Origin: a virus
Strand: one strand, 5' to 3'
Virus genome (UHGV): UHGV-1338014
Length of the DNA stretch: 34,123 nucleotides
This document shows, piece after piece, positions 1-34,123 of this stretch (positions are counted from its first letter, which is position 1; each line of letters opens with the position of its first letter). The notes beneath the pieces were generated by a model. The model ran no database searches. It had not been told where the DNA came from and was given only the letters and a program-made list of their open reading frames with translations. The translations under genes were made by a program, and so were the position numbers.

Positions 1-47
1 GTTCATATCTGTTCATATTCTGCCGTAAGCCGTTCATCCTGACCAGT

Positions 48-52
48 GCCGC
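48..52. repeat. Left copy of 5-bp target-site duplication (GCCGC)
   Basis: GCCGC directly abuts the TG of the left terminus and is repeated after the right-end CA at 34052..34056; Mu transposition is known to make 5-bp duplications. Confidence 0.85.
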
Positions 53-230
53 TGTATTGATTCACGTGAAGTACGAAAAAAACCGGGAGGACATTGGATT
101 ATTCGGGATTTGGCGGGATTAGATTTAGTGGGGCTTGCAAGCCTGTAGGATAGATTTTAGCCGTTACATCTTGAAACGCGAAAGATTGTTGGAAACAGCT
201 TTTGATTCATTAAAGACACGAAAAGCAATT
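53..230 (+). promoter_or_regulatory. Left end (attL) with putative transposase-binding sites L1-L3
   Basis: Repeated CGAAA(A)-containing motifs at about 61-82 (TTCACGTGAAGTACGAAAAAA), 160-180 (TTGAAACGCGAAAGATTG) and 199-221 (TTCATTAAAGACACGAAAAGC), spaced as Mu L1/L2/L3; exact site boundaries are approximate. Confidence 0.7.
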
Positions 231-391
231 ACTTCACGCATCATTTCAAGTACAGCTTCAAAAATGCTTCAAAAACGGTAACAACCAGGCTTTCAGCAAG
301 TGCTGTGTGTCAAAAACAATCATCACTGTTTGGGTATCTTACATATGTAATAACCTGGAGTGAAGTTTATGTCTTAGCCATTACCTGGTTG

Positions 392-916
392 TTATACAGC
401 CTTCTTTACATCGTTTTCTCTTACAGGGAAATTATGTTCTTTGCCTTCATACTGAGACAAAATCTCTCTCACTTTTTCCGGTGGTAATGCCTGAAGAGTT
501 TGCAGGGTTTTCTGTTGCTCCACAGTAATCCCTAATGCCTCTAATGCCTTATCTTTACTGACAATTGTAGGCATAAGTCCTTTAATCCCTGCTACACGAA
601 TGATCTCCACAGCTGCGGCCTGCTCATCTGGTGTTAAGAAGCTCATTGCATAAATTAGCCTCTCATCAACTGTATGGGCGATTGATGTATGCACTGGTTT
701 ATCAGAAAGTGAGGCTCCTTTAATGGCCCTGCGTGTTTCTTCTGGCAGACTGTTGATGTGATACTCATAAGCGACACCTTTCCCACCGTGACGCTGACGT
801 TTTACCCAATCTTCCGCCACAGCTTTCCTGGTAATGTTAGTCGCCAACTTTGGTACACCAGGCATCCCTTCCAGCTCTTTCGCATTAAACCATTCTTTGA
901 TTTCAAAAGACATCAT
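392..916 (-). CDS. c: Prophage repressor c (Mu/D108 family, 174 aa)
   Basis: Minus-strand ORF divergent from ner at the left end. Its N-terminus ([26 protein letters not shown]) parallels the N-terminal DNA-binding region of the transposase encoded at 1331 ([26 protein letters not shown]), the known repressor/transposase relationship in Mu-like phages. Confidence 0.85.
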   Translation of the reverse strand: MMSFEIKEWFNAKELEGMPGVPKLATNITRKAVAEDWVKRQRHGGKGVAYEYHINSLPEETRRAIKGASLSDKPVHTSIAHTVDERLIYAMSFLTPDEQAAAVEIIRVAGIKGLMPTIVSKDKALEALGITVEQQKTLQTLQALPPEKVREILSQYEGKEHNFPVRENDVKKAV

Positions 917-1101
917 TTAAAATCCTAGTGATTTCAATAGAGATAAAATAAATTCATATAAAAATCATACCGTTATGCAAAATTGCGGCAAATCCTATCA
1001 AATCACTATTGATTTGAAAGTGATTCCACACTACATTGCACGATATGCCGTGAGCTACTTTATAGCGTAGCTCACGGGGGAATCTGAAAGGATTACATGA
1101 A
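917..1101. promoter_or_regulatory. Divergent early control region (operators, early and repressor promoters, probable transposition enhancer)
   Basis: AT-rich spacer between divergent c and ner; repeated TGATTTCAA / TGATTTGAAAGTGATT motifs and a perfect inverted repeat at 1048..1077. The operator/enhancer role is by position, from Mu biology. Confidence 0.6.
1048..1077. promoter_or_regulatory. Perfect 11-bp inverted repeat CCGTGAGCTAC-N8-GTAGCTCACGG, candidate Ner operator (D108 type)
   Basis: Seen directly in the sequence just upstream of the ner start. I recall the D108 Ner site being described as 11-bp inverted repeats with an 8-bp AT-rich spacer, but this is from memory. Confidence 0.55.
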
Positions 1102-1323
1102 ATGCATATGAATAAAAGAACTAACAGCCAAGATTGGCACAGAGCTGACATCGTTGCAGCGCTACGAAAACGCAATATGTCACTAGCTGAATTGGGAAGA
1201 TCTAATCATCTTTCGTCTTCAACATTAAAAAATGCTTTGGATAAGAGATATCCGAAAGCGGAGAAAATCATTGCAGATGCACTGGGAATGACACCGCAAG
1301 ATATTTGGCCGTCTCGATACTAG
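1102..1323 (+). CDS. ner: Ner-like early transcriptional regulator (73 aa)
   Basis: Small ORF just upstream of the transposase gene; sequence [24 protein letters not shown]...IWPSRY fits the Ner/Nlp HTH family; AGGA-like RBS upstream. Confidence 0.85.
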
Positions 1324-1330
1324 GTGCGCT

Positions 1331-3319
1331 ATGAAAGAATGGTATACAGCAAAAGAGTTGCTCGGTTTGGCAGGTTTACCAAAGCAAGCCACTAACATTA
1401 CACGTAAGGCACAAAGAGAAGGCTGGGAGTTCAGGCAGGTTGCAGGAACTAAAGGTGTATCATTTGAATTCAATATCAAATCATTTCCTGTCACATTACG
1501 TGCTGAAATTCTGTTGCAACAAGGGAGAATTGAAACAAGCCAAGGGTATTTTGAAATCGCCCGCCCCACGCTGGAAGCCCACGATTATGATCGCGAGGCG
1601 CTGTGGAGCAAATGGGATAACGCCAGCGATTCCCAGCGCAGACTTGCTGAAAAATGGTTGCCTGCGGTTCAGGCTGCAGACGAAATGCTGAACCAGGGGA
1701 TTTCAACGAAAACGGCTTTTGCGACCGTTGCAGGGCATTACCAGGTCAGCGCATCCACTTTGCGGGACAAGTATTACCAGGTACAGAAGTTTGCGAAACC
1801 TGACTGGGCGGCTGCACTTGTTGATGGACGTGGAGCATCCCGTCGCAATGTTCACAAAAGTGAATTTGACGAGGATGCCTGGCAGTTTCTGATTGCAGAT
1901 TATCTGCGACCGGAAAAGCCCGCCTTCCGCAAATGTTATGAGCGTCTGGAACTGGCAGCCCGCGAGCATGGCTGGAGTATTCCCTCCCGTGCCACGGCCT
2001 TTCGCCGGATTCAGCAACTGGACGAGGCAATGGTTGTTGCCTGTCGTGAAGGTGAACATGCACTGATGCATCTGATACCAGCACAGCAGCGAACTGTGGA
2101 ACACCTGGACACCATGCAGTGGATCAACGGCGACGGTTATCTGCATAACGTCTTTGTACGCTGGTTTAACGGTGATGTGATCCGTCCAAAAACATGGTTC
2201 TGGCAGGATGTGAAAACCCGAAAAATTCTGGGCTGGCGCTGCGATGTGAGCGAGAACATTGATTCAATTCGCCTCTCGTTCATGGATGTTGTGACTCGCT
2301 ACGGTATCCCGGAGGATTTTCACATCACCATTGATAACACCCGTGGTGCTGCGAATAAATGGCTGACGGGAGGCGCGCCCAATCGCTACCGCTTTAAGGT
2401 AAAAGAGGACGATCCAAAAGGACTGTTTTTACTGATGGGTGCGAAAATGCACTGGACAAGCGTTGTTGCCGGTAAAGGCTGGGGCCAGGCAAAACCTGTT
2501 GAACGTGCTTTCGGTGTTGGTGGGCTTGAGGAATACGTTGATAAGCATCCGGCACTGGCTGGTGCATATACGGGGCCAAATCCGCAGGCAAAACCTGATA
2601 ACTATGGCGACCGCGCTGTTGATGCAGAGCTGTTTCTGAAAACCCTTGCCGAAGGTGTGGCGATGTTCAATGCCAGAACAGGCCGTGAAACAGAAATGTG
2701 CGGGGGCAAACTCTCGTTTGATGATGTTTTCGAGCGTGAATACGCCAGAACGATTGTGCGTAAGCCAACCGAAGAACAAAAACGGATGCTGTTACTGCCT
2801 GCCGAGGCGGTGAACGTTTCACGCAAAGGCGAGTTTACGCTTAAAGTTGGCGGCTCCCTTAAAGGCGCGAAAAACGTTTATTACAACATGGCGTTAATGA
2901 ATGCCAATGTGAAAAAAGTTGTGGTCAGGTTTGATCCACAGCAGTTACACAGCACGGTTTATTGTTACACCTTGGATGGTCGGTTTATATGTGAAGCGGA
3001 ATGTCTGGCACCTGTTGCATTTAATGATGCTGCGGCAGGCCGCGAATATCGCCGCCGCCAGAAACAACTGAAATCTGCAACTAAAGCAGCCATTAAGGCG
3101 CAGAAGCAAATGGACGCGCTGGAAGTTGCTGAACTGCTGCCGCAGATAGCCGAACCAGCAGCGCCAGAATCAAGGGTTGTTGGTATTTTCCGGCCTTCCG
3201 GTAACACGGTGCAGGTGAAATACCAGGAACCCGATGATGAATATGAAACTGATCGTGATGAATATCTGAATCATTCGCTGGATATTCTGGAACAGAACAG
3301 ACGTAAAAAAGCCATTTAA
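1331..3319 (+). CDS. A: DDE transposase MuA (662 aa)
   Basis: Size and position as Mu A; N-terminal winged-helix end-binding region, central DDE core region, C-terminal basic tail; translation closely resembles Mu A as I recall it. Confidence 0.95.
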
Positions 3320-3357
3320 TTAACGTTTAAACAAAATTTAATTACGAGGTTATTCAG

Positions 3358-4296
3358 ATGAATATTTCCGATATTCGCGCAGGACTGCGCACGCTTGTAG
3401 AAAGTGAAAAAGCGACTTATGCACAAATTGCACGCGAGTCTGGCGTGGCCGCAGGAACGTTAAGCGCATTCGTGAATAACAAGTACAACGGCGACAATGA
3501 ACGTGTTGCGCAGACGCTGGAACGCTGGCTGGAGAACTATCACCGTGCCGCAGAGCTGCCAGAACCACCACGTTTTGTGGAAACCAGAACAGCACGCCAA
3601 ATCTGGACGAGTATGCGTTTTGCCAGCCTGACTGAAAGTATTTCTGTTATCTGCGGTAATCCAGGTGTGGGAAAAACTGAAGCGGCCCGCGAATTTCGTC
3701 GCACCAATAACAATGTCTGGATGATCACCATTACCCCATCCTGTGCCAGTGTTCTGGAATGCCTGACTGAACTGGCTTATGAACTGGGAATGAATGACGC
3801 ACCACGCCGTAAGGGGCCACTCTCCCGCGCTTTGAGACGCCGTCTTGAAGGTACGCAGGGGCTGGTCATTATCGACGAAGCTGATCATCTTGGCGCTGAG
3901 GTTCTGGAAGAACTCCGCCTGTTACAGGAGTCCGCCCGTATTGGCCTTGTTCTGATGGGGAATCACCGCGTTTATTCAAACATGACCGGTGGTAACAGAA
4001 CGGTTGAATTTGCCCGACTGTTTTCCCGTATTGCCAAACGGACGGCAATCAATAAAACCAAAATTGATGATGTAAAGGCCATTGCGGATGCCTGGCAGAT
4101 TACCGGCGAAAATGAGCGGGAATTATTACAGCAGATTGCGCAAAAACCAGGTGCGCTTCGCATCCTGAACCACTCGCTGCGCCTTGCGTCCATGACCGCC
4201 CACGGCAAAGGTGAACGTGTTAATGAAGATTATCTGCGTCAGGCTTTCCGTGAATTAGACCTGGACGTTGATATTTCAACTCTGCTGCGCACGTAA
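3358..4296 (+). CDS. B: Transposition target-DNA activator MuB (AAA+ ATPase, 312 aa)
   Basis: Directly downstream of A; Walker A motif GNPGVGKT and Walker B-like VIIDEAD; length as Mu B. Confidence 0.93.
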
Positions 4297-4309
4297 GGAG
4301 AGCGAAATC

Positions 4310-4537
4310 ATGATGTCACGGAATATCAAAATGGCAACGGAAGTAAAGACCTGGTTACAGGAGCACGGCAGCCACGTCAACGAATCCTGGCTGGGCGTAG
4401 CCCGCCCGGTACTTGAAATCACGTGCCCACCACCGGAGCTGGTCAGAAACGCTGTCAGGATTATGGAGCATAAATCAGGGGTTGCCCGTTCCGTATGGAC
4501 GGCCCGCCTTAATGGTTGCCAGATTATCTGGCGTTAA
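4310..4537 (+). CDS. kil: Small early protein in the position of Mu kil (75 aa)
   Basis: First gene after B; the start at ATG 4310 is preceded by AGGAG, so the upstream extension in the ORF track is probably not translated. Assignment is by synteny only. Confidence 0.55.
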
Positions 4538-4569
4538 TAACGGCTTATTTATTTGTGAGGAATAACAAA

Positions 4570-4833
4570 ATGGCAAAAGTCATTATCGAAATCAAAAATG
4601 CGACATCTGAAGTTAAAGGGCAGCGTTTACGTACCAGTATTAACGTAGAACACAGTGCAGAGCTGGACGGCGATGAATGTACACTCGCTGGCATGGTAGC
4701 GTTACTGGTTCTGGAAAAAAGTCGGGATATTGTTTGCGAGTCAACCCATGAGGCCATTGAAATTCTGAAAAATGACGGCGTCATCACGGGTGGCAGTGTC
4801 ACAAAAACGACAGTTGAAGGAACACGTCACTGA
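4570..4833 (+). CDS. Hypothetical early protein (87 aa)
   Basis: ORF with GAGGA RBS 9 nt upstream of ATG 4570; semi-essential early region; function unknown. Confidence 0.55.
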   Translation: MAKVIIEIKNATSEVKGQRLRTSINVEHSAELDGDECTLAGMVALLVLEKSRDIVCESTHEAIEILKNDGVITGGSVTKTTVEGTRH

Positions 4834-4847
4834 AAGGAACGCTGACA

Positions 4848-5267
4848 ATGAACGCCAGAATCAGAAACGAAATCCAGGCATTAATTCGAATCAAAATGCG
4901 TAATAACAATGGCGGAGACTTACGCGAGTTTATTTGCGCGCGCGAAGTTGAGGGGTATGGCGAAAAGACTTACCTGATTGCATTTGACCATTACAGCATT
5001 TGTGCGCGTTATTGCGGAGAGGCGGTATTCCGCGCCATTACGTTTGGCAATGCTTTCAATGTGGATTTATGGGAATACGTCATGGACCGCGAATACATCA
5101 GCGCGTCAGACCCGGACGCACGGGAGCAGTGGCAGAACATCTGGCGCGATTACCGGCGAATGGCGAATGGCTGGACGCAGGGGACGTATTCTTCCCTTGC
5201 CCTGAAAGCGGTTCAGTTATCGCTGCGGCATATTCCGGCATCACTGCGCGCCCCCCTGTTGTACTGA
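4848..5267 (+). CDS. Hypothetical early protein (139 aa)
   Basis: ORF with AAGGA RBS; tightly packed in the early operon; no recognisable motif. Confidence 0.55.
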   Translation: MNARIRNEIQALIRIKMRNNNGGDLREFICAREVEGYGEKTYLIAFDHYSICARYCGEAVFRAITFGNAFNVDLWEYVMDREYISASDPDAREQWQNIWRDYRRMANGWTQGTYSSLALKAVQLSLRHIPASLRAPLLY

Positions 5268-5567
5268 GTGGTGACCGGAATGATGTGTAAGCGTAAACGC
5301 TGGTCACGCGAAGACCGGGAATTTATCGAAGCCAGTGTCGGGAAAATGACCGTCGAGGAAATGGCGAAAAAACTGAACGTTGCCACAACCGCTCTCCGGG
5401 CACATGCCAGAAGGTACGGAATATCGTTGTGTGTTTACCGAATCAGTGAGCACGACAAATATTTGTGTCGTGAACTTTATAAAGAAGGGCTGGCTATTCA
5501 TGTCATTGCCCAAAAGATGGAATTAAGCAATCGTGCTGTATCCAGTATTGTATACAGCGAATATTAA
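5268..5567 (+). CDS. Hypothetical small protein with helix-turn-helix-like segments (99 aa)
   Basis: ORF beginning at GTG 5268 (alternative ATG 5280); the segment MTVEEMAKKLNVATTALRAHARRYGIS looks like an HTH. Confidence 0.5.
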   Translation: MVTGMMCKRKRWSREDREFIEASVGKMTVEEMAKKLNVATTALRAHARRYGISLCVYRISEHDKYLCRELYKEGLAIHVIAQKMELSNRAVSSIVYSEY

Positions 5568-5587
5568 TTAACAGGAGCTTTATTTAT

Positions 5588-6112
5588 ATGGCTAAGTCAG
5601 CAAAACGAATCAGGAACGCCGCAGCGACTTATGTTCCGCAATCCCGAGATGCCGTGGTATGTGATATCCGCCGGATTGGTGACCTGCAACGCGAAGCAGC
5701 ACGACTTGAAACGGAAATGAATGACGCTATCGCCGAGATTACAGAAAAATACGCCTCACAGATTGCGCCACTTAAAACCAGTATTGAAACCCTTTCAAAA
5801 GGCATTCAGGGATGGTGTGAAGCGAACCGTGACGAACTGACGAACGGCGGCAAGGTGAAGACGGCAAACCTGGTAACCGGTGATGTGTCATGGCGTCAGC
5901 GCCCACCATCAGTAAGTATTCGCGGTGTGGATGCGGTAATGGAAACGCTGGAGCGTCTTGGCCTGCAACGTTTTATTCGCACGAAACAGGAAATCAACAA
6001 GGAAGCGATTTTACTGGAGCCGAAAGCGGTCGCAGGTGTTGCCGGAATTACAGTTAAATCGGGCATTGAAGATTTTTCTATTATTCCATTTGAACAGGAA
6101 GCCGGTATTTAA
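5588..6112 (+). CDS. gam: Gam host-nuclease inhibitor / DNA-end-binding protein (174 aa)
   Basis: Length and position as Mu Gam; translation resembles Mu Gam as I recall it (Ku-like end-binding protein). Confidence 0.85.
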   Translation: MAKSAKRIRNAAATYVPQSRDAVVCDIRRIGDLQREAARLETEMNDAIAEITEKYASQIAPLKTSIETLSKGIQGWCEANRDELTNGGKVKTANLVTGDVSWRQRPPSVSIRGVDAVMETLERLGLQRFIRTKQEINKEAILLEPKAVAGVAGITVKSGIEDFSIIPFEQEAGI

Positions 6113-6210
6113 TACCACCATTAATATTTAATTAATTCACACTCTTTTAATTATGGCGCGATGCGTCAGGGGATTGCTCGCGCCTGAATCTGATATCTGA
6201 GAAATAAAAA

Positions 6211-6741
6211 ATGATTGATGCAAAAATTCTGAACGGTGTCAGCACATTACTACGGGCTTACGGGCGTCTGACCTGTGGCGTTCTGGCTGAAAAAATGAAG
6301 ATGCCTCCCTCGTCAATGGTGTATTTCCTGCGTGATGCAGTTGATGCCGGAATGCTGACAGAATGCAACGGATTTTATGACGTTCCGCGCCCTCGTCCGA
6401 CGCCGCCAGTAAGACGAAACGCAACAACGGAACATCCCGATGTTGATGATGCTCGATGGTGCGCGTTCCGCCGCTCTTTGCCCTGGCTGGAAGGCAATGC
6501 TATTCCGGCACTGGCAAAAGAATTTGCGACAGGCGTACTGACCTGCGAGTCGGTTTACATCGTTGCAGAAGTGGGCGACGAGATGTGCAAACAGGGAATG
6601 CCCCGTTTTGTGATGGCGTATATCGATATCCGGCAGGGACGTTTTATTTGTGGCTCCAGTGGCAGGAATATCACCGACCACGTCCTGCGCTATCTCATTC
6701 TTGATTATTCACCGGCTCCGGTAGCGGTTGGCATCCAGTGA
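6211..6741 (+). CDS. Hypothetical protein with N-terminal winged-helix-like region and Pro-rich linker (176 aa)
   Basis: ORF with RBS; not recognisable as a canonical Mu early gene; function unknown. Confidence 0.5.
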   Translation: MIDAKILNGVSTLLRAYGRLTCGVLAEKMKMPPSSMVYFLRDAVDAGMLTECNGFYDVPRPRPTPPVRRNATTEHPDVDDARWCAFRRSLPWLEGNAIPALAKEFATGVLTCESVYIVAEVGDEMCKQGMPRFVMAYIDIRQGRFICGSSGRNITDHVLRYLILDYSPAPVAVGIQ

Positions 6742-6770
6742 AATCTTTTATTGCGAAGAGGTATTACGAA

Positions 6771-7160
6771 ATGAATAACGCAGAGAAAAATGAAATTCAA
6801 TCCACATCTGTCACTACCAGAAAACATCTTTATGATTTTTATGTCGCCTATAACCAGTGGTTAAAAAATGGTGCACCAGAAACAGAGGGGGAATTATTTG
6901 TCCGGTATTTTGGATTATGTAGCAATGCTTATAGTTATTTCGAATCCATCGGAGCATACGGCGAAGATGCAGCAGAACAATTGCGCACAGATTTTATCGC
7001 GAACGGACTGGATGAATTATTGCCTTTCAATGAGGACAGCGCGCACTACAAGGAAGAGTGCAGGTTTGAAAGGTGTCACCTGAATCTTGGTCGTGTGGCA
7101 TGGGTGGAAAAACACTGCATGAAGGAGATGGGGCAAAATGAGTCGCACATCCCTGATTAA
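6771..7160 (+). CDS. Hypothetical protein, AT-rich gene (129 aa from ATG 6771; frame open from GTG 6738)
   Basis: Visibly lower GC than neighbours; GAAGAGG RBS before ATG 6771; 3' end overlaps the gemA start. Confidence 0.5.
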   Translation: MNNAEKNEIQSTSVTTRKHLYDFYVAYNQWLKNGAPETEGELFVRYFGLCSNAYSYFESIGAYGEDAAEQLRTDFIANGLDELLPFNEDSAHYKEECRFERCHLNLGRVAWVEKHCMKEMGQNESHIPD

Positions 7161-7689
7161 ATTAATTCATGTCGCCCGGCGTGATCTACAACTCGACGAT
7201 GACACTTACCGCGCCTTTCTGGTGCAGTTCACGGGCAAAACCAGTTGCCGCGAGCTGACCGTCGCACAACTGGAACAGGTGCTCGATGCCATGAAAGAGC
7301 GCGGTTTTAAGAAGCAGAAAAAACATCCCCGCCGTCGCTTTAAGGGGCATGTCACACCGCGTGAGAAGATTTATAAAATCTGGCAGCAGATGTTTCAGGA
7401 TGGCTTTGTCGCTGATGGCAGTGATGCTGCGCTGGACAAATACGTTGCACGCCTGACGGCCAGACGTAATGGCGGTCAGGGTGTTTCCACGCTGGCCTGG
7501 TGTCACGGGGAATCGTTGCATGTTGTGCTCGAAACGCTCAAACAGTGGCATATGCGCTGCATCCGGGACGCCTTTGCCCGACATGGTGTGCCTTTACCTG
7601 TGAGCGAAACCGGGCGGGAGCTGCGCGGCTATGATGCACTGACCAGTGCGTATGCCCGCGCACGAAACAGCGGGAGAATTGCTGTATGA
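7138..7689 (+). CDS. gemA: GemA-like early protein (183 aa)
   Basis: Length matches Mu GemA and it sits immediately upstream of the Mor/C-family gene with start/stop overlap. Confidence 0.75.
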   Translation: MSRTSLIKLIHVARRDLQLDDDTYRAFLVQFTGKTSCRELTVAQLEQVLDAMKERGFKKQKKHPRRRFKGHVTPREKIYKIWQQMFQDGFVADGSDAALDKYVARLTARRNGGQGVSTLAWCHGESLHVVLETLKQWHMRCIRDAFARHGVPLPVSETGRELRGYDALTSAYARARNSGRIAV

Positions 7690-8096
7690 AACAGATGAAA
7701 GAGCAGGATTTATTCGAAGACTTCCGGGACGACAGTGTTCTGGAATATCTTCACGATTATCAGGAAAAATATGTTTACCCGGCGCTACTTTCAGAGCTGA
7801 ATGCTCTGCTGCGACAGGAACTGATAAGGCTTGGTGTTAACCCTGCCCACTCTCTTGAGCTGGTAGTGGCAATTTGCAATCATATCGGAGGGATTCAGGT
7901 ATATGTTCCGAAAGGGAAAATACTGGAAAATCTGATCAGAGACATGCGCATCTGGCGTGATTTTGATGGAAAAAACGTAGCAGAGTTGGTGCAGCGTTAC
8001 AAAGTGACCTACAAAACGGTATATCAGGCCATCAAAAGAATGCGAAGGCTGGAGCGTGGAAAATATCAAATGCAACTATTTAAGGATGAGCCATGA
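7686..8096 (+). CDS. mor: Mor/C-family transcriptional activator (136 aa)
   Basis: C-terminal region (HSLELVVAICNHIGGIQVYVPKG...NVAELVQRYKVTYKTVYQAIKRMRR) fits the Mor/C activator family; called mor rather than C because it directly follows gemA. Confidence 0.7.
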   Translation: MKQMKEQDLFEDFRDDSVLEYLHDYQEKYVYPALLSELNALLRQELIRLGVNPAHSLELVVAICNHIGGIQVYVPKGKILENLIRDMRIWRDFDGKNVAELVQRYKVTYKTVYQAIKRMRRLERGKYQMQLFKDEP

Positions 8097-8572
8097 AATA
8101 CTTTCCTCTTATGTTTTTACTGAGCGTATTTTGCGCTAATGCGGCAAAGCTGCCCTCTGAAGAGGTAATCAAAAAACGCCTGGCCGAAAAAGACCTCATT
8201 GCACTAAATAGCTGGAAGCCTCTTAAAGGGGGCGATTCAATTAAGAACGGTGGAACCGAAACTGCTCACAGCAAGTTTGGATTGTTTATGATTAATAATA
8301 AGGTCGTTAGTTCAACGACGACTGTAAAAGATTTTGATGATAATCCTGTAGGCGCTCTGCCCTCCTTTGCTGCATGTTCGCGGGTTGTTGAATCTGTAAT
8401 TGGTCAATTAACTGAAGAACAGCAGGAACGAGTTATTGACATGGTGGCTTCCGCAGCAAAAGTTAAAGGTTACGGACTAACGTATAAGATTCTGGGCTTT
8501 CACATTCAGACAAAGTTTCTCCCTATGGGGAAAAATATGATGATAGATTGCTCCATCAAAGGTGATGAGTAG
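8093..8572 (+). CDS. Secreted or periplasmic protein of unknown function (159 aa), AT-rich gene
   Basis: N-terminus MKYFPLMFLLSVFCANA|AK is a classical signal peptide (basic residue, hydrophobic core, A-x-A site); the ATG overlaps the stop of the upstream activator gene; followed by a strong intrinsic terminator. Confidence 0.6.
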   Translation: MKYFPLMFLLSVFCANAAKLPSEEVIKKRLAEKDLIALNSWKPLKGGDSIKNGGTETAHSKFGLFMINNKVVSSTTTVKDFDDNPVGALPSFAACSRVVESVIGQLTEEQQERVIDMVASAAKVKGYGLTYKILGFHIQTKFLPMGKNMMIDCSIKGDE

Positions 8573-8593
8573 TCATCTTTTTTAATTCAATGA

Positions 8594-8616
8594 AGCCGGT
8601 AAATCCGGCTTTTTTT
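8594..8616 (+). terminator. Rho-independent terminator (AGCCGG-TAAAT-CCGGCT plus T7)
   Basis: GC stem, 5-nt loop and a run of seven T directly after the stop of the 8093..8572 ORF; an identical copy lies at 16155..16177. Confidence 0.75.
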
Positions 8617-8671
8617 ATGCCTCCGGCACTATGAAGCAGACCACGTTTAAATCTGCTTCACAGGTGCTTTT

Positions 8672-9268
8672 ATGGAAAATCAAAAATTCTCCCCGGCCTT
8701 TGAACATGCGCTGAATTTTATTCAGCGTCCCGATATCGAAGGCGTCTATGTCAATGACCCCACTGACCGTGGCGGCGAAACCAAATACGGCATTTCTGAC
8801 CGCCGCGACGGTGTGATTGACGGCAAAACCGATGTCAGCGGCGACGGTAAACCGGATACCCGCATCAGGGATTTAACCCGCGAACAGGTCGCGCAGATTT
8901 ACTGGCGCGATTACTGGCTGCCTGCCGGATGTGATCAGTGGCCTGATGGCGTGGCGATCTTTGTGTTCGATGCAGCCGTTCAGCATGGCGTTAAAAAAGC
9001 TATCAGGATTTTGCAGGAAGCCGCTGATGTGGATGCTGACGGCATCATCGGCCCGCGTACCCGTAAGGCCGTGAGTCTGTCCACCCCGGACTGGTTGCTG
9101 GCCCGCTGCATTGTCCGTCGTTCCCGCTTTTATGCCGACATCATCAAGTCAAAACCCGCCCAGGGTAAATACCTGAACGGCTGGTTTAACCGCATGGAAA
9201 AGCTGACCGACGCCTGTCTGGAAATCATCGATACCCCTTTAGGCATCATGTCCGCCACGCGGGGGTGA
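8672..9268 (+). CDS. lys: Putative endolysin (GH108-like lysozyme domain plus peptidoglycan-binding domain, 198 aa)
   Basis: N-terminal DPTDRGGETKYGI and C-terminal DGIIGPRT motifs are typical of the GH108 / PG_binding_3 architecture; first gene after the terminator, in the Mu lys position. Confidence 0.7.
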   Translation: MENQKFSPAFEHALNFIQRPDIEGVYVNDPTDRGGETKYGISDRRDGVIDGKTDVSGDGKPDTRIRDLTREQVAQIYWRDYWLPAGCDQWPDGVAIFVFDAAVQHGVKKAIRILQEAADVDADGIIGPRTRKAVSLSTPDWLLARCIVRRSRFYADIIKSKPAQGKYLNGWFNRMEKLTDACLEIIDTPLGIMSATRG

Positions 9269-9269
9269 T

Positions 9270-9497
9270 ATGGGTAAAGGCTGGGATGCCTCGCTGAGAG
9301 CCGGGCGGCGTGACCGCCTGCGTCAGGAGGTTTTACATCGTATGGCCGGAGGTCCGCCGCCAGAGCCGGTGGACTATACCGGTCATGACGGTACACACGC
9401 CAGCTACTACATGCGTGGCTGGAACTCCGTGGATACACGGGACATTTTCTGGCAGTGCCAGAAGTACAAGGAAAAACTCAATGCACAGAATGAATAG
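9270..9497 (+). CDS. Hypothetical small protein (75 aa), lysis region
   Basis: ORF starting 1 nt after the lys stop; no transmembrane segment; function unknown. Confidence 0.4.
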   Translation: MGKGWDASLRAGRRDRLRQEVLHRMAGGPPPEPVDYTGHDGTHASYYMRGWNSVDTRDIFWQCQKYKEKLNAQNE

Positions 9498-9891
9498 TCT
9501 TTTTGTTCGCGTTATTTACTCCCGCTTTATGTTGTGCCAGTGGTCGTTTCTGGGACTGTCGGCAGTACTTTTTCTGGCAAGCTGTTTTGCCGGATGGCGG
9601 GCGTTTGCGGTCATGGTGCTGGCATACGGCGCGACACTCTGCCTGATTCACAGTTTCTCGCTGGGCAACGTACCTAATCGCCTGCAACCCAAAAGGCGTT
9701 TCCGGGCCGCCTCCCTTCGAATTGTCGGGTGGTCATGGGTGGTCTGGGCCGTTGGTCTTTTCATGCTGACATTCGGCCTTCTTTATCTGAAGGAGCCTTA
9801 TCAGCTGGCGTTCTGGCTGGGCGGTATCTTTTGCGCGGCACTTTATAAACATCAGCGCAGTTTTCATAAGGGGGATTCATGGATCCGTTAA
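9481..9891 (+). CDS. Putative multi-pass membrane protein (holin-like candidate, 136 aa)
   Basis: Internal ATG 9481 with AAGGA RBS; about four hydrophobic helices (FLGLSAVLFLASCFAGW, AVMVLAYGATLCLIHSF, GWSWVVWAVGLFMLTFGLL, LAFWLGGIFCAALY). The upstream part of the 9310 ORF looks untranslated. Confidence 0.5.
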   Translation: MHRMNSLFVRVIYSRFMLCQWSFLGLSAVLFLASCFAGWRAFAVMVLAYGATLCLIHSFSLGNVPNRLQPKRRFRAASLRIVGWSWVVWAVGLFMLTFGLLYLKEPYQLAFWLGGIFCAALYKHQRSFHKGDSWIR

Positions 9892-10487
9892 CCCTTTCAG
9901 GCATCGCCTCTGTTCTGCTGAAAGCCGGGCCGGGGCTGATTCGTTCCGTCGGGCGCTGGTTTGGTGGTAGCACATCTGCCGCCGCTGACTCGGTGGCCGG
10001 TATGGTGGAAAGCGTCCGGGAAAGCCTGCCGGTTACCGAACAGCAACGCATTCTGGAACAACAACTGACGGCGTTGTCACCGGAGCAACTGATGCAACTG
10101 GAAACGCTGAAAGTCCAGTTACAACAGCTTGAGGTGGAACGGCAGAAGCTGGTGCTGGCTGACGAGCAGGCCGCGCATCACGAACAGCAGGAAACCATCC
10201 GCAATGGTGACAACGCTGCGGACAGCTATGTGCGCCAGACGCGCCCGCTGCTGGCCCGTCTTTCCTGTTACAGCAGTCTGACCTATGTGCTGTTGCTCTC
10301 CTGTGGCCAGATTGCCGGAGCCATTGCCGGTGCCAGAGGTATCACACTGCATATGCCGTCACCGGACTGGGATATCACGCTGATGTTGCTTACCCCGGCG
10401 CTGGGCTATCTCGGAGTAAGAACCATGGACGGCTTTGCCCGGTACAGCAAATCGAGCCGTCACAAAATCTCTGCGGGGCCGAAATGA
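9879..10487 (+). CDS. Hypothetical protein with coiled-coil middle region and C-terminal hydrophobic segments (202 aa)
   Basis: ORF overlapping neighbours in the lysis/early-late region; possibly lysis-associated. Confidence 0.5.
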   Translation: MDPLTLSGIASVLLKAGPGLIRSVGRWFGGSTSAAADSVAGMVESVRESLPVTEQQRILEQQLTALSPEQLMQLETLKVQLQQLEVERQKLVLADEQAAHHEQQETIRNGDNAADSYVRQTRPLLARLSCYSSLTYVLLLSCGQIAGAIAGARGITLHMPSPDWDITLMLLTPALGYLGVRTMDGFARYSKSSRHKISAGPK

Positions 10488-10711
10488 CCGACGAAATCGA
10501 CCGCATCAGTGAAGTGGTTATGAACGAACGTCAGAGCGTCGTTAACGCCTGGCAGACGCGGACAAAAGAAGCGCCCCATAGTCGGGGCTGCTGCAATGAC
10601 TGTGGGAACGTTATTCCGGCACAACGCCTTGCGGCGCTGCCGGATGTGGTGACCTGTATTGACTGTCAGCATATTCGGGAACGCAGGAGGAAAACGTGTC
10701 CTGGGAAATGA
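10484..10711 (+). CDS. TraR/DksA-family C4 zinc-finger protein (75 aa)
   Basis: CNDCGNVIPAQR...CIDCQ four-cysteine motif characteristic of phage TraR/DksA-like proteins. Confidence 0.7.
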   Translation: MTDEIDRISEVVMNERQSVVNAWQTRTKEAPHSRGCCNDCGNVIPAQRLAALPDVVTCIDCQHIRERRRKTCPGK

Positions 10712-11001
10712 TCAGAGCCAACTGGCCCATTCTGTGGGCATTGCTGATGACAGGAATAAACCTGCTTCAGTTGATACTGGCGAAAACCTACGTCAAACGT
10801 GAAGAGTTTGATTCACTCCGTTCCCGCGTGTCGGTGATGGAAAGCCAGGTACACCATTTACCTGACCGTGATGAGTTCCACCGCCTGCAACTGGATATCA
10901 GCAATCTGCGGGGAGAAATCAAAGAACTGGGGCCATCCATCCGCCAGGTATCCCGCATCAGCGATTTGTTATTAGAGAACGAGTTAAAGGAAAAAAATTA
11001 A
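10696..11001 (+). CDS. Membrane-anchored coiled-coil protein (101 aa)
   Basis: N-terminal hydrophobic helix (WPILWALLMTGINLLQLIL) followed by a predicted coiled coil; function unknown (could be a spanin-like or assembly protein). Confidence 0.5.
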   Translation: MSWEMIRANWPILWALLMTGINLLQLILAKTYVKREEFDSLRSRVSVMESQVHHLPDRDEFHRLQLDISNLRGEIKELGPSIRQVSRISDLLLENELKEKN

Positions 11002-11294
11002 TGGCGATGAAAGAGATCCTCACTGAAGACCGTCGTCTGGTGTTACTGCGTTCCCTGCTGGACTGTGGCGACAGCGCGAATGAATCCGTGTTGCAGACCT
11101 GCCTTCAGGCTTACGGTCATAAGGTATCCCGTGATGTGGTGCGCACTCAGCTTGCATGGCTTCGCGAGCAGGGGCTGGTTCGTCTGTCTGATGTGGGCGG
11201 CTGTTACGTGGCTGAAATCACCGGCAGCGGCGAGGATGTGGCAAACGGCCTGTCCAGCGTTCCGGGCGTTAAAAAACCCCGTGCGAGGGACTGA
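11001..11294 (+). CDS. Hypothetical protein, possible winged-helix fold (97 aa)
   Basis: ORF with start overlapping the upstream stop; function unknown. Confidence 0.5.
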   Translation: MAMKEILTEDRRLVLLRSLLDCGDSANESVLQTCLQAYGHKVSRDVVRTQLAWLREQGLVRLSDVGGCYVAEITGSGEDVANGLSSVPGVKKPRARD

Positions 11295-11296
11295 GC

Positions 11297-11584
11297 ATGG
11301 CCCGAAAACTGAAGCCGTTAAGTCGCGGAGAACGGGCCGTCGTGCGGCAACTGGCGTACTGCCTTGTGCTGGCAGATATTGAGCAAAACGCCATTGTCCG
11401 TGCATACGAAAAACAGACAGGAAAGCCCTGGAACCCGGATGCACCGGATACCCCCATGAAACGCGCCCTGCGATCATCACCGGCATGTGCGCGGCTGTGG
11501 AAGCTGTTAAGTAAGGATATTCAGTCCGTTCGTGAAGAAATATACGCCGGTCTGAAAACGCAGAGGTCTGAAGATGGAAAATGA
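11297..11584 (+). CDS. Hypothetical protein (95 aa)
   Basis: ORF immediately upstream of the small terminase gene. Confidence 0.5.
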   Translation: MARKLKPLSRGERAVVRQLAYCLVLADIEQNAIVRAYEKQTGKPWNPDAPDTPMKRALRSSPACARLWKLLSKDIQSVREEIYAGLKTQRSEDGK

Positions 11585-12155
11585 ACAACGCCCCACCCGT
11601 GGCCGTCTTTCCAAAGTGGATTTACTCCCGGACAGCATCCGGGAGCAGTTACATCAGATGCTGCGGGAAAAGCGGCACACGCAGGAAGAAATCCGCGAAG
11701 CCATCAACACCCTGATTGACGAACACAACCTGCCGGAAGAGATGCAGTTAAGCCGGACGGGCTTAAACCGCTATGCCAGCCGTATGGAAAAAGTCGGGGC
11801 CAAAATCCGCGCCTCCCGCGAGATGGCCGAGGTCTGGGCGGCAAAGCTGGGTTCCGCGCCGACGTCAGACGTCGGCAAGCTGCTGATGGAGTTTGTAAAA
11901 ACGCTGGCCTTTGAAACGTCCATGTCGATGGCAGAAGACGACAAGCCCGTTGCACCGAAGGCGCTGGGCCAACTGGCGCTGGTTGCCCAGCGTCTGGAAG
12001 CAGCCGCCATGACCAGCCATAAACGCGAGAAAGCGATCCGCGATGCGTTTGCGCAGGAGATGGCAGAAAAAACCGAAGAGCTGGTCAGAACGGGCGGTCT
12101 GTCAGGCGGTGCGGCTGACACCATCAAACGGGACATTCTGGGGATTAGCGCATGA
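11574..12155 (+). CDS. Terminase small subunit, Mu gp27-like (193 aa)
   Basis: Position immediately upstream of large terminase with overlap; size and charged helical composition typical of Mu-like small terminase. Confidence 0.7.
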   Translation: MENEQRPTRGRLSKVDLLPDSIREQLHQMLREKRHTQEEIREAINTLIDEHNLPEEMQLSRTGLNRYASRMEKVGAKIRASREMAEVWAAKLGSAPTSDVGKLLMEFVKTLAFETSMSMAEDDKPVAPKALGQLALVAQRLEAAAMTSHKREKAIRDAFAQEMAEKTEELVRTGGLSGGAADTIKRDILGISA

Positions 12156-13687
12156 CACAGATGAACACGTTCAGTGAATCCGATGTTCTGCTGCCGTATC
12201 AGAAACGCTGGGTTGCGGATGATTCAAAACTGAAAATCGCCGAGAAATCCCGCCGTACCGGTTTAACCTGGGCAGAAGCGGCAGATGCGGCACTGACCGC
12301 ATCACTGAAGAAGGAAAACGGCGGGAGCGATCACTTTTATATCGGTTCGAATAAGGAGATGGCCCGCGAATTTATCGACGCCGTGGCAATGTGGGCGAAA
12401 GCGTTTAATGCGGCAGCAGAAGAAATCCGCGAGGAAGTGATCACCGACGAAGACAAGGACATTCTGACGTTCGTCGTGTACTTCGCCAGCGGATTTAAGG
12501 TCAAGGCGCTGTCCAGTAATCCGGGCAACATTCGCGGGATGCAGGGGAATGTCACCATCGACGAGGCGGCGTTTCATGAACAACTGGATGAGGTACTCAA
12601 GGCGGTCACACCACTGACCACGTGGGGCGGTAAGGTTCGCCTTATCTCTACCCATGACGGCGTGGACAACCCGTTTAACCAGCTGATTCAGGAAAGCCGC
12701 GCAGGCAAAAAAGATTACCGTATTCACACCATCACGCTGGATGATGCCTGCAATGACGGGCTGTACCGGCGTATCTGTCAGGTGCGCGGCATGGTGTGGT
12801 CACCGGAGGCCGAGGCGGAATGGAAAGAAGGTCTGCTGAGAAATACCGCCACCCGCGAAGACGCCCTGGAGGAATACTACTGCGTCCCGAAAAACGGCGG
12901 CGGCACGTATATCCCTCGCTCACTGCGTGAACGTGCGGCCCGTGGCACCGGGAAAGTGTTGCGCTTTACCGGCACACCGGAATTTAACGCACTGACAGAA
13001 AGCCAGCGCCGGGCAGAAATCCGGGAATGGCTGGAGACGGTGGTGCGCCCCGAGCTGGAAAAACTCCCGAAGAACCTGCGCCACTGTCTGGGGGAAGACT
13101 TTGCGCGTTCGGGTGACCTGACCGTACTGGCCCCTGTGACGGTGAACGATGACACCACCCGCGAGGTGCCGTTCCTGGTTGAGCTTGGCAATGTGCCGTT
13201 TAAACAGCAGGAGCAGGTGCTGTTCTGGCTTTGCGATCGTCTGCCCCGTCGTGACGGTATCAAAATGGATGCACGGGGGAATGGTCAGTATCTGGCAGAA
13301 CAGGCGGCGGAGCGGTACGGCGATGAGGTGGAACAGGTGATGCTGTCCGTGGCGTTCTACCGCGAAAACATGCCCCGTTTCCGTGCAGCGTTTGAAGATG
13401 ATGAGCTGATCCTTCCGAAGCATGAAGACGTGATCAATGACCTCGGGGCCATTCAGTTACTGCGTGGTGTTCCCGGCATTGACGATGCCCGTACTAAAGG
13501 TAGCGATGGCCGCAAGCGTCACGGCGATGCCGCTGTGGCCATTTTCCTGGGCTTCCTTGCCAGCAAGGATGACTGCCACCGTTACGAGCTGCACCGCCTG
13601 AACCGCCCGGCGAAACCGGAAGAAGGCAACACGCGCCGCCAGATGAAACTGACACGCGGCCTGAAAAATGAGGGAGGTTTACTGTGA
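12152..13687 (+). CDS. Terminase large subunit, Mu gp28-like (511 aa)
   Basis: Size and position; N-terminal ATPase region and C-terminal nuclease-like region with acidic residues (GEDFARSGDLTVL). Confidence 0.85.
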   Translation: MTQMNTFSESDVLLPYQKRWVADDSKLKIAEKSRRTGLTWAEAADAALTASLKKENGGSDHFYIGSNKEMAREFIDAVAMWAKAFNAAAEEIREEVITDEDKDILTFVVYFASGFKVKALSSNPGNIRGMQGNVTIDEAAFHEQLDEVLKAVTPLTTWGGKVRLISTHDGVDNPFNQLIQESRAGKKDYRIHTITLDDACNDGLYRRICQVRGMVWSPEAEAEWKEGLLRNTATREDALEEYYCVPKNGGGTYIPRSLRERAARGTGKVLRFTGTPEFNALTESQRRAEIREWLETVVRPELEKLPKNLRHCLGEDFARSGDLTVLAPVTVNDDTTREVPFLVELGNVPFKQQEQVLFWLCDRLPRRDGIKMDARGNGQYLAEQAAERYGDEVEQVMLSVAFYRENMPRFRAAFEDDELILPKHEDVINDLGAIQLLRGVPGIDDARTKGSDGRKRHGDAAVAIFLGFLASKDDCHRYELHRLNRPAKPEEGNTRRQMKLTRGLKNEGGLL

Positions 13688-15255
13688 ACCTGAAACAACT
13701 GGCCGGAGCCGTTCGCCGTCTGCTGAACCCGGCAACCGGTGAGGAAGATACGCTGAAAAAAGAGAGGCTCGATGAAGTACAGGCCCGTCCGCGTCAGGCA
13801 GGTGTGCGCTCGGCCTCGCCGGGCATCAGTATCGCTTCCGGGCTGAATCCCGGCAGGCTGGCAGGTATTCTGCGCAATGCTGCCGACGGTATCACACGTG
13901 ATTTTTTTATCCTTGCCGAAGAGATGGAAGAACGCGATTTGCATTACGCTTCGGTGTTGCGCACCCGCAAGCTGACGGTAGCCGGTATCGAACCGGTGGT
14001 GGTTGCCGCCAGTGATGACGATGCCGACGTGCAGCTGGCGGACGCCATCCGGGCGCTGATGGACGCTCCGCAAATTCCCGAACTGTTGTTTGATTTGCTC
14101 GACGGGCTGGGAAAAGGTGTGGCGGTCTGTGAAATTCTCTGGAACACCCGCAACAACCACTGGGTGCCCCGTGATTATGAGTGGGTTGATCCCCGTTTTC
14201 TGAAAGCCGAAAAGCCCACGCTGCGCCAGTTCCGCCTGCTGACTGACGATGAGCCGGTGGATGGCGTACCGCTGACACCGGGAAAATTCATTGTTCACCA
14301 GCCGCGTCTGAAATCCGGTCTGCCGCTGCGTAACGGTCTGGCCCGTCTGGTGGCGGTAATGTACATGCTGAAATCCTTTACCGTACGTGACTGGTGGGCA
14401 TTTGCGGAAAAATTCGGCATTCCGGTCACGGTGGGGAAATACGGCCCCAACGCCACGGAGGAGCAAATCCGCGTGCTGATTGACGCGATTGCCTCCATTG
14501 CCTCGGATGCCGGGTGTGCCATTCCGCAGTCCATGCAACTGGAGATGCAGGAAACCGCCAGCCGGAATAACGGCGGTGCACTGTTCCGTGAAATGGCGGA
14601 ATGGTGTGATGCGCAAATCAGTAAGGCTGTGCTGGGGCAGACCATGACCACGGATAACGGCAGTTCGCGTTCACAGGCGGACGTGCACAATCAGGTGCGC
14701 ATGGACATTGTGCGCTGGGATGCGCGGCAGCTGGCTAACACGCTGAACGAATATCTGGTACGTCCCTACATCGAGGCCAACTACGGGCCACAGGCGCACT
14801 ACCCCCGTGTTGTTCTGCGTATCAGTGAAGCAGAAGATCTGAAGGCGCTGACAGACGCCGTCGTGCCGCTGATTGACCGGGGGCTGCGGGTTCAGGAATC
14901 GGAGCTGCGGGACCGGTTCGGTTTTGCTGAACCGGATGAAGGGGCGGAAGTTCTGCATCCTGTGTCTGCCGGGGTGCCAGGTGATATGGCGATGAACCGT
15001 GAGCGCGTCGCCCTGAACCGGGAACACCCCGACGAACTGGCACAGATGGTGGATGATGCCCTGCGTGACTGGCAGAAAACCGGCGAGGCGTTCACGAACC
15101 CGGTGCTGACACTGGCGCAGGAATGCGACAGTTTTGATGACTTTCTGAAACGCCTGCCTGAGCTTCAGGAAACGCTGAACGCGGACGACTTTGCCCTGCA
15201 ACTGGCAGAGGTGTGCTTTAAGGCGCGAGCACTGGGAGACACTGCTCATGCGTGA
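13684..15255 (+). CDS. Portal protein, Mu gp29-like (523 aa)
   Basis: Size and position directly after large terminase with overlap. Confidence 0.85.
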   Translation: MNLKQLAGAVRRLLNPATGEEDTLKKERLDEVQARPRQAGVRSASPGISIASGLNPGRLAGILRNAADGITRDFFILAEEMEERDLHYASVLRTRKLTVAGIEPVVVAASDDDADVQLADAIRALMDAPQIPELLFDLLDGLGKGVAVCEILWNTRNNHWVPRDYEWVDPRFLKAEKPTLRQFRLLTDDEPVDGVPLTPGKFIVHQPRLKSGLPLRNGLARLVAVMYMLKSFTVRDWWAFAEKFGIPVTVGKYGPNATEEQIRVLIDAIASIASDAGCAIPQSMQLEMQETASRNNGGALFREMAEWCDAQISKAVLGQTMTTDNGSSRSQADVHNQVRMDIVRWDARQLANTLNEYLVRPYIEANYGPQAHYPRVVLRISEAEDLKALTDAVVPLIDRGLRVQESELRDRFGFAEPDEGAEVLHPVSAGVPGDMAMNRERVALNREHPDELAQMVDDALRDWQKTGEAFTNPVLTLAQECDSFDDFLKRLPELQETLNADDFALQLAEVCFKARALGDTAHA

Positions 15256-16012
15256 AACCCTCATCCCGAAAGAGGTGCTGGCGTGGCTGAAGGCGAAGAA
15301 GCTGCGCCCCGGTTTTGATTACCGGGATGTGTGGCGGGAAGAACACCGGAACAGCTTCACCGTGGCAAAAATGCTGCAACTGGATTTGTTGTCGGATGTG
15401 AAAGCCCTTGTGGAAGACGCCCTGCAAAGCGGGCAGACGTTCAGTGAGTTCCGGGAGGCGCTGCAACCGCTGCTGATAAAACGCGGATGGTGGGGCGTAC
15501 AGGAGATGGATGATCCGCTGACAGGAGAAACGCGCACCGTACAGCTGGGCAGCGACCGCCGCCTCCGCACGATTTTTGATACCAACATGCGCACCGCCCG
15601 CGCAGCGGGCCAGTGGGAACGCATTCAGCGGACAAAACGGGCCATGCCGTATCTGATTTACGAGCTGGGGCCATCCCGCGAGCACCGGGCGGAGCATGTG
15701 AAATGGGCGCGTCTGTGTCTGCCGGTAGATCATCCGTTCTGGCAGACGCATTTTGCCCCTAACGGCTGGGGCTGTAAATGCACCATCCGTCAGGTCAGCC
15801 GTGGTGAATATGCGCAACTGGCGGCACAGGGCACCATTCACACCGAAGCGCCGGAAATCAGAACTGTCCGCTGGGTGAACAAACGCACGGGCGAAGAGGA
15901 AGATGTGCCGGAAGGGATTGATCCGGGCTGGAACTACAATCCCGGCATAAACCGTGAGCAGGAGCTGGCGCGCCAGCTGGCGACAAAACAGGCCCGTTTT
16001 GACAGTGAATAA
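15248..16012 (+). CDS. F: Head morphogenesis protein, Phage_Mu_F domain (about 255 aa)
   Basis: Motif REHRAEHVKWARLCLPVDHPFWQTHFAPNGWGCKCTIRQV fits the Mu F / SPP1 gp7 family; ATG 15248 overlaps the portal stop. It looks shorter than I would expect for Mu F, which I cannot verify. Confidence 0.75.
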   Translation: MRETLIPKEVLAWLKAKKLRPGFDYRDVWREEHRNSFTVAKMLQLDLLSDVKALVEDALQSGQTFSEFREALQPLLIKRGWWGVQEMDDPLTGETRTVQLGSDRRLRTIFDTNMRTARAAGQWERIQRTKRAMPYLIYELGPSREHRAEHVKWARLCLPVDHPFWQTHFAPNGWGCKCTIRQVSRGEYAQLAAQGTIHTEAPEIRTVRWVNKRTGEEEDVPEGIDPGWNYNPGINREQELARQLATKQARFDSE

Positions 16013-16226
16013 CCCTCCCGCCGTAAATCCCCCTGAAATGCATCAGAAACGCGTTTTTTATTCTGATGGCATGAATGTGCATTCTGACGTTTTTGAAGGC
16101 GCTGTGGCGTTTTTGAAGGGGTTTTGAAGGGGGTATTCTTCCCGTTTTCAGTGAAGCCGGTAAATCCGGCTTTTTTTCTGCCTTCCGCATACTGACCGTC
16201 AGTAACCCCAAACGACGGAGACTGAC
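16013..16226. promoter_or_regulatory. Central non-coding spacer: inverted repeat, three tandem (T)TTTGAAGG repeats, terminator, then late promoter region for gene I; candidate strong gyrase site
   Basis: No ORF; IR CATCAGAA-N12-TTCTGATG at 16041..16068; CGTTTTTGAAGG / CGTTTTTGAAGG / GTTTTGAAGG between about 16091 and 16134; terminator at 16155..16177. The gyrase-site idea rests only on position near the genome centre. Confidence 0.45.
16155..16177 (+). terminator. Rho-independent terminator, identical copy of the 8594..8616 hairpin
   Basis: Same AGCCGGTAAATCCGGCTTTTTTT sequence, downstream of F and upstream of I. Confidence 0.75.
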
Positions 16227-17189
16227 ATGCAACCGGAACTGCTGGCGCTGTGTTTTTCCCTGCCAGAACCCATCAATGAGCTGACACCCGCTCAACTGCC
16301 GGAATGGCTTGAACTCGTCCCTGCGGGTGAGTTCACCGGGCGCGATGGCCGGACGTGGATTAACCGCAATCCACATGAGGTGGTTGCCCGTTCGTCCGAC
16401 ATCAAAATTCCGGTGGACATTGAACACGCCACCGAAATTAAAGGCCCGCGGGGTGAAGATGCTCCGGCGTATGGCTGGGTGGAGGAACTGCGGGTGACGG
16501 ACAGCAGCACCATTGAAGGCCGTGTTGTCTGGAGTGAGTCCGCCCGGTGGATGCTGAGCGAGCGCCGCTACCGCTATTACAGCCCGGCGTTTTTCTTTGA
16601 CGCGGACGGTGCGGTGACACGCCTGTCCAGCGTCGGGCTGACCAACAAACCTAACCTGGATTTTCCTGCACTGAATACGGAGAAAAACCCGATGACAGTA
16701 CCTGTGCAAATCACCGGCCTGCTTGGGCTGGCTGAATCCGCCACGGTGGACGATACCGTGGCCGCCATTAAACAACTTCAGGAGAACGAACAGGTGGCGC
16801 TGAACCGCGCACAGACACCTGATCTGACGAAGTTTGTGCCGGTGGAAACCCACAATCTGGCACTGAACCGTGCCGAAACCGCAGAACAACGCCTTCAGCA
16901 ACTGGAAGCTAAGGAAGCAGAAGCGCTTGTGGATGCGGCCATCGAAGCCGGAAAAGTGGCCCCGGCAAACCGTGACATGTTCCTTGCCACCTGCCGTACG
17001 GAAGAAGGCCGCAAACAGTTTGCGGAGTACACCAGAGGTGCACAGCCGCTGGTGAACAACGACAAGCCCAGCCAGGGCAAGGATAAACCCGCGCAGACAC
17101 TGACCGACGCCGAACTGGCGATGTGCCGCAGCATGGGTATTACCGGGGAAGAGTTCCTCGCCGCTAAACCAAAACAGGAGAATAACTGA
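16227..17189 (+). CDS. I: Head maturation protease / scaffold, Mu I-like (320 aa)
   Basis: Position before the major head gene; Ala/Glu-rich coiled-coil C-terminal half typical of scaffold. Confidence 0.8.
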   Translation: MQPELLALCFSLPEPINELTPAQLPEWLELVPAGEFTGRDGRTWINRNPHEVVARSSDIKIPVDIEHATEIKGPRGEDAPAYGWVEELRVTDSSTIEGRVVWSESARWMLSERRYRYYSPAFFFDADGAVTRLSSVGLTNKPNLDFPALNTEKNPMTVPVQITGLLGLAESATVDDTVAAIKQLQENEQVALNRAQTPDLTKFVPVETHNLALNRAETAEQRLQQLEAKEAEALVDAAIEAGKVAPANRDMFLATCRTEEGRKQFAEYTRGAQPLVNNDKPSQGKDKPAQTLTDAELAMCRSMGITGEEFLAAKPKQENN

Positions 17190-18091
17190 TGGGAGCAGTC
17201 ACTTCCGAAGTCCTTCACGCGCTGACCACCTGTCTGAGCGCCGCTTATACCCGTGGTCTGAGTGGTGTCACCCCACAGTGGCAGCGTATCGCCTCTGAAA
17301 TCCCGAGTTCGTCCGCCTCCAATACCTACGGCTGGATGAAGGATTTACCGGAGATTAAAGAATGGGTCAGCGCCCGTCAGATGGCAACGCTGGACGGTTA
17401 TGGTTACACCCTTGCGAACAAAACCTGGGAAAGTTCGATCCGCGTTAAACGCGAACACATTGAAGACGATCAGATTGGTCAGTACAGCATTATCGCTGAA
17501 CGCTATGGCCGCCAGACGTCGGAGTTCCCGGACAAGCTGTGTTACCCCCTGCTGTGTGCCGGGTTTAACACCCTGTGTTTTGACGGTCAGAACTTCTTTG
17601 ATGAAGACCACCCGCTGGGCGACGGCACCTGCAGCAACGTTGTCGGCACCCCGGCATCAGACCAGGGAGAACCGTGGTTCCTGATTGATGATTCTCAGGT
17701 ACTGAAACCCATCATCTGGCAGACGCGACGCGCCTTTAAGTTTGAAGCCCTGGATGATCTGAACAGCGAGCACACCTTCAAGAATAACGAGTTCCTTTAC
17801 GGGGTGGACGGTCGCTGCAATGCGGGCTTTGGCTTCTGGCAGACCGCCGTCGGTTCCCGTGCGGCACTGACAGCGGAGAACTACGAGAAGGCCAGCAATC
17901 TGCTGCTGGGTATGAAGACCACCAACGGTGAACCGCTGGGCATCCGCCCGACCACCCTTGTGGTGGGACCGAAAAATCGCGCGGCTGCGAAGCGCATCAT
18001 TGACGCCATGCTGGTAAACGGCGGCGATTCCAACATCTGGTACAAGGATGTGGACATCGTGGTCAGTCCGTTCATCACCACCCCGGCATAA
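17189..18091 (+). CDS. T: Major head (capsid) protein, Mu T-like (300 aa)
   Basis: Size and position after protease/scaffold; start overlaps the I stop. Confidence 0.85.
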   Translation: MGAVTSEVLHALTTCLSAAYTRGLSGVTPQWQRIASEIPSSSASNTYGWMKDLPEIKEWVSARQMATLDGYGYTLANKTWESSIRVKREHIEDDQIGQYSIIAERYGRQTSEFPDKLCYPLLCAGFNTLCFDGQNFFDEDHPLGDGTCSNVVGTPASDQGEPWFLIDDSQVLKPIIWQTRRAFKFEALDDLNSEHTFKNNEFLYGVDGRCNAGFGFWQTAVGSRAALTAENYEKASNLLLGMKTTNGEPLGIRPTTLVVGPKNRAAAKRIIDAMLVNGGDSNIWYKDVDIVVSPFITTPA

Positions 18092-18117
18092 CCCGTCATC
18101 CGTAATCTGTAACCCGC

Positions 18118-18149
18118 AGTTAAAAGGCGCTATGAATGCCCTTTTAACT
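18118..18149 (+). terminator. Stem-loop downstream of major capsid gene (AGTTAAAAGG...CCTTTTAACT)
   Basis: 10-bp inverted repeat about 27 nt after the T stop, followed by TTTTAAAA; possible attenuator or mRNA-stabilising hairpin. Confidence 0.4.
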
Positions 18150-18169
18150 GCCTTTTAAAAGGCAGAGTC

Positions 18170-18481
18170 ATGAGTGAAAAAGCAGGAACCAAAGGCGCGA
18201 AAGCCGCAAAGAACAGCGCAGCACAGGAAAACCCGGCACCGCTGGCAGACGTTATTGTGGCTGACGGTCAGGCGAATGAACCACGTCCGGCTGAAGCCCC
18301 GGCTGCTGTACAGGGTGACGTCCCTGTCCGGCTGAACGTCCGGGCCGTGTCTAAAAACGGGTTCTGGCGCTGTGGCCGTTTCTGGTCACATGCCGGTGAG
18401 GATGTGGCGGTGACCGCTGCGGTTGCCACCCGCCTGATGGCTGAACCGAATCTGATTGTCCGGGAAGCGGAGAAAGGCTGA
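18170..18481 (+). CDS. Hypothetical head-associated protein (103 aa)
   Basis: ORF with RBS directly downstream of the capsid gene; Ala/Pro-rich N-terminus. Confidence 0.55.
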   Translation: MSEKAGTKGAKAAKNSAAQENPAPLADVIVADGQANEPRPAEAPAAVQGDVPVRLNVRAVSKNGFWRCGRFWSHAGEDVAVTAAVATRLMAEPNLIVREAEKG

Positions 18482-18918
18482 TGGGGTATATCACGCAGGA
18501 AGACCTGTTACGCGCGGACGGCAATCTTGTCTGGAACATGGCGATTAACCGGGAAACCAACGAACTGGATGAAGACAAAATCCGTCAGGCCATCAGTGAT
18601 GCCGAAGCGGAAATTGATTCGTTTCTGTCCCGCCGCTACCCGCTGCCGCTGGGAGTGACGGAAATCCCGCGCCCGCTGCAACGCGTGGCGGTATCGCTGG
18701 CGTTTTACTGGTTGTCAGAGCGTGACAATCAAATCACGGAGCTGATCCAGAAACGCTACGACGACGCCATTAAAACCCTGCGTGAGATGGCGAACGGCAC
18801 CCGTGACCTGGGTCTGCCGACGTATGCCACCCCGGCAGAAACCGACCACGGGAAGATCATTGTGGTGGGTGCCAATGCCCGGCTGTTCACCCGTAACAAC
18901 CTGAAAGGGGTGCTGTGA
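18481..18918 (+). CDS. Head-tail connector/adaptor-like protein, Mu gp36-like (145 aa)
   Basis: Position and size; start overlaps upstream stop (TGATG). Confidence 0.6.
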   Translation: MGYITQEDLLRADGNLVWNMAINRETNELDEDKIRQAISDAEAEIDSFLSRRYPLPLGVTEIPRPLQRVAVSLAFYWLSERDNQITELIQKRYDDAIKTLREMANGTRDLGLPTYATPAETDHGKIIVVGANARLFTRNNLKGVL

Positions 18919-19460
18919 TGGGGATTTCTGTACAGGTCAGCGGTGACCAGCGGCTGGAGGATATCCGCCGTGCCGTTGAAAAGCTGGCAGATGGTTCATT
19001 GCAGGCAGAGCTGCTGGAAAGCATCGGTGCGGTGGTGGAATCACAGACCCGCCGCCGCATCATCGATGAGAAAACCAGTCCGGGTGGCGAACGCTGGCCG
19101 GACTGGTCTGACGGGTACAAAAAGACCCGCCACGGCAACCAGAGTCTGCTGCGCGGTGAAGGTCATCTGCTGGAGAGTATCCAGTACATTGTGGAAAACC
19201 GCGTGGTGCGCATCGGTTCACCGCTGGATTATGCCCGCATCATGAATGACGGCTTTTCCGGCAGTGTGCCGGTCAGCGCCCACAAACGGCTTATCTCGCA
19301 GTGTTTCGGGCGGGCGCTGAAATATCCGGTCTGGCAGACCGTCGGCGCACATAACCGCATGATGAATATTCCACAACGTGAATTTCTGGGGCTGTCTTCT
19401 GCCAACCAGCAGGAGCTGCAACAGGTTATCAGTCATTTCTGGAAGGAGGTTCTGCCATGA
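18915..19460 (+). CDS. Phage virion morphogenesis / tail completion family protein (181 aa)
   Basis: Motifs SPGGERWPDW, IGSPLDYARIMNDG and REFLGLS resemble the virion-morphogenesis (P2 gpS-like) family. Confidence 0.65.
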   Translation: MMGISVQVSGDQRLEDIRRAVEKLADGSLQAELLESIGAVVESQTRRRIIDEKTSPGGERWPDWSDGYKKTRHGNQSLLRGEGHLLESIQYIVENRVVRIGSPLDYARIMNDGFSGSVPVSAHKRLISQCFGRALKYPVWQTVGAHNRMMNIPQREFLGLSSANQQELQQVISHFWKEVLP

Positions 19461-20068
19461 CAGAACAACGCCCTGAACTGCGCACACCGGGGAGCACAGT
19501 TGCGGCCGCAGAGCGCATTGTGGCCTGGCTGAAAACAGCGCTTCAGGGAAACACCCCTGACCGGGCCGACGTGGTGGAGCGTCACATCGGCCAGTTCAAC
19601 AGCCCCGATGAAGTGAAACGCTATCTGTCCGGTCGCACCGGCTGTATCCGGGTAGCTGCCCTGCGCGTCCGGGATATTAACCCGCGCGGCGGGCTGTCCG
19701 GTCTGGTCACCTGGGTGGCTTACATCATGGCGACGGATTCGTGGGGGTACTCCCGCGACGTGCGCTGTGAAGTGCTGGCCGGGAAGGTGATCAAACGTCT
19801 GCTGTCGTCAGATGCCACAGCGGGCATGGGGGCTGAACGCATGGCTGCTGACGTGCGGGCAGACAACATTTACTCCGCCAGCCTCGACGGGCTGGGCGTC
19901 ACCATGTGGGCGGTGACGTGGGAGCAGGAATTTCAGCTGGATGAAGAGATTGATCTCGCCGCGCTCCCGGACTTCCTGCGCCTCGGGACAACGCTGCGTA
20001 GCGGTGAACATACTGAGATTAACGACGTGATCCATGTACGGGGTGACGATGGAACAGAAACTGATTAA
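19457..20068 (+). CDS. Mu gp38-like structural protein (203 aa)
   Basis: Position between tail-completion gene and sheath gene; overlapping start. Confidence 0.6.
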   Translation: MTEQRPELRTPGSTVAAAERIVAWLKTALQGNTPDRADVVERHIGQFNSPDEVKRYLSGRTGCIRVAALRVRDINPRGGLSGLVTWVAYIMATDSWGYSRDVRCEVLAGKVIKRLLSSDATAGMGAERMAADVRADNIYSASLDGLGVTMWAVTWEQEFQLDEEIDLAALPDFLRLGTTLRSGEHTEINDVIHVRGDDGTETD

Positions 20069-20234
20069 GCCAGCGCGGGAAAGCGTTCGTGTCCGTAAAC
20101 CGGATGGCGCGCATTTATCCCCGGAAGGGGAACGTCTCGATGTCTGCGCTTACTGGCTGCGCCGTGAAGCCGAGGGAGATGTGGAAATAACCACACTTCC
20201 GAAAAATAACAACAAAACCAGAGGGAAAAAATAA
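20034..20234 (+). CDS. Small hypothetical protein (61-66 aa)
   Basis: Short ORF whose stop overlaps the sheath start codon; may start at ATG 20049. Confidence 0.4.
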   Translation: MYGVTMEQKLIKPARESVRVRKPDGAHLSPEGERLDVCAYWLRREAEGDVEITTLPKNNNKTRGKK

Positions 20235-21709
20235 TGTCGCTGGGTTCAATTCCTGATGATATCCGCGTCCCGCTTGTCTGGATCGATATCGACAATTCAC
20301 AGGCGCTGGATGGTGCATCCGCGCAAAGCCGAAAAATTCTGGTCATGGGCCATGCGGTATCGTCCGGTAGCGCAGACGCTCTGTCACTGACCCGCATCAC
20401 CAGTGACAGCCAGGCAGACCAGCTTTATGGCAAAGGGTCGATGCTGGCTGAAATGCTCAAAATGCTGCGCCGTGCCAACACGTACACGGAAACCTGGGCA
20501 ATGCCGGTTGCCGCGCCTGAAGGCGCTGCCGCAAAAGCCACGCTGACCGTGCTGGGTACGGCGACCAACGCCGGAACGGTGGCACTGCTGATTAACGGTG
20601 TGTCCGTTCAGGTGAGCGTGAGCGCCGGGGATACGAAGGAAAACATTGCAAAAGCCATTGCTGATGCGGTGACGAAAAAGCCTGCCACGCAGGTGGCTGC
20701 TGCGGTGAAGGATGATGCCACGGATACCGTGGAGCTGACCATGAACTGGCACGGCGTCACCGGCAACGGTGCCGACGTTCGCCTGAACTACTACACCGGC
20801 GAAGCTTTCCCGGCAGGTGTGAAGGTGACCGCAACCGCGTTTACCGGCGGCACCGGGACACCGGAAATGGCAGGCGCCGTTGCGGCCATCGGCCCGGAGT
20901 GGTTTACCGATATCATCGCCCCGTTTACCGACACGAAAAGCCTGAACACCCTGCGTGATGAACTACTGAACCGCTGGGGGCCGCTCAAAATGATGGAGGC
21001 GCAGCTGTGGACAGCGTTTCGTGGCACGCACGGGGAAACCGGCACGTTTGGTGAAACCCGCAATGACTGGCTGATTAGCTGTATCGGCACCAACCTGTCA
21101 CCGCACCCGGCGTGGATGTGGGCCGCGTCATACGGCGCAACGGCAGCGTATCACCTTGCCATTGACCCGGCGCGTCCGCTTCAGACGCTGGTTCTGACCG
21201 GCATTCTGCCGCCTGCGCGTAATGTTCGCTGGGATATGCCGGAACGTAACCTGCTGCTGCATGACGGCATTGCCACGCACATGGTGGACGCCGGGGATAA
21301 CGTCTGCATCGAGCGTGAAATCACCATGTACCGGGTTAATCAGTACGGTGATGCGGATGTGTCGTACCTGGATGTGCAGTCACCCGCCACGCTGGGCCGT
21401 ATCCGTTACATCATCAAGAACCGTTTCACGAACCGTTATCCGCGCCACAAGCTGGCGGACGATGACGTGCTGGACTCGCTGGATGCGGGGCAGCCGGTGA
21501 TGACGCCGAAGCTGTGCACCGCAGAGCTGCTGGATATCTGCCAGACCGAACTCCTCCCGGCGGGCCTTGTGGAGAACTTCAGCGATTACAGGGACACGCT
21601 TCAGGTGACACGCGACAGCAGTGATAAAAACCGCCTGAACTTTATCTGCCACCCGAATCTGGTGAACCAGCTGCGTGTGCTGGCAGGCCTGATTCAGTTC
21701 AAACTTTAA
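20234..21709 (+). CDS. L: Contractile tail sheath protein, Mu L-like (491 aa)
   Basis: Size and position upstream of tube gene. Confidence 0.85.
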   Translation: MSLGSIPDDIRVPLVWIDIDNSQALDGASAQSRKILVMGHAVSSGSADALSLTRITSDSQADQLYGKGSMLAEMLKMLRRANTYTETWAMPVAAPEGAAAKATLTVLGTATNAGTVALLINGVSVQVSVSAGDTKENIAKAIADAVTKKPATQVAAAVKDDATDTVELTMNWHGVTGNGADVRLNYYTGEAFPAGVKVTATAFTGGTGTPEMAGAVAAIGPEWFTDIIAPFTDTKSLNTLRDELLNRWGPLKMMEAQLWTAFRGTHGETGTFGETRNDWLISCIGTNLSPHPAWMWAASYGATAAYHLAIDPARPLQTLVLTGILPPARNVRWDMPERNLLLHDGIATHMVDAGDNVCIEREITMYRVNQYGDADVSYLDVQSPATLGRIRYIIKNRFTNRYPRHKLADDDVLDSLDAGQPVMTPKLCTAELLDICQTELLPAGLVENFSDYRDTLQVTRDSSDKNRLNFICHPNLVNQLRVLAGLIQFKL

Positions 21710-21718
21710 GGGGGCCGC

Positions 21719-22075
21719 ATGGCAAAAATTCTTGGGATGGCGACCATTCGCGTGAATGGCCGCGAAATTAAAACCGAGGGGAAATCCATACTGAATCCGG
21801 GCGGCTTCAGCCGCACCCAGCATATGGGCGGCGGCAAGGTCTGGGGCATCTCCAGCAAGATGGCCTCACCGTCCATCAAAGTGACCATTGCGGCAGCAGC
21901 GGATATGGACGTGATTGAAATCAGCAGCTGGGAAGACGTCACGGTGATGTTCTACGGCGACAACGGCCTGAACTACATGATGACGGGTTCAGCCACGGAT
22001 AACCCGGCGGAGCTGGACGAGGATTCCGGCACCATCAGTGCGAACTTTATCGGTGAAAAATGCGTGAAGGTGTGA
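21719..22075 (+). CDS. Tail tube protein, Mu M / gp40-like (118 aa)
   Basis: Size and position directly after sheath. Confidence 0.8.
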   Translation: MAKILGMATIRVNGREIKTEGKSILNPGGFSRTQHMGGGKVWGISSKMASPSIKVTIAAAADMDVIEISSWEDVTVMFYGDNGLNYMMTGSATDNPAELDEDSGTISANFIGEKCVKV

Positions 22076-22076
22076 C

Positions 22077-22472
22077 ATGGCCGCAATGGAATTTGAACTG
22101 AAACACGGGCTTCTGACCGGCAAAGGCACGGCAGATGAAACCCTGCATAAAACCGTGAAACTGCGCGAACTGACCGCCAGTGACGTGATTGATGCGCAAC
22201 TGGCCGCAGAACGCGTCGTCATGGGCGGGAACGGAAAGGCGGTGGCTTACTGCTCGGAAGTGCTGATGGGGCTGGAGATGATGCGCCGTCAGGTTGCGTC
22301 AATCGGTAATATCCCCGGCCCGCTGGACATGAAACAGCTGCGAATGCTCCACCCGGCAGACCTTGAACTTATCAGCACGAAAGCCGCTGCGCTGGATGAA
22401 ATGCTTGAGGAGGTGGCAACGCGGGGGCGAACTGATGCCGCTGGCGGCGGCACTGATGAACCTGCTGGTTAA
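22077..22472 (+). CDS. Tail assembly chaperone, Mu gp41 / P2 gpE-like (131 aa)
   Basis: Position between tube and tape measure; an overlapping ORF in another frame (22363..22572) suggests a possible frameshift extension. Confidence 0.65.
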   Translation: MAAMEFELKHGLLTGKGTADETLHKTVKLRELTASDVIDAQLAAERVVMGGNGKAVAYCSEVLMGLEMMRRQVASIGNIPGPLDMKQLRMLHPADLELISTKAAALDEMLEEVATRGRTDAAGGGTDEPAG

Positions 22473-22558
22473 CCTGTCTTCGCGATTCAGCATTCAGTAC
22501 CTGGAACAGCTGCCCCTGCGGCAGCTGTTCCGCCTGATAAAGCAACTGGAGAAACAGC

Positions 22559-24415
22559 ATGGCAACAGGTAACCGTCTCAGCACGGAAATCATGATCAAC
22601 CTTGCCGGGAACCTGACCGCCAAAGCCCGGCAATACGGCGCAAACATGTCGCAGTTCGCCCGGAACCATCAGAAGGCTATGCGCCTTGTTAAAGCCACTA
22701 CGGAATCTGCCACACGTGGCCTCGACGTGCTGGGTAACCGCTACACGGCAATGATAGCCGGGCTTGGCAGTAGTCTTACTATCAAACAGGTTGCCGATTT
22801 TGATGCGCAGATGCGCCGGATGGGTACGGATGCCCAGTTAACCACTGAACAGGTAAAGGCGCTTCACGACAAAATCAGGGATGTATCGAACCAGAAAGAT
22901 ATTCGTATTGATGCCTCTGCGCTTGGTCAGGGGGCCAGCGAACTTCTGGGGAAAACCGGTGATTATCAGTATGTGGTGGACAACCTCCGCAACATGGGGT
23001 TGATGATGCAGGCGTTCGGTGTTGACGGACAGGTTGCAGCCGGGCTGATGGCCCAGTTCTGGGAAAAAAACGTTCGGGGTGCTGATGCGGTCAATAACAT
23101 GATGGACAGGCTGTATTCGCAGTTCGCAGTGGGGTCTGTCAGCGTTGCCGATGTTGCCCGCGCTGCCCCGAAACTGTTTTCCATCATTCAGGATCAGGGA
23201 CCGGAAGCCATTGCCCAGATGGGGGCATTTGCTCAGGTGTTCGCCAAAAACAAAGGCAGCATTGATGAGACGGTAACCAGTATTCAGGCCATGTATGCCT
23301 CCCTGTCGGACAAAAAGAACATTGAGTTCCTGAAAAAAAACGGCATTGACGTTTTTGTCAAAGGCACAAAAGACATCAAAAAGCCCTATGAGCTGATGAT
23401 GGAAATCCTTAAACGGGCCAAATACGACCCGCTGAAACTTCAGGATGTGTTTGATCTGACCGGGATGCAGGGGATTAAGGCGCTGCTCAACCCTGAAAAC
23501 CGGCAACTGATGGAACAAATGATTTACGGCACGATTGATCTGGGTTCCACGCAAAAGGCCGCACAGACCAATGCCGAAGGCTTTAATGCTGCAATGCAAT
23601 CACTGAATAACGAATGGCAACGTTTTGCTGAAGGACAACTGGCAAAGCCCGTTCAGGAACTGGCTGATGCGCTCAACAGCGTGGACCAGAACACTGTCCA
23701 GAACTGGTTGCAGGTCGGTAAGTATATGGCGATCGCGCTGGGTGGCATTATCGCCATCAGAAAGACGTACCAGTTCGGTAAAACCATTCACGACATCATG
23801 AATCCCAAAGAGAAAGGCAAAGGGATACCCGGCGGCATTACGGATGTTTTCGGCTCCGGTGTGATGCCGGTTTATGTGGTCAATATGGGCAGTGGCGGGA
23901 TGAAGGGTAATACCGGTGGTCTGCCGGATGCGCCGGATTCATCGCGCAATCCCCGTAACTCCCGCAATCCACAAGGTCCGGGGAACCGTGGAGGAAAGGC
24001 AGGTAAAGGTGCAGGCATCATTGCTGCTGGTCTGGAATTTTACGATTTTCTGACCACGCAACACGCCCTGCCGGGCGAGGTTGACACGCTCACTAAATCC
24101 GTTGCCGGTGCCACTGACGCCAGCCCGTGGGAGCGCGAGTTCGCGCAACAAAGCCAGGACAACCAGAAAGCACTGGAATCCGTCTGGCGTAAGGTAACAG
24201 ACTGGTTCAATTCGCTGGGTGACAAGAACATTGCCGACCCGCGACCGTGGGCAGGTATGCAACCCACACAGAATTATCCTTTCCTTCCGCAGCAATTGCA
24301 GGGGGAAATCCGTGTGGTGGTGGAAGGTGACGCCCGCGTGAAAAGCGTCAGAGTGGATCAACCCGGCGTCAGACTCAGTGCGCAGGCTGGCGTCACCAGC
24401 GTGGAGCAAGGGTAA
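22559..24415 (+). CDS. Tail tape measure protein (618 aa)
   Basis: Largest tail gene; Ala/Gln/Gly-rich helical protein with C-terminal Gly-rich region. Confidence 0.85.
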   Translation: MATGNRLSTEIMINLAGNLTAKARQYGANMSQFARNHQKAMRLVKATTESATRGLDVLGNRYTAMIAGLGSSLTIKQVADFDAQMRRMGTDAQLTTEQVKALHDKIRDVSNQKDIRIDASALGQGASELLGKTGDYQYVVDNLRNMGLMMQAFGVDGQVAAGLMAQFWEKNVRGADAVNNMMDRLYSQFAVGSVSVADVARAAPKLFSIIQDQGPEAIAQMGAFAQVFAKNKGSIDETVTSIQAMYASLSDKKNIEFLKKNGIDVFVKGTKDIKKPYELMMEILKRAKYDPLKLQDVFDLTGMQGIKALLNPENRQLMEQMIYGTIDLGSTQKAAQTNAEGFNAAMQSLNNEWQRFAEGQLAKPVQELADALNSVDQNTVQNWLQVGKYMAIALGGIIAIRKTYQFGKTIHDIMNPKEKGKGIPGGITDVFGSGVMPVYVVNMGSGGMKGNTGGLPDAPDSSRNPRNSRNPQGPGNRGGKAGKGAGIIAAGLEFYDFLTTQHALPGEVDTLTKSVAGATDASPWEREFAQQSQDNQKALESVWRKVTDWFNSLGDKNIADPRPWAGMQPTQNYPFLPQQLQGEIRVVVEGDARVKSVRVDQPGVRLSAQAGVTSVEQG

Positions 24416-25689
24416 TGACAACAAGCAAAGGCAAATGGGACGGGCTGCGCGACGCCTCGTTTCGCGGTGTCCCTTTTTTTCTGGTGGATACGGAAGGCAC
24501 AGGTGGCCGTCGTGCCATTCCCCGTGCTTATCCCCGGCGTGAAACCGCCTGGACGGATGATAACGGGGCCGTTCCGGGGCAACAGCAGATTAACGCGAAG
24601 CTGTTGGGTAGCAACTTCCAGGCTGATTTAAACGCCCTTTTAGATGCGCTCAATACCCCCGGCCCCGGCGAGCTTATCCATCCGTGGTTCGGGATACAGA
24701 CCGTACAGGTTGGCAAGGTCACCCATCGCCTCAGCACGGAGGAAGACGGCATTGCGTATGTCACATTTGAAGTGTTTGAGGCAGGCGAGCGTCTGTTCCC
24801 GTCTGCGGCGGATAACACGCAGCAGGAAGTGCTGACGGGCATTGATGCGGTAAAAGCGGCCATTGACGATGGCAACTGGTTCGGTGCACCTGACGGGCTG
24901 GGTGAGATGGCCGACAGCTTTCTGGCCGATATGGAAAACCTTGTGGCCAACCTGCCCACGTTACCGACGGCACTGAATCAGTGGATGGACAGGCTGAACC
25001 ATTTTAAGGAGATGGCCGGAACCATTATTGCCACGCCGGGTCGTCTGGTCAGTGAGCTGTCCTTGCTCATTGACGGCGTGGTTGATCTGGTGACGGAATC
25101 ACCCGAAGCACTGGCGGTTTACACGACATTACGCAACCAGTGGGCCGGAGAACGCGCCCGACAGGTTGCCACTGGCGCACTGCCGGAAGATATCACCGTG
25201 AAGCCCGGCAGCGTGGCAGACGGTGAAATCGGCTTTGCCATCGGGCTGTCAGCGGATTATCAGCCGGTATCTGACAGCCTGCAGAAGAACATTGACGACT
25301 TCCGCCAGGTGGTTGTGCTGGAAACCCTGCTGGGACAGGCCAGTGCCGTGGCCTCGATGACGTTCGATACCAGTGATGCGGCATTATCTGCCGGTGACGC
25401 GCTGGCGGCTGAACTGCATGAGCAGTCGGTCGCGGCGGTGGAAAATAACCAGCGGGCATTGTGGCGAACGCTGCGTGATTTACGGCAGGCCGTGATTACG
25501 GATGCCCGCGAGCGTGCCGCCCGTCTGCCGGAAACCCGGCAGGTGACGCTGACCACAACCACATCTGCCGCATTGCTGGCATGGCGCGAGCATGGTGACA
25601 CCAGCCGACGGGATGAAATCGTGCAGCGTAACCGCCTGCGCCATCCGTCATTCATACTGCCAACGCAACCTGTGGAGATTACCGACTGA
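24415..25689 (+). CDS. N: DNA circularisation protein N-like tail protein (424 aa)
   Basis: Position immediately after tape measure, as Mu N. Confidence 0.7.
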   Translation: MTTSKGKWDGLRDASFRGVPFFLVDTEGTGGRRAIPRAYPRRETAWTDDNGAVPGQQQINAKLLGSNFQADLNALLDALNTPGPGELIHPWFGIQTVQVGKVTHRLSTEEDGIAYVTFEVFEAGERLFPSAADNTQQEVLTGIDAVKAAIDDGNWFGAPDGLGEMADSFLADMENLVANLPTLPTALNQWMDRLNHFKEMAGTIIATPGRLVSELSLLIDGVVDLVTESPEALAVYTTLRNQWAGERARQVATGALPEDITVKPGSVADGEIGFAIGLSADYQPVSDSLQKNIDDFRQVVVLETLLGQASAVASMTFDTSDAALSAGDALAAELHEQSVAAVENNQRALWRTLRDLRQAVITDARERAARLPETRQVTLTTTTSAALLAWREHGDTSRRDEIVQRNRLRHPSFILPTQPVEITD

Positions 25690-26762
25690 TGGGCTCCGTG
25701 ATTCTTACCGTTGACGGCAAATTGTGGGAAGGCTGGACGGAAATGTCCGTCAGTCGTTCCCTGAAGGCGATTGCCGGTGAGTTTGATCTCAGTGTGACAA
25801 CCCGCTGGTCAGCGGCGGCACCGCGCGTGATTCGTGAGGGGCAACCCTGCACGGTCAGGCTGGGCGCGGATACCGTGCTGACGGGGTATATCGATGATTT
25901 TATTCCCAGCTATGACGCAGAAAACGTGGAGATTCGCGTCATGGGGCGCGACAAAACCGGTGACCTGGTGGACTGCTCTGTGGTGCATTCGTCCGGGAAA
26001 TGGAAAGGCGTGCGGCTTGAACAGGTGGCGGCTGATGTCTGCCGCCCGTTCGGGATAACCGTCATCACGGAAACCCCGACCGGGGAGGCGTTTGCGTCTG
26101 TCGTTCTGGAACAGGGTGAAACGGGCTTTGAACTGCTCGACCGGCTGGCAAAACAGCGCGGCGTTCTGCTGACGTCTGACGGAGGGGGTAACCTGATTAT
26201 CACCCGCGCCTCTTCCGTTCGCGCAGGTGTCTCACTGGTGCTGGGAAAAAATATCCTCGCCGCCCGTGGGCGCTTCAGCTGGCGGGAGCGTAACAGTCAG
26301 TACATCATCAAGGGCACCACCAGTGCCGGTGGCAAACTGTGGGACAGCCAGCCTGCCTCGATGGTGGGCGGTCGCCAGTACATCACCGAAGACCCGGAAA
26401 TTAACCGTTACCGCCCGCGCATTCTGGTCAATGAAGACAGTCTGACCGTGGGTGGAGCCAGCATTCGCGGGGAATGGTTCAAGGCCCGGATGCTGGGAGA
26501 GGCCCGCACGACGGAAATCACGGTGGCAGGCTGGCGCGAACAGGGCGACAGCGGCCCGCTGTGGCAGACCAACCGCCTTGTTGATATCGACGACAGTATT
26601 CAGAACCTGAAAACCACCTGGTTGATATCCGGGGTGACCTGGACGGATGGTGCACAGGGGCGGATAACGGTTCTGGCGCTGGTTCCGCCTGAATCACTGG
26701 ACATGCCGGAAATGAAAGTGAAAACGAAGAAATCAGCAAAAGCGGTGGTCACATGGGATTAA
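25689..26762 (+). CDS. P: Baseplate hub protein, Mu P / P2 gpD-like (357 aa)
   Basis: Position and size. Confidence 0.7.
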   Translation: MGSVILTVDGKLWEGWTEMSVSRSLKAIAGEFDLSVTTRWSAAAPRVIREGQPCTVRLGADTVLTGYIDDFIPSYDAENVEIRVMGRDKTGDLVDCSVVHSSGKWKGVRLEQVAADVCRPFGITVITETPTGEAFASVVLEQGETGFELLDRLAKQRGVLLTSDGGGNLIITRASSVRAGVSLVLGKNILAARGRFSWRERNSQYIIKGTTSAGGKLWDSQPASMVGGRQYITEDPEINRYRPRILVNEDSLTVGGASIRGEWFKARMLGEARTTEITVAGWREQGDSGPLWQTNRLVDIDDSIQNLKTTWLISGVTWTDGAQGRITVLALVPPESLDMPEMKVKTKKSAKAVVTWD

Positions 26763-27289
26763 GCGCAATTACCCGCCGTCTGCGGCTGATGGTTGACCGT
26801 GCCATTGTCCGCATGGTGTCTGACAGTCTGGAGCGGCAGAACCTGCAAATCCAGACGCTGGCAGATGCCACCGATGACGACGTGGAACGCTTCCAGAATT
26901 ACGGTTTTACTTCCGTTCCGCCGGAAGGTTCTGAAGCCATAGTGCTGGCCGTTGGCGGACGGCGTGACGGGCTGGTTGCCATCGCAGTGGAGGACAAGCG
27001 ATGTCGCCCTAAAGGCCTGTCTCCCGGCGACGTCCGACTGTATCACCGGGACGGAAAATCACACATCACCCTGAAGGAAAACGGCGTTATTGAAATAACA
27101 GGGGAACAATTAGACGTTTCAGGGACAACGGTAAATCTCACCGCCGACGAATTGCTGAATATTATCGGTAAACAAATGAAATTCGTCGGTCCCTGTGAAT
27201 TTACTGAAGATGTCACCATCAACGGTAAATCTTTCAGCAATCATATTCATAAGGACGGCGACAATGAGAAGACATCACCGCCCGTATGA
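26753..27289 (+). CDS. Baseplate spike / assembly protein V-like, Mu gp45 (178 aa)
   Basis: Size, position and beta-rich composition typical of gpV-like spike proteins. Confidence 0.65.
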   Translation: MGLSAITRRLRLMVDRAIVRMVSDSLERQNLQIQTLADATDDDVERFQNYGFTSVPPEGSEAIVLAVGGRRDGLVAIAVEDKRCRPKGLSPGDVRLYHRDGKSHITLKENGVIEITGEQLDVSGTTVNLTADELLNIIGKQMKFVGPCEFTEDVTINGKSFSNHIHKDGDNEKTSPPV

Positions 27290-27738
27290 CGACAGGAATC
27301 CGCTGGAATAACATGCTCTCACGGGGTGACATCACCGTCACCCATAACGGCCTCTCACGGGATGAGGGGCTGGTCACTCAGGTTCTTATCTGCCTTTTCA
27401 CCGATGCCCGCGCTGATGACGATGATGTCATCCCTGATGGTTCCGGCGACCCGCGTGGCTGGCCGGGCGACACATACAGCGATTTTTCGTGGGGTTCCCG
27501 CCTGTGGCTGCTTGAGCGTGAAAAGCTGACGGAAGATGTCCGCCTGCGCGTGGAAGATTACGCACGGCTGTCCATGCAACCGCTGCTGCGGGCCGGTTAC
27601 GCCCGTAACGCCACTGTCACGGCCAGAATCATCGCCCCTGACTGTATTGCCTTTCAGGTGGTGTTAACCCGCCCGGACAAAACCACGCTCACAATCGAAA
27701 TCACCCGTCGATGGGAGGCCACCATTAATGCCGTATGA
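27286..27738 (+). CDS. Baseplate protein gpW / gp25-like, Mu gp46 (150 aa)
   Basis: Size and position. Confidence 0.65.
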   Translation: MTTGIRWNNMLSRGDITVTHNGLSRDEGLVTQVLICLFTDARADDDDVIPDGSGDPRGWPGDTYSDFSWGSRLWLLEREKLTEDVRLRVEDYARLSMQPLLRAGYARNATVTARIIAPDCIAFQVVLTRPDKTTLTIEITRRWEATINAV

Positions 27739-28804
27739 AATCCCCACGCTGGGCAAACTGATTGCCGACGGCGAAAAAGATATTGCGTATGAACTCGGCC
27801 TGCAAAAGCTGCCGCCTGTCAGTGTTGAGCAGGCGCTGAACGTGTCATTCAGCAGTCAGGTCCGGGATTTATACGACCATCAGAGCTGGATTAAGGACCA
27901 GATAATCCCGTCCACCACGTCTGATGATGAAACCATTATCAAAACAGCAACGTATGAAGGGGTTATCCGCAAACAGGCCACCTTTGCCAGCGGGCCGGTG
28001 ACCTTCACCAGTCAGTCTCTCCTTCCGGCTGAAACACGGATGCAGTCCGACACGAATCAGGTGTACCAGGTGCTCACATCCGGTGAGGTACGGGACGGCG
28101 AGGTCACCGTCATTGTGCAGGCTGAAGAAGCCGGGGTGGCGGGTAATCTTGCTGCCGGTGCCGTGCTGACCCTGTTATCTCCGCTGCCCGGAACGGCCAG
28201 TGCAGGCGTGGTGGCTGAAGGTGGCATCACCGGTGGCGCAGACACTGAATCCATCGCGGAGCTGCTGGACCGTCTGCTGTATGTGCGTCGCAATCCCCCG
28301 GTGGGCGGTGCTCTGCATGATTACGTCATCTGGGCTCGCGAAGTGGCTGGCGTCAGCCGCGCGTGGGCGTGGGATGCGTGGCACGGCCCCGGCACGGTCG
28401 GACTGGCATGGCTTTACGATGACCGTGAAGATATTGTACCGACCCGCAAAGACCTGAAGACAATGGAGCAGTATCTGTTCTGCCACAAACACCCGGCCAC
28501 TGGGGTTATGGTGGGCAAACCGGGCGGCATTGAGGTCTGGCCGGTTCAGGTCAGGCTGAAGAAAGTCGACCTGTCCATCCGTCTGACACCGGACGGCCAG
28601 GCAAACAGGAACGCCGTCCGGGCAAACCTGACCGCATTACAGAAAACGCTGGCCCCTGGTCAGATGCTGCCGGTGTCCTCGCTGCGCACGGCCATCGGTA
28701 TGACATCCGGCATTACAGATTACTTTCTCAACATCGGGGAAGACACCACCAGTGATGTGGATGAGCTTATCACCATCGGGGAGGTGACATGGCTCACAGC
28801 GTGA
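27728..28804 (+). CDS. Baseplate J-like protein, Mu gp47 (358 aa)
   Basis: Size and position. Confidence 0.7.
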   Translation: MPYEIPTLGKLIADGEKDIAYELGLQKLPPVSVEQALNVSFSSQVRDLYDHQSWIKDQIIPSTTSDDETIIKTATYEGVIRKQATFASGPVTFTSQSLLPAETRMQSDTNQVYQVLTSGEVRDGEVTVIVQAEEAGVAGNLAAGAVLTLLSPLPGTASAGVVAEGGITGGADTESIAELLDRLLYVRRNPPVGGALHDYVIWAREVAGVSRAWAWDAWHGPGTVGLAWLYDDREDIVPTRKDLKTMEQYLFCHKHPATGVMVGKPGGIEVWPVQVRLKKVDLSIRLTPDGQANRNAVRANLTALQKTLAPGQMLPVSSLRTAIGMTSGITDYFLNIGEDTTSDVDELITIGEVTWLTA

Positions 28805-29763
28805 CGGAATGGCTGACCGCACTGCAACAGGTCATGCCACGGGGTAAAGCATGGACGCGTGATAACGACGCGGATTTAAACCGTTTTTTAAGGGCGCTTG
28901 CAGCGCGTTTAACCCGCATTGAATACGACGCCTCGCGTCTGCATGTGGAGATGCGCCCGGAAACCATGCTCCAGCTGCTGCCGGAGTGGGAGCAGTATCT
29001 GGCGCTGCCGGAATGCGGAATTGCCGCCACCACAACGGAAGCCCGCCGTCGTGCCGTGGTGGAGAAATACCGCCGCAAGGGTGGGCTGGCAACCTGGCAG
29101 ATTGAAGCCGCTGCTGCGGCGCTGGGCTTCACCATCAAGGTGACGGCCGTTCTGCCGCATCACTGCCTGCGCGACTGCATGTACCCGCTGCATCCGGCGC
29201 GGTATCGCTGGCTGCTGAAAGTGGAGGTTCAGGACAGCGACGCCGGGCGTTTTACCTGTGTTGATGATGTCATGACACCATTAATCAGCGGACGCACCCG
29301 CGAGCTGGAATGTCTCCTGAAAAATTACCGCATGGGTGGAACAGGGTATGAGTTTTTTTACACCGATGGTAACGATGAGGCTGTGTCCGGTCCGCCATTA
29401 TCCGTTAATCGCATACAGATTCAGGCCGGATATAAACCAGAAGAACCGTTAACGGTTAACTGTGCAGGGCTGCATTTTGCACTTGTTCCGGCACTGACAG
29501 GTAAGCCGCTGACAATTAACCGGATTAACTTTTATGCCGCCCGTCCGACGGCAGAACCACTGGTACTCAGCAGGGCGCAATTGCACTCAGGTCTGCCGAC
29601 AACGGACCCCATGACCATGAGCAGCGCACAGTTGCAGACGGGATACAGGACCCGCTCCCCCGTACCGGTTAACAGTATGCAGTTGCAGACAGCCAACAGA
29701 ACCCGTGAACCGTTATTGATTAATCACCCGGGACTGCATTTTGCTGTGGTCACGTCCGAATGA
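28789..29763 (+). CDS. Tail protein, Mu gp48 / P2 gpI-like N-terminal domain with a C-terminal repeat extension (324 aa)
   Basis: About 190 aa gpI-like region, then about 130 aa made of degenerate peptide repeats (…N-R-I-Q-I-Q-A-G-Y… / …A-Q-L-Q-T-G-Y… / …M-Q-L-Q-T-A-N…) and two copies of HPGLHFA-like ends. Confidence 0.65.
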   Translation: MAHSVTEWLTALQQVMPRGKAWTRDNDADLNRFLRALAARLTRIEYDASRLHVEMRPETMLQLLPEWEQYLALPECGIAATTTEARRRAVVEKYRRKGGLATWQIEAAAAALGFTIKVTAVLPHHCLRDCMYPLHPARYRWLLKVEVQDSDAGRFTCVDDVMTPLISGRTRELECLLKNYRMGGTGYEFFYTDGNDEAVSGPPLSVNRIQIQAGYKPEEPLTVNCAGLHFALVPALTGKPLTINRINFYAARPTAEPLVLSRAQLHSGLPTTDPMTMSSAQLQTGYRTRSPVPVNSMQLQTANRTREPLLINHPGLHFAVVTSE

Positions 29764-29786
29764 CATAAAATAAAAGGAGAGCCGCT

Positions 29787-30845
29787 TTGAATATTATTAA
29801 ACTCGAAAGTTTTCGACAAATTCCGGCGAATGAGGGATTGTGCGAGAACTATTATTCAACAAATATTATTTCAGCACTGAACGAAAACGGTGTCACGCTT
29901 ATCAATGATATGTCCGGTTCTGTAACATCCGTCTGTCGTGGCACTCAGGCCGTAAATACTGTAGAAAGAACGGGGCTGATTTTTACGACACCCTCATATG
30001 TCACACTGTACAGCACACTTCCGGACTTAAAAGCCTCAGCTGTACAGCTGGGATTTCGTCTGACATTAAGTGCGGGAAAGAAATATTCATCTTCGCCATC
30101 CCACATCAGGATTAATGGCTATTCATTTACAACCCCGTATCCTGATGAAGCAGCCAGTTATTACTATGAAATTTTCGCAACGCGAAACGAAAACGGCTAT
30201 GTCTCAGCCAGTCTGTACTGCAACCGCTCATTAGTTGGAAATGCATCGTTTTATGTATCAGATGACCGGACTGACAAAATTCAGGTGAGTATTGGTAGTG
30301 GTGACAATATTTTTTCATCGGGTGCATCCGGCACGTTAATGCTGGGTGATATGTACTGTGGAACAGTGGCATACGGAAAAAATAACAGCGCGGAACCCGC
30401 CCTGCTCGGAAGTATTGAGGTCAGATACAGCCCGGTAACGGCATTTACCGGTGGAAGCGCCAAAAACTCACTGAATAAAGATATTGTCACGGGGCTGAAC
30501 ACCTCTGACAGCGAGGCCGGATATCTGATGCTCTCGCCGTCCCTGAATGCAGCACAGGCCACGTTTGGTGCGGTGGATAACAGCAACAGTGATGTTGTGG
30601 CTGTTATGGCCTCGGTCACTTACCGCGGTGCTGATGCCCCCAATAACCGCCTGGCCTGGAAAGTGAAAAATGGCAGCCATGCAGGCGCAACGATTACAGA
30701 GAATGGCGTACAAAGCGACACAAACAGCTGGACGACTGTCTCACAGAGTTTTATGACCCAACCAGGAGGGAACACTCCCTTCGCTAAGGGTGAGCTGACT
30801 TTTACAGCGGAGTTGTTTAATCAGGCAAGGAGCGCTACTGAATAA
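29787..30845 (+). CDS. Hypothetical Ser/Thr/Asn/Gly-rich protein, probable tail-fibre or receptor-binding component (352 aa, TTG start)
   Basis: AAAGGAGA RBS 6 nt upstream of TTG 29787; lower GC than flanking genes; beta-rich composition. Confidence 0.55.
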   Translation: MNIIKLESFRQIPANEGLCENYYSTNIISALNENGVTLINDMSGSVTSVCRGTQAVNTVERTGLIFTTPSYVTLYSTLPDLKASAVQLGFRLTLSAGKKYSSSPSHIRINGYSFTTPYPDEAASYYYEIFATRNENGYVSASLYCNRSLVGNASFYVSDDRTDKIQVSIGSGDNIFSSGASGTLMLGDMYCGTVAYGKNNSAEPALLGSIEVRYSPVTAFTGGSAKNSLNKDIVTGLNTSDSEAGYLMLSPSLNAAQATFGAVDNSNSDVVAVMASVTYRGADAPNNRLAWKVKNGSHAGATITENGVQSDTNSWTTVSQSFMTQPGGNTPFAKGELTFTAELFNQARSATE

Positions 30846-30887
30846 TAAATATCTCTGTATACACAATATCAGGAGAAATAATCAGAT

Positions 30888-31958
30888 ATGTTTCACATTG
30901 ATAATAATACTGGCGTGCCGGTTATGCCGCCCGTCGCGGCTGAATACAGTAAAACGACGCTTTATTTCACCGAAGGAGGGAACGGTATTCCACCCACGTA
31001 TCCGGGGCCGGACTGGTTTAATATCGTGCAGTCCGAAATGCTGGAAATTCTCCGGCAGGCAAATATCAAACCGGACAAAAACACGACCAACCAGATTATG
31101 ACGGCGCTGAAAAAGCTGTTTATCACTAACAGTGGTTCAGCCGGGGCTATTGCCGAATTAACCGGTCAGAATAATACGTTCCCGTATTTTACGGGCGAAG
31201 ACACAATGTCATTAACGCCACTCAGTGCGTTTGTGCGCAGTATTCTCGGCAAAGAAAGTGCAACAGATTTTGCAGATGCACTGAAAGTCATAAAACAATC
31301 AGGCGACACGATGACAGGAGAGTTGAAAATCCGTGGTGTTAATGCGCTGAGGATTTTCGACGAAGCCTTTGGCCTGATTTTTCGTCGTTCGGAAGAGTGC
31401 CTGCACCTTATCCCTACCAGTGAAGGTCAGGGCGAGAATGGCGATATTGGTCCACTTCGCCCGTTCGCTATTAATCTGCGGACGGGTGAAATATCCATGT
31501 CGCATAAAGTGTCTGTTGGCGGTGGTTCGCAGGTCAATGGTGCGCTGGGTATCGGCGTTCAGAACGCGCTGGGCGGAAACTCAATTGCTTTCGGGGATAA
31601 CGATACCGGCCTGAAACAGAATGGTGACGGCATTCTGGATGTTTATGCGAATAACCAGCATGTGCTGCGTTTTCAGAGTGACAGCATTCAGAGCAATAAA
31701 GCAGTAAACGTTACAGGGCGGGTAACACCGTCAGACTACGCAAATTTTGATGCCCGCTATAAGCAGAGGACGGAGGGCGTGGAGGATATCCGGCTGGGAG
31801 GCCAGAGGGTCGACGGACACTATGATGATGATTTTACCGTTCCTTCAGGGTATGTCGTGGTTGGTGGTGATGTGCATCCTTCAACGTCATTAAAGCTGTA
31901 CTCAAGACCCCTTCAGAAATTAATTAATGGCACCTGGTATAACGCGGCGAGTGTATAA
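30888..31958 (+). CDS. Tail fibre protein (356 aa)
   Basis: N-terminus MFHIDNNTGVPVMPP...GIPPTYPGPDWFNIVQSEMLEIL resembles the conserved N-termini of enterobacterial phage side tail fibres; followed by a tail-fibre assembly gene. Confidence 0.7.
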   Translation: MFHIDNNTGVPVMPPVAAEYSKTTLYFTEGGNGIPPTYPGPDWFNIVQSEMLEILRQANIKPDKNTTNQIMTALKKLFITNSGSAGAIAELTGQNNTFPYFTGEDTMSLTPLSAFVRSILGKESATDFADALKVIKQSGDTMTGELKIRGVNALRIFDEAFGLIFRRSEECLHLIPTSEGQGENGDIGPLRPFAINLRTGEISMSHKVSVGGGSQVNGALGIGVQNALGGNSIAFGDNDTGLKQNGDGILDVYANNQHVLRFQSDSIQSNKAVNVTGRVTPSDYANFDARYKQRTEGVEDIRLGGQRVDGHYDDDFTVPSGYVVVGGDVHPSTSLKLYSRPLQKLINGTWYNAASV

Positions 31959-31960
31959 CA

Positions 31961-32506
31961 ATGCTTCATTTAAAAAATATTACTGCGGGTAATCCGAAAA
32001 CGGCAGAGCAATATCAGATGACAAAGCGGCATAGTATTGTCTGGCTTTTTTCGGAAGATGGCAAAAACTGGTATGAAGAACAGAAGAATTTTGCCAGCGA
32101 CACCATAAAAGCAGCCTATAACGACAGCGGGCGCGTGGTGTGGGTCGGTAAGGATGTGACAGGTATCGAACCCACTAACGTCAGTATCATTGAACTCCCG
32201 GATATTACTGCTAACCGCCGCATCACCGTACCGGGATACTGGTTTTACCGCAATGATGAATTTGTTTTTGATTACAAATTAAAAGCAGAAGACGAGCGTG
32301 ATACCCTGTTACAACAGACCAGCATCATGACCAGCGAATGGGAAAAAGACCTGCTGTTGGGATTAATCAGCGACGAAGACAGGGAAAAGCTGAAAGCGTA
32401 CCGTATTTACGCAAAGGCGTTGCAGGCGATGGATTTAAGCACCATCACCGATAAAACCACATATAACGCCATTAACTGGCCGGAGCGTCCCGATGCCGCA
32501 GCTTAA
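31961..32506 (+). CDS. Tail fibre assembly chaperone (Tfa / Mu U-like, 181 aa)
   Basis: Typical Tfa size and position immediately 3' of the fibre gene. Confidence 0.75.
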   Translation: MLHLKNITAGNPKTAEQYQMTKRHSIVWLFSEDGKNWYEEQKNFASDTIKAAYNDSGRVVWVGKDVTGIEPTNVSIIELPDITANRRITVPGYWFYRNDEFVFDYKLKAEDERDTLLQQTSIMTSEWEKDLLLGLISDEDREKLKAYRIYAKALQAMDLSTITDKTTYNAINWPERPDAAA

Positions 32507-32963
32507 AGGTGTGATTAAAACGCCCACAGGAGAACCGCTGGGCGGCACAACCATCACGCTGACCTCCCTGCACAACCGTGCAGGGATTCTGAAAGGTGTT
32601 TTCAGCCACGTCACTACACAGAGCGGGGAGTACGACTTCCCCGTTCTGCCGGGCGTGTACAGTGTTCGCCTGACACAGAGCGCACAGCGCCTTTCAGAAA
32701 TCGGCATCATTCGCGTTTATGAAGATTCACAGGACGGTTCGCTTAACGATTTTTTGTCGGTGACAGATGCAGATTTGCGCCCTGAATCTCTTAAAAAGTT
32801 CGAAGAGATTGCAATGCAGATACAAAAAAGTGCGGAAAGTGTCAGATTATATGCAGAGGAGGTGAAACGGGATTGCGCAATTACCCTCGAAAACAGAAAA
32901 CAGACAGAGAGACTGCTGTCCCTGATAGCAGAGCCTCTTTCTCAGAGTGCCGCAGAAAGCTGA
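32493..32963 (+). CDS. Stand-alone prophage tail-fibre N-terminal domain protein (156 aa), likely remnant of a second fibre gene
   Basis: IRVYEDSQDGSLNDFLSVTDADLRPE matches the hallmark motif of the lambda-type side-tail-fibre N-terminal domain; the ORF stops after about 156 aa with no fibre shaft. Confidence 0.6.
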   Translation: MPQLKGVIKTPTGEPLGGTTITLTSLHNRAGILKGVFSHVTTQSGEYDFPVLPGVYSVRLTQSAQRLSEIGIIRVYEDSQDGSLNDFLSVTDADLRPESLKKFEEIAMQIQKSAESVRLYAEEVKRDCAITLENRKQTERLLSLIAEPLSQSAAES

Positions 32964-33003
32964 CTCAAAAAAGGTTAATAATTAAGCGTTTTGTATAGAT
33001 TAT

Positions 33004-33100
33004 GACGATCGATACCATCATATCGATCGTCGTTTTACATCATGTGTGGTTAAATATCCCCAGCCCTCCGGGTGGTCGTATCTGGTTATTACACAGGGGG
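33004..33100 (+). promoter_or_regulatory. com-mom regulatory region with a perfect 11-bp palindrome carrying two GATC sites
   Basis: GACGATCGATA-N6-TATCGATCGTC at 33004..33031 (GATC at 33007..33010 and 33025..33028), followed by the promoter region and the com RBS. Mu mom is known to be controlled by Dam methylation upstream of its promoter. Confidence 0.6.
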
Positions 33101-33104
33101 AATC

Positions 33105-33290
33105 ATGGACTCTGTTCGCTGTAAAAACTGCAATAAGTTACTGTTTAAAGGAGGTTTTAAGCATATAGAAATTAAATGCCCTCGCTGTAAACGTTACATT
33201 GTCATATCGAATGCCAAAGAGCATCCCACGGAGCTGTATTGTGGGAAAAGAGAAGAAATCACGCATTCTGACAAAACCCTGCGTTATTGA
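33105..33290 (+). CDS. com: Com, zinc-finger translational activator of mom (61 aa)
   Basis: CKNC...CPRC zinc-finger motif; small ORF overlapping the 5' end of mom; AGGGGG RBS before ATG 33105. Confidence 0.85.
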
Positions 33291-33936
33291 GTATGAAGGC
33301 CGGATTGTCGGCTATGGTTCAAAGGAGTTGCGCGTTGAAACCATATCCTGCTGGCTGGCCCGCACAATCATTCAGACAAAGCATTATTCCCGCCGTTTTG
33401 TGAATAACTCCTACCTGCATCTGGGCGTATTCAGCGGACGTGATCTGGTTGGCGTTCTTCAGTGGGGATATGCCCTTAATCCCAACTCAGGGCGTCGTGT
33501 CGTGCTTGAAACAGATAACCGGGGTTACATGGAACTGAACCGCATGTGGTTACACGACGACATGCCCCGCAATTCTGAATCACGGGCCATCAGCTACGCG
33601 CTGAAAACCATCAGGTTACTGTATCCGTCAGTGGAGTGGGTTCAGTCCTTTGCAGACGAACGCTGCGGGCGTGCTGGCGTGGTATATCAGGCGTCGAATT
33701 TTGATTTTATTGGTAGCCATGAAAGCACATTCTACGAACTGGACGGCGAGTGGTATCACGAGATAGCGATGAACGCGATTAAGCGCGGAGGTCAACGAGG
33801 CGAGTATTTGCGGGCTAATAAGGAACGGGCAGTGGTACACAAATTTAATCAATATCGCTACATCAGGTTCCTGAACAAGCGCGCAAGAAAACGCCTAAAC
33901 ACCAAACTATTCAGGGTTCAGCCATACCCGAAGTGA
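33199..33936 (+). CDS. mom: Mom DNA-modification protein (anti-restriction adenine modification)
   Basis: Last gene before the right end, overlapping com. The frame is open from 33199, but the real start may be the internal GTG at 33241, which would give 231 aa. Confidence 0.85.
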
Positions 33937-33957
33937 CCCCACGTTATGAATAAAAAA

Positions 33958-33984
33958 ACAGCGGTTAATGCCGCTGTTTCGTTT
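33958..33984 (+). terminator. Terminator-like hairpin after mom (ACAGCGG-TTAATG-CCGCTGT, A-run upstream and T-rich downstream)
   Basis: 7-bp GC-rich stem about 22 nt after the mom stop, flanked by A7 and TTTCGTTT. Confidence 0.6.
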
Positions 33985-34051
33985 GAAGCACGAAAATTAA
34001 AGTTTTCGCATTTATCGTGAAACGTTTTCGCGTTTTTCGTGCGCCGCTTCA
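33975..34051 (+). promoter_or_regulatory. Right end (attR) with putative transposase-binding sites R1-R3
   Basis: CGAAA-containing repeats (TTCGTGCTTCAAAC complement, TTTCGCATTTATCGTGAAACG, TTTCGCGTTTTTCGTGCGCCGCTTCA) terminating in ...CA at 34051. Confidence 0.7.
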
Positions 34052-34056
34052 GCCGC
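34052..34056. repeat. Right copy of 5-bp target-site duplication (GCCGC)
   Basis: Identical pentamer to 48..52, immediately after the terminal ...CTTCA. Confidence 0.85.
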
Positions 34057-34123
34057 TGTTCATATTTACTCATTAAGATCGCTTCACTAAACCATAATTT
34101 TACAGGGGCTATTATGCGGAAAC

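What the first reader, a model, noticed from the sequence alone, without database searches (positions are those of the whole stretch)
28789..32963. No G-segment or gin invertase: tail-fibre locus is fixed in one orientation
Canonical Mu and D108 carry an invertible G segment with alternative fibre genes and a gin recombinase between U and com. Here all fibre-region genes are on the + strand, no inverted fibre or Tfa copies occur, and no serine-recombinase ORF exists anywhere in the window; com follows the fibre locus directly. Host range is therefore not switchable by inversion in this phage.
Basis: partly seen in the sequence, partly recalled or inferred. Interest (0 to 1): 0.55.

Follow-up and report, generated by a model that had tools for sequence, protein, structure and literature searches.

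The report
Mu-like prophage lacking fibre inversion switch
This complete Mu-like E. coli prophage really has no invertible tail-fibre segment and no invertase, which is normal for the lineage its tail genes come from; the locus carries several same-strand fibre-type genes, including a rare adaptor plus lectin-like protein pair.

Summary
The window holds a complete 33,999-bp Mu-type prophage (53..34051). It has Mu-type ends and a 5-bp target duplication (GCCGC) in the torC promoter region. No Gin-like protein, serine-recombinase motif, gix/hix-like site, long inverted repeat or second fibre/Tfa copy occurs on either strand.

The absence is not a peculiar loss. The phage is a mosaic. Its early region is about 91% identical to D108 and its com-mom region 88% identical to Mu. 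Its late genes belong to another Mu-like lineage (Klebsiella Kp4866-3, Vibrio martha 12B12, Shewanella MuM16-2). The two annotated members end in gp47-gp48-fibre with no invertase, and Kp4866-3 shows no invertase-sized reverse-strand ORF. Five inspected E. coli relatives also lack an invertase and are collinear.

All genes of the locus are on the + strand:
- a gp48 wedge protein fused to seven 17-residue repeats;
- a 352-aa protein with two jelly-roll domains;
- an S-like fibre and its Tfa;
- a truncated lambda-Stf-like N-domain.

Relatives differ by cassette exchange, not inversion. The repeat module and the 352-aa family co-occur on three different tail anchors. This is a rare adaptor/partner pair for which I found no description.

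Interest in the finding as given is low to moderate.

The parts
48..57 (+). Left junction: 5-bp target-site duplication GCCGC (48-52) followed by the Mu-type left end TGTAT... (from 53)
   Evidence: D108 position 1 aligns to window 53
27728..28804 (+). Baseplate J / Mu gp47 homologue, the last gene of the high-GC late backbone before the locus
   Evidence: PF04865 E = 5e-58; 37% identity to Mu gp47; 57% to Klebsiella phage Kp4866-3
28789..29385 (+). gp48 (baseplate wedge BW3, YmfQ family) core, aa 1-199
   Evidence: PF10076 E = 5.7e-29; PDB 9ki1_a, Mu gp48, E = 1e-21; relatives with a short 194-aa gp48 end here
29395..29763 (+). C-terminal extension of gp48: seven tandem ~17-aa repeats (P-L-x-[IV]-N-R-x-x-L-Q-[ST]-G-x4-E) ending in a PLLINHPGLHFAVV cap
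   Evidence: the same module sits on Stf-type and P2-type anchors
29787..30845 (+). 352-aa protein of unknown function (phrog_8291, no Pfam); predicted two jelly-roll (ConA-like) domains; candidate glycan-binding virion protein that partners with the repeat module
   Evidence: genomic co-occurrence
30888..31958 (+). S-like tail fibre. N-terminal anchor (aa 1-134) is conserved within the lineage. The C-terminal receptor-binding part is exchangeable. It lacks the middle of Mu S that carries gixL.
   Evidence: phrog_6859 E = 3e-135 and PF20744; alignment to Mu S 1-142 and 258-504 only; 93% identity over aa 1-134 and then unrelated versus NCCP 13717, 81% versus VL40
31961..32506 (+). Tail fibre assembly protein (U/U' homologue)
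   Evidence: PF02413 E = 3e-23; 43% identity to Mu U' and 36% to U
32493..32963 (+). Truncated second fibre: lambda-Stf-type N-terminal domain (aa 1-~113) followed by an unrelated 40-aa tail
   Evidence: PF08400 E = 7e-25; full-length versions of 468 and 301 aa in VL40 and STEC719; PGAP marks it as a partial pseudogene in relatives
32964..33104 (+). Spacer holding the mom regulatory region, with GATC sites at 33007 and 33025. This is the position gin occupies upstream in Mu.
   Evidence: alignment with Mu and relatives; GATC positions
33105..33290 (+). com
   Evidence: PF10122 and phrog_13819; 73% aa identity to Mu Com
33199..33936 (+). mom
   Evidence: PF25680 E = 1.5e-75; 97% aa identity to Mu Mom; 88% nt identity to Mu over 33115-34051
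34047..34056 (+). Right junction: Mu-type right end ...CTTCA (to 34051) and the 5-bp duplication GCCGC (34052-34056), then torC-region host DNA

Best explanation
The window is a complete Mu-type transposable prophage of E. coli whose tail-fibre locus is structurally non-invertible.

Shown:
- There is no serine invertase, no crossover site and no oppositely oriented fibre/Tfa set.
- The genome is a mosaic. A Mu/D108-type early region and com-mom operon are joined to a late-gene module of a different Mu-like lineage.
- The checked members of that lineage carry no G segment or gin.

Inferred:
- The absence is inherited with that late module and is not a recent deletion of G-gin.
- Host range in this lineage is set by a fixed set of receptor-binding genes transcribed together from the + strand. 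It is changed at population level by horizontal exchange of cassettes downstream of conserved anchor domains.
- In this phage the set is (i) an S-like fibre with its Tfa chaperone, docking on gp48 as in Mu, and (ii) a second appendage formed by the 17-residue repeat extension fused to gp48 together with the 352-aa double jelly-roll protein encoded next to it.
- A third element, a lambda-Stf-type second fibre that is intact in some relatives, is truncated here and probably non-functional.
For: No invertase or sites:
- Gin tblastn negative, best E = 2.3.
- No recombinase signature in six frames, with a positive control.
- No recombinase Pfam domain in 29 additional ORFs.
- No gix/hix-like site beyond chance.
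- No inverted repeat longer than 28 nt.
- No paralogous fibre or Tfa copy.
- The fibre lacks the segment of Mu S (aa 143-257) that carries gixL.

The prophage is complete: Mu ends and the GCCGC duplication lie within the window.

Mosaic:
- 53-7637 is about 91% identical to D108.
- 33115-34051 is 88% identical to Mu.
- gp47 and gp48 are only 37% and 31% identical to Mu. The closest phages are Kp4866-3, Vibrio martha 12B12 and Shewanella MuM16-2.
- The annotated ends of martha 12B12 and MuM16-2 run gp47-gp48-fibre with no invertase. Kp4866-3, which is unannotated, shows no reverse-strand ORF of invertase size at its end.
- GC content is 57% in the late backbone and 46-53% from the gp48 extension onward.

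Relatives. About 45 complete E. coli genomes share the backbone. Five were inspected. All have every fibre gene on one strand and no invertase, at different chromosomal sites. They differ by cassette:
- gp48 is short or extended.
- The fibre C-terminus is swapped after aa 134.
- The second fibre is intact or truncated.

Mu-like phages without a G region are already documented: KS10 and BcepMu (PMC2628397).

The fibre N-terminus docks on a loop of gp48 in Mu (PMC11915804).
Against: - No sequencing reads were available, so the absence of inversion is inferred from the lack of all required parts and is not observed directly.
- Only five of the ~45 backbone relatives were inspected gene by gene.
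- Kp4866-3 is unannotated and was judged from ORFs alone.
- A Pfam scan of every reading frame was not possible. Very divergent or novel recombinases are excluded only by the lack of unassigned coding space and of inverted repeats.
- Co-expression and virion incorporation of the gp48 extension, the 352-aa protein and the 156-aa Stf fragment are untested.
- The structure model of the extension was uninformative (pLDDT 43).
Confidence: 0.85

Rival explanations
1. Secondary loss. An ancestor of this phage had a G-type invertible segment and invertase between Tfa and com. A deletion removed them, and the truncated Stf-type ORF (32493..32963) is the scar.
For: - The 156-aa ORF is a truncated version of longer genes. 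Homology to the 468-aa and 301-aa relatives ends near aa 113.
- e14-type elements combine a YmfQ/gp48-type tail module with an Stf-type constant region and Pin (own knowledge, not tested here).
- com-mom is of Mu origin, and in Mu it lies next to gin.
Against: - Relatives in which the second fibre is intact (VL40, STEC719) have it in tandem on the same strand, followed directly by a chaperone or other genes and com. They have no invertase and no inverted copy.
- The closest sequenced phages of the late-module lineage show no invertase.
- No residual crossover half-site is detectable.
- The deletion therefore removed the distal part of a tandem fibre gene, not a switch.
Confidence: 0.1
2. The locus is still invertible, through cryptic sites used in trans by host-encoded Din-family invertases (Pin of e14, PinQ, PinR) or by an unrecognised recombinase.
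For: E. coli hosts often carry Pin-type invertases, and these cross-complement between systems (own knowledge; PinQ and PinR papers are listed).
Against: - The best matches to gix, hix or the family consensus are equal to those in shuffled sequence (5 mismatches of 16 specified positions).
- No inverted-repeat pair longer than 28 nt at 71% complementarity flanks any fibre gene.
- There is no alternative coding sequence on the - strand that an inversion could bring into frame. The - strand ORFs in the locus are at most 112 aa and lie antisense to + strand genes.
- Five inspected relatives are all collinear.
Confidence: 0.03
3. Artefact: the window or assembly is incomplete, and the G segment and gin lie outside it or were collapsed during assembly.
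For: None beyond the general possibility. Invertible repeats can confuse assemblers.
Against: - Both Mu-type ends, the 5-bp duplication GCCGC and host torC-region flanks are in the window.
- The same gene order occurs in independently assembled complete genomes at other insertion sites.
Confidence: 0.01

Closest known systems
Phage Mu / D108 G segment with Gin (Din-family invertible tail-fibre switch; also P1 Cin, e14 Pin)
   Same: - Homologous gene set around it: gp47, gp48, S-like fibre N-terminus (38% identity), U/U'-like Tfa (36-43%), com and mom (73% and 97% aa identity).
- Same order: baseplate, fibre, Tfa, com-mom.
   Different: - No gin.
- No 34-bp inverted repeats.
- No U'-S' set.
- The fibre lacks the part of S that holds gixL.
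- The spacer before com holds only the mom regulatory region.
Mu-like transposable phages without a G region (Burkholderia BcepMu and KS10; Vibrio martha 12B12; Shewanella MuM16-2; Klebsiella Kp4866-3)
   Same: - Mu-type baseplate genes followed by same-strand fibre genes at the genome end, with no invertase.
- The late proteins of the last three are the closest phage relatives of this window.
   Different: - This prophage also carries a Mu/D108-type early region at about 91% nt identity and a Mu-type com-mom operon at 88%. martha 12B12 and MuM16-2 end directly after the fibre gene.
- Its fibre locus is more elaborate: gp48 fusion, 352-aa protein, truncated second fibre.
Phages with several co-expressed or branched receptor-binding proteins attached through adaptors (for example DT57C LtfA/LtfB, cited in PMC11915804; G7C and CBA120-type branched spikes, own knowledge)
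   Same: A conserved anchor domain carries a module next to which a separate, diversifying protein is encoded. More than one receptor-binding gene is on the same strand.
   Different: - Here the putative docking module is a 17-residue tandem repeat fused to the baseplate wedge protein itself.
- The partner is a double jelly-roll protein with no sequence similarity to known spikes or fibres.
- Physical attachment is inferred only from gene adjacency.

Membership tests
Din-type invertible tail-fibre segment (Mu G/Gin, P1 C/Cin, e14 P/Pin) | Serine invertase gene adjacent to the segment | tested here: not met
   tblastn with Mu Gin gave best E = 2.3. PS00397 and PS00398 are absent in six frames, with a positive control. 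No recombinase domain in the ORFs scanned.
Din-type invertible tail-fibre segment (Mu G/Gin, P1 C/Cin, e14 P/Pin) | Pair of inverted 26-34 bp crossover sites flanking the segment | tested here: not met
   No gixL match with up to 3 mismatches. Best consensus matches equal shuffled sequence. Longest inverted repeat is 28 nt at 71% complementarity.
Din-type invertible tail-fibre segment (Mu G/Gin, P1 C/Cin, e14 P/Pin) | Two alternative fibre C-terminus + Tfa gene sets in opposite orientation | tested here: not met
   There is a single + strand copy of each. No - strand hit for S, U, U', S' or for the window's own proteins.
Din-type invertible tail-fibre segment (Mu G/Gin, P1 C/Cin, e14 P/Pin) | Fibre gene split into a constant N-terminal part outside the segment and a variable part inside, joined at the crossover site | tested here: not met
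   The window fibre aligns to Mu S 1-142 and 258-504. The stretch holding gixL has no counterpart.
Din-type invertible tail-fibre segment (Mu G/Gin, P1 C/Cin, e14 P/Pin) | Fis-dependent recombinational enhancer (sis) | not tested
   In Mu it lies inside gin (own knowledge). With no gin and no sites it was not searched.
Mu-type transposable phage | MuA/MuB transposition genes, c/ner region, Mu-type ends with a 5-bp target duplication | tested here: met
   53-7637 is about 91% identical to D108 c, ner, A, B, gam and others. HTH_Tnp_Mu_1 in the repressor. Ends TGTATTG...CTTCA and GCCGC duplication.
Mu-type transposable phage | Mu-type late genes and a com-mom operon | tested here: met
   Gp27, F, protease I, gpT, Baseplate_J, Gp48, Com and Mom domains. 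Mor, GemA and Gam.
Genus Muvirus (Mu, D108, SfMu) | Nucleotide similarity across the whole genome, including the late region and G-gin | tested here: not met
   Megablast to Mu, D108 and SfMu covers only 28% of the first 25 kb plus com-mom. Late proteins are about 31-37% identical to Mu.
Mu gp48 / YmfQ baseplate wedge protein (BW3) | PF10076 domain homologous to the solved Mu gp48 | tested here: met
   PF10076 E = 5.7e-29. 9ki1_a E = 1e-21 over aa 4-195.
Mu gp48 / YmfQ baseplate wedge protein (BW3) | Single-domain protein of about 180-195 aa | tested here: not met
   The protein is 324 aa. About 125 extra C-terminal residues form seven repeats that are absent from Mu and from the VL40 and STEC719 relatives.
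Lambda Stf-type side tail fibre | N-terminal phage_tail_N domain followed by a shaft and a C-terminal receptor-binding domain | tested here: not met
   The N-domain is present (PF08400 E = 7e-25). Homology to full-length relatives stops near aa 113 and the ORF ends at 156 aa. PGAP calls it partial in relatives.

The most novel reading that the evidence does not exclude
The gp48-repeat fusion (29395..29763) and the adjacent 352-aa double jelly-roll protein (29787..30845) form a portable two-part receptor-binding or glycan-binding appendage that I found no description of. A tandem 17-residue repeat module (PLxINRxQLQSGxxxxE with a conserved cap) serves as shaft or docking array and can be grafted onto three unrelated tail anchors: the Mu gp48 wedge protein, the lambda Stf N-domain and the P2-type fibre N-domain. 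It always brings the same partner protein with it. On this reading the phage displays two different adhesins at once instead of alternating them by inversion.
Probability: 0.45. Interest if true: 0.6.

Novelty: new member of a known kind. Interest (0 to 1): 0.3.

Why it matters
As stated, the finding matters little. Mu-like phages without a G segment are well known, and this tail module comes from such a lineage.

It is useful for annotation. 'Mu-like' in E. coli does not imply Gin-mediated host-range switching, even when the early genes and com-mom are nearly those of Mu or D108.

The locus also shows how this lineage varies host range. Fibre tips, chaperones and whole extra appendages are exchanged behind conserved anchor domains.

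If the repeat-adaptor/partner pair is a real virion appendage, it would be a compact, transferable module for retargeting contractile and non-contractile tails. It would also be an example of a receptor-binding structure fused directly to a baseplate wedge protein.

Tried and rejected
A concatenated stop-to-stop set was produced but not submitted because of its size. It was replaced by Gin tblastn, PROSITE patterns and Pfam scans of 29 selected ORFs.
- One script was sent incomplete and printed nothing.
- Loci L003-L005 never appeared in the sandbox. Breakpoints against those relatives were therefore taken from protein alignments instead of blastn.
- The word-indexed protein search with the 130-aa repeat extension found only one hit. 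The full HMMER search was needed. One of its eight hits (P0035, RCC1 repeats in a giant-virus capsid protein) is spurious.
- The AlphaFold model of the full gp48 fusion with a 7-sequence alignment was unusable (pLDDT 43, pTM 0.32).
- Direct similarity between the gp48 extension and the 257-aa Stf-type protein upstream of the most distant 352-aa homologue (L007) was not found. That locus is the one exception to the repeat/partner rule.
- No tandem DNA repeat or simple-sequence tract suggestive of phase variation occurs in 28700-33100.
- A literature search for YmfQ gave nothing relevant.
- No hit for the 352-aa protein in the INPHARED phage genomes by tblastn or in PDB sequences.

Full report
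**What the window is**

The window contains a complete Mu-type prophage at 53..34051 (33,999 bp).
- The left end begins TGTATTGATTCAC, and D108 position 1 aligns to window 53. The right end is ...GCGCCGCTTCA.
- Both ends are flanked by the same five bases, GCCGC (48-52 and 34052-34056). This is the target duplication typical of Mu transposition.
- The last 72 bases match the E. coli torC region in thousands of genomes.

Because both ends and host flanks are present, nothing belonging to the phage can lie outside the window.

**Checking the observation**

In Mu and D108 the order is S, U, then U' and S' on the opposite strand, then gin, com, mom. Annotated inverted repeats mark the borders of the G segment.

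In the window the order after the baseplate J gene is as follows, all on the + strand:
- gp48-like gene, 28789..29763
- a 352-aa ORF, 29787..30845
- fibre, 30888..31958
- Tfa, 31961..32506
- a 156-aa ORF with a lambda-Stf-type N-domain, 32493..32963
- com, 33105..33290
- mom, 33199..33936

The search for an invertase and for alternative gene copies was negative:
- Mu Gin searched against all six frames gives only noise (best E = 2.3). Mu S, U, U' and S' each find one + strand place.
- The two PROSITE serine-recombinase signatures are absent from every frame, although both are found in Mu Gin.
- The nine reverse-strand ORFs of at least 160 aa have no Pfam domain, apart from the c repressor.
- Twenty further forward ORFs carry only Mu-type or lysis-related domains, or none.
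- The locus's own proteins have no second copy anywhere.

The search for recombination sites was also negative:
- The longest inverted repeats in 27-34 kb are 28 nt at 71% and 18 nt at 89% complementarity.
- gixL has no match with up to three mismatches.
- The best matches to gix, hix or a family consensus are no better than in shuffled sequence.
- The window fibre aligns to Mu S residues 1-142 and 258-504. The stretch of S that contains gixL has no counterpart.

The 141 bp between the last fibre-locus ORF and com hold the conserved mom regulatory sequence with two GATC sites. In Mu that sequence begins directly after gin.

**Why the switch is absent**

The phage is a mosaic.
- Positions 53-7637 are about 91% identical to D108 and about 89% to Mu and SfMu. 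This stretch covers c, ner, A, B, gam, gemA and others.
- Positions 33115-34051 (com-mom and the right end) are 88% identical to Mu.
- Nothing in between matches Mu at the nucleotide level. gp47 and gp48 are 37% and 31% identical to their Mu counterparts.
- The nearest phage relatives of gp47 are Klebsiella phage Kp4866-3 (57%), a group of Vibrio Mu-like phages including martha 12B12 (49-51%), and Shewanella phage MuM16-2 (49%).
- martha 12B12 and MuM16-2 end with gp47, gp48 and a same-strand fibre-type gene, with no invertase annotated. Kp4866-3 shows only forward ORFs of relevant size at its end.
- GC content is 57% in the late backbone against 48% in the early region and com-mom.

Mu-like phages without the G region are already described in the literature, for example KS10 and BcepMu (PMC2628397).

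About 45 complete E. coli genomes carry the same late backbone. I inspected five gene by gene. They lie at different chromosomal sites, as expected for a transposable phage. All have every fibre-locus gene on one strand and no invertase.

The simplest reading is that the late module never had the switch. The recombination joint with the Mu-type com-mom operon lies near 32,964-32,990, where window-type and VL40-type relatives re-align.

**What the locus contains instead**

Relatives differ by cassette, not by orientation.
- In VL40 and STEC719, gp48 is 194 aa and is followed directly by the fibre and Tfa. Then comes an intact second fibre with a lambda-Stf-type N-domain (468 aa plus a DUF4376 protein in VL40; 301 aa plus an SGNH hydrolase in STEC719), in tandem on the same strand.
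- In the window and in NCCP 13717, E300082 and cS51a, that second fibre is cut off after about residue 113. PGAP marks it as partial.
- In the same group gp48 is 324 aa, and a 352-aa gene sits between gp48 and the fibre.
- The fibre keeps its N-terminal about 134 residues (93% identity) and has an unrelated C-terminal part in NCCP 13717. It is 81% identical in VL40, diverging at the tip.
- In Mu the fibre N-terminus docks on a loop of gp48 (PMC11915804). The conserved N-part is therefore the anchor and the exchangeable C-part with its Tfa is the specificity module.
- GC drops to 46-53% from the gp48 extension onward, consistent with grafted cassettes.
- Parts of the fibre and Tfa are 86-91% identical at the nucleotide level to phiP27, Rac-SA53 and an Actinobacillus phage.

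**The gp48 extension and the 352-aa protein**

Residues 203-324 of the gp48-like protein are seven tandem units of about 17 residues, P-L-x-[IV]-N-R-x-x-L-Q-[ST]-G-x4-E. They end in PLLINHPGLHFAVV.

A full HMMER search of 1.84 billion representative proteins found only seven genuine clusters with this module, always at the C-terminus. The N-terminal domains of these proteins are of three kinds (further examples):
- Mu gp48
- lambda Stf N-domain with Phage_fiber_2 repeats
- P2-type Phage_tail_fib N-domain

The 352-aa protein has no Pfam domain. It belongs to phrog_8291 and to a family of 27 clusters, almost all from E. coli, spanning 41-97% identity.

The two components co-occur. In every repeat-bearing locus whose context I could read, the next gene is a member of this family:
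- the window and four inspected relatives (NCCP 13717, E300082, cS51a, B7A)
- L009, L011 and L013
- L019 (99% identical) and L020 (62% identical)

One distant family member (L007) has a repeat-less Stf-type protein and a 64-aa ORF upstream instead.

The cassette is present in about 55-60 of 5,426 complete E. coli genomes.

The structure prediction supports a virion protein that binds carbohydrate:
- The AlphaFold model of the 352-aa protein is confident (pLDDT 90.6, pTM 0.89) and all-beta.
- Over its full length it resembles predicted structures of similar-sized phage proteins (TM 0.6-0.68). The top match is a protein named 'virion structural protein' of Achromobacter phage AchV4.
- In AchV4, proteins of that size encoded at the end of the tail module were detected in virions by mass spectrometry (PMC7996906). 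I could not map the accession to a gene number.

I infer that the repeat module is a shaft or docking array and that the 352-aa protein is a carbohydrate-binding virion protein attached to it. That would give this phage a second appendage anchored on the wedge itself. This inference rests on gene adjacency and fold only. The model of the repeat region was uninformative.

**Verdict**

As a finding it is ordinary. The absence of G-gin is the normal state of this late-gene lineage, is shared by the five inspected E. coli relatives, and has precedents among Mu-like phages.

What is less ordinary is the combination of near-Mu/D108 early and mom modules with a foreign late module, and the rare repeat-adaptor/partner cassette fused to gp48.

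I rate the finding as a new member of a known kind with interest 0.3. The adaptor hypothesis is the most novel reading not excluded: probability about 0.45, interest 0.6 if true.

Noticed in passing
window 29395..30845; also L009 4945-7092, L011 5039-7149, L013 5189-7032, L017 ~6001-7364, L019 1213-2712, L020 4001-6254: A rare C-terminal module of 17-residue tandem repeats (PLxINRxQLQSGxxxxE plus a cap) occurs on three different tail anchor domains: Mu gp48, lambda Stf N-domain and P2-type fibre N-domain. It is always followed by a gene of the 352-aa double jelly-roll family (phrog_8291). Only seven genuine clusters carry the module among 1.84 billion representative proteins.
   Followed up: yes
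window 32493..32963: A truncated second tail-fibre gene. The lambda-Stf-type N-domain is intact to about aa 113 and is followed by an unrelated 40-aa tail. Full-length tandem versions exist in relatives VL40 (468 aa) and STEC719 (301 aa). Whether the fragment is expressed or incorporated into virions is unknown.
   Followed up: partly
window 53..7637 versus 8672..28804 versus 33115..34051: Mosaic genome. The early region is about 91% identical to D108 and com-mom 88% identical to Mu. The late region comes from a different Mu-like lineage with 57% GC against 48%. The left joint lies between about 7640 and 8670.
   Followed up: partly
window 1..52 and 34052..34123: The prophage is inserted in the torC promoter region, among repeated CTGTTCATAT motifs that look like tor boxes, with a GCCGC target duplication. 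The insertion probably disrupts torCAD regulation in the host.
   Followed up: no
window 33000..33104: The mom upstream region keeps the GACGATCGA...ATCGATCG core shared with Mu but has two GATC sites where Mu has three. It diverges from Mu between that core and the com start. Control by Dam and OxyR may differ.
   Followed up: no
window 7686..8096: Only one Mor/C-family activator gene was detected among the ORFs scanned, whereas Mu has both Mor and C. Which protein activates the late and mom promoters in this hybrid is unclear.
   Followed up: no
window 31290..32480: The fibre C-terminus and Tfa are 86% identical at the nucleotide level to Actinobacillus phage vB_Apl-pPE4, and the fibre part is 89-91% identical to phiP27 and Rac-SA53. 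This points to recent exchange of the receptor-binding cassette across unrelated phages, and apparently across host families.
   Followed up: no
window 8093..8572: A 159-aa ORF with no Pfam match lies between the Mor-like gene and the GH108 endolysin. It has a hydrophobic, signal-peptide-like N-terminus by eye (MKYFPLMFLLSVFCANA). It could be a lysis accessory or a lysogenic-conversion gene.
   Followed up: no
window 13582..14616 and 15858..16901 (- strand): Two long antisense ORFs (344 and 347 aa, TTG starts) lie inside the high-GC portal and protease region. They have no Pfam domain and are most likely compositional artefacts, not genes.
   Followed up: yes

What the first reader, a model, noticed from the sequence alone, without database searches (positions are those of the whole stretch)
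29787..30845. Novel 352-aa low-GC protein with TTG start inserted upstream of the tail-fibre gene
This gene has its own strong RBS (AAAGGAGA), a non-ATG start, lower GC than the baseplate genes and a Ser/Thr/Asn/Gly-rich beta-type composition. It has no counterpart in the Mu gene order as I recall it (gp48 then S then U). It may be an additional receptor-binding protein or tail spike, or a cargo protein riding in the fibre locus, and would be a host-range determinant specific to this phage.
Basis: partly seen in the sequence, partly recalled or inferred. Interest (0 to 1): 0.65.

Follow-up and report, generated by a model that had tools for sequence, protein, structure and literature searches.

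The report
Extra lectin-fold tail head protein
This is a real gene of a Mu-like prophage that most likely encodes a second, sugar-binding attachment protein; it always travels with a 17-residue repeat "docking tail" that in this phage is fused to baseplate protein gp48, so it looks like a transferable host-range module of a kind not yet described.

Summary
The ORF is real: 29787..30845 (+), 352 aa, with a TTG start and AAGGAG RBS that are conserved in relatives. It is not a split Mu S gene, because the downstream 356-aa fibre has its own S-type N-terminus. It belongs to a very small Enterobacteriaceae prophage family (phrog_8291, function unknown). The family has 17 clusters among 1.84 billion proteins, occurs in 64 of 5,426 complete E. 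coli genomes, and has no match in deposited phage genomes.

AlphaFold gives a confident model (pLDDT 90.6) of two beta-sandwich domains with a ConA-type lectin/glucanase fold. The best full-length fold matches are ~350-aa siphophage proteins encoded after the tail fibre, one of which was found in virions by LC-MS/MS.

The main result is a linkage. In 43 of 44 scorable loci the family gene lies beside (41) or two genes from (2) an ORF ending in 2-8 copies of a 17-residue repeat (PLxINRxQLQSGxxxxE), closed in most tails by a distinct cap repeat. That tail is fused to different virion anchors: Mu gp48 (here), lambda Stf-type PF08400 domains, a P2 H-type N-terminus, or a free-standing small ORF.

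Best reading: a portable adaptor-plus-head cassette that adds a second, probably glycan-binding adhesin to the baseplate. Docking and receptor binding are inferred, not shown.

The parts
29774..29779 (+). Shine-Dalgarno sequence AAGGAG, 7 nt upstream of the TTG start
   Evidence: Read directly from the sequence. Similar motifs lie upstream of the start in relatives.
29787..30845 (+). CDS of 352 aa with a TTG start: the lectin-fold head protein, phrog_8291 family
   Evidence: ORF. phrog_8291 match over the full length, E 4e-242. 27 homologue clusters. AF2 pLDDT 90.6, pTM 0.89. Fold searches.
29395..29760 (+). Repeat tail at the C-terminus of gp48 (residues 203-324): seven 17- or 20-residue units of PLxINRxQLQSGxxxxE, with cap-type units (GLHFA) at positions 2 and 7. 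This is the inferred docking adaptor for the 352-aa protein.
   Evidence: Unit coordinates. Register and consensus. Absent from Mu gp48 and from most gp48 homologues. Moves together with the family gene. pLDDT about 27-40 when modelled as a lone chain.
28789..29394 (+). gp48 (YmfQ/BW3) baseplate wedge core domain plus a short linker: the anchor
   Evidence: Pfam PF10076 over residues 11-191, E 6e-29. 31% identity to Mu gp48, E 4e-27. One copy per wedge, and it docks the fibre in Mu (PMC11915804).
30888..31958 (+). Complete tail fibre of 356 aa, a Mu S homologue with its own N-terminal attachment region
   Evidence: blastp to Mu S residues 1-142 (E 3e-24) and 258-504 (E 2e-24). phrog_6859 tail fiber.
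31961..32506 (+). Tail fibre assembly chaperone, a Mu U/U' homologue
   Evidence: Pfam PF02413, E 3e-23. blastp to Mu U', E 4e-59.
32493..32963 (+). Truncated PF08400 (Stf-type N-terminal anchor) ORF. It marks the alternative site where sister prophage L011 carries its repeat tail and family gene.
   Evidence: Pfam PF08400 over residues 4-127. PGAP marks the equivalent ORF in L001 as missing its C-terminus. L011 layout. Homology to L011 is lost between about 32806 and 33283.

Best explanation
The gene encodes the globular head of an auxiliary receptor-binding device. The protein is a two-domain beta-sandwich of the ConA-like lectin/glucanase fold. It is made from the late tail operon and is proposed to bind the 17-residue repeat tail at the C-terminus of baseplate wedge protein gp48. 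That tail does not appear to fold on its own. Mu-type baseplates carry one gp48 per wedge, so the virion would display six such heads next to the six ordinary S/U fibres, giving a second and probably carbohydrate-directed attachment activity. Tail and head form a portable cassette that recombination has grafted onto different virion anchors. Shown here: the gene and its start, the fold, the position in the operon, and the two-way tail-head linkage across anchors. Inferred: physical docking of the head on the tail, presence in this virion, and glycan or receptor binding.

For: 2. Full-length fold matches. TM scores are 0.6-0.69 with E down to 2e-14 to ~350-aa proteins of siphophages. The best is AchV4_0026, which is 352 aa, lies two genes after the tail fibre, and was detected in CsCl-purified virions by LC-MS/MS (PMC7996906).

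3. Operon position. The gaps are 23 nt after gp48 and 42 nt before the fibre. No promoter-like or terminator-like site lies in either gap, and counts are at shuffle level.

4. Linkage. In 41 of 44 scorable loci the ORF directly upstream ends in 2-8 repeat units. In L024 and L025 the repeat-tailed gp48 is two genes away. Only L013/L014 has merely a repeat-like small ORF. Anchors include three gp48 lineages, PF08400 Stf-type domains in Mu-like, P2-like and lambdoid prophages, a P2 H-like N-terminus, and free-standing 64-90-aa ORFs.

5. Reverse test. Of 17 IMG/VR loci found with the tail alone, 16 carry the family gene, and the 17th is cut by the contig end.

6. Shared module boundary. Near-identity to the ydfJ prophage begins inside the tail, not at the gene.

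7. In several loci (L009, L011, L008) the repeat-tailed anchor protein has no other C-terminal globular domain and no following Tfa, so the family protein is the only candidate distal domain.

8. The tail models at pLDDT 27-40 as a single chain, whereas the gp48 core is mostly 70-88.

9. In Mu, gp48 is the fibre-docking wedge protein and there is one per wedge (PMC11915804).
Against: - There is no direct evidence that the protein is in this virion or that it binds anything. A co-fold of tail and head could not be run.
- Divergence is uniform along the protein, with mean pairwise identity of 58% in both halves. Receptor-binding proteins usually show a conserved N-terminus and a variable C-terminus.
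- The invariant polar residues Y126, E128, N146 and D188 could mark a catalytic or partner-binding site rather than a receptor site.
- The same head (98% identical) is paired with two different cap sequences in L027 and the window, so the pairing is not strictly co-evolved.
- The same tail appears on trimeric fibre anchors and on single-copy gp48, which no single simple structural model explains.
- The low pLDDT of the tail may partly reflect a shallow alignment.
- Sequence-level homology to the AchV4 virion proteins is only marginal (hhalign E 1e-3 to 6e-3).
- No cultured phage in INPHARED encodes the family, so all members are prophage genes of unknown activity.
Confidence: 0.55

Rival explanations
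1. It is an assembly chaperone for the repeat tail, comparable to Tfa or gp38 for fibre tips. It would fold or oligomerise the repeat region and then leave. The repeats themselves would be the functional shaft or receptor-binding element.
For: The gene usually lies immediately after the ORF that ends in the repeats, which is the classic fibre-then-chaperone order. In lambdoid L009 it occupies the tfa position after a short Stf. The tail does not model as an autonomous fold. Uniform conservation and an invariant polar cluster would fit a conserved partner-binding site.
Against: At 352 aa with two lectin-type sandwich domains, it is unlike known fibre chaperones, and there is no PF02413 or gp38 match. 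The structural analogue AchV4_0026 is retained in virions. Repeat-tailed anchors would then end in a bare 50-130-aa repeat with no globular receptor-binding domain. The window already has a Tfa for its S fibre. A protein can be both chaperone and retained adhesin, as reported for Mu-type Tfa proteins (cited in PMC11915804), so this rival overlaps with the main reading.
Confidence: 0.2
2. It is a virion-borne glycan-degrading enzyme, a jelly-roll polysaccharide lyase or hydrolase acting as a depolymerase, rather than a passive lectin.
Against: Identity to these enzymes is only 6-15% over about 140-176 residues, and non-catalytic lectins and CBMs score the same. There is no Pfam, NCBIfam or PDB sequence match. 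Catalytic residue geometry could not be examined because the tools do not expose model coordinates.
Confidence: 0.12
3. It is a non-structural cargo gene (a moron), for example for lysogenic conversion or superinfection exclusion, that merely rides in the recombination-prone fibre region.
For: GC is low relative to the baseplate genes. In several prophages it is the last or nearly last phage gene before host DNA. No isolated phage encodes it.
Against: It has no promoter or terminator of its own and is tightly packed on the same strand within the tail operon. The low GC is shared by the whole fibre module. It has no match to defence-system models, and the conserved N-terminus is not hydrophobic, so by eye there is no signal peptide. 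A cargo gene would not be expected to stay linked in both directions to a repeat tail on five or more kinds of virion anchor.
Confidence: 0.07
4. It is the detached N-terminal part of a split Mu S fibre gene.
For: Only its position directly upstream of the fibre gene.
Against: blastp against Mu S gives E 0.8. The downstream 356-aa fibre contains the S N-terminal region itself (residues 1-134 match Mu S 1-142, E 3e-24). The fold is globular, not fibrous.
Confidence: 0.01

Closest known systems
Separately encoded fibre-tip adhesins such as gp38 of T2/T6-type phages (from my own knowledge of the literature)
   Same: A globular protein encoded directly after the fibre or anchor gene would attach non-covalently to that protein's C-terminal end and supply receptor recognition.
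   Different: There is no sequence or fold relationship, and no Pfam gp38 hit. The partner here is a 17-residue repeat array rather than the gp37 tip. The anchor can be a baseplate wedge protein present as single chains.
Anchor-plus-RBP baseplate modules of lactococcal siphophages (BppU/BppL, with the accessory carbohydrate-binding BppA), and branched RBP adaptors such as G7C gp66/gp63.1 and the CBA120 tailspikes (from my own knowledge of the literature)
   Same: Separately encoded receptor-binding or carbohydrate-binding heads are hung on an adaptor that is part of the tail tip, which allows modular exchange.
   Different: The hosts, folds and adaptor chemistry differ. Those adaptors are folded domains, whereas this one is a short tandem repeat that models as disordered on its own.
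AchV4_0025, 0026 and 0027 and related ~350-aa proteins of Casjensviridae and other siphophages
   Same: They share the same two-domain fold over the full length (TM 0.6-0.69), a similar size, a position just after the tail fibre gene, and several family-invariant residues. AchV4_0025 and 0026 are virion proteins by LC-MS/MS.
   Different: Sequence homology is marginal. No repeat-tailed partner was seen in AchV4_0024. Their function is also unknown.
ConA-like lectin/glucanase superfamily (legume lectins, CBM4/CBM22, PL7/PL14/PL36 lyases, GH16)
   Different: Only one domain aligns, at 6-15% identity, with no sequence-family membership. No ligand or catalytic residues have been established.
Adenovirus and reovirus fibre shafts (triple beta-spiral repeats), for the repeat tail only, recalled from memory
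   Same: Short tandem units of about 15-20 residues begin with Pro-Leu, have alternating hydrophobic positions, and carry a globular head at the distal end.
   Different: This was not tested structurally. gp48 is present as one chain per wedge, which does not fit an obligate homotrimeric shaft. The head is a separate polypeptide.

Membership tests
phrog_8291 (PHROG family of unknown function) | Full-length match to the family HMM | tested here: met
   E 4.4e-242, residues 1-348 against profile positions 1-348 of 349
Mu S / gp49 tail fibre (constant N-terminal part) | Sequence similarity to Mu S residues 1-170 | tested here: not met
   Best blastp E 0.8. The neighbouring 356-aa fibre carries that region instead.
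Tail fibre assembly chaperones (Caudo_TAP PF02413; gp38 adhesin family) | Match to the Pfam models | tested here: not met
   No Pfam family at E <= 0.1. The window's Tfa is a different ORF, 31961..32506.
ConA-like lectin/glucanase fold | Jelly-roll beta-sandwich superimposable on members of the superfamily | tested here: met
ConA-like lectin/glucanase fold | Demonstrated carbohydrate binding or a recognisable sugar/metal site | not testable with these tools
Jelly-roll polysaccharide lyases (PL7/PL14/PL36) | Conserved catalytic residues in the cleft and sequence-family membership | tested here: inconclusive
   There is fold similarity but no sequence match in Pfam, NCBIfam or the PDB. The catalytic geometry was not examined.
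Phage moron / cargo gene | Own promoter and terminator, transcribed independently of the late operon | tested here: not met
   No site in the flanking gaps, and counts are at shuffle level. This is a consensus scan only, and expression was not measured.
Virion structural protein | Detected in purified particles | not testable with these tools
   Shown only for the fold analogue AchV4_0026.
Repeat-tail plus head cassette (defined in this analysis) | A family gene accompanied at the same locus by an ORF ending in PLxINRxQLQSG repeats | tested here: met
   Window gp48 residues 203-324. The pattern holds in 43 of 44 scorable loci and in the reverse direction in 16 of 17.
Triple beta-spiral fibre shaft (for the repeat tail) | A homotrimeric intertwined spiral of 15-20-residue repeats | tested here: inconclusive
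   The period and hydrophobic pattern are compatible. The monomer model is disordered. There is no PDB or Pfam sequence match. The one-per-wedge stoichiometry of gp48 argues against it.
Anti-phage defence systems (PADLOC) | Match to any defence-protein model | tested here: not met
   No family at E <= 0.1.

The most novel reading that the evidence does not exclude
The 17-residue repeat array is a previously unrecognised, portable docking adaptor that folds only when it binds the lectin-fold head. It lets one receptor-binding head be grafted by recombination onto unrelated virion anchors: a myovirus wedge protein present as single chains, Stf-type side-fibre N-termini, a P2 H-type N-terminus, or a small free adaptor protein. 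The long tails with two cap-type units may carry more than one head per chain.
Probability: 0.3. Interest if true: 0.7.

Novelty: new variant of a known kind. Interest (0 to 1): 0.5.

Why it matters
If the reading is right, this Mu-like phage carries two attachment systems, the S/U fibres and six gp48-mounted lectin-fold heads. The second system would be a self-contained two-part module (repeat tail plus head) that natural recombination has already moved between Mu-type, P2-type and lambdoid tails. That would be a ready-made plug-in for engineering host range, because a ~50-130-residue tail could be fused to an existing tail protein and the head supplied in trans. It would also give a function to a family that is annotated only as 'hypothetical protein' in about 1% of complete E. 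coli genomes, several of them ETEC reference strains. Finally, it would explain why annotation pipelines mis-call extended gp48 genes as pseudogenes.

Tried and rejected
- Pfam, NCBIfam, PADLOC and PDB sequence searches of the 352-aa protein found nothing.
- tblastn of the protein, and of the distant member P0032, against 50,697 deposited phage genomes found nothing.
- A word-indexed homologue search with the tail alone returned one fragment.
- A viral-contig scan with the Raoultella-type tail returned nothing.
- Tandem Repeats Finder saw no DNA-level repeat in the tail region; the repeat is visible only at protein level.
- The gp48 model gave no usable structure for the tail.
- hhalign of the family profile against single AchV4 proteins was marginal or negative.
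- I looked for a relic second copy of the family gene next to the PF08400 remnant and found none.
- Literature searches for the PHROG id, for triple beta-spiral phage fibres, and for Casjensviridae tail structures found nothing that describes this family or this repeat.
- The split-S idea was rejected.
- A beta-helix tailspike fold was rejected.

Full report
**Observation**

The ORF exists as described: 29787..30845 on the + strand, 352 aa, starting at the first start codon (TTG) after an in-frame stop at 29766. An AAGGAG lies at 29774-29779, 7 nt upstream. The TTG is conserved in 11 of 16 relatives inspected, each with a Shine-Dalgarno-like motif upstream, and three of the most distant members use ATG. 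The first residues (MNIIxLEGFRQIP) are conserved across the family and modelled with high confidence, so the start call is sound.

GC is 0.472 against 0.586-0.591 for gp44, gp46, gp47 and the gp48 core. The drop is not specific to this gene. It begins inside the C-terminal extension of gp48 (0.536) and covers the fibre (0.492), Tfa (0.460), a truncated PF08400 ORF, com and mom. The whole distal tail module is compositionally distinct, as is common for exchangeable fibre regions.

**Setting**

The window is the right ~34 kb of a Mu-like transposable prophage. The baseplate genes gp44 to gp48 match Pfam and PHROG models and Mu proteins. com and mom follow. The Mu right-end 19-mer TTTTTCGTGCGCCGCTTCA lies at 34033-34051 and is identical to the last 19 nt of the Mu genome record.

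In Mu, gp48 is 180 aa and S begins at its stop codon, so the gene has no counterpart in Mu. The 356-aa ORF downstream (30888..31958) is a complete S homologue: its residues 1-134 match Mu S 1-142 (E 3e-24) and residues 130-356 match Mu S 258-504. The 352-aa protein does not match S (E 0.8). The split-S explanation is therefore refuted.

**What the protein is**

No Pfam, NCBIfam, PADLOC or PDB sequence match exists. The protein matches phrog_8291, a family of unknown function, over its full length (E 4e-242).

The family is very small.
- A word-indexed search of 5.8 billion proteins found 27 clusters.
- An exhaustive HMM search of 1.84 billion representatives found 17.
- All named sources are Escherichia, Raoultella, Salmonella or Citrobacter.
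- It is present in 64 of 5,426 complete E. coli genomes and is annotated 'hypothetical protein' in every listed row that has an annotated feature.
- It has no match in 50,697 deposited phage genomes.

Foldseek against predicted viral structures does give full-length matches (TM 0.6-0.69, E down to 2e-14) to ~350-aa proteins of siphophages. The best is the 352-aa AchV4_0026, which lies two genes after the putative tail fibre and was detected in purified virions by LC-MS/MS (PMC7996906). Profile comparison with single AchV4 sequences is only marginal. AchV4_0025 does keep the family-invariant residues F90, Y126, E128, N146, D188 and G208 in a joint alignment, but that alignment is forced and is suggestive only.

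**The key finding: a two-part cassette**

The upstream gp48 is 324 aa. The Pfam gp48 domain covers residues 11-191, and most homologues are 190-200 aa. Residues 203-324 are seven tandem units of 17 or 20 residues with the consensus P-L-x-I-N-R-x-Q-L-Q-S-G/A-x-x-x-x-E. A second 'cap' flavour (PLxxNxxGLHFAxx) occurs at units 2 and 7. No Pfam or PDB sequence matches this repeat.

Three observations tie the tail to the gene.

1. Shared module boundary. When compared with a different prophage at ydfJ (L003), near-identity begins inside the tail, not at the gene boundary.

2. Forward linkage. Of 44 loci with enough upstream sequence, 41 have a directly upstream ORF ending in 2-8 such units. In L024 and L025 the repeat-tailed gp48 is still present, but the fibre and Tfa lie between it and the family gene. 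The remaining pair, L013/L014, holds the most distant member and has only a repeat-like 90-aa ORF upstream.

3. Reverse linkage. Of 17 IMG/VR loci retrieved with the tail alone, 16 carry the family gene, and the 17th is cut 3 nt after the tail.

The protein that bears the tail differs between loci.
- Three lineages of gp48: the window type, the L003 type, and a 29-30%-identical type in L034-L036.
- PF08400 Stf-type N-terminal domains, in a sister Mu-like prophage (L011), a P2-like Raoultella prophage (L006-L008) and lambdoid prophages (L009, P0126).
- A P2 H-like fibre N-terminus in E. albertii (L017).
- Free-standing 64-90-aa ORFs that follow a fibre protein (L004, L015, L013).

These are documented.

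L011 is especially informative. It has a short gp48 (194 aa), then S, U, an intact PF08400-plus-repeats protein (202 aa), a family member, then com and mom. In this window the PF08400 ORF at the same position (32493..32963) is truncated, and homology to L011 is lost exactly where L011 carries its tail and head. The same phage lineage therefore mounts the cassette at either of two sites.

**How it most likely works**

Cryo-EM of Mu shows six wedges, each with one gp46, two gp47 and one gp48. The trimeric fibre docks on a gp48 loop at residues 133-155 (PMC11915804). A C-terminal tail on gp48 would therefore be present as six separate single chains at the baseplate periphery.

Modelled alone, the tail has pLDDT 27-40, while the gp48 core is mostly 70-88. 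This is compatible with a segment that folds only with a partner, although the alignment over the tail is shallow.

In several loci the repeat-tailed anchor has no other globular C-terminal domain and no chaperone gene after it. That leaves the lectin-fold protein as the only candidate distal domain.

The gene sits inside the late operon, with gaps of 23 and 42 nt, and no promoter-like or terminator-like site lies in either gap.

My best reading is that the 352-aa protein docks on the repeat tail and acts as a second, probably glycan-binding, adhesin alongside the S/U fibres. I put confidence in this full statement at about 0.55. I am more confident (about 0.8) in the narrower claim that it is a tail-associated partner of the repeat tail.

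**Caveats and rivals**

- Divergence is uniform along the protein, at 58% mean pairwise identity in both halves, rather than concentrated at a distal tip.
- The invariant polar residues could equally mark a partner-binding or catalytic site.
- One head (98% identical) pairs with two different cap sequences.
- The same tail on trimeric fibres and on single-chain gp48 is not explained by a simple triple beta-spiral shaft. The resemblance of the repeat to adenovirus shaft repeats is from my memory and was not tested.

The rivals are as follows.
- An assembly chaperone for the tail (0.2). This overlaps with the main reading if the protein is retained on the virion.
- A virion-borne jelly-roll lyase or hydrolase (0.12).
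- A non-structural cargo gene (0.07). The operon position and the two-way linkage to virion anchors argue against it.
- A split S gene (0.01, refuted).

**Novelty**

The family is already catalogued without a function, so the gene itself is not new. Accessory adhesins hung on adaptors are a known kind of system. What I could not find in the libraries or in the searchable literature is this family's role, the 17-residue repeat, or an adhesin mounted directly on the wedge protein gp48. I rate it a new variant of a known kind, of moderate interest, resting entirely on computational evidence.

Noticed in passing
window 34033-34051: The Mu-type right end TTTTTCGTGCGCCGCTTCA is identical to the last 19 nt of the Mu genome record. 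The prophage therefore ends at 34051, and 34052-34123 is host flank.
   Followed up: yes
window 32507-33071: There is no gin invertase and no inverted S'/U' copies between Tfa and com. Unlike Mu, this phage has no invertible G segment (one search compared).
   Followed up: partly
window 32493-32963: This PF08400 (Stf-type anchor) ORF is truncated. Sister prophage L011 has an intact version at the same position with the repeat tail and a 50%-identical family gene. No relic of a second family gene copy remains in the window.
   Followed up: yes
L003 7332-8294: PGAP annotates the repeat-tailed gp48 of the ydfJ prophage as a pseudogene 'missing C-terminus', although the 320-aa frame is open. This is probably an annotation artefact caused by the extension.
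   Followed up: partly
protein P0092 (1795-bp Logan contig): The C-terminal part of a Baseplate_J (gp47-like) protein is fused directly to the same repeat tail. It is either another anchor variant or a deletion or assembly artefact.
   Followed up: no
E. coli complete genomes: Carriers of the gene (64 of 5,426 genomes) include several ETEC reference strains (B7A, E2528-C1, TD225-C4) and many human diarrhoeal isolates. Four of the matching places are on large plasmids.
   Followed up: no
L001 11331-12218; L002 11081-12313: Near-identical prophages are inserted into different host genes: a truncated FAD-dependent monooxygenase next to mhpR/lacI in one strain, and a truncated PilZ-domain gene upstream of bcsB in another. 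This is what transposition-type integration would produce.
   Followed up: no
window 9501-10000: There is a strong local AT skew of -0.38 in a single 500-nt window.
   Followed up: no
L004 7002-7775; L015 4742-5788; L013 2661-4991: Where the repeat adaptor is a free-standing small ORF, the preceding fibre proteins share a conserved C-terminal domain (…GLP.GRA…W….W….P..G..R…..WD…). This may be the docking site for that small adaptor.
   Followed up: no

What the first reader, a model, noticed from the sequence alone, without database searches (positions are those of the whole stretch)
32493..32963. Orphan tail-fibre N-terminal domain ORF downstream of the Tfa gene
This 156-aa ORF carries the hallmark motif of lambda-type side-tail-fibre N-terminal domains (VYEDSQDGSLNDFL) but has no fibre shaft or tip, and it overlaps the end of the Tfa gene. 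It is probably the relic of a second fibre gene that was truncated when the G-segment region was lost or replaced, and it marks a recombination scar.
Basis: partly seen in the sequence, partly recalled or inferred. Interest (0 to 1): 0.45.

Follow-up and report, generated by a model that had tools for sequence, protein, structure and literature searches.

The report
Truncated second tail-fibre gene stub
This 156-codon gene is the front end of a second tail-fibre gene that a deletion cut short in a Mu-like prophage of E. coli; it keeps the part that clips a fibre onto the virus particle but has lost the shaft, the receptor-binding tip and the helper gene, so it is an ordinary gene remnant.

Summary
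ORF 32493-32963 (156 aa) matches Pfam PF08400 (E 7e-25) and carries VYEDSQDGSLNDFL. It overlaps the Tfa stop by 14 nt.

It is the 5' stub of a second fibre gene. In 14 IMG/VR and 5 E. coli relatives, the slot between Tfa and com holds a PF08400 protein. In 17 of these it is a one-piece fibre of 443-1040 aa followed by a DUF4376 chaperone gene. In two it is a 202- or 301-aa anchor with separate distal genes. Relatives keep the same 14-nt overlap.

The stub keeps three parts: the collar domain (best fold match Ur-lambda gpStfN, 9E7M), the linker, and about 58 residues of coiled coil. About 1.7-3.8 kb is missing. Similarity to relatives resumes just past the chaperone stop codon, next to the mom control region.

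The G-segment idea fails. The window has no Gin, no gix site and no inverted S'/U' copy.

The stub has a single origin: its 3' 195 nt are nearly invariant. It travels in prophages at four or more insertion sites. RefSeq already annotates it as a pseudogene.

Every stub-bearing prophage also has an extended gp48 plus a 352-aa jelly-roll protein. Prophages with an intact fibre 2 lack both.

The finding is ordinary. The stub is probably translated but functionless.

The parts
32493..32963 (+). ORF156, the 5' stub of the second tail-fibre gene ('fibre 2').
   Evidence: PF08400 E 7e-25. It sits where relatives have a 443-1040 aa one-piece fibre. RefSeq annotates the same sequence as a pseudogene 'missing C-terminus'.
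32493..32765 (+). Collar (anchor) domain, residues 1-91: a six-strand beta-sandwich plus a short helix.
   Evidence: AF2 model has strands at 3-75 and a helix at 84-88. Foldseek best hit is Ur-lambda gpStfN 9e7m, TM 0.83, rmsd 1.6 A. phmmer gives E 7e-11.
32766..32783 (+). Flexible linker, about residues 92-97.
   Evidence: pLDDT is below 50 at residues 92-94. It corresponds to the gpStf linker at 92-101 (PMC12617516).
32784..32960 (+). Stub of the proximal coiled-coil shaft, residues 98-156.
   Evidence: AF2 predicts a single helix at 98-155. Residues 96-156 align end to end with the start of the shaft in full-length fibres, at 34-39% identity and E 1e-8.
32481..32506 (+). GGAG Shine-Dalgarno sequence (32481-32484), the ATG start, and the 14-nt overlap with the Tfa stop (32493-32506).
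   Evidence: Read from the sequence. The same overlap is present in L003-L006.
32808..32978 (+). A 171-nt segment private to the stub allele. It stands in place of 1666 nt in L003.
   Evidence: blastn breakpoints. In E. coli complete genomes it is found only in the 23 stub-bearing genomes, at 99.5% identity or more.
32964..32989 (+). Right-hand deletion junction. Similarity to relatives resumes here, just past the position of the DUF4376 stop codon.
31961..32506 (+). Tfa (Mu U homologue), the chaperone of fibre 1.
   Evidence: PF02413 E 3e-23. Mu U and U' match it by tblastn at 36-43% identity.
30888..31958 (+). Fibre 1 (Mu S homologue).
   Evidence: phrog_6859 E 3e-135. Mu S matches by tblastn.
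28789..29763 (+). Long gp48 baseplate wedge protein. Its C-terminal repeat extension covers about residues 200-324 (29386-29763).
   Evidence: PF10076 matches residues 11-191. The repeats match the C-terminus of the PF08400 adaptor P0024, E 2e-7. Relatives with an intact fibre 2 have a 194-aa gp48.
29787..30845 (+). A 352-aa virion-type double jelly-roll protein that always accompanies the stub. It is a candidate replacement for the second receptor-binding module.
   Evidence: 50% identical (E 9e-115) to the protein encoded behind the PF08400 adaptor in L013. AF2 pLDDT 89. Best BFVD hit is a 'virion structural protein', TM 0.65. Co-occurrence with the stub.
33003..33030 (.). 28-bp palindrome with two GATC sites, part of the mom control region that bounds the scar on the right.
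   Evidence: Nearly invariant among relatives. Assigning it to the mom Dam/OxyR control region rests on prior knowledge of Mu.

Best explanation
ORF156 is the 5' remnant of the second tail-fibre gene carried by a clade of gin-less Mu-like prophages of E. coli. The usual layout of the clade is gp47, gp48 (194 aa), fibre 1 (S-like), Tfa, fibre 2, DUF4376 chaperone, com, mom. Fibre 2 consists of a PF08400 collar domain, a coiled-coil shaft and a tip.

In the window, a deletion or illegitimate recombination removed fibre 2 from about codon 157 onward. It also removed the whole chaperone gene. The right end of the deletion lies just upstream of the mom control region.

Three parts remain: the collar (anchor) domain, the flexible linker, and about 58 residues of the trimerising coiled coil. 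The Shine-Dalgarno sequence and the 14-nt coupling to Tfa are intact. The stub is therefore probably still translated late in infection (inferred). If so, it would yield an anchor with no receptor-binding part.

The stub is most likely a neutral passenger. Its loss of function is tolerated because the phage still has fibre 1. These prophages also carry an extended gp48 plus a 352-aa jelly-roll protein that may supply a second receptor-binding module (inferred).
For: Synteny. In L003, L004 and L005 the slot holds fibres of 468, 468 and 749 aa plus a DUF4376 gene. In L006 and L013 it holds 301- and 202-aa anchors followed by separate distal genes. Fourteen IMG/VR loci have complete fibres of 443-1040 aa plus a DUF4376 gene before com-mom.

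Breakpoints. Window 31906-32807 matches L003 5505-6406, and window 32979-33979 matches L003 8073-9074. A 171-nt segment replaces 1666 nt.

The whole stub reads as fibre. Residues 1-138 align with the VL40 fibre. Residues 96-156 align with the start of the shaft in full-length fibres.

Fold. The AF2 model plus Foldseek point to Ur-lambda gpStfN and the XM1 neck collar spike.

Homologue lengths. Median 465 aa; 14 of the 150 best are under 180 aa and another six are 180-199 aa. Most of those under 200 aa read like fragments or frameshifts, but at least one (P0111, 194 aa) looks like a complete short anchor.

Single origin. 36 of 37 variable sites among eight stub alleles lie in nt 21-276, and only one lies in nt 277-471. 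By my calculation the chance of this under a uniform spread is about 7e-8.

Frameshifted copies exist: P0007, P0008 and P0009, and the 1-nt deletions in hits H82 and H83.

An independent and more complete deletion of the same module in L015 leaves only 13 fibre codons.

RefSeq PGAP annotates the sequence as a pseudogene.
Against: The ORF is intact in 21 of 23 complete E. coli genomes and in all nine fetched loci.

It persists in prophages at four or more insertion sites, alongside three different fibre-1 alleles.

dN/dS between stub alleles is 0.12-0.35.

These points could indicate selection for a fibre-less collar protein. They are weak evidence, though. The substitutions are confined to the collar-coding part, which recombines with functional alleles.

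The full-length parent of the 171-nt shaft segment was not found, so the exact left endpoint of the deletion is unknown.
Confidence: 0.85

Rival explanations
1. ORF156 is a functional short protein. In this reading a fibre-less collar is translated, trimerises through its coiled-coil stub, and assembles as a ring on the neck or tail. There it would stabilise the particle or occupy the fibre-2 docking sites, and it would be kept by selection.
For: The SD sequence and coupling to Tfa are intact. The model shows a well-folded domain plus a long helix. The domain alone forms a 12-mer collar in Ur-lambda (PMC12617516). The XM1 authors say gp40 reinforces the head-tail joint (PMC10457771). The ORF is open in nearly all copies and is carried by prophages at several insertion sites, so it passed through active phage generations. 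dN/dS is 0.12-0.35.
Against: The low dN/dS comes only from the recombining 5' part. The 3' part is too young to test. Frameshifted alleles occur. L015-type prophages lost the collar domain entirely, so it is not needed there. No lineage with an independently arisen protein of about 156 aa was found.
Confidence: 0.12
2. The stub would be what remained when a Mu-type invertible G segment (S'/U' plus gin) was lost or replaced.
For: The position between U/Tfa and com-mom is where Mu carries U', S' and gin.
Against: There is no Gin homologue, no gix site and no inverted S'/U' sequence in the window. The stub is on the + strand and is coupled to Tfa. Mu's S and S' share an N-terminus unrelated to PF08400. 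All relatives show a co-directional fibre 2, in most with a DUF4376 chaperone, and none shows an invertible cassette.
Confidence: 0.02
3. ORF156 is a short anchor (adaptor) for a separately encoded distal protein, as in two-component fibres. The 352-aa protein encoded upstream is one candidate partner.
For: Two-component designs exist in relatives. L013 has a 202-aa PF08400 adaptor plus a 370-aa protein. L006 has a 301-aa adaptor followed by 100-aa, SGNH hydrolase and 50-aa genes. P0111 and P0025 are complete at 194 and 217 aa.
Against: Those adaptors end in specific docking modules: PLxINxxQLQ repeats, or a ...YFYPGDGRRFWFASVEDTQ domain. ORF156 has neither. In the window the repeat module is fused to gp48 instead. 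No gene follows the stub before com.
Confidence: 0.04

Closest known systems
Bacteriophage lambda side tail fibre Stf, N-terminal collar domain gpStfN (PF08400; PDB 9E7M). Includes the frameshifted stf of laboratory lambda (orf-401/orf-314).
   Same: The domain is the same: phmmer E 7e-11 and Foldseek TM 0.83. The order of collar, linker and trimeric coiled coil is the same (PMC12617516). As in laboratory lambda, the phage carries a broken stf-type gene and still has a fibre-independent way to adsorb. The lambda frameshift is cited; the orf names are from my own knowledge.
   Different: The window has a deletion of the shaft, tip and chaperone, not a frameshift. The host phage is a Mu-like myovirus, not a siphovirus. 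The docking site (the gpV/gpM junction in lambda) cannot be the same and is unknown. Sequence identity is only about 38%.
Vibrio myophage XM1 gp40 collar spike (PDB 7KJK) and the cyanophage A-1(L) neck fibre (8KEG).
   Same: The N-terminal domain is homologous or has a similar fold. They show that in contractile-tailed phages this anchor holds fibres on the neck (PMC10457771).
   Different: Those proteins are full length (839 aa for gp40). Attachment to the neck has not been shown for the Mu-like clade.
Phage Mu host-range system (S/U, S'/U', Gin, G segment).
   Same: The genomic slot is the same, between the fibre chaperone and com-mom. The biological theme of two alternative fibre specificities is also the same.
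   Different: The clade here uses two co-directional fibre genes with different anchors, so both could be made at once. It has no invertase, no gix site and no shared constant N-terminus.
Tandem fibre 1, Tfa, PF08400 fibre 2, second chaperone modules in other myovirus-type prophages (Rac-SA53, vB_Apl-pPE4).
   Same: Gene order is identical: baseplate J, gp48-like, fibre, Tfa, PF08400 fibre, chaperone.
   Different: Those second fibres are intact (1061 and 667 aa). The N-terminal domain is only about 33% identical.

Membership tests
PF08400 / lambda-Stf-type tail fibre | Sequence match to the N-terminal domain profile above the curated threshold. | tested here: met
   88 bits against a cut-off of 26.6, E 7e-25, residues 4-127.
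PF08400 / lambda-Stf-type tail fibre | Collar fold: a six-strand beta-sandwich plus helix, then a linker and a coiled coil. | tested here: met
   AF2 pLDDT 77. Foldseek hit to 9e7m at TM 0.83 and rmsd 1.6 A, and to the 7kjk neck collar spike.
PF08400 / lambda-Stf-type tail fibre | The domain heads a long protein with a shaft and a C-terminal receptor-binding region. | tested here: not met
   The ORF stops at residue 156. Relatives are 443-1040 aa, and representatives have a median of 465 aa.
PF08400 / lambda-Stf-type tail fibre | A cognate tail-fibre chaperone gene lies immediately downstream. | tested here: not met
   There is no DUF4376 or Tfa gene between 32963 and com. The tail of ORF156 shows no significant similarity to DUF4376 genes.
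PF08400 / lambda-Stf-type tail fibre | Incorporation into the virion as a collar. | not testable with these tools
   Needs virion proteomics or cryo-EM.
Mu G-segment invertible host-range cassette | Serine invertase Gin encoded next to the cassette. | tested here: not met
   Mu Gin finds nothing in the window by tblastn at E up to 1e-2.
Mu G-segment invertible host-range cassette | Inverted gix recombination sites. | tested here: not met
   No match with up to 3 mismatches. The pattern was verified on Mu's G boundary.
Mu G-segment invertible host-range cassette | A second, inverted fibre-tip plus chaperone gene pair (S'/U'). | tested here: not met
   Mu U' and S' match only the + strand Tfa and fibre 1.
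Two-component fibre adaptor (short PF08400 anchor plus a separate distal protein) | A C-terminal docking module (repeat module or YFYPGDGRRFWFASVEDTQ-type domain) and a distal-protein gene downstream. | tested here: not met
   ORF156 ends in coiled coil, the repeats are on gp48, and no gene follows the stub.

The most novel reading that the evidence does not exclude
This clade of Mu-like phages may carry a second, collar-anchored fibre set, possibly neck fibres as in XM1. Its receptor-binding cassette appears to be portable between anchors. The repeat adaptor plus jelly-roll protein sits on a PF08400 collar in one prophage and is fused to baseplate wedge gp48 in the window. Where the gp48-anchored version is present, fibre 2 has been lost at least twice. 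In the window lineage the bare collar stub may be retained because a fibre-less collar still assembles on the particle and matters for its stability.
Probability: 0.15. Interest if true: 0.5.

Novelty: new member of a known kind. Interest (0 to 1): 0.22.

Why it matters
By itself it matters little. Truncated tail-fibre genes are common in prophages, and RefSeq already flags this one as a pseudogene.

The surroundings are of modest use to people who engineer or predict phage host range, for three reasons:
- A gin-less Mu-like clade uses two co-directional fibre genes with different anchors in place of an invertible G segment.
- One receptor-binding cassette is found on two different anchors, the PF08400 collar and gp48.

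If the bare collar does assemble on virions, it would be a natural test of whether the Stf-type collar has a role apart from holding a fibre.

Tried and rejected
1. In-frame fusion of the stub to the 3' end of the DUF4376 chaperone gene. A MAFFT alignment suggested it, but local alignment against shuffles showed no signal; the observed score was reached by 171-486 of 500 shuffles. Rejected.

2. G-segment origin. No Gin, no gix site and no inverted S'/U' copy. Rejected.

3. dN/dS as evidence for selection on the stub. The values are low (0.12-0.35). However, all but one substitution lie in nt 21-276 in patchy mosaic patterns. They probably came in by recombination with functional alleles, so the test is uninformative.

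4. Search for the full-length parent of the private 171-nt shaft segment. It occurs only in the 23 stub genomes among 5426 complete E. coli genomes. It is absent from IMG/VR relatives. The GTDB representative scan returned nothing. Not found.

5. Phage isolates. No record in the phage collection has a close relative of this collar subfamily; the best hit is 34% identical.

6. PDB fold search for the 352-aa protein. It gave only low-TM hits to lectin and jelly-roll folds. The BFVD search was more informative.

7. Frameshifted stub alleles as proof of decay. Some carry several indels in homopolymer runs and may be assembly errors, so they count as weak evidence only.

Full report
WHAT THE WINDOW IS

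The window is a nearly complete Mu-like prophage. The right end reads as follows:
- baseplate gp47 (27728-28804)
- gp48 (28789-29763)
- a 352-aa protein (29787-30845)
- an S-like fibre (30888-31958)
- Tfa (31961-32506)
- the ORF in question (32493-32963)
- com (33105-33290)
- mom (33199-33936)

Similarity to Mu runs to window 34051, which corresponds to Mu's right end. The closest complete genome is E. coli E300082, at 99.4% identity over 28000-33932. There the prophage sits in mhpA next to lacI and lacZ.

CHECKING THE OBSERVATION

The ORF has 156 codons and matches PF08400 (E 7e-25, residues 4-127). It matches long PHROG families, nine of ten annotated as tail or tail-fibre proteins, only at their N-termini. 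The motif VYEDSQDGSLNDFL is at residues 75-88. The ORF overlaps Tfa by 14 nt, and a GGAG lies 8 nt upstream of the ATG.

WHAT THE DOMAIN IS

phmmer against PDB sequences finds Ur-lambda gpStfN (9E7M, E 7e-11) and the collar spike gp40 of myophage XM1 (7KJK, E 2e-4).

An AF2 model (pLDDT 77) has six strands at residues 3-75, a short helix at 84-88, a low-confidence linker at 92-94, and one long helix at 98-155. Foldseek ranks 9E7M first (TM 0.83, rmsd 1.6 A). The XM1 neck, the Bxb1 tail tip and the A-1(L) neck fibre follow.

The Ur-lambda paper describes the same order of parts. Residues 1-91 form a collar domain, and twelve copies ring the gpV/gpM junction. Residues 92-101 are a flexible linker, and a trimeric coiled coil starts at residue 102 (PMC12617516).

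In XM1 the homologous domain fixes six fibre trimers to the neck (PMC10457771). In Mu itself the S fibre docks on a loop of gp48 (PMC11915804). A PF08400 fibre in a Mu-like phage must therefore use a different site.

ORF156 thus consists of the collar, the linker and about 58 residues of shaft.

WHAT NORMALLY SITS IN THIS SLOT

- E. coli VL40 and FDAARGOS_943 carry a 468-aa PF08400 fibre and a 208-aa DUF4376 protein between Tfa and com. The same 14-nt overlap is present.
- Plasmid pCFSAN004178P_01 has a 749-aa fibre.
- STEC719 has a 301-aa anchor followed by a 100-aa protein, an SGNH hydrolase and a 50-aa relic of DUF4376.
- Of 23 IMG/VR loci, 14 have complete fibres of 443-1040 aa followed by DUF4376, com and mom. 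Three run off their contigs, three are disrupted, and three carry the 156-aa stub.
- The same tandem design occurs in Rac-SA53 and vB_Apl-pPE4.

Across 1.84 billion representatives, 499 proteins match at E up to 1e-3. The best 150 have a median length of 465 aa, and nearly all carry the domain at the N-terminus. Fourteen are under 180 aa and another six are 180-199 aa. Most of these short ones read like fragments or frameshift products, but P0111 (194 aa) looks like a complete short anchor.

ANATOMY OF THE SCAR

Against VL40, window 31906-32807 aligns with L003 5505-6406 at 85%. Window 32979-33979 aligns with L003 8073-9074 at 92%. A 171-nt segment replaces 1666 nt.

The left break, at 32803-32813 or about codon 105, recurs in other comparisons. 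It coincides with the boundary between the collar/linker and the shaft, so it is a module joint.

The private 171 nt still read as fibre. Residues 96-156 align end to end with the start of the shaft in full-length fibres, at 34-39% identity and E about 1e-8.

Similarity resumes just past the position of the chaperone's stop codon, next to a conserved palindrome with two GATC sites in the mom control region.

The deletion therefore removed fibre 2 from about codon 157 and all of the chaperone gene. A suspected fusion to the chaperone's 3' end was tested and rejected.

The parent shaft allele was not found.

NOT A G-SEGMENT RELIC

Mu Gin has no tblastn match in the window. Mu U' and S' match only the + strand Tfa and fibre 1. 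The gix sequence, verified on Mu, has no match at up to 3 mismatches.

POPULATION PICTURE

The stub occurs in 23 of 5426 complete E. coli genomes. It is found in prophages at four or more insertion sites: mhpA, near yehQ, next to a GH127 gene, and next to NUDIX/lysS. An internally deleted prophage also carries it. The neighbouring fibre-1 alleles differ, at 356, 269 and 331 aa. The truncated gene has therefore travelled with active phages.

Among eight stub alleles, 36 of 37 variable sites lie in nt 21-276, in patchy patterns, and one lies in nt 277-471. The 3' stub has one recent origin. The collar-coding part keeps recombining, which also explains the low dN/dS of 0.12-0.35.

Frameshifted copies exist, though some may be assembly errors. 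PGAP annotates the locus as a pseudogene missing its C-terminus.

AN ASSOCIATED CHANGE UPSTREAM

Every stub-bearing prophage with enough sequence upstream has the 352-aa protein, and those that reach gp48 have it at 307-341 aa with C-terminal repeats. Every relative with fibre 2 intact has a 194-aa gp48 and no such gene.

In L013 the slot holds a 202-aa PF08400 protein ending in the same kind of repeats (E 2e-7). It is followed by a 370-aa protein that is 50% identical to the window's 352-aa protein (E 9e-115). The repeat adaptor plus this protein is therefore a cassette found on two different anchors.

The 352-aa protein models with confidence (pLDDT 89) as a mainly beta, two-domain jelly-roll-like fold. 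Its best BFVD match is a virion structural protein, TM 0.65. PDB hits are weak matches to lectin-like folds.

A second lineage with this cassette is the L015 type, found in about 32 E. coli genomes. It lost fibre 2 by a different deletion, which leaves 13 fibre codons joined to the last 35 or so chaperone codons. This makes two independent losses. It also shows that the collar is dispensable, at least in that lineage.

VERDICT

The ORF is real and correctly recognised as a Stf-type N-terminal domain without the rest of the fibre. It is a deletion remnant of a co-directional second fibre gene, not of a G segment.

It is probably still translated, because the SD and coupling are intact and no + strand terminator was found in the 31800-34123 scan. 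It cannot bind a receptor.

The neutral-passenger reading is the most likely. A retained structural collar is a minority possibility that only virion proteomics or cryo-EM can settle.

Noticed in passing
window 28789-29763 and 29787-30845: gp48 is 324 aa here against 194 aa in relatives, and the extra part is a C-terminal PLxINxxQLQ-type repeat extension. It is followed by a 352-aa protein of unknown function (phrog_8291), modelled as a mainly beta, jelly-roll-like fold. The same repeat-plus-protein cassette sits behind a PF08400 anchor in another Mu-like prophage (L013). It is present in all stub-bearing prophages and absent from all those with an intact second fibre.
   Followed up: partly
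L015 9072-9208 (E. coli ATCC 43886; about 32 E. coli genomes carry this type): This is an independent deletion of the second fibre module. The first 13 codons of a PF08400 fibre (MSVVISGALTDGA) are joined to the last 35 or so codons of the DUF4376 chaperone. This prophage also has the long gp48 and the 352-aa protein, but has no com or mom.
   Followed up: partly
L006 5081-7807 (E. coli STEC719): The second fibre is split into a 301-aa PF08400 anchor, a 100-aa protein and a 456-aa SGNH/GDSL hydrolase. A 50-aa relic of the DUF4376 C-terminus follows. This looks like a cassette replacement that left its own scar.
   Followed up: no
window 33003-33030: A 28-bp palindrome (ACGATCGATACCATCATATCGATCGT) with two GATC sites, nearly invariant among relatives, lies just upstream of com. 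It is presumably the Dam/OxyR-controlled mom regulatory region known from Mu.
   Followed up: no
L010 and L011 (E. coli CP028768, about 35 kb apart): One genome carries the stub twice: once in a full prophage, and once in an internally deleted copy where the transposase end lies close to Tfa, the stub, com and mom.
   Followed up: no
window 32803-32813: Similarity to many relatives breaks at the same point, about codon 105, which is the boundary between the collar/linker and the shaft. This suggests a recurrent recombination joint for swapping shafts and tips.
   Followed up: partly
window 30888-32506 versus L002, L009, L011, L017: Fibre 1 and Tfa lie between the 352-aa gene and the stub and come in at least three unrelated allele pairs (356/181, 269/176 and 331/176 aa). 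The flanking genes stay the same, so this segment is exchanged as a cassette.
   Followed up: no

What the first reader, a model, noticed from the sequence alone, without database searches (positions are those of the whole stretch)
33004..33936. com-mom DNA-modification module with a GATC-bearing perfect palindrome upstream
Mom is known to modify adenine to protect phage DNA from many restriction systems, and its expression in Mu is controlled by Dam methylation of upstream GATC sites, by the late activator and by Com-dependent translation. Here two GATC sites are embedded in a perfect 11-bp palindrome (GACGATCGATA-N6-TATCGATCGTC) upstream of com. This is a compact epigenetic switch worth comparing with Mu, where I recall the GATC sites being arranged differently.
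Basis: partly seen in the sequence, partly recalled or inferred. Interest (0 to 1): 0.5.

Follow-up and report, generated by a model that had tools for sequence, protein, structure and literature searches.

The report
Mu-type mom switch, two-GATC variant
This is the well-known com-mom DNA-modification operon of a Mu-like prophage in E. coli. Its GATC palindrome is the same methylation-sensitive OxyR operator that phage Mu has, here in a tidier version with two GATC sites instead of three, so it is a modest variant and not a new kind of switch.

Summary
**Observation: confirmed.**
- GACGATCGATA-N6-TATCGATCGTC lies at 33004-33031 and carries GATC at 33007 and 33025.
- com is 33105-33290.
- mom runs from GTG 33241 to 33936 and is 226/231 aa identical to Mu Mom.

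**Interpretation: partly supported.**
- The two GATCs are not arranged differently from Mu. They are the positional homologues of Mu GATC1 and GATC2: same 18-bp spacing, same ACGATCGA...ATCGATCG cores, same ATAG 12 bp upstream, and the same 29 bp to the C-box-like motif.
- The palindrome is the centre of a 46-bp two-fold-symmetric site (32995-33040). It reads as two OxyR half-sites 31 bp apart, which is within 1 bp of the spacing reported for reduced OxyR.
- The real differences from Mu are three. Mu's third GATC is CATC here. The arms are perfectly symmetric. The phage has no C activator gene and no gin, and the promoter-proximal region is not Mu-like.

**Comparative evidence.** The same layout (GATC, 18-19 bp, GATC, 13 bp, then GATC or a degenerate site) recurs upstream of com-mom in other Enterobacterales and in E. 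coli agn43. Different lineages keep different subsets of the GATC sites.

**Still open.** OxyR binding, Dam dependence, the promoter and the activator are inferred, not shown.

**Verdict:** new variant of a known kind, low to moderate interest.

The parts
32995..33040 (.). 46-bp two-fold-symmetric operator, the homologue of Mu mom 'region I' and the putative site for reduced OxyR. Half-site A is 32995-33009 (ATAGATTATGACGAT). Half-site B is 33026-33040 (ATCGTCGTTTTACAT).
   Evidence: Ungapped identity to Mu L001 1370-1415 is 31/46, and self-symmetry is 32/46. Against ATAGxTxxxAxCTAT, half-site A scores 8/10 and B scores 5/10, with starts 31 bp apart. At that offset the site ties for a place among the five best of 34,078 positions in the window.
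33004..33031 (.). Perfect palindrome GACGATCGATA-CCATCA-TATCGATCGTC, forming the centre of the operator. It contains two PvuI sites and two ClaI sites.
   Evidence: The arms are invariant and the spacer is variable in relatives.
33007..33010 (.). GATC1, a Dam site in the inner element of half-site A.
   Evidence: It aligns with Mu GATC1.
33025..33028 (.). GATC2, a Dam site in the inner element of half-site B.
   Evidence: It aligns with Mu GATC2 and has the same 18-bp spacing from GATC1.
33038..33041 (.). CATC at the position of Mu GATC3 (GATC2 + 13). The third Dam site has been lost.
   Evidence: All window-type relatives have CATC here.
33052..33066 (+). C-box-like motif AAATATCCCCAGCCC. The activator is unidentified.
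   Evidence: It resembles Mu PI GCATAACCCCAGAT and Mu PP CCATAACCCCGGAC. It lies 29 bp from GATC2, the same distance as in Mu. The function is inferred.
33063..33073 (.). G+C-rich dyad, GCCC-TCC-GGGT here and GCCC-N3-GGGC in relatives. It is a possible activator site.
   Evidence: Conserved, with a variable centre, in window-type relatives. Function unknown.
33079..33084 (+). Candidate -10 hexamer TATCTG (TATCCT in some relatives). A start near 33091 is inferred from it.
   Evidence: It lies 25 bp after the ATAT of the box, against 28 bp in all four Mu late promoters. This is inference only. The sigma-70 scan found no rightward promoter here.
33105..33290 (+). com: a zinc-ribbon translational activator of 61 aa, with CxxC...CxxC retained.
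33211..33224 (+). Com-target hairpin AUGC-CAAAGA-GCAU in the mom mRNA.
   Evidence: The stem is invariant in 9 lineages and the loop varies.
33225..33245 (+). Translation-inhibition hairpin CCCAC...GUGGG, which encloses the mom Shine-Dalgarno GGAG (33230-33233) and the GUG start (33241).
33241..33936 (+). mom: a Gly-tRNA-dependent adenine N6-carbamoylmethyl modification enzyme of 231 aa. It overlaps com by 50 nt, as in Mu.
   Evidence: Enzymology is from PMC13219725.
33955..33980 (.). Hairpin after mom, ACAGCGG-TTAAT-GCCGCTGT, a likely terminator.
34031..34051 (.). Mu-type right end. It is followed by the 5-bp target duplication GCCGC at 34052-34056, matching GCCGC at 48-52.

Best explanation
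The palindrome is the core of a Dam-methylation-sensitive OxyR operator upstream of the com-mom promoter of a Mu-like prophage (window 53-34051). It is homologous to 'region I' of the Mu mom promoter.

**Proposed mechanism.**
1. Reduced OxyR tetramer binds two half-sites 31 bp apart: ATAGATTATGACGAT at 32995-33009 and ATCGTCGTTTTACAT at 33026-33040. The inner recognition elements of these half-sites are the two GATC-containing arms.
2. When GATC1 and GATC2 are unmethylated, and possibly when hemimethylated, OxyR occupies the site and prevents activation of the promoter about 50 bp downstream.
3. Full Dam methylation of both sites excludes OxyR and permits transcription late in lytic growth.
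4. The transcript encodes Com. Com binds the AUGC...GCAU hairpin and opens the adjacent hairpin that hides the mom Shine-Dalgarno and GUG start.
5. Mom then modifies adenines in phage DNA.

**Shown here:** the sequence homology, the geometry, the conservation, and the identity of the genes.

**Inferred:** OxyR binding, methylation sensitivity, the promoter position, and the activator. The activator cannot be Mu C, which is absent. The single Mor-family protein at 7686-8096 is the only candidate seen.
For: **Homology to the Mu operator.**
- Alignment with Mu and D108 places the two GATCs on Mu GATC1 and GATC2, and the upstream TATAG on Mu's TATAG.
- The 46-bp operators are 31/46 identical without gaps. 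GATC2 lies 29 bp from the ATAA/ATAT-CCCC box in both.

**Fit to the OxyR model.**
- The OxyR dimer consensus ATAGxTxxxAxCTAT comes from PMC2909390. Half-site A scores 8/10 and is one of only five half-sites scoring 8/10 or more in 34 kb.
- Half-site centres 32 bp apart are described as canonical for reduced OxyR in opvAB, where half-sites of 7/10 and 8/10 are functional (PMC4856963).

**The same layout elsewhere.** It occurs in E. coli agn43 (ATAGAATAAAACGAT, then ATCGTTTATATCGAT; GATC spacing 19 and 13). It also occurs upstream of com-mom in Scandinavium, Apirhabdus, an uncultured Enterobacteriaceae genome and many IMG/VR contigs.

**GATCs fall on recognition elements.** Lineages differ in which of the four OxyR recognition elements carry a GATC:
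- Mu: inner A, inner B, outer B.
- This window: inner A, inner B.
- L058, L109, L141: outer A, inner B, outer B.
- L110 group: inner B, outer B.
- In L016 the outer-B element is the canonical CTAT, giving a 9/10 half-site.

**Selection and host.**
- The arms are invariant and the spacer variable across window-type copies.
- The non-GATC positions are 6-10 of 15 symmetric in every lineage, against about 3.75 expected.
- The host flank matches 5413 of 5426 E. coli genomes, and E. coli has Dam and OxyR (established knowledge).
- Mom is under strong purifying selection: 51 of 60 nucleotide differences from Mu fall at third codon positions.
- The Com target and the start-hiding hairpin are conserved.
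Against: - Half-site B matches the OxyR consensus at only 5/10. This is weaker than Mu's 7/10 and weaker than any half-site shown to work in the papers read.
- The consensus is loose, and four other positions in the window score as well at the same offset.
- Only two Dam sites remain, so methylation may exclude OxyR less effectively than in Mu.
- The extra symmetry of the five bases inside the 16-bp gap (CGATA / TATCG) is not explained by the OxyR consensus.
- No rightward sigma-70-like promoter is detected. The candidate -10 lies 25 bp after the box, not the 28 bp of all four Mu late promoters.
- No C gene is present.
- No binding or expression data exist for this variant.
- The Mu OxyR footprint coordinates I rely on (about -104 to -46; Sun & Hattman 1996) are recalled from memory. 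I could not read them here.
Confidence: 0.72

Rival explanations
1. The palindrome acts as RNA. It would be a stem-loop, an intrinsic terminator or attenuator, that ends the upstream tail-fibre operon or insulates com-mom from read-through.
For: As RNA it folds into a 13-bp hairpin of -17.6 kcal/mol (z = -3.6) followed by GUUUUA. There is no other terminator between the stop codon at 32963 and com.
Against: - The T-tract is only 4 nt long and is GGTTTG in most window-type relatives. The terminator scan does not report it.
- In Mu the homologous dyad is imperfect and overlaps the 3' end of the gin ORF.
- Other lineages keep the dyad with no T-run at all.
- What is conserved across lineages is the GATC and ATAG/CTAT element spacing, not stem stability.
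Confidence: 0.08
2. The symmetric site is bound by a different dimeric protein and not by OxyR. Candidates are the phage's single Mor-family activator, another phage or host regulator, or SeqA on hemimethylated GATCs. The resemblance to OxyR sites would then be incidental.
For: - The perfect symmetry extends into bases the OxyR consensus does not specify.
- Half-site B is weak.
- The phage lacks C, so its regulatory wiring differs from Mu.
Against: - The phage's own Mor-box-like sites (GAAGCCGGTAAATCCGGCTT at 8595 and 16156) look nothing like the palindrome.
- The site is positionally homologous to the Mu region known to bind OxyR, and it resembles agn43.
- The ATAG at -12 from GATC1 is explained only by the OxyR half-site.
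Confidence: 0.12
3. The palindrome is an inactive relic or a chance feature, and mom in this lineage is no longer controlled by Dam.
For: One GATC has already been lost, and the Mu-type promoter and activator are gone.
Against: - The arms are invariant while the neighbouring spacer and flanks vary in about 17 distinct copies.
- Symmetry is maintained across lineages whose arm sequences differ.
- GATC is otherwise depleted in the phage.
- mom and com are intact and under purifying selection.
Confidence: 0.05

Closest known systems
Bacteriophage Mu / D108 mom operon control region (Pmom region I, com, mom)
   Same: - Gene order is the same, with a 50-nt com/mom overlap and a GUG start for mom.
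- The Com-target hairpin and the hairpin hiding the mom start are present.
- Mom is 226/231 identical.
- The operator has the same length and position: ATAG-N8-GATC-N14-GATC, with GATC2 29 bp from the ATAA/ATAT-CCCC box.
   Different: - The third GATC is CATC.
- The arms are an 11-bp perfect palindrome, against an imperfect dyad in Mu (self-symmetry 32/46 against 26/46).
- The segment between the box and the com ATG is 11 bp shorter and lacks the T6 run and TAAGAT.
- There is no C gene and no gin or G segment in the phage. The upstream neighbour is a truncated tail-fibre ORF.
- Com is only 73% identical.
E. coli agn43 (flu) Dam/OxyR phase-variation switch
   Same: Two OxyR half-sites lie about 31-32 bp apart with GATCs in the recognition elements. 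The identical 10-mer TATCGATCGT occurs in both. Dam and OxyR compete for overlapping DNA (PMC13337833).
   Different: - agn43 has three GATCs, spaced 19 and 13 bp.
- Its operator lies downstream of or over the promoter of a host gene, and the switch is heritable ON/OFF.
- Here the site is upstream of an activator-dependent phage promoter. Phase variation has never been tested even for Mu (PMC2909390).
Salmonella gtr (P22) and opvAB OxyR/Dam switches
   Same: GATCs are embedded at the ends of OxyR half-sites, and a GATC pair 13 bp apart corresponds to one half-site. GATC-to-CATC changes are used experimentally because they remove methylation without touching the OxyR consensus, which is exactly the natural change seen here at 33038.
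   Different: Those systems have three or four half-sites and alternative OxyR occupancy that gives ON and OFF states. Only two half-sites are recognisable here.

Membership tests
Mom adenine-modification enzyme (Pfam PF25680; Mu gp Mom) | Full-length match to the Mom profile and close identity to the characterised Mu enzyme | tested here: met
   254 bits, covering profile positions 1-202 of 202. Identity to Mu Mom is 226/231. The five substitutions (positions 21, 123, 176, 188, 225) avoid every invariant column of an 8-sequence alignment.
Mom adenine-modification enzyme (Pfam PF25680; Mu gp Mom) | Gly-tRNA(Gly)-dependent formation of N6-carbamoylmethyl-adenine in duplex DNA | not testable with these tools
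   The activity was established for Mu Mom in PMC13219725. It is inferred here from 98% identity.
Com zinc-ribbon translational activator (PF10122) | Profile match and four zinc-binding cysteines (CxxC...CxxC) | tested here: met
   30.5 bits against a cutoff of 22.9. PHROG gpCom E=4e-43. Cysteines are at positions 6, 9, 25 and 28.
Com zinc-ribbon translational activator (PF10122) | com overlaps mom, and the mRNA carries the Com-target hairpin next to a hairpin hiding the mom SD and start | tested here: met
   The overlap is 50 nt. The hairpins at 33211-33224 and 33225-33245 are predicted, and their stems are invariant in 9 lineages. Because they are invariant there is no covariation, so structural support comes from conservation only.
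Dam/OxyR-controlled operator (Mu mom region I, agn43 type) | Two or more GATC sites inside the OxyR-bound region upstream of the promoter | tested here: met
   GATC at 33007 and 33025, homologous to Mu GATC1 and GATC2.
Dam/OxyR-controlled operator (Mu mom region I, agn43 type) | Two OxyR half-sites (ATAGxTxxxAxCTAT) spaced for the reduced tetramer (about 32 bp centre to centre) | tested here: inconclusive
   Half-site A scores 8/10 and B only 5/10, with a spacing of 31 bp. Mu scores 7/10 and 7/10 at the same spacing. The reference spacing comes from PMC4856963.
Dam/OxyR-controlled operator (Mu mom region I, agn43 type) | Three GATC sites, as in Mu and agn43 | tested here: not met
   The third position reads CATC (33038) in the window and in all window-type relatives. 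Other lineages also carry only two GATCs, so three is not universal.
Dam/OxyR-controlled operator (Mu mom region I, agn43 type) | OxyR binds unmethylated DNA but not fully methylated DNA, and expression requires Dam unless oxyR is deleted | not testable with these tools
   This needs EMSA or footprinting and reporter assays.
Mu C-dependent late promoter (Plys, PI, PP, Pmom) | C-box ccATAAcCCC upstream of the -35 position | tested here: met
   ATATCCCCAG at 33054 against Mu PI ATAACCCCAG, a 9/10 match, at the Mu distance from the operator.
Mu C-dependent late promoter (Plys, PI, PP, Pmom) | -10 hexamer starting 28 bp after the ATAA of the box | tested here: not met
   All four Mu promoters have TAxxxT or CAAACT at +28. 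The window has CTGGTT there. The best candidate, TATCTG, is at +25.
Mu C-dependent late promoter (Plys, PI, PP, Pmom) | The phage encodes the C activator | tested here: not met
   tblastn with Mu C hits only the Mor-like gene at 7686-8096, at 32% identity. That gene is 60% identical to Mor. It is the only Pfam Mor-family protein among the nine ORFs scanned between 7686 and 12152. The same is true of the related STEC383 prophage.

The most novel reading that the evidence does not exclude
In a lineage of Mu-like prophages that has lost C and gin, the mom operon has been rewired. It keeps a streamlined, fully symmetric two-GATC OxyR operator, but is driven by a different promoter and activator. 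The activator would be the single Mor-family protein or an unknown factor that recognises AATAYCCCCRGCCC and the GCCC-N3-GGGC dyad. With only two Dam sites and a weak distal half-site, the balance between OxyR and Dam could differ from Mu. One possible outcome is a heritable ON/OFF (phase-variable) state of mom in lysogens, which would modify host DNA in a subpopulation.
Probability: 0.15. Interest if true: 0.45.

Novelty: new variant of a known kind. Interest (0 to 1): 0.25.

Why it matters
Mom makes phage DNA resistant to many restriction enzymes, and it is toxic if made at the wrong time. Its control in Mu is therefore a textbook case of layered regulation by Dam, OxyR, C and Com.

This window shows which parts of that control are kept when the phage backbone changes:
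- the OxyR/Dam operator geometry;
- the distance from the operator to the activator box;
- the Com RNA switch.

It also shows which parts are replaceable:
- the third GATC;
- the core promoter;
- the C activator.

Across lineages the GATC sites move among the four OxyR recognition elements. That gives a simple rule for recognising Dam/OxyR switches in sequence data. None of this changes the known mechanism. It refines it and supplies natural variants for testing how many GATC sites the switch needs.

Tried and rejected
- **Phage-isolate search.** A 'distant' BLAST of 32900-33130 against 50,697 phage records found nothing. The upstream region has no close match among the phage records searched. 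The homology to Mu appears only in a directed alignment.
- **NCBIfam.** No hits for Com, Mom or the neighbouring ORFs.
- **Rfam.** At E<=1 on 32800-34123 the only hit was a meaningless miRNA match. No curated RNA family covers the Com target.
- **Species-representative genomes.** The scan with Mom returned only 4 loci. An alignment-based IMG/VR scan was needed to get diversity.
- **Primary papers.** I tried to read the OxyR-mom papers (PMC401183, PMC147061) and the agn43 GATC-number paper (PMC2838033). None is held, so the footprint coordinates are from memory.
- **Oxidised-OxyR register.** With half-sites 22 bp apart the site scores 12/20, worse than the 31-bp register at 13/20. The 22-bp register is therefore not preferred.
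- **Mor-type promoter upstream of com.** The Mor-box geometry (dyad centre, then a -10 hexamer 25 bp later, as at 8595 and 16156) does not fit the com upstream region. Rejected.
- **Rightward sigma-70 promoter.** The scan found none. It found only a leftward promoter-like match (TCGATA-16-CATAAT, 33026 to 32999), and one match is no more than chance predicts.
- **Covariation in the mom mRNA hairpins.** The stems are invariant, so this test is uninformative.
Full report
**1. The observation**

The repeat finder reports a single inverted repeat in 32900-33200. Its arms are 33004-33014 and 33021-33031, 11 nt each, 100% complementary, 6 nt apart (GACGATCGATA / TATCGATCGTC). Each arm contains one GATC, at 33007 and 33025.

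Perfect inverted repeats of this size are rare by chance. Mononucleotide shuffles of the window give a mean of 0.16, against 6 observed. GATC is strongly depleted in the window, with 51 found against 123 +/- 10 expected.

**2. What the window is**

blastn against phage Mu shows a complete Mu-like prophage. The Mu left end lies at about 53 and the right end at 34051. The early region is 85-92% identical to Mu. The late region is recognisable only in patches. com-mom and the right end are 88% identical.

The element is flanked by a 5-bp direct repeat, GCCGC, at 48-52 and 34052-34056. That is the signature of Mu-type transposition.

The host flank matches 5413 of 5426 complete E. coli genomes. 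Twenty-three genomes carry this prophage end at 99.5-99.8% identity, at different chromosomal positions.

**3. The genes**

- com is 33105-33290 (61 aa). It matches Pfam Zn_ribbon_Com above threshold and PHROG 'gpCom' at E=4e-43. It is 45/62 identical to Mu Com and keeps both CxxC pairs.
- mom starts at GTG 33241, the codon homologous to the Mu start, and ends at 33936 (231 aa). It covers the whole Pfam Mom profile at 254 bits and is 226/231 identical to Mu Mom.
- Of the 60 nucleotide differences from Mu mom, 51 fall at third codon positions, which means strong purifying selection.
- com and mom overlap by 50 nt, as in Mu.
- Mu Mom was recently shown to be a GNAT-fold enzyme that uses Gly-tRNA(Gly) to build N6-carbamoylmethyl-adenine on duplex DNA (PMC13219725).

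**4. Translational control**

The mom mRNA segment folds as in Mu. A small AUGC-N6-GCAU hairpin (33211-33224) is followed directly by CCCAC...GUGGG (33225-45). That second hairpin encloses the GGAG Shine-Dalgarno and the GUG start.

In nine diverged lineages both stems are invariant while the loops vary. Invariance gives no covariation, so the support is conservation only. That Com binds here is established for Mu (my knowledge of Wulczyn & Kahmann and of Hattman). It is inferred for this copy.

**5.

MAFFT aligns the palindrome with Mu GATC1 and GATC2:
- window: TATAGATTATGACGATCGATACCATCATATCGATCGTCG
- Mu: TATAGAAAACGACGATCGAATCAATTAAATCGATCGGTA

The shared features are these:
- Both GATC pairs are 18 bp apart. 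For Mu, a published PvuI digest of Pmom that releases an 18-bp fragment confirms this independently (PMC3378877).
- Both pairs are preceded by ATAG 12 bp upstream of GATC1.
- In both, GATC2 lies exactly 29 bp from the ATAA/ATAT-CCCC box.
- The 46-bp segments are 31/46 identical without gaps.

What does differ:
- Mu's third GATC (GATC2 + 13) reads CATC at 33038.
- The symmetry is better: 32/46 self-complementary positions against 26/46 in Mu.
- Everything from the box to the com ATG is unlike Mu and is 11 bp shorter (51 bp against 62 bp).

**6. Why this is read as an OxyR operator**

The OxyR dimer consensus is ATAGxTxxxAxCTAT (PMC2909390).
- Half-site A (32995-33009, ATAGATTATGACGAT) scores 8/10. 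It is one of only five half-sites scoring 8/10 or more in the 34-kb window.
- Half-site B (33026-33040, ATCGTCGTTTTACAT) scores 5/10.
- Their starts are 31 bp apart. In opvAB, half-sites centred 32 bp apart are called canonical for reduced OxyR, and half-sites of 7/10 and 8/10 are functional (PMC4856963).
- Mu scores 7/10 and 7/10 at the same 31-bp spacing.
- E. coli agn43, fetched from K-12, scores 8/10 and 8/10 at 32 bp. It shares the 10-mer TATCGATCGT with the window.

A and B are mirror images about 33017.5, which is the centre of the palindrome. The palindrome therefore consists of the two inner recognition elements (CGAT and ATCG, standing for CTAT and ATAG) plus their flanks.

As I recall it, the reduced-OxyR footprint on Mu Pmom spans about -104 to -46 (Sun & Hattman 1996). 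That would cover exactly the Mu counterpart of 32995-33040. I could not read that paper here.

**7. Comparative evidence**

Forty-nine E. coli genomes carry the window-type upstream region. Twenty-three are identical or nearly so, and 27 records are 82-90% identical.

Across these copies and the IMG/VR copies, the 10-11-bp arms are unchanged while three of the six spacer positions vary and the flanks vary.

Among close Mom relatives in IMG/VR, 23 loci are Mu-type (GATC spacing 18 and 13) and 17 are window-type (spacing 18 only).

More distant com-mom loci keep the same scaffold:

| Locus | GATC spacing | Note |
|---|---|---|
| L016, Scandinavium | 18 | outer-B element is the canonical CTAT (half-site 9/10) |
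| L017 | 18, 13 | |
| L018 Apirhabdus, L063, L107 | 19, 13 | |
| L058, L109, L141 | 31, 13 | a GATC sits in outer A |
| L110 group | 13 only | GATC1 position reads TATC |

The GATCs therefore always fall on OxyR recognition elements, and lineages differ only in which elements are methylatable.

The positions flanking the GATC1/GATC2 pair are 6-10 of 15 symmetric in every lineage, against about 3.75 expected. This holds even where the arm sequences differ, for example CACCGATCGAT / ATCGATCGGTG and GTCGATCA / TGATCGAC. Taken together, this argues for a dimeric or tetrameric DNA-binding protein and against both chance and an RNA stem.

**8. Promoter and activator (unresolved)**

- The box AAATATCCCCAGCCC (33052-33066) resembles the Mu C-boxes of PI and PP. 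It sits at the Mu distance from the operator.
- The prophage has no C orthologue and no gin. tblastn with Mu C finds only the gene at 7686-8096, which is 60% identical to Mor and 32% identical to C. It is the only Pfam Mor-family protein among the nine ORFs scanned between 7686 and 12152. A related window-type prophage in strain STEC383 is organised in the same way.
- That protein's likely sites are Mor-box-like dyads (GAAGCCGGTAAATCCGGCTT followed by a T7 run) at 8595 and 16156, upstream of the lysis and head genes. They do not resemble the com upstream region.
- All four Mu late promoters have their -10 hexamer 28 bp after the ATAA of the box. The window has CTGGTT there. The best candidate is TATCTG at 33079-33084, 25 bp after the box, and it reads TATCCT in some relatives. 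It would put the transcript start near 33091.
- The sigma-70 scan finds no rightward promoter.

I therefore treat the promoter position and the activator as open.

**9. Rival explanations**

- **RNA terminator.** The hairpin is stable at -17.6 kcal/mol. But the T-tract is short and not conserved, and in Mu the homologous dyad overlaps the 3' end of gin.
- **Another binding protein.** This cannot be excluded, because the inner five symmetric bases and the weak half-site B are not explained by the OxyR consensus. However, the upstream ATAG, the 31-bp spacing, the homology to Mu and the similarity to agn43 all point to OxyR.
- **A relic.** This is contradicted by the invariance of the arms.

**10. 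Verdict**

The com-mom module is an ordinary, intact member of a known family. The palindrome is the known Mu-type Dam/OxyR operator in a more symmetric, two-GATC form. It sits in a C-less, gin-less Mu-like prophage lineage that is common in E. coli genomes and found no match among the phage-isolate records searched.

It is a new variant of a known kind. It would serve as a natural experiment on how many GATC sites the switch needs and on how mom is activated without C. It is not surprising to a specialist.

Noticed in passing
window 48-52 and 34052-34056; prophage 53-34051: The 34.0-kb Mu-like prophage is flanked by a perfect 5-bp target-site duplication, GCCGC. It looks like an intact transposition product.
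   Followed up: yes
window 7686-8096 (Mor-like gene); 8595-8613 and 16156-16174: The phage has one Mor/C-family activator and no C or gin. Two identical Mor-box / terminator-like elements (GAAGCCGGTAAATCCGGCTT followed by a T7 run) precede the lysis and head genes. Each has a -10-like hexamer 25 bp after the dyad centre, as at Mu Pm. A third dyad, CTGCCGGAAACCCGGCAG, lies at 25527.
   Followed up: partly
window 22307-22320, 24651-24664, 33052-33066: The motif AATAYCCCCRGCCC occurs three times on the + strand. The a-priori pattern ATAWCCCC occurs 5 times against 1.15 expected. Two copies lie inside ORFs in the same reading frame (N-I/T-P-G-P) and the third is upstream of com. It is unclear whether these are activator boxes.
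   Followed up: partly
window 32493-32963: This 156-aa ORF is only the N-terminal tail-fibre domain (PF08400). Relatives have a tail-fibre protein several times longer (about 470 to 1,040 aa where the full gene is recorded), usually followed by a DUF4376 gene, at this place. The window therefore seems to carry a deletion ending just upstream of the operator, and similarity to relatives resumes at about 32973.
   Followed up: partly
whole window: GATC is under-represented about 2.4-fold (51 found against 123 expected; every one of 100 shuffles had more).
   Followed up: no
window 33023-33040 against Mu L001 1370-1387: The reverse complement of the right half of the window operator (ATGTAAAACGACGATCGA) is 16/18 identical to the left half of the Mu operator (ATAGAAAACGACGATCGA). 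This is closer than the window's own left half, at 15/18. It may reflect an inverted duplication or gene conversion that created the perfect palindrome.
   Followed up: partly
RefSeq annotations of identical copies: PGAP names Com a 'DNA-binding transcriptional regulator', although Mu Com is an RNA-binding translational activator. PGAP also starts mom at various upstream codons, giving 726-738 nt. The Mu-homologous start is GTG 33241, giving 696 nt.
   Followed up: no
window 33026 to 32999, minus strand: The only sigma-70-like match near the operator points leftward (TCGATA-16-CATAAT) and lies within the operator. It recalls Mu's divergent momP2. One match is no more than chance predicts (1 found against 2.0 expected).
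   Followed up: no
window 1048-1077, 18116-18151, 22503-22531: Three other perfect 11-12-bp inverted repeats are present. One lies in the early operator region. The other two lie in intergenic gaps after the major head gene and before the tape-measure gene, and are likely terminators.
   Followed up: no
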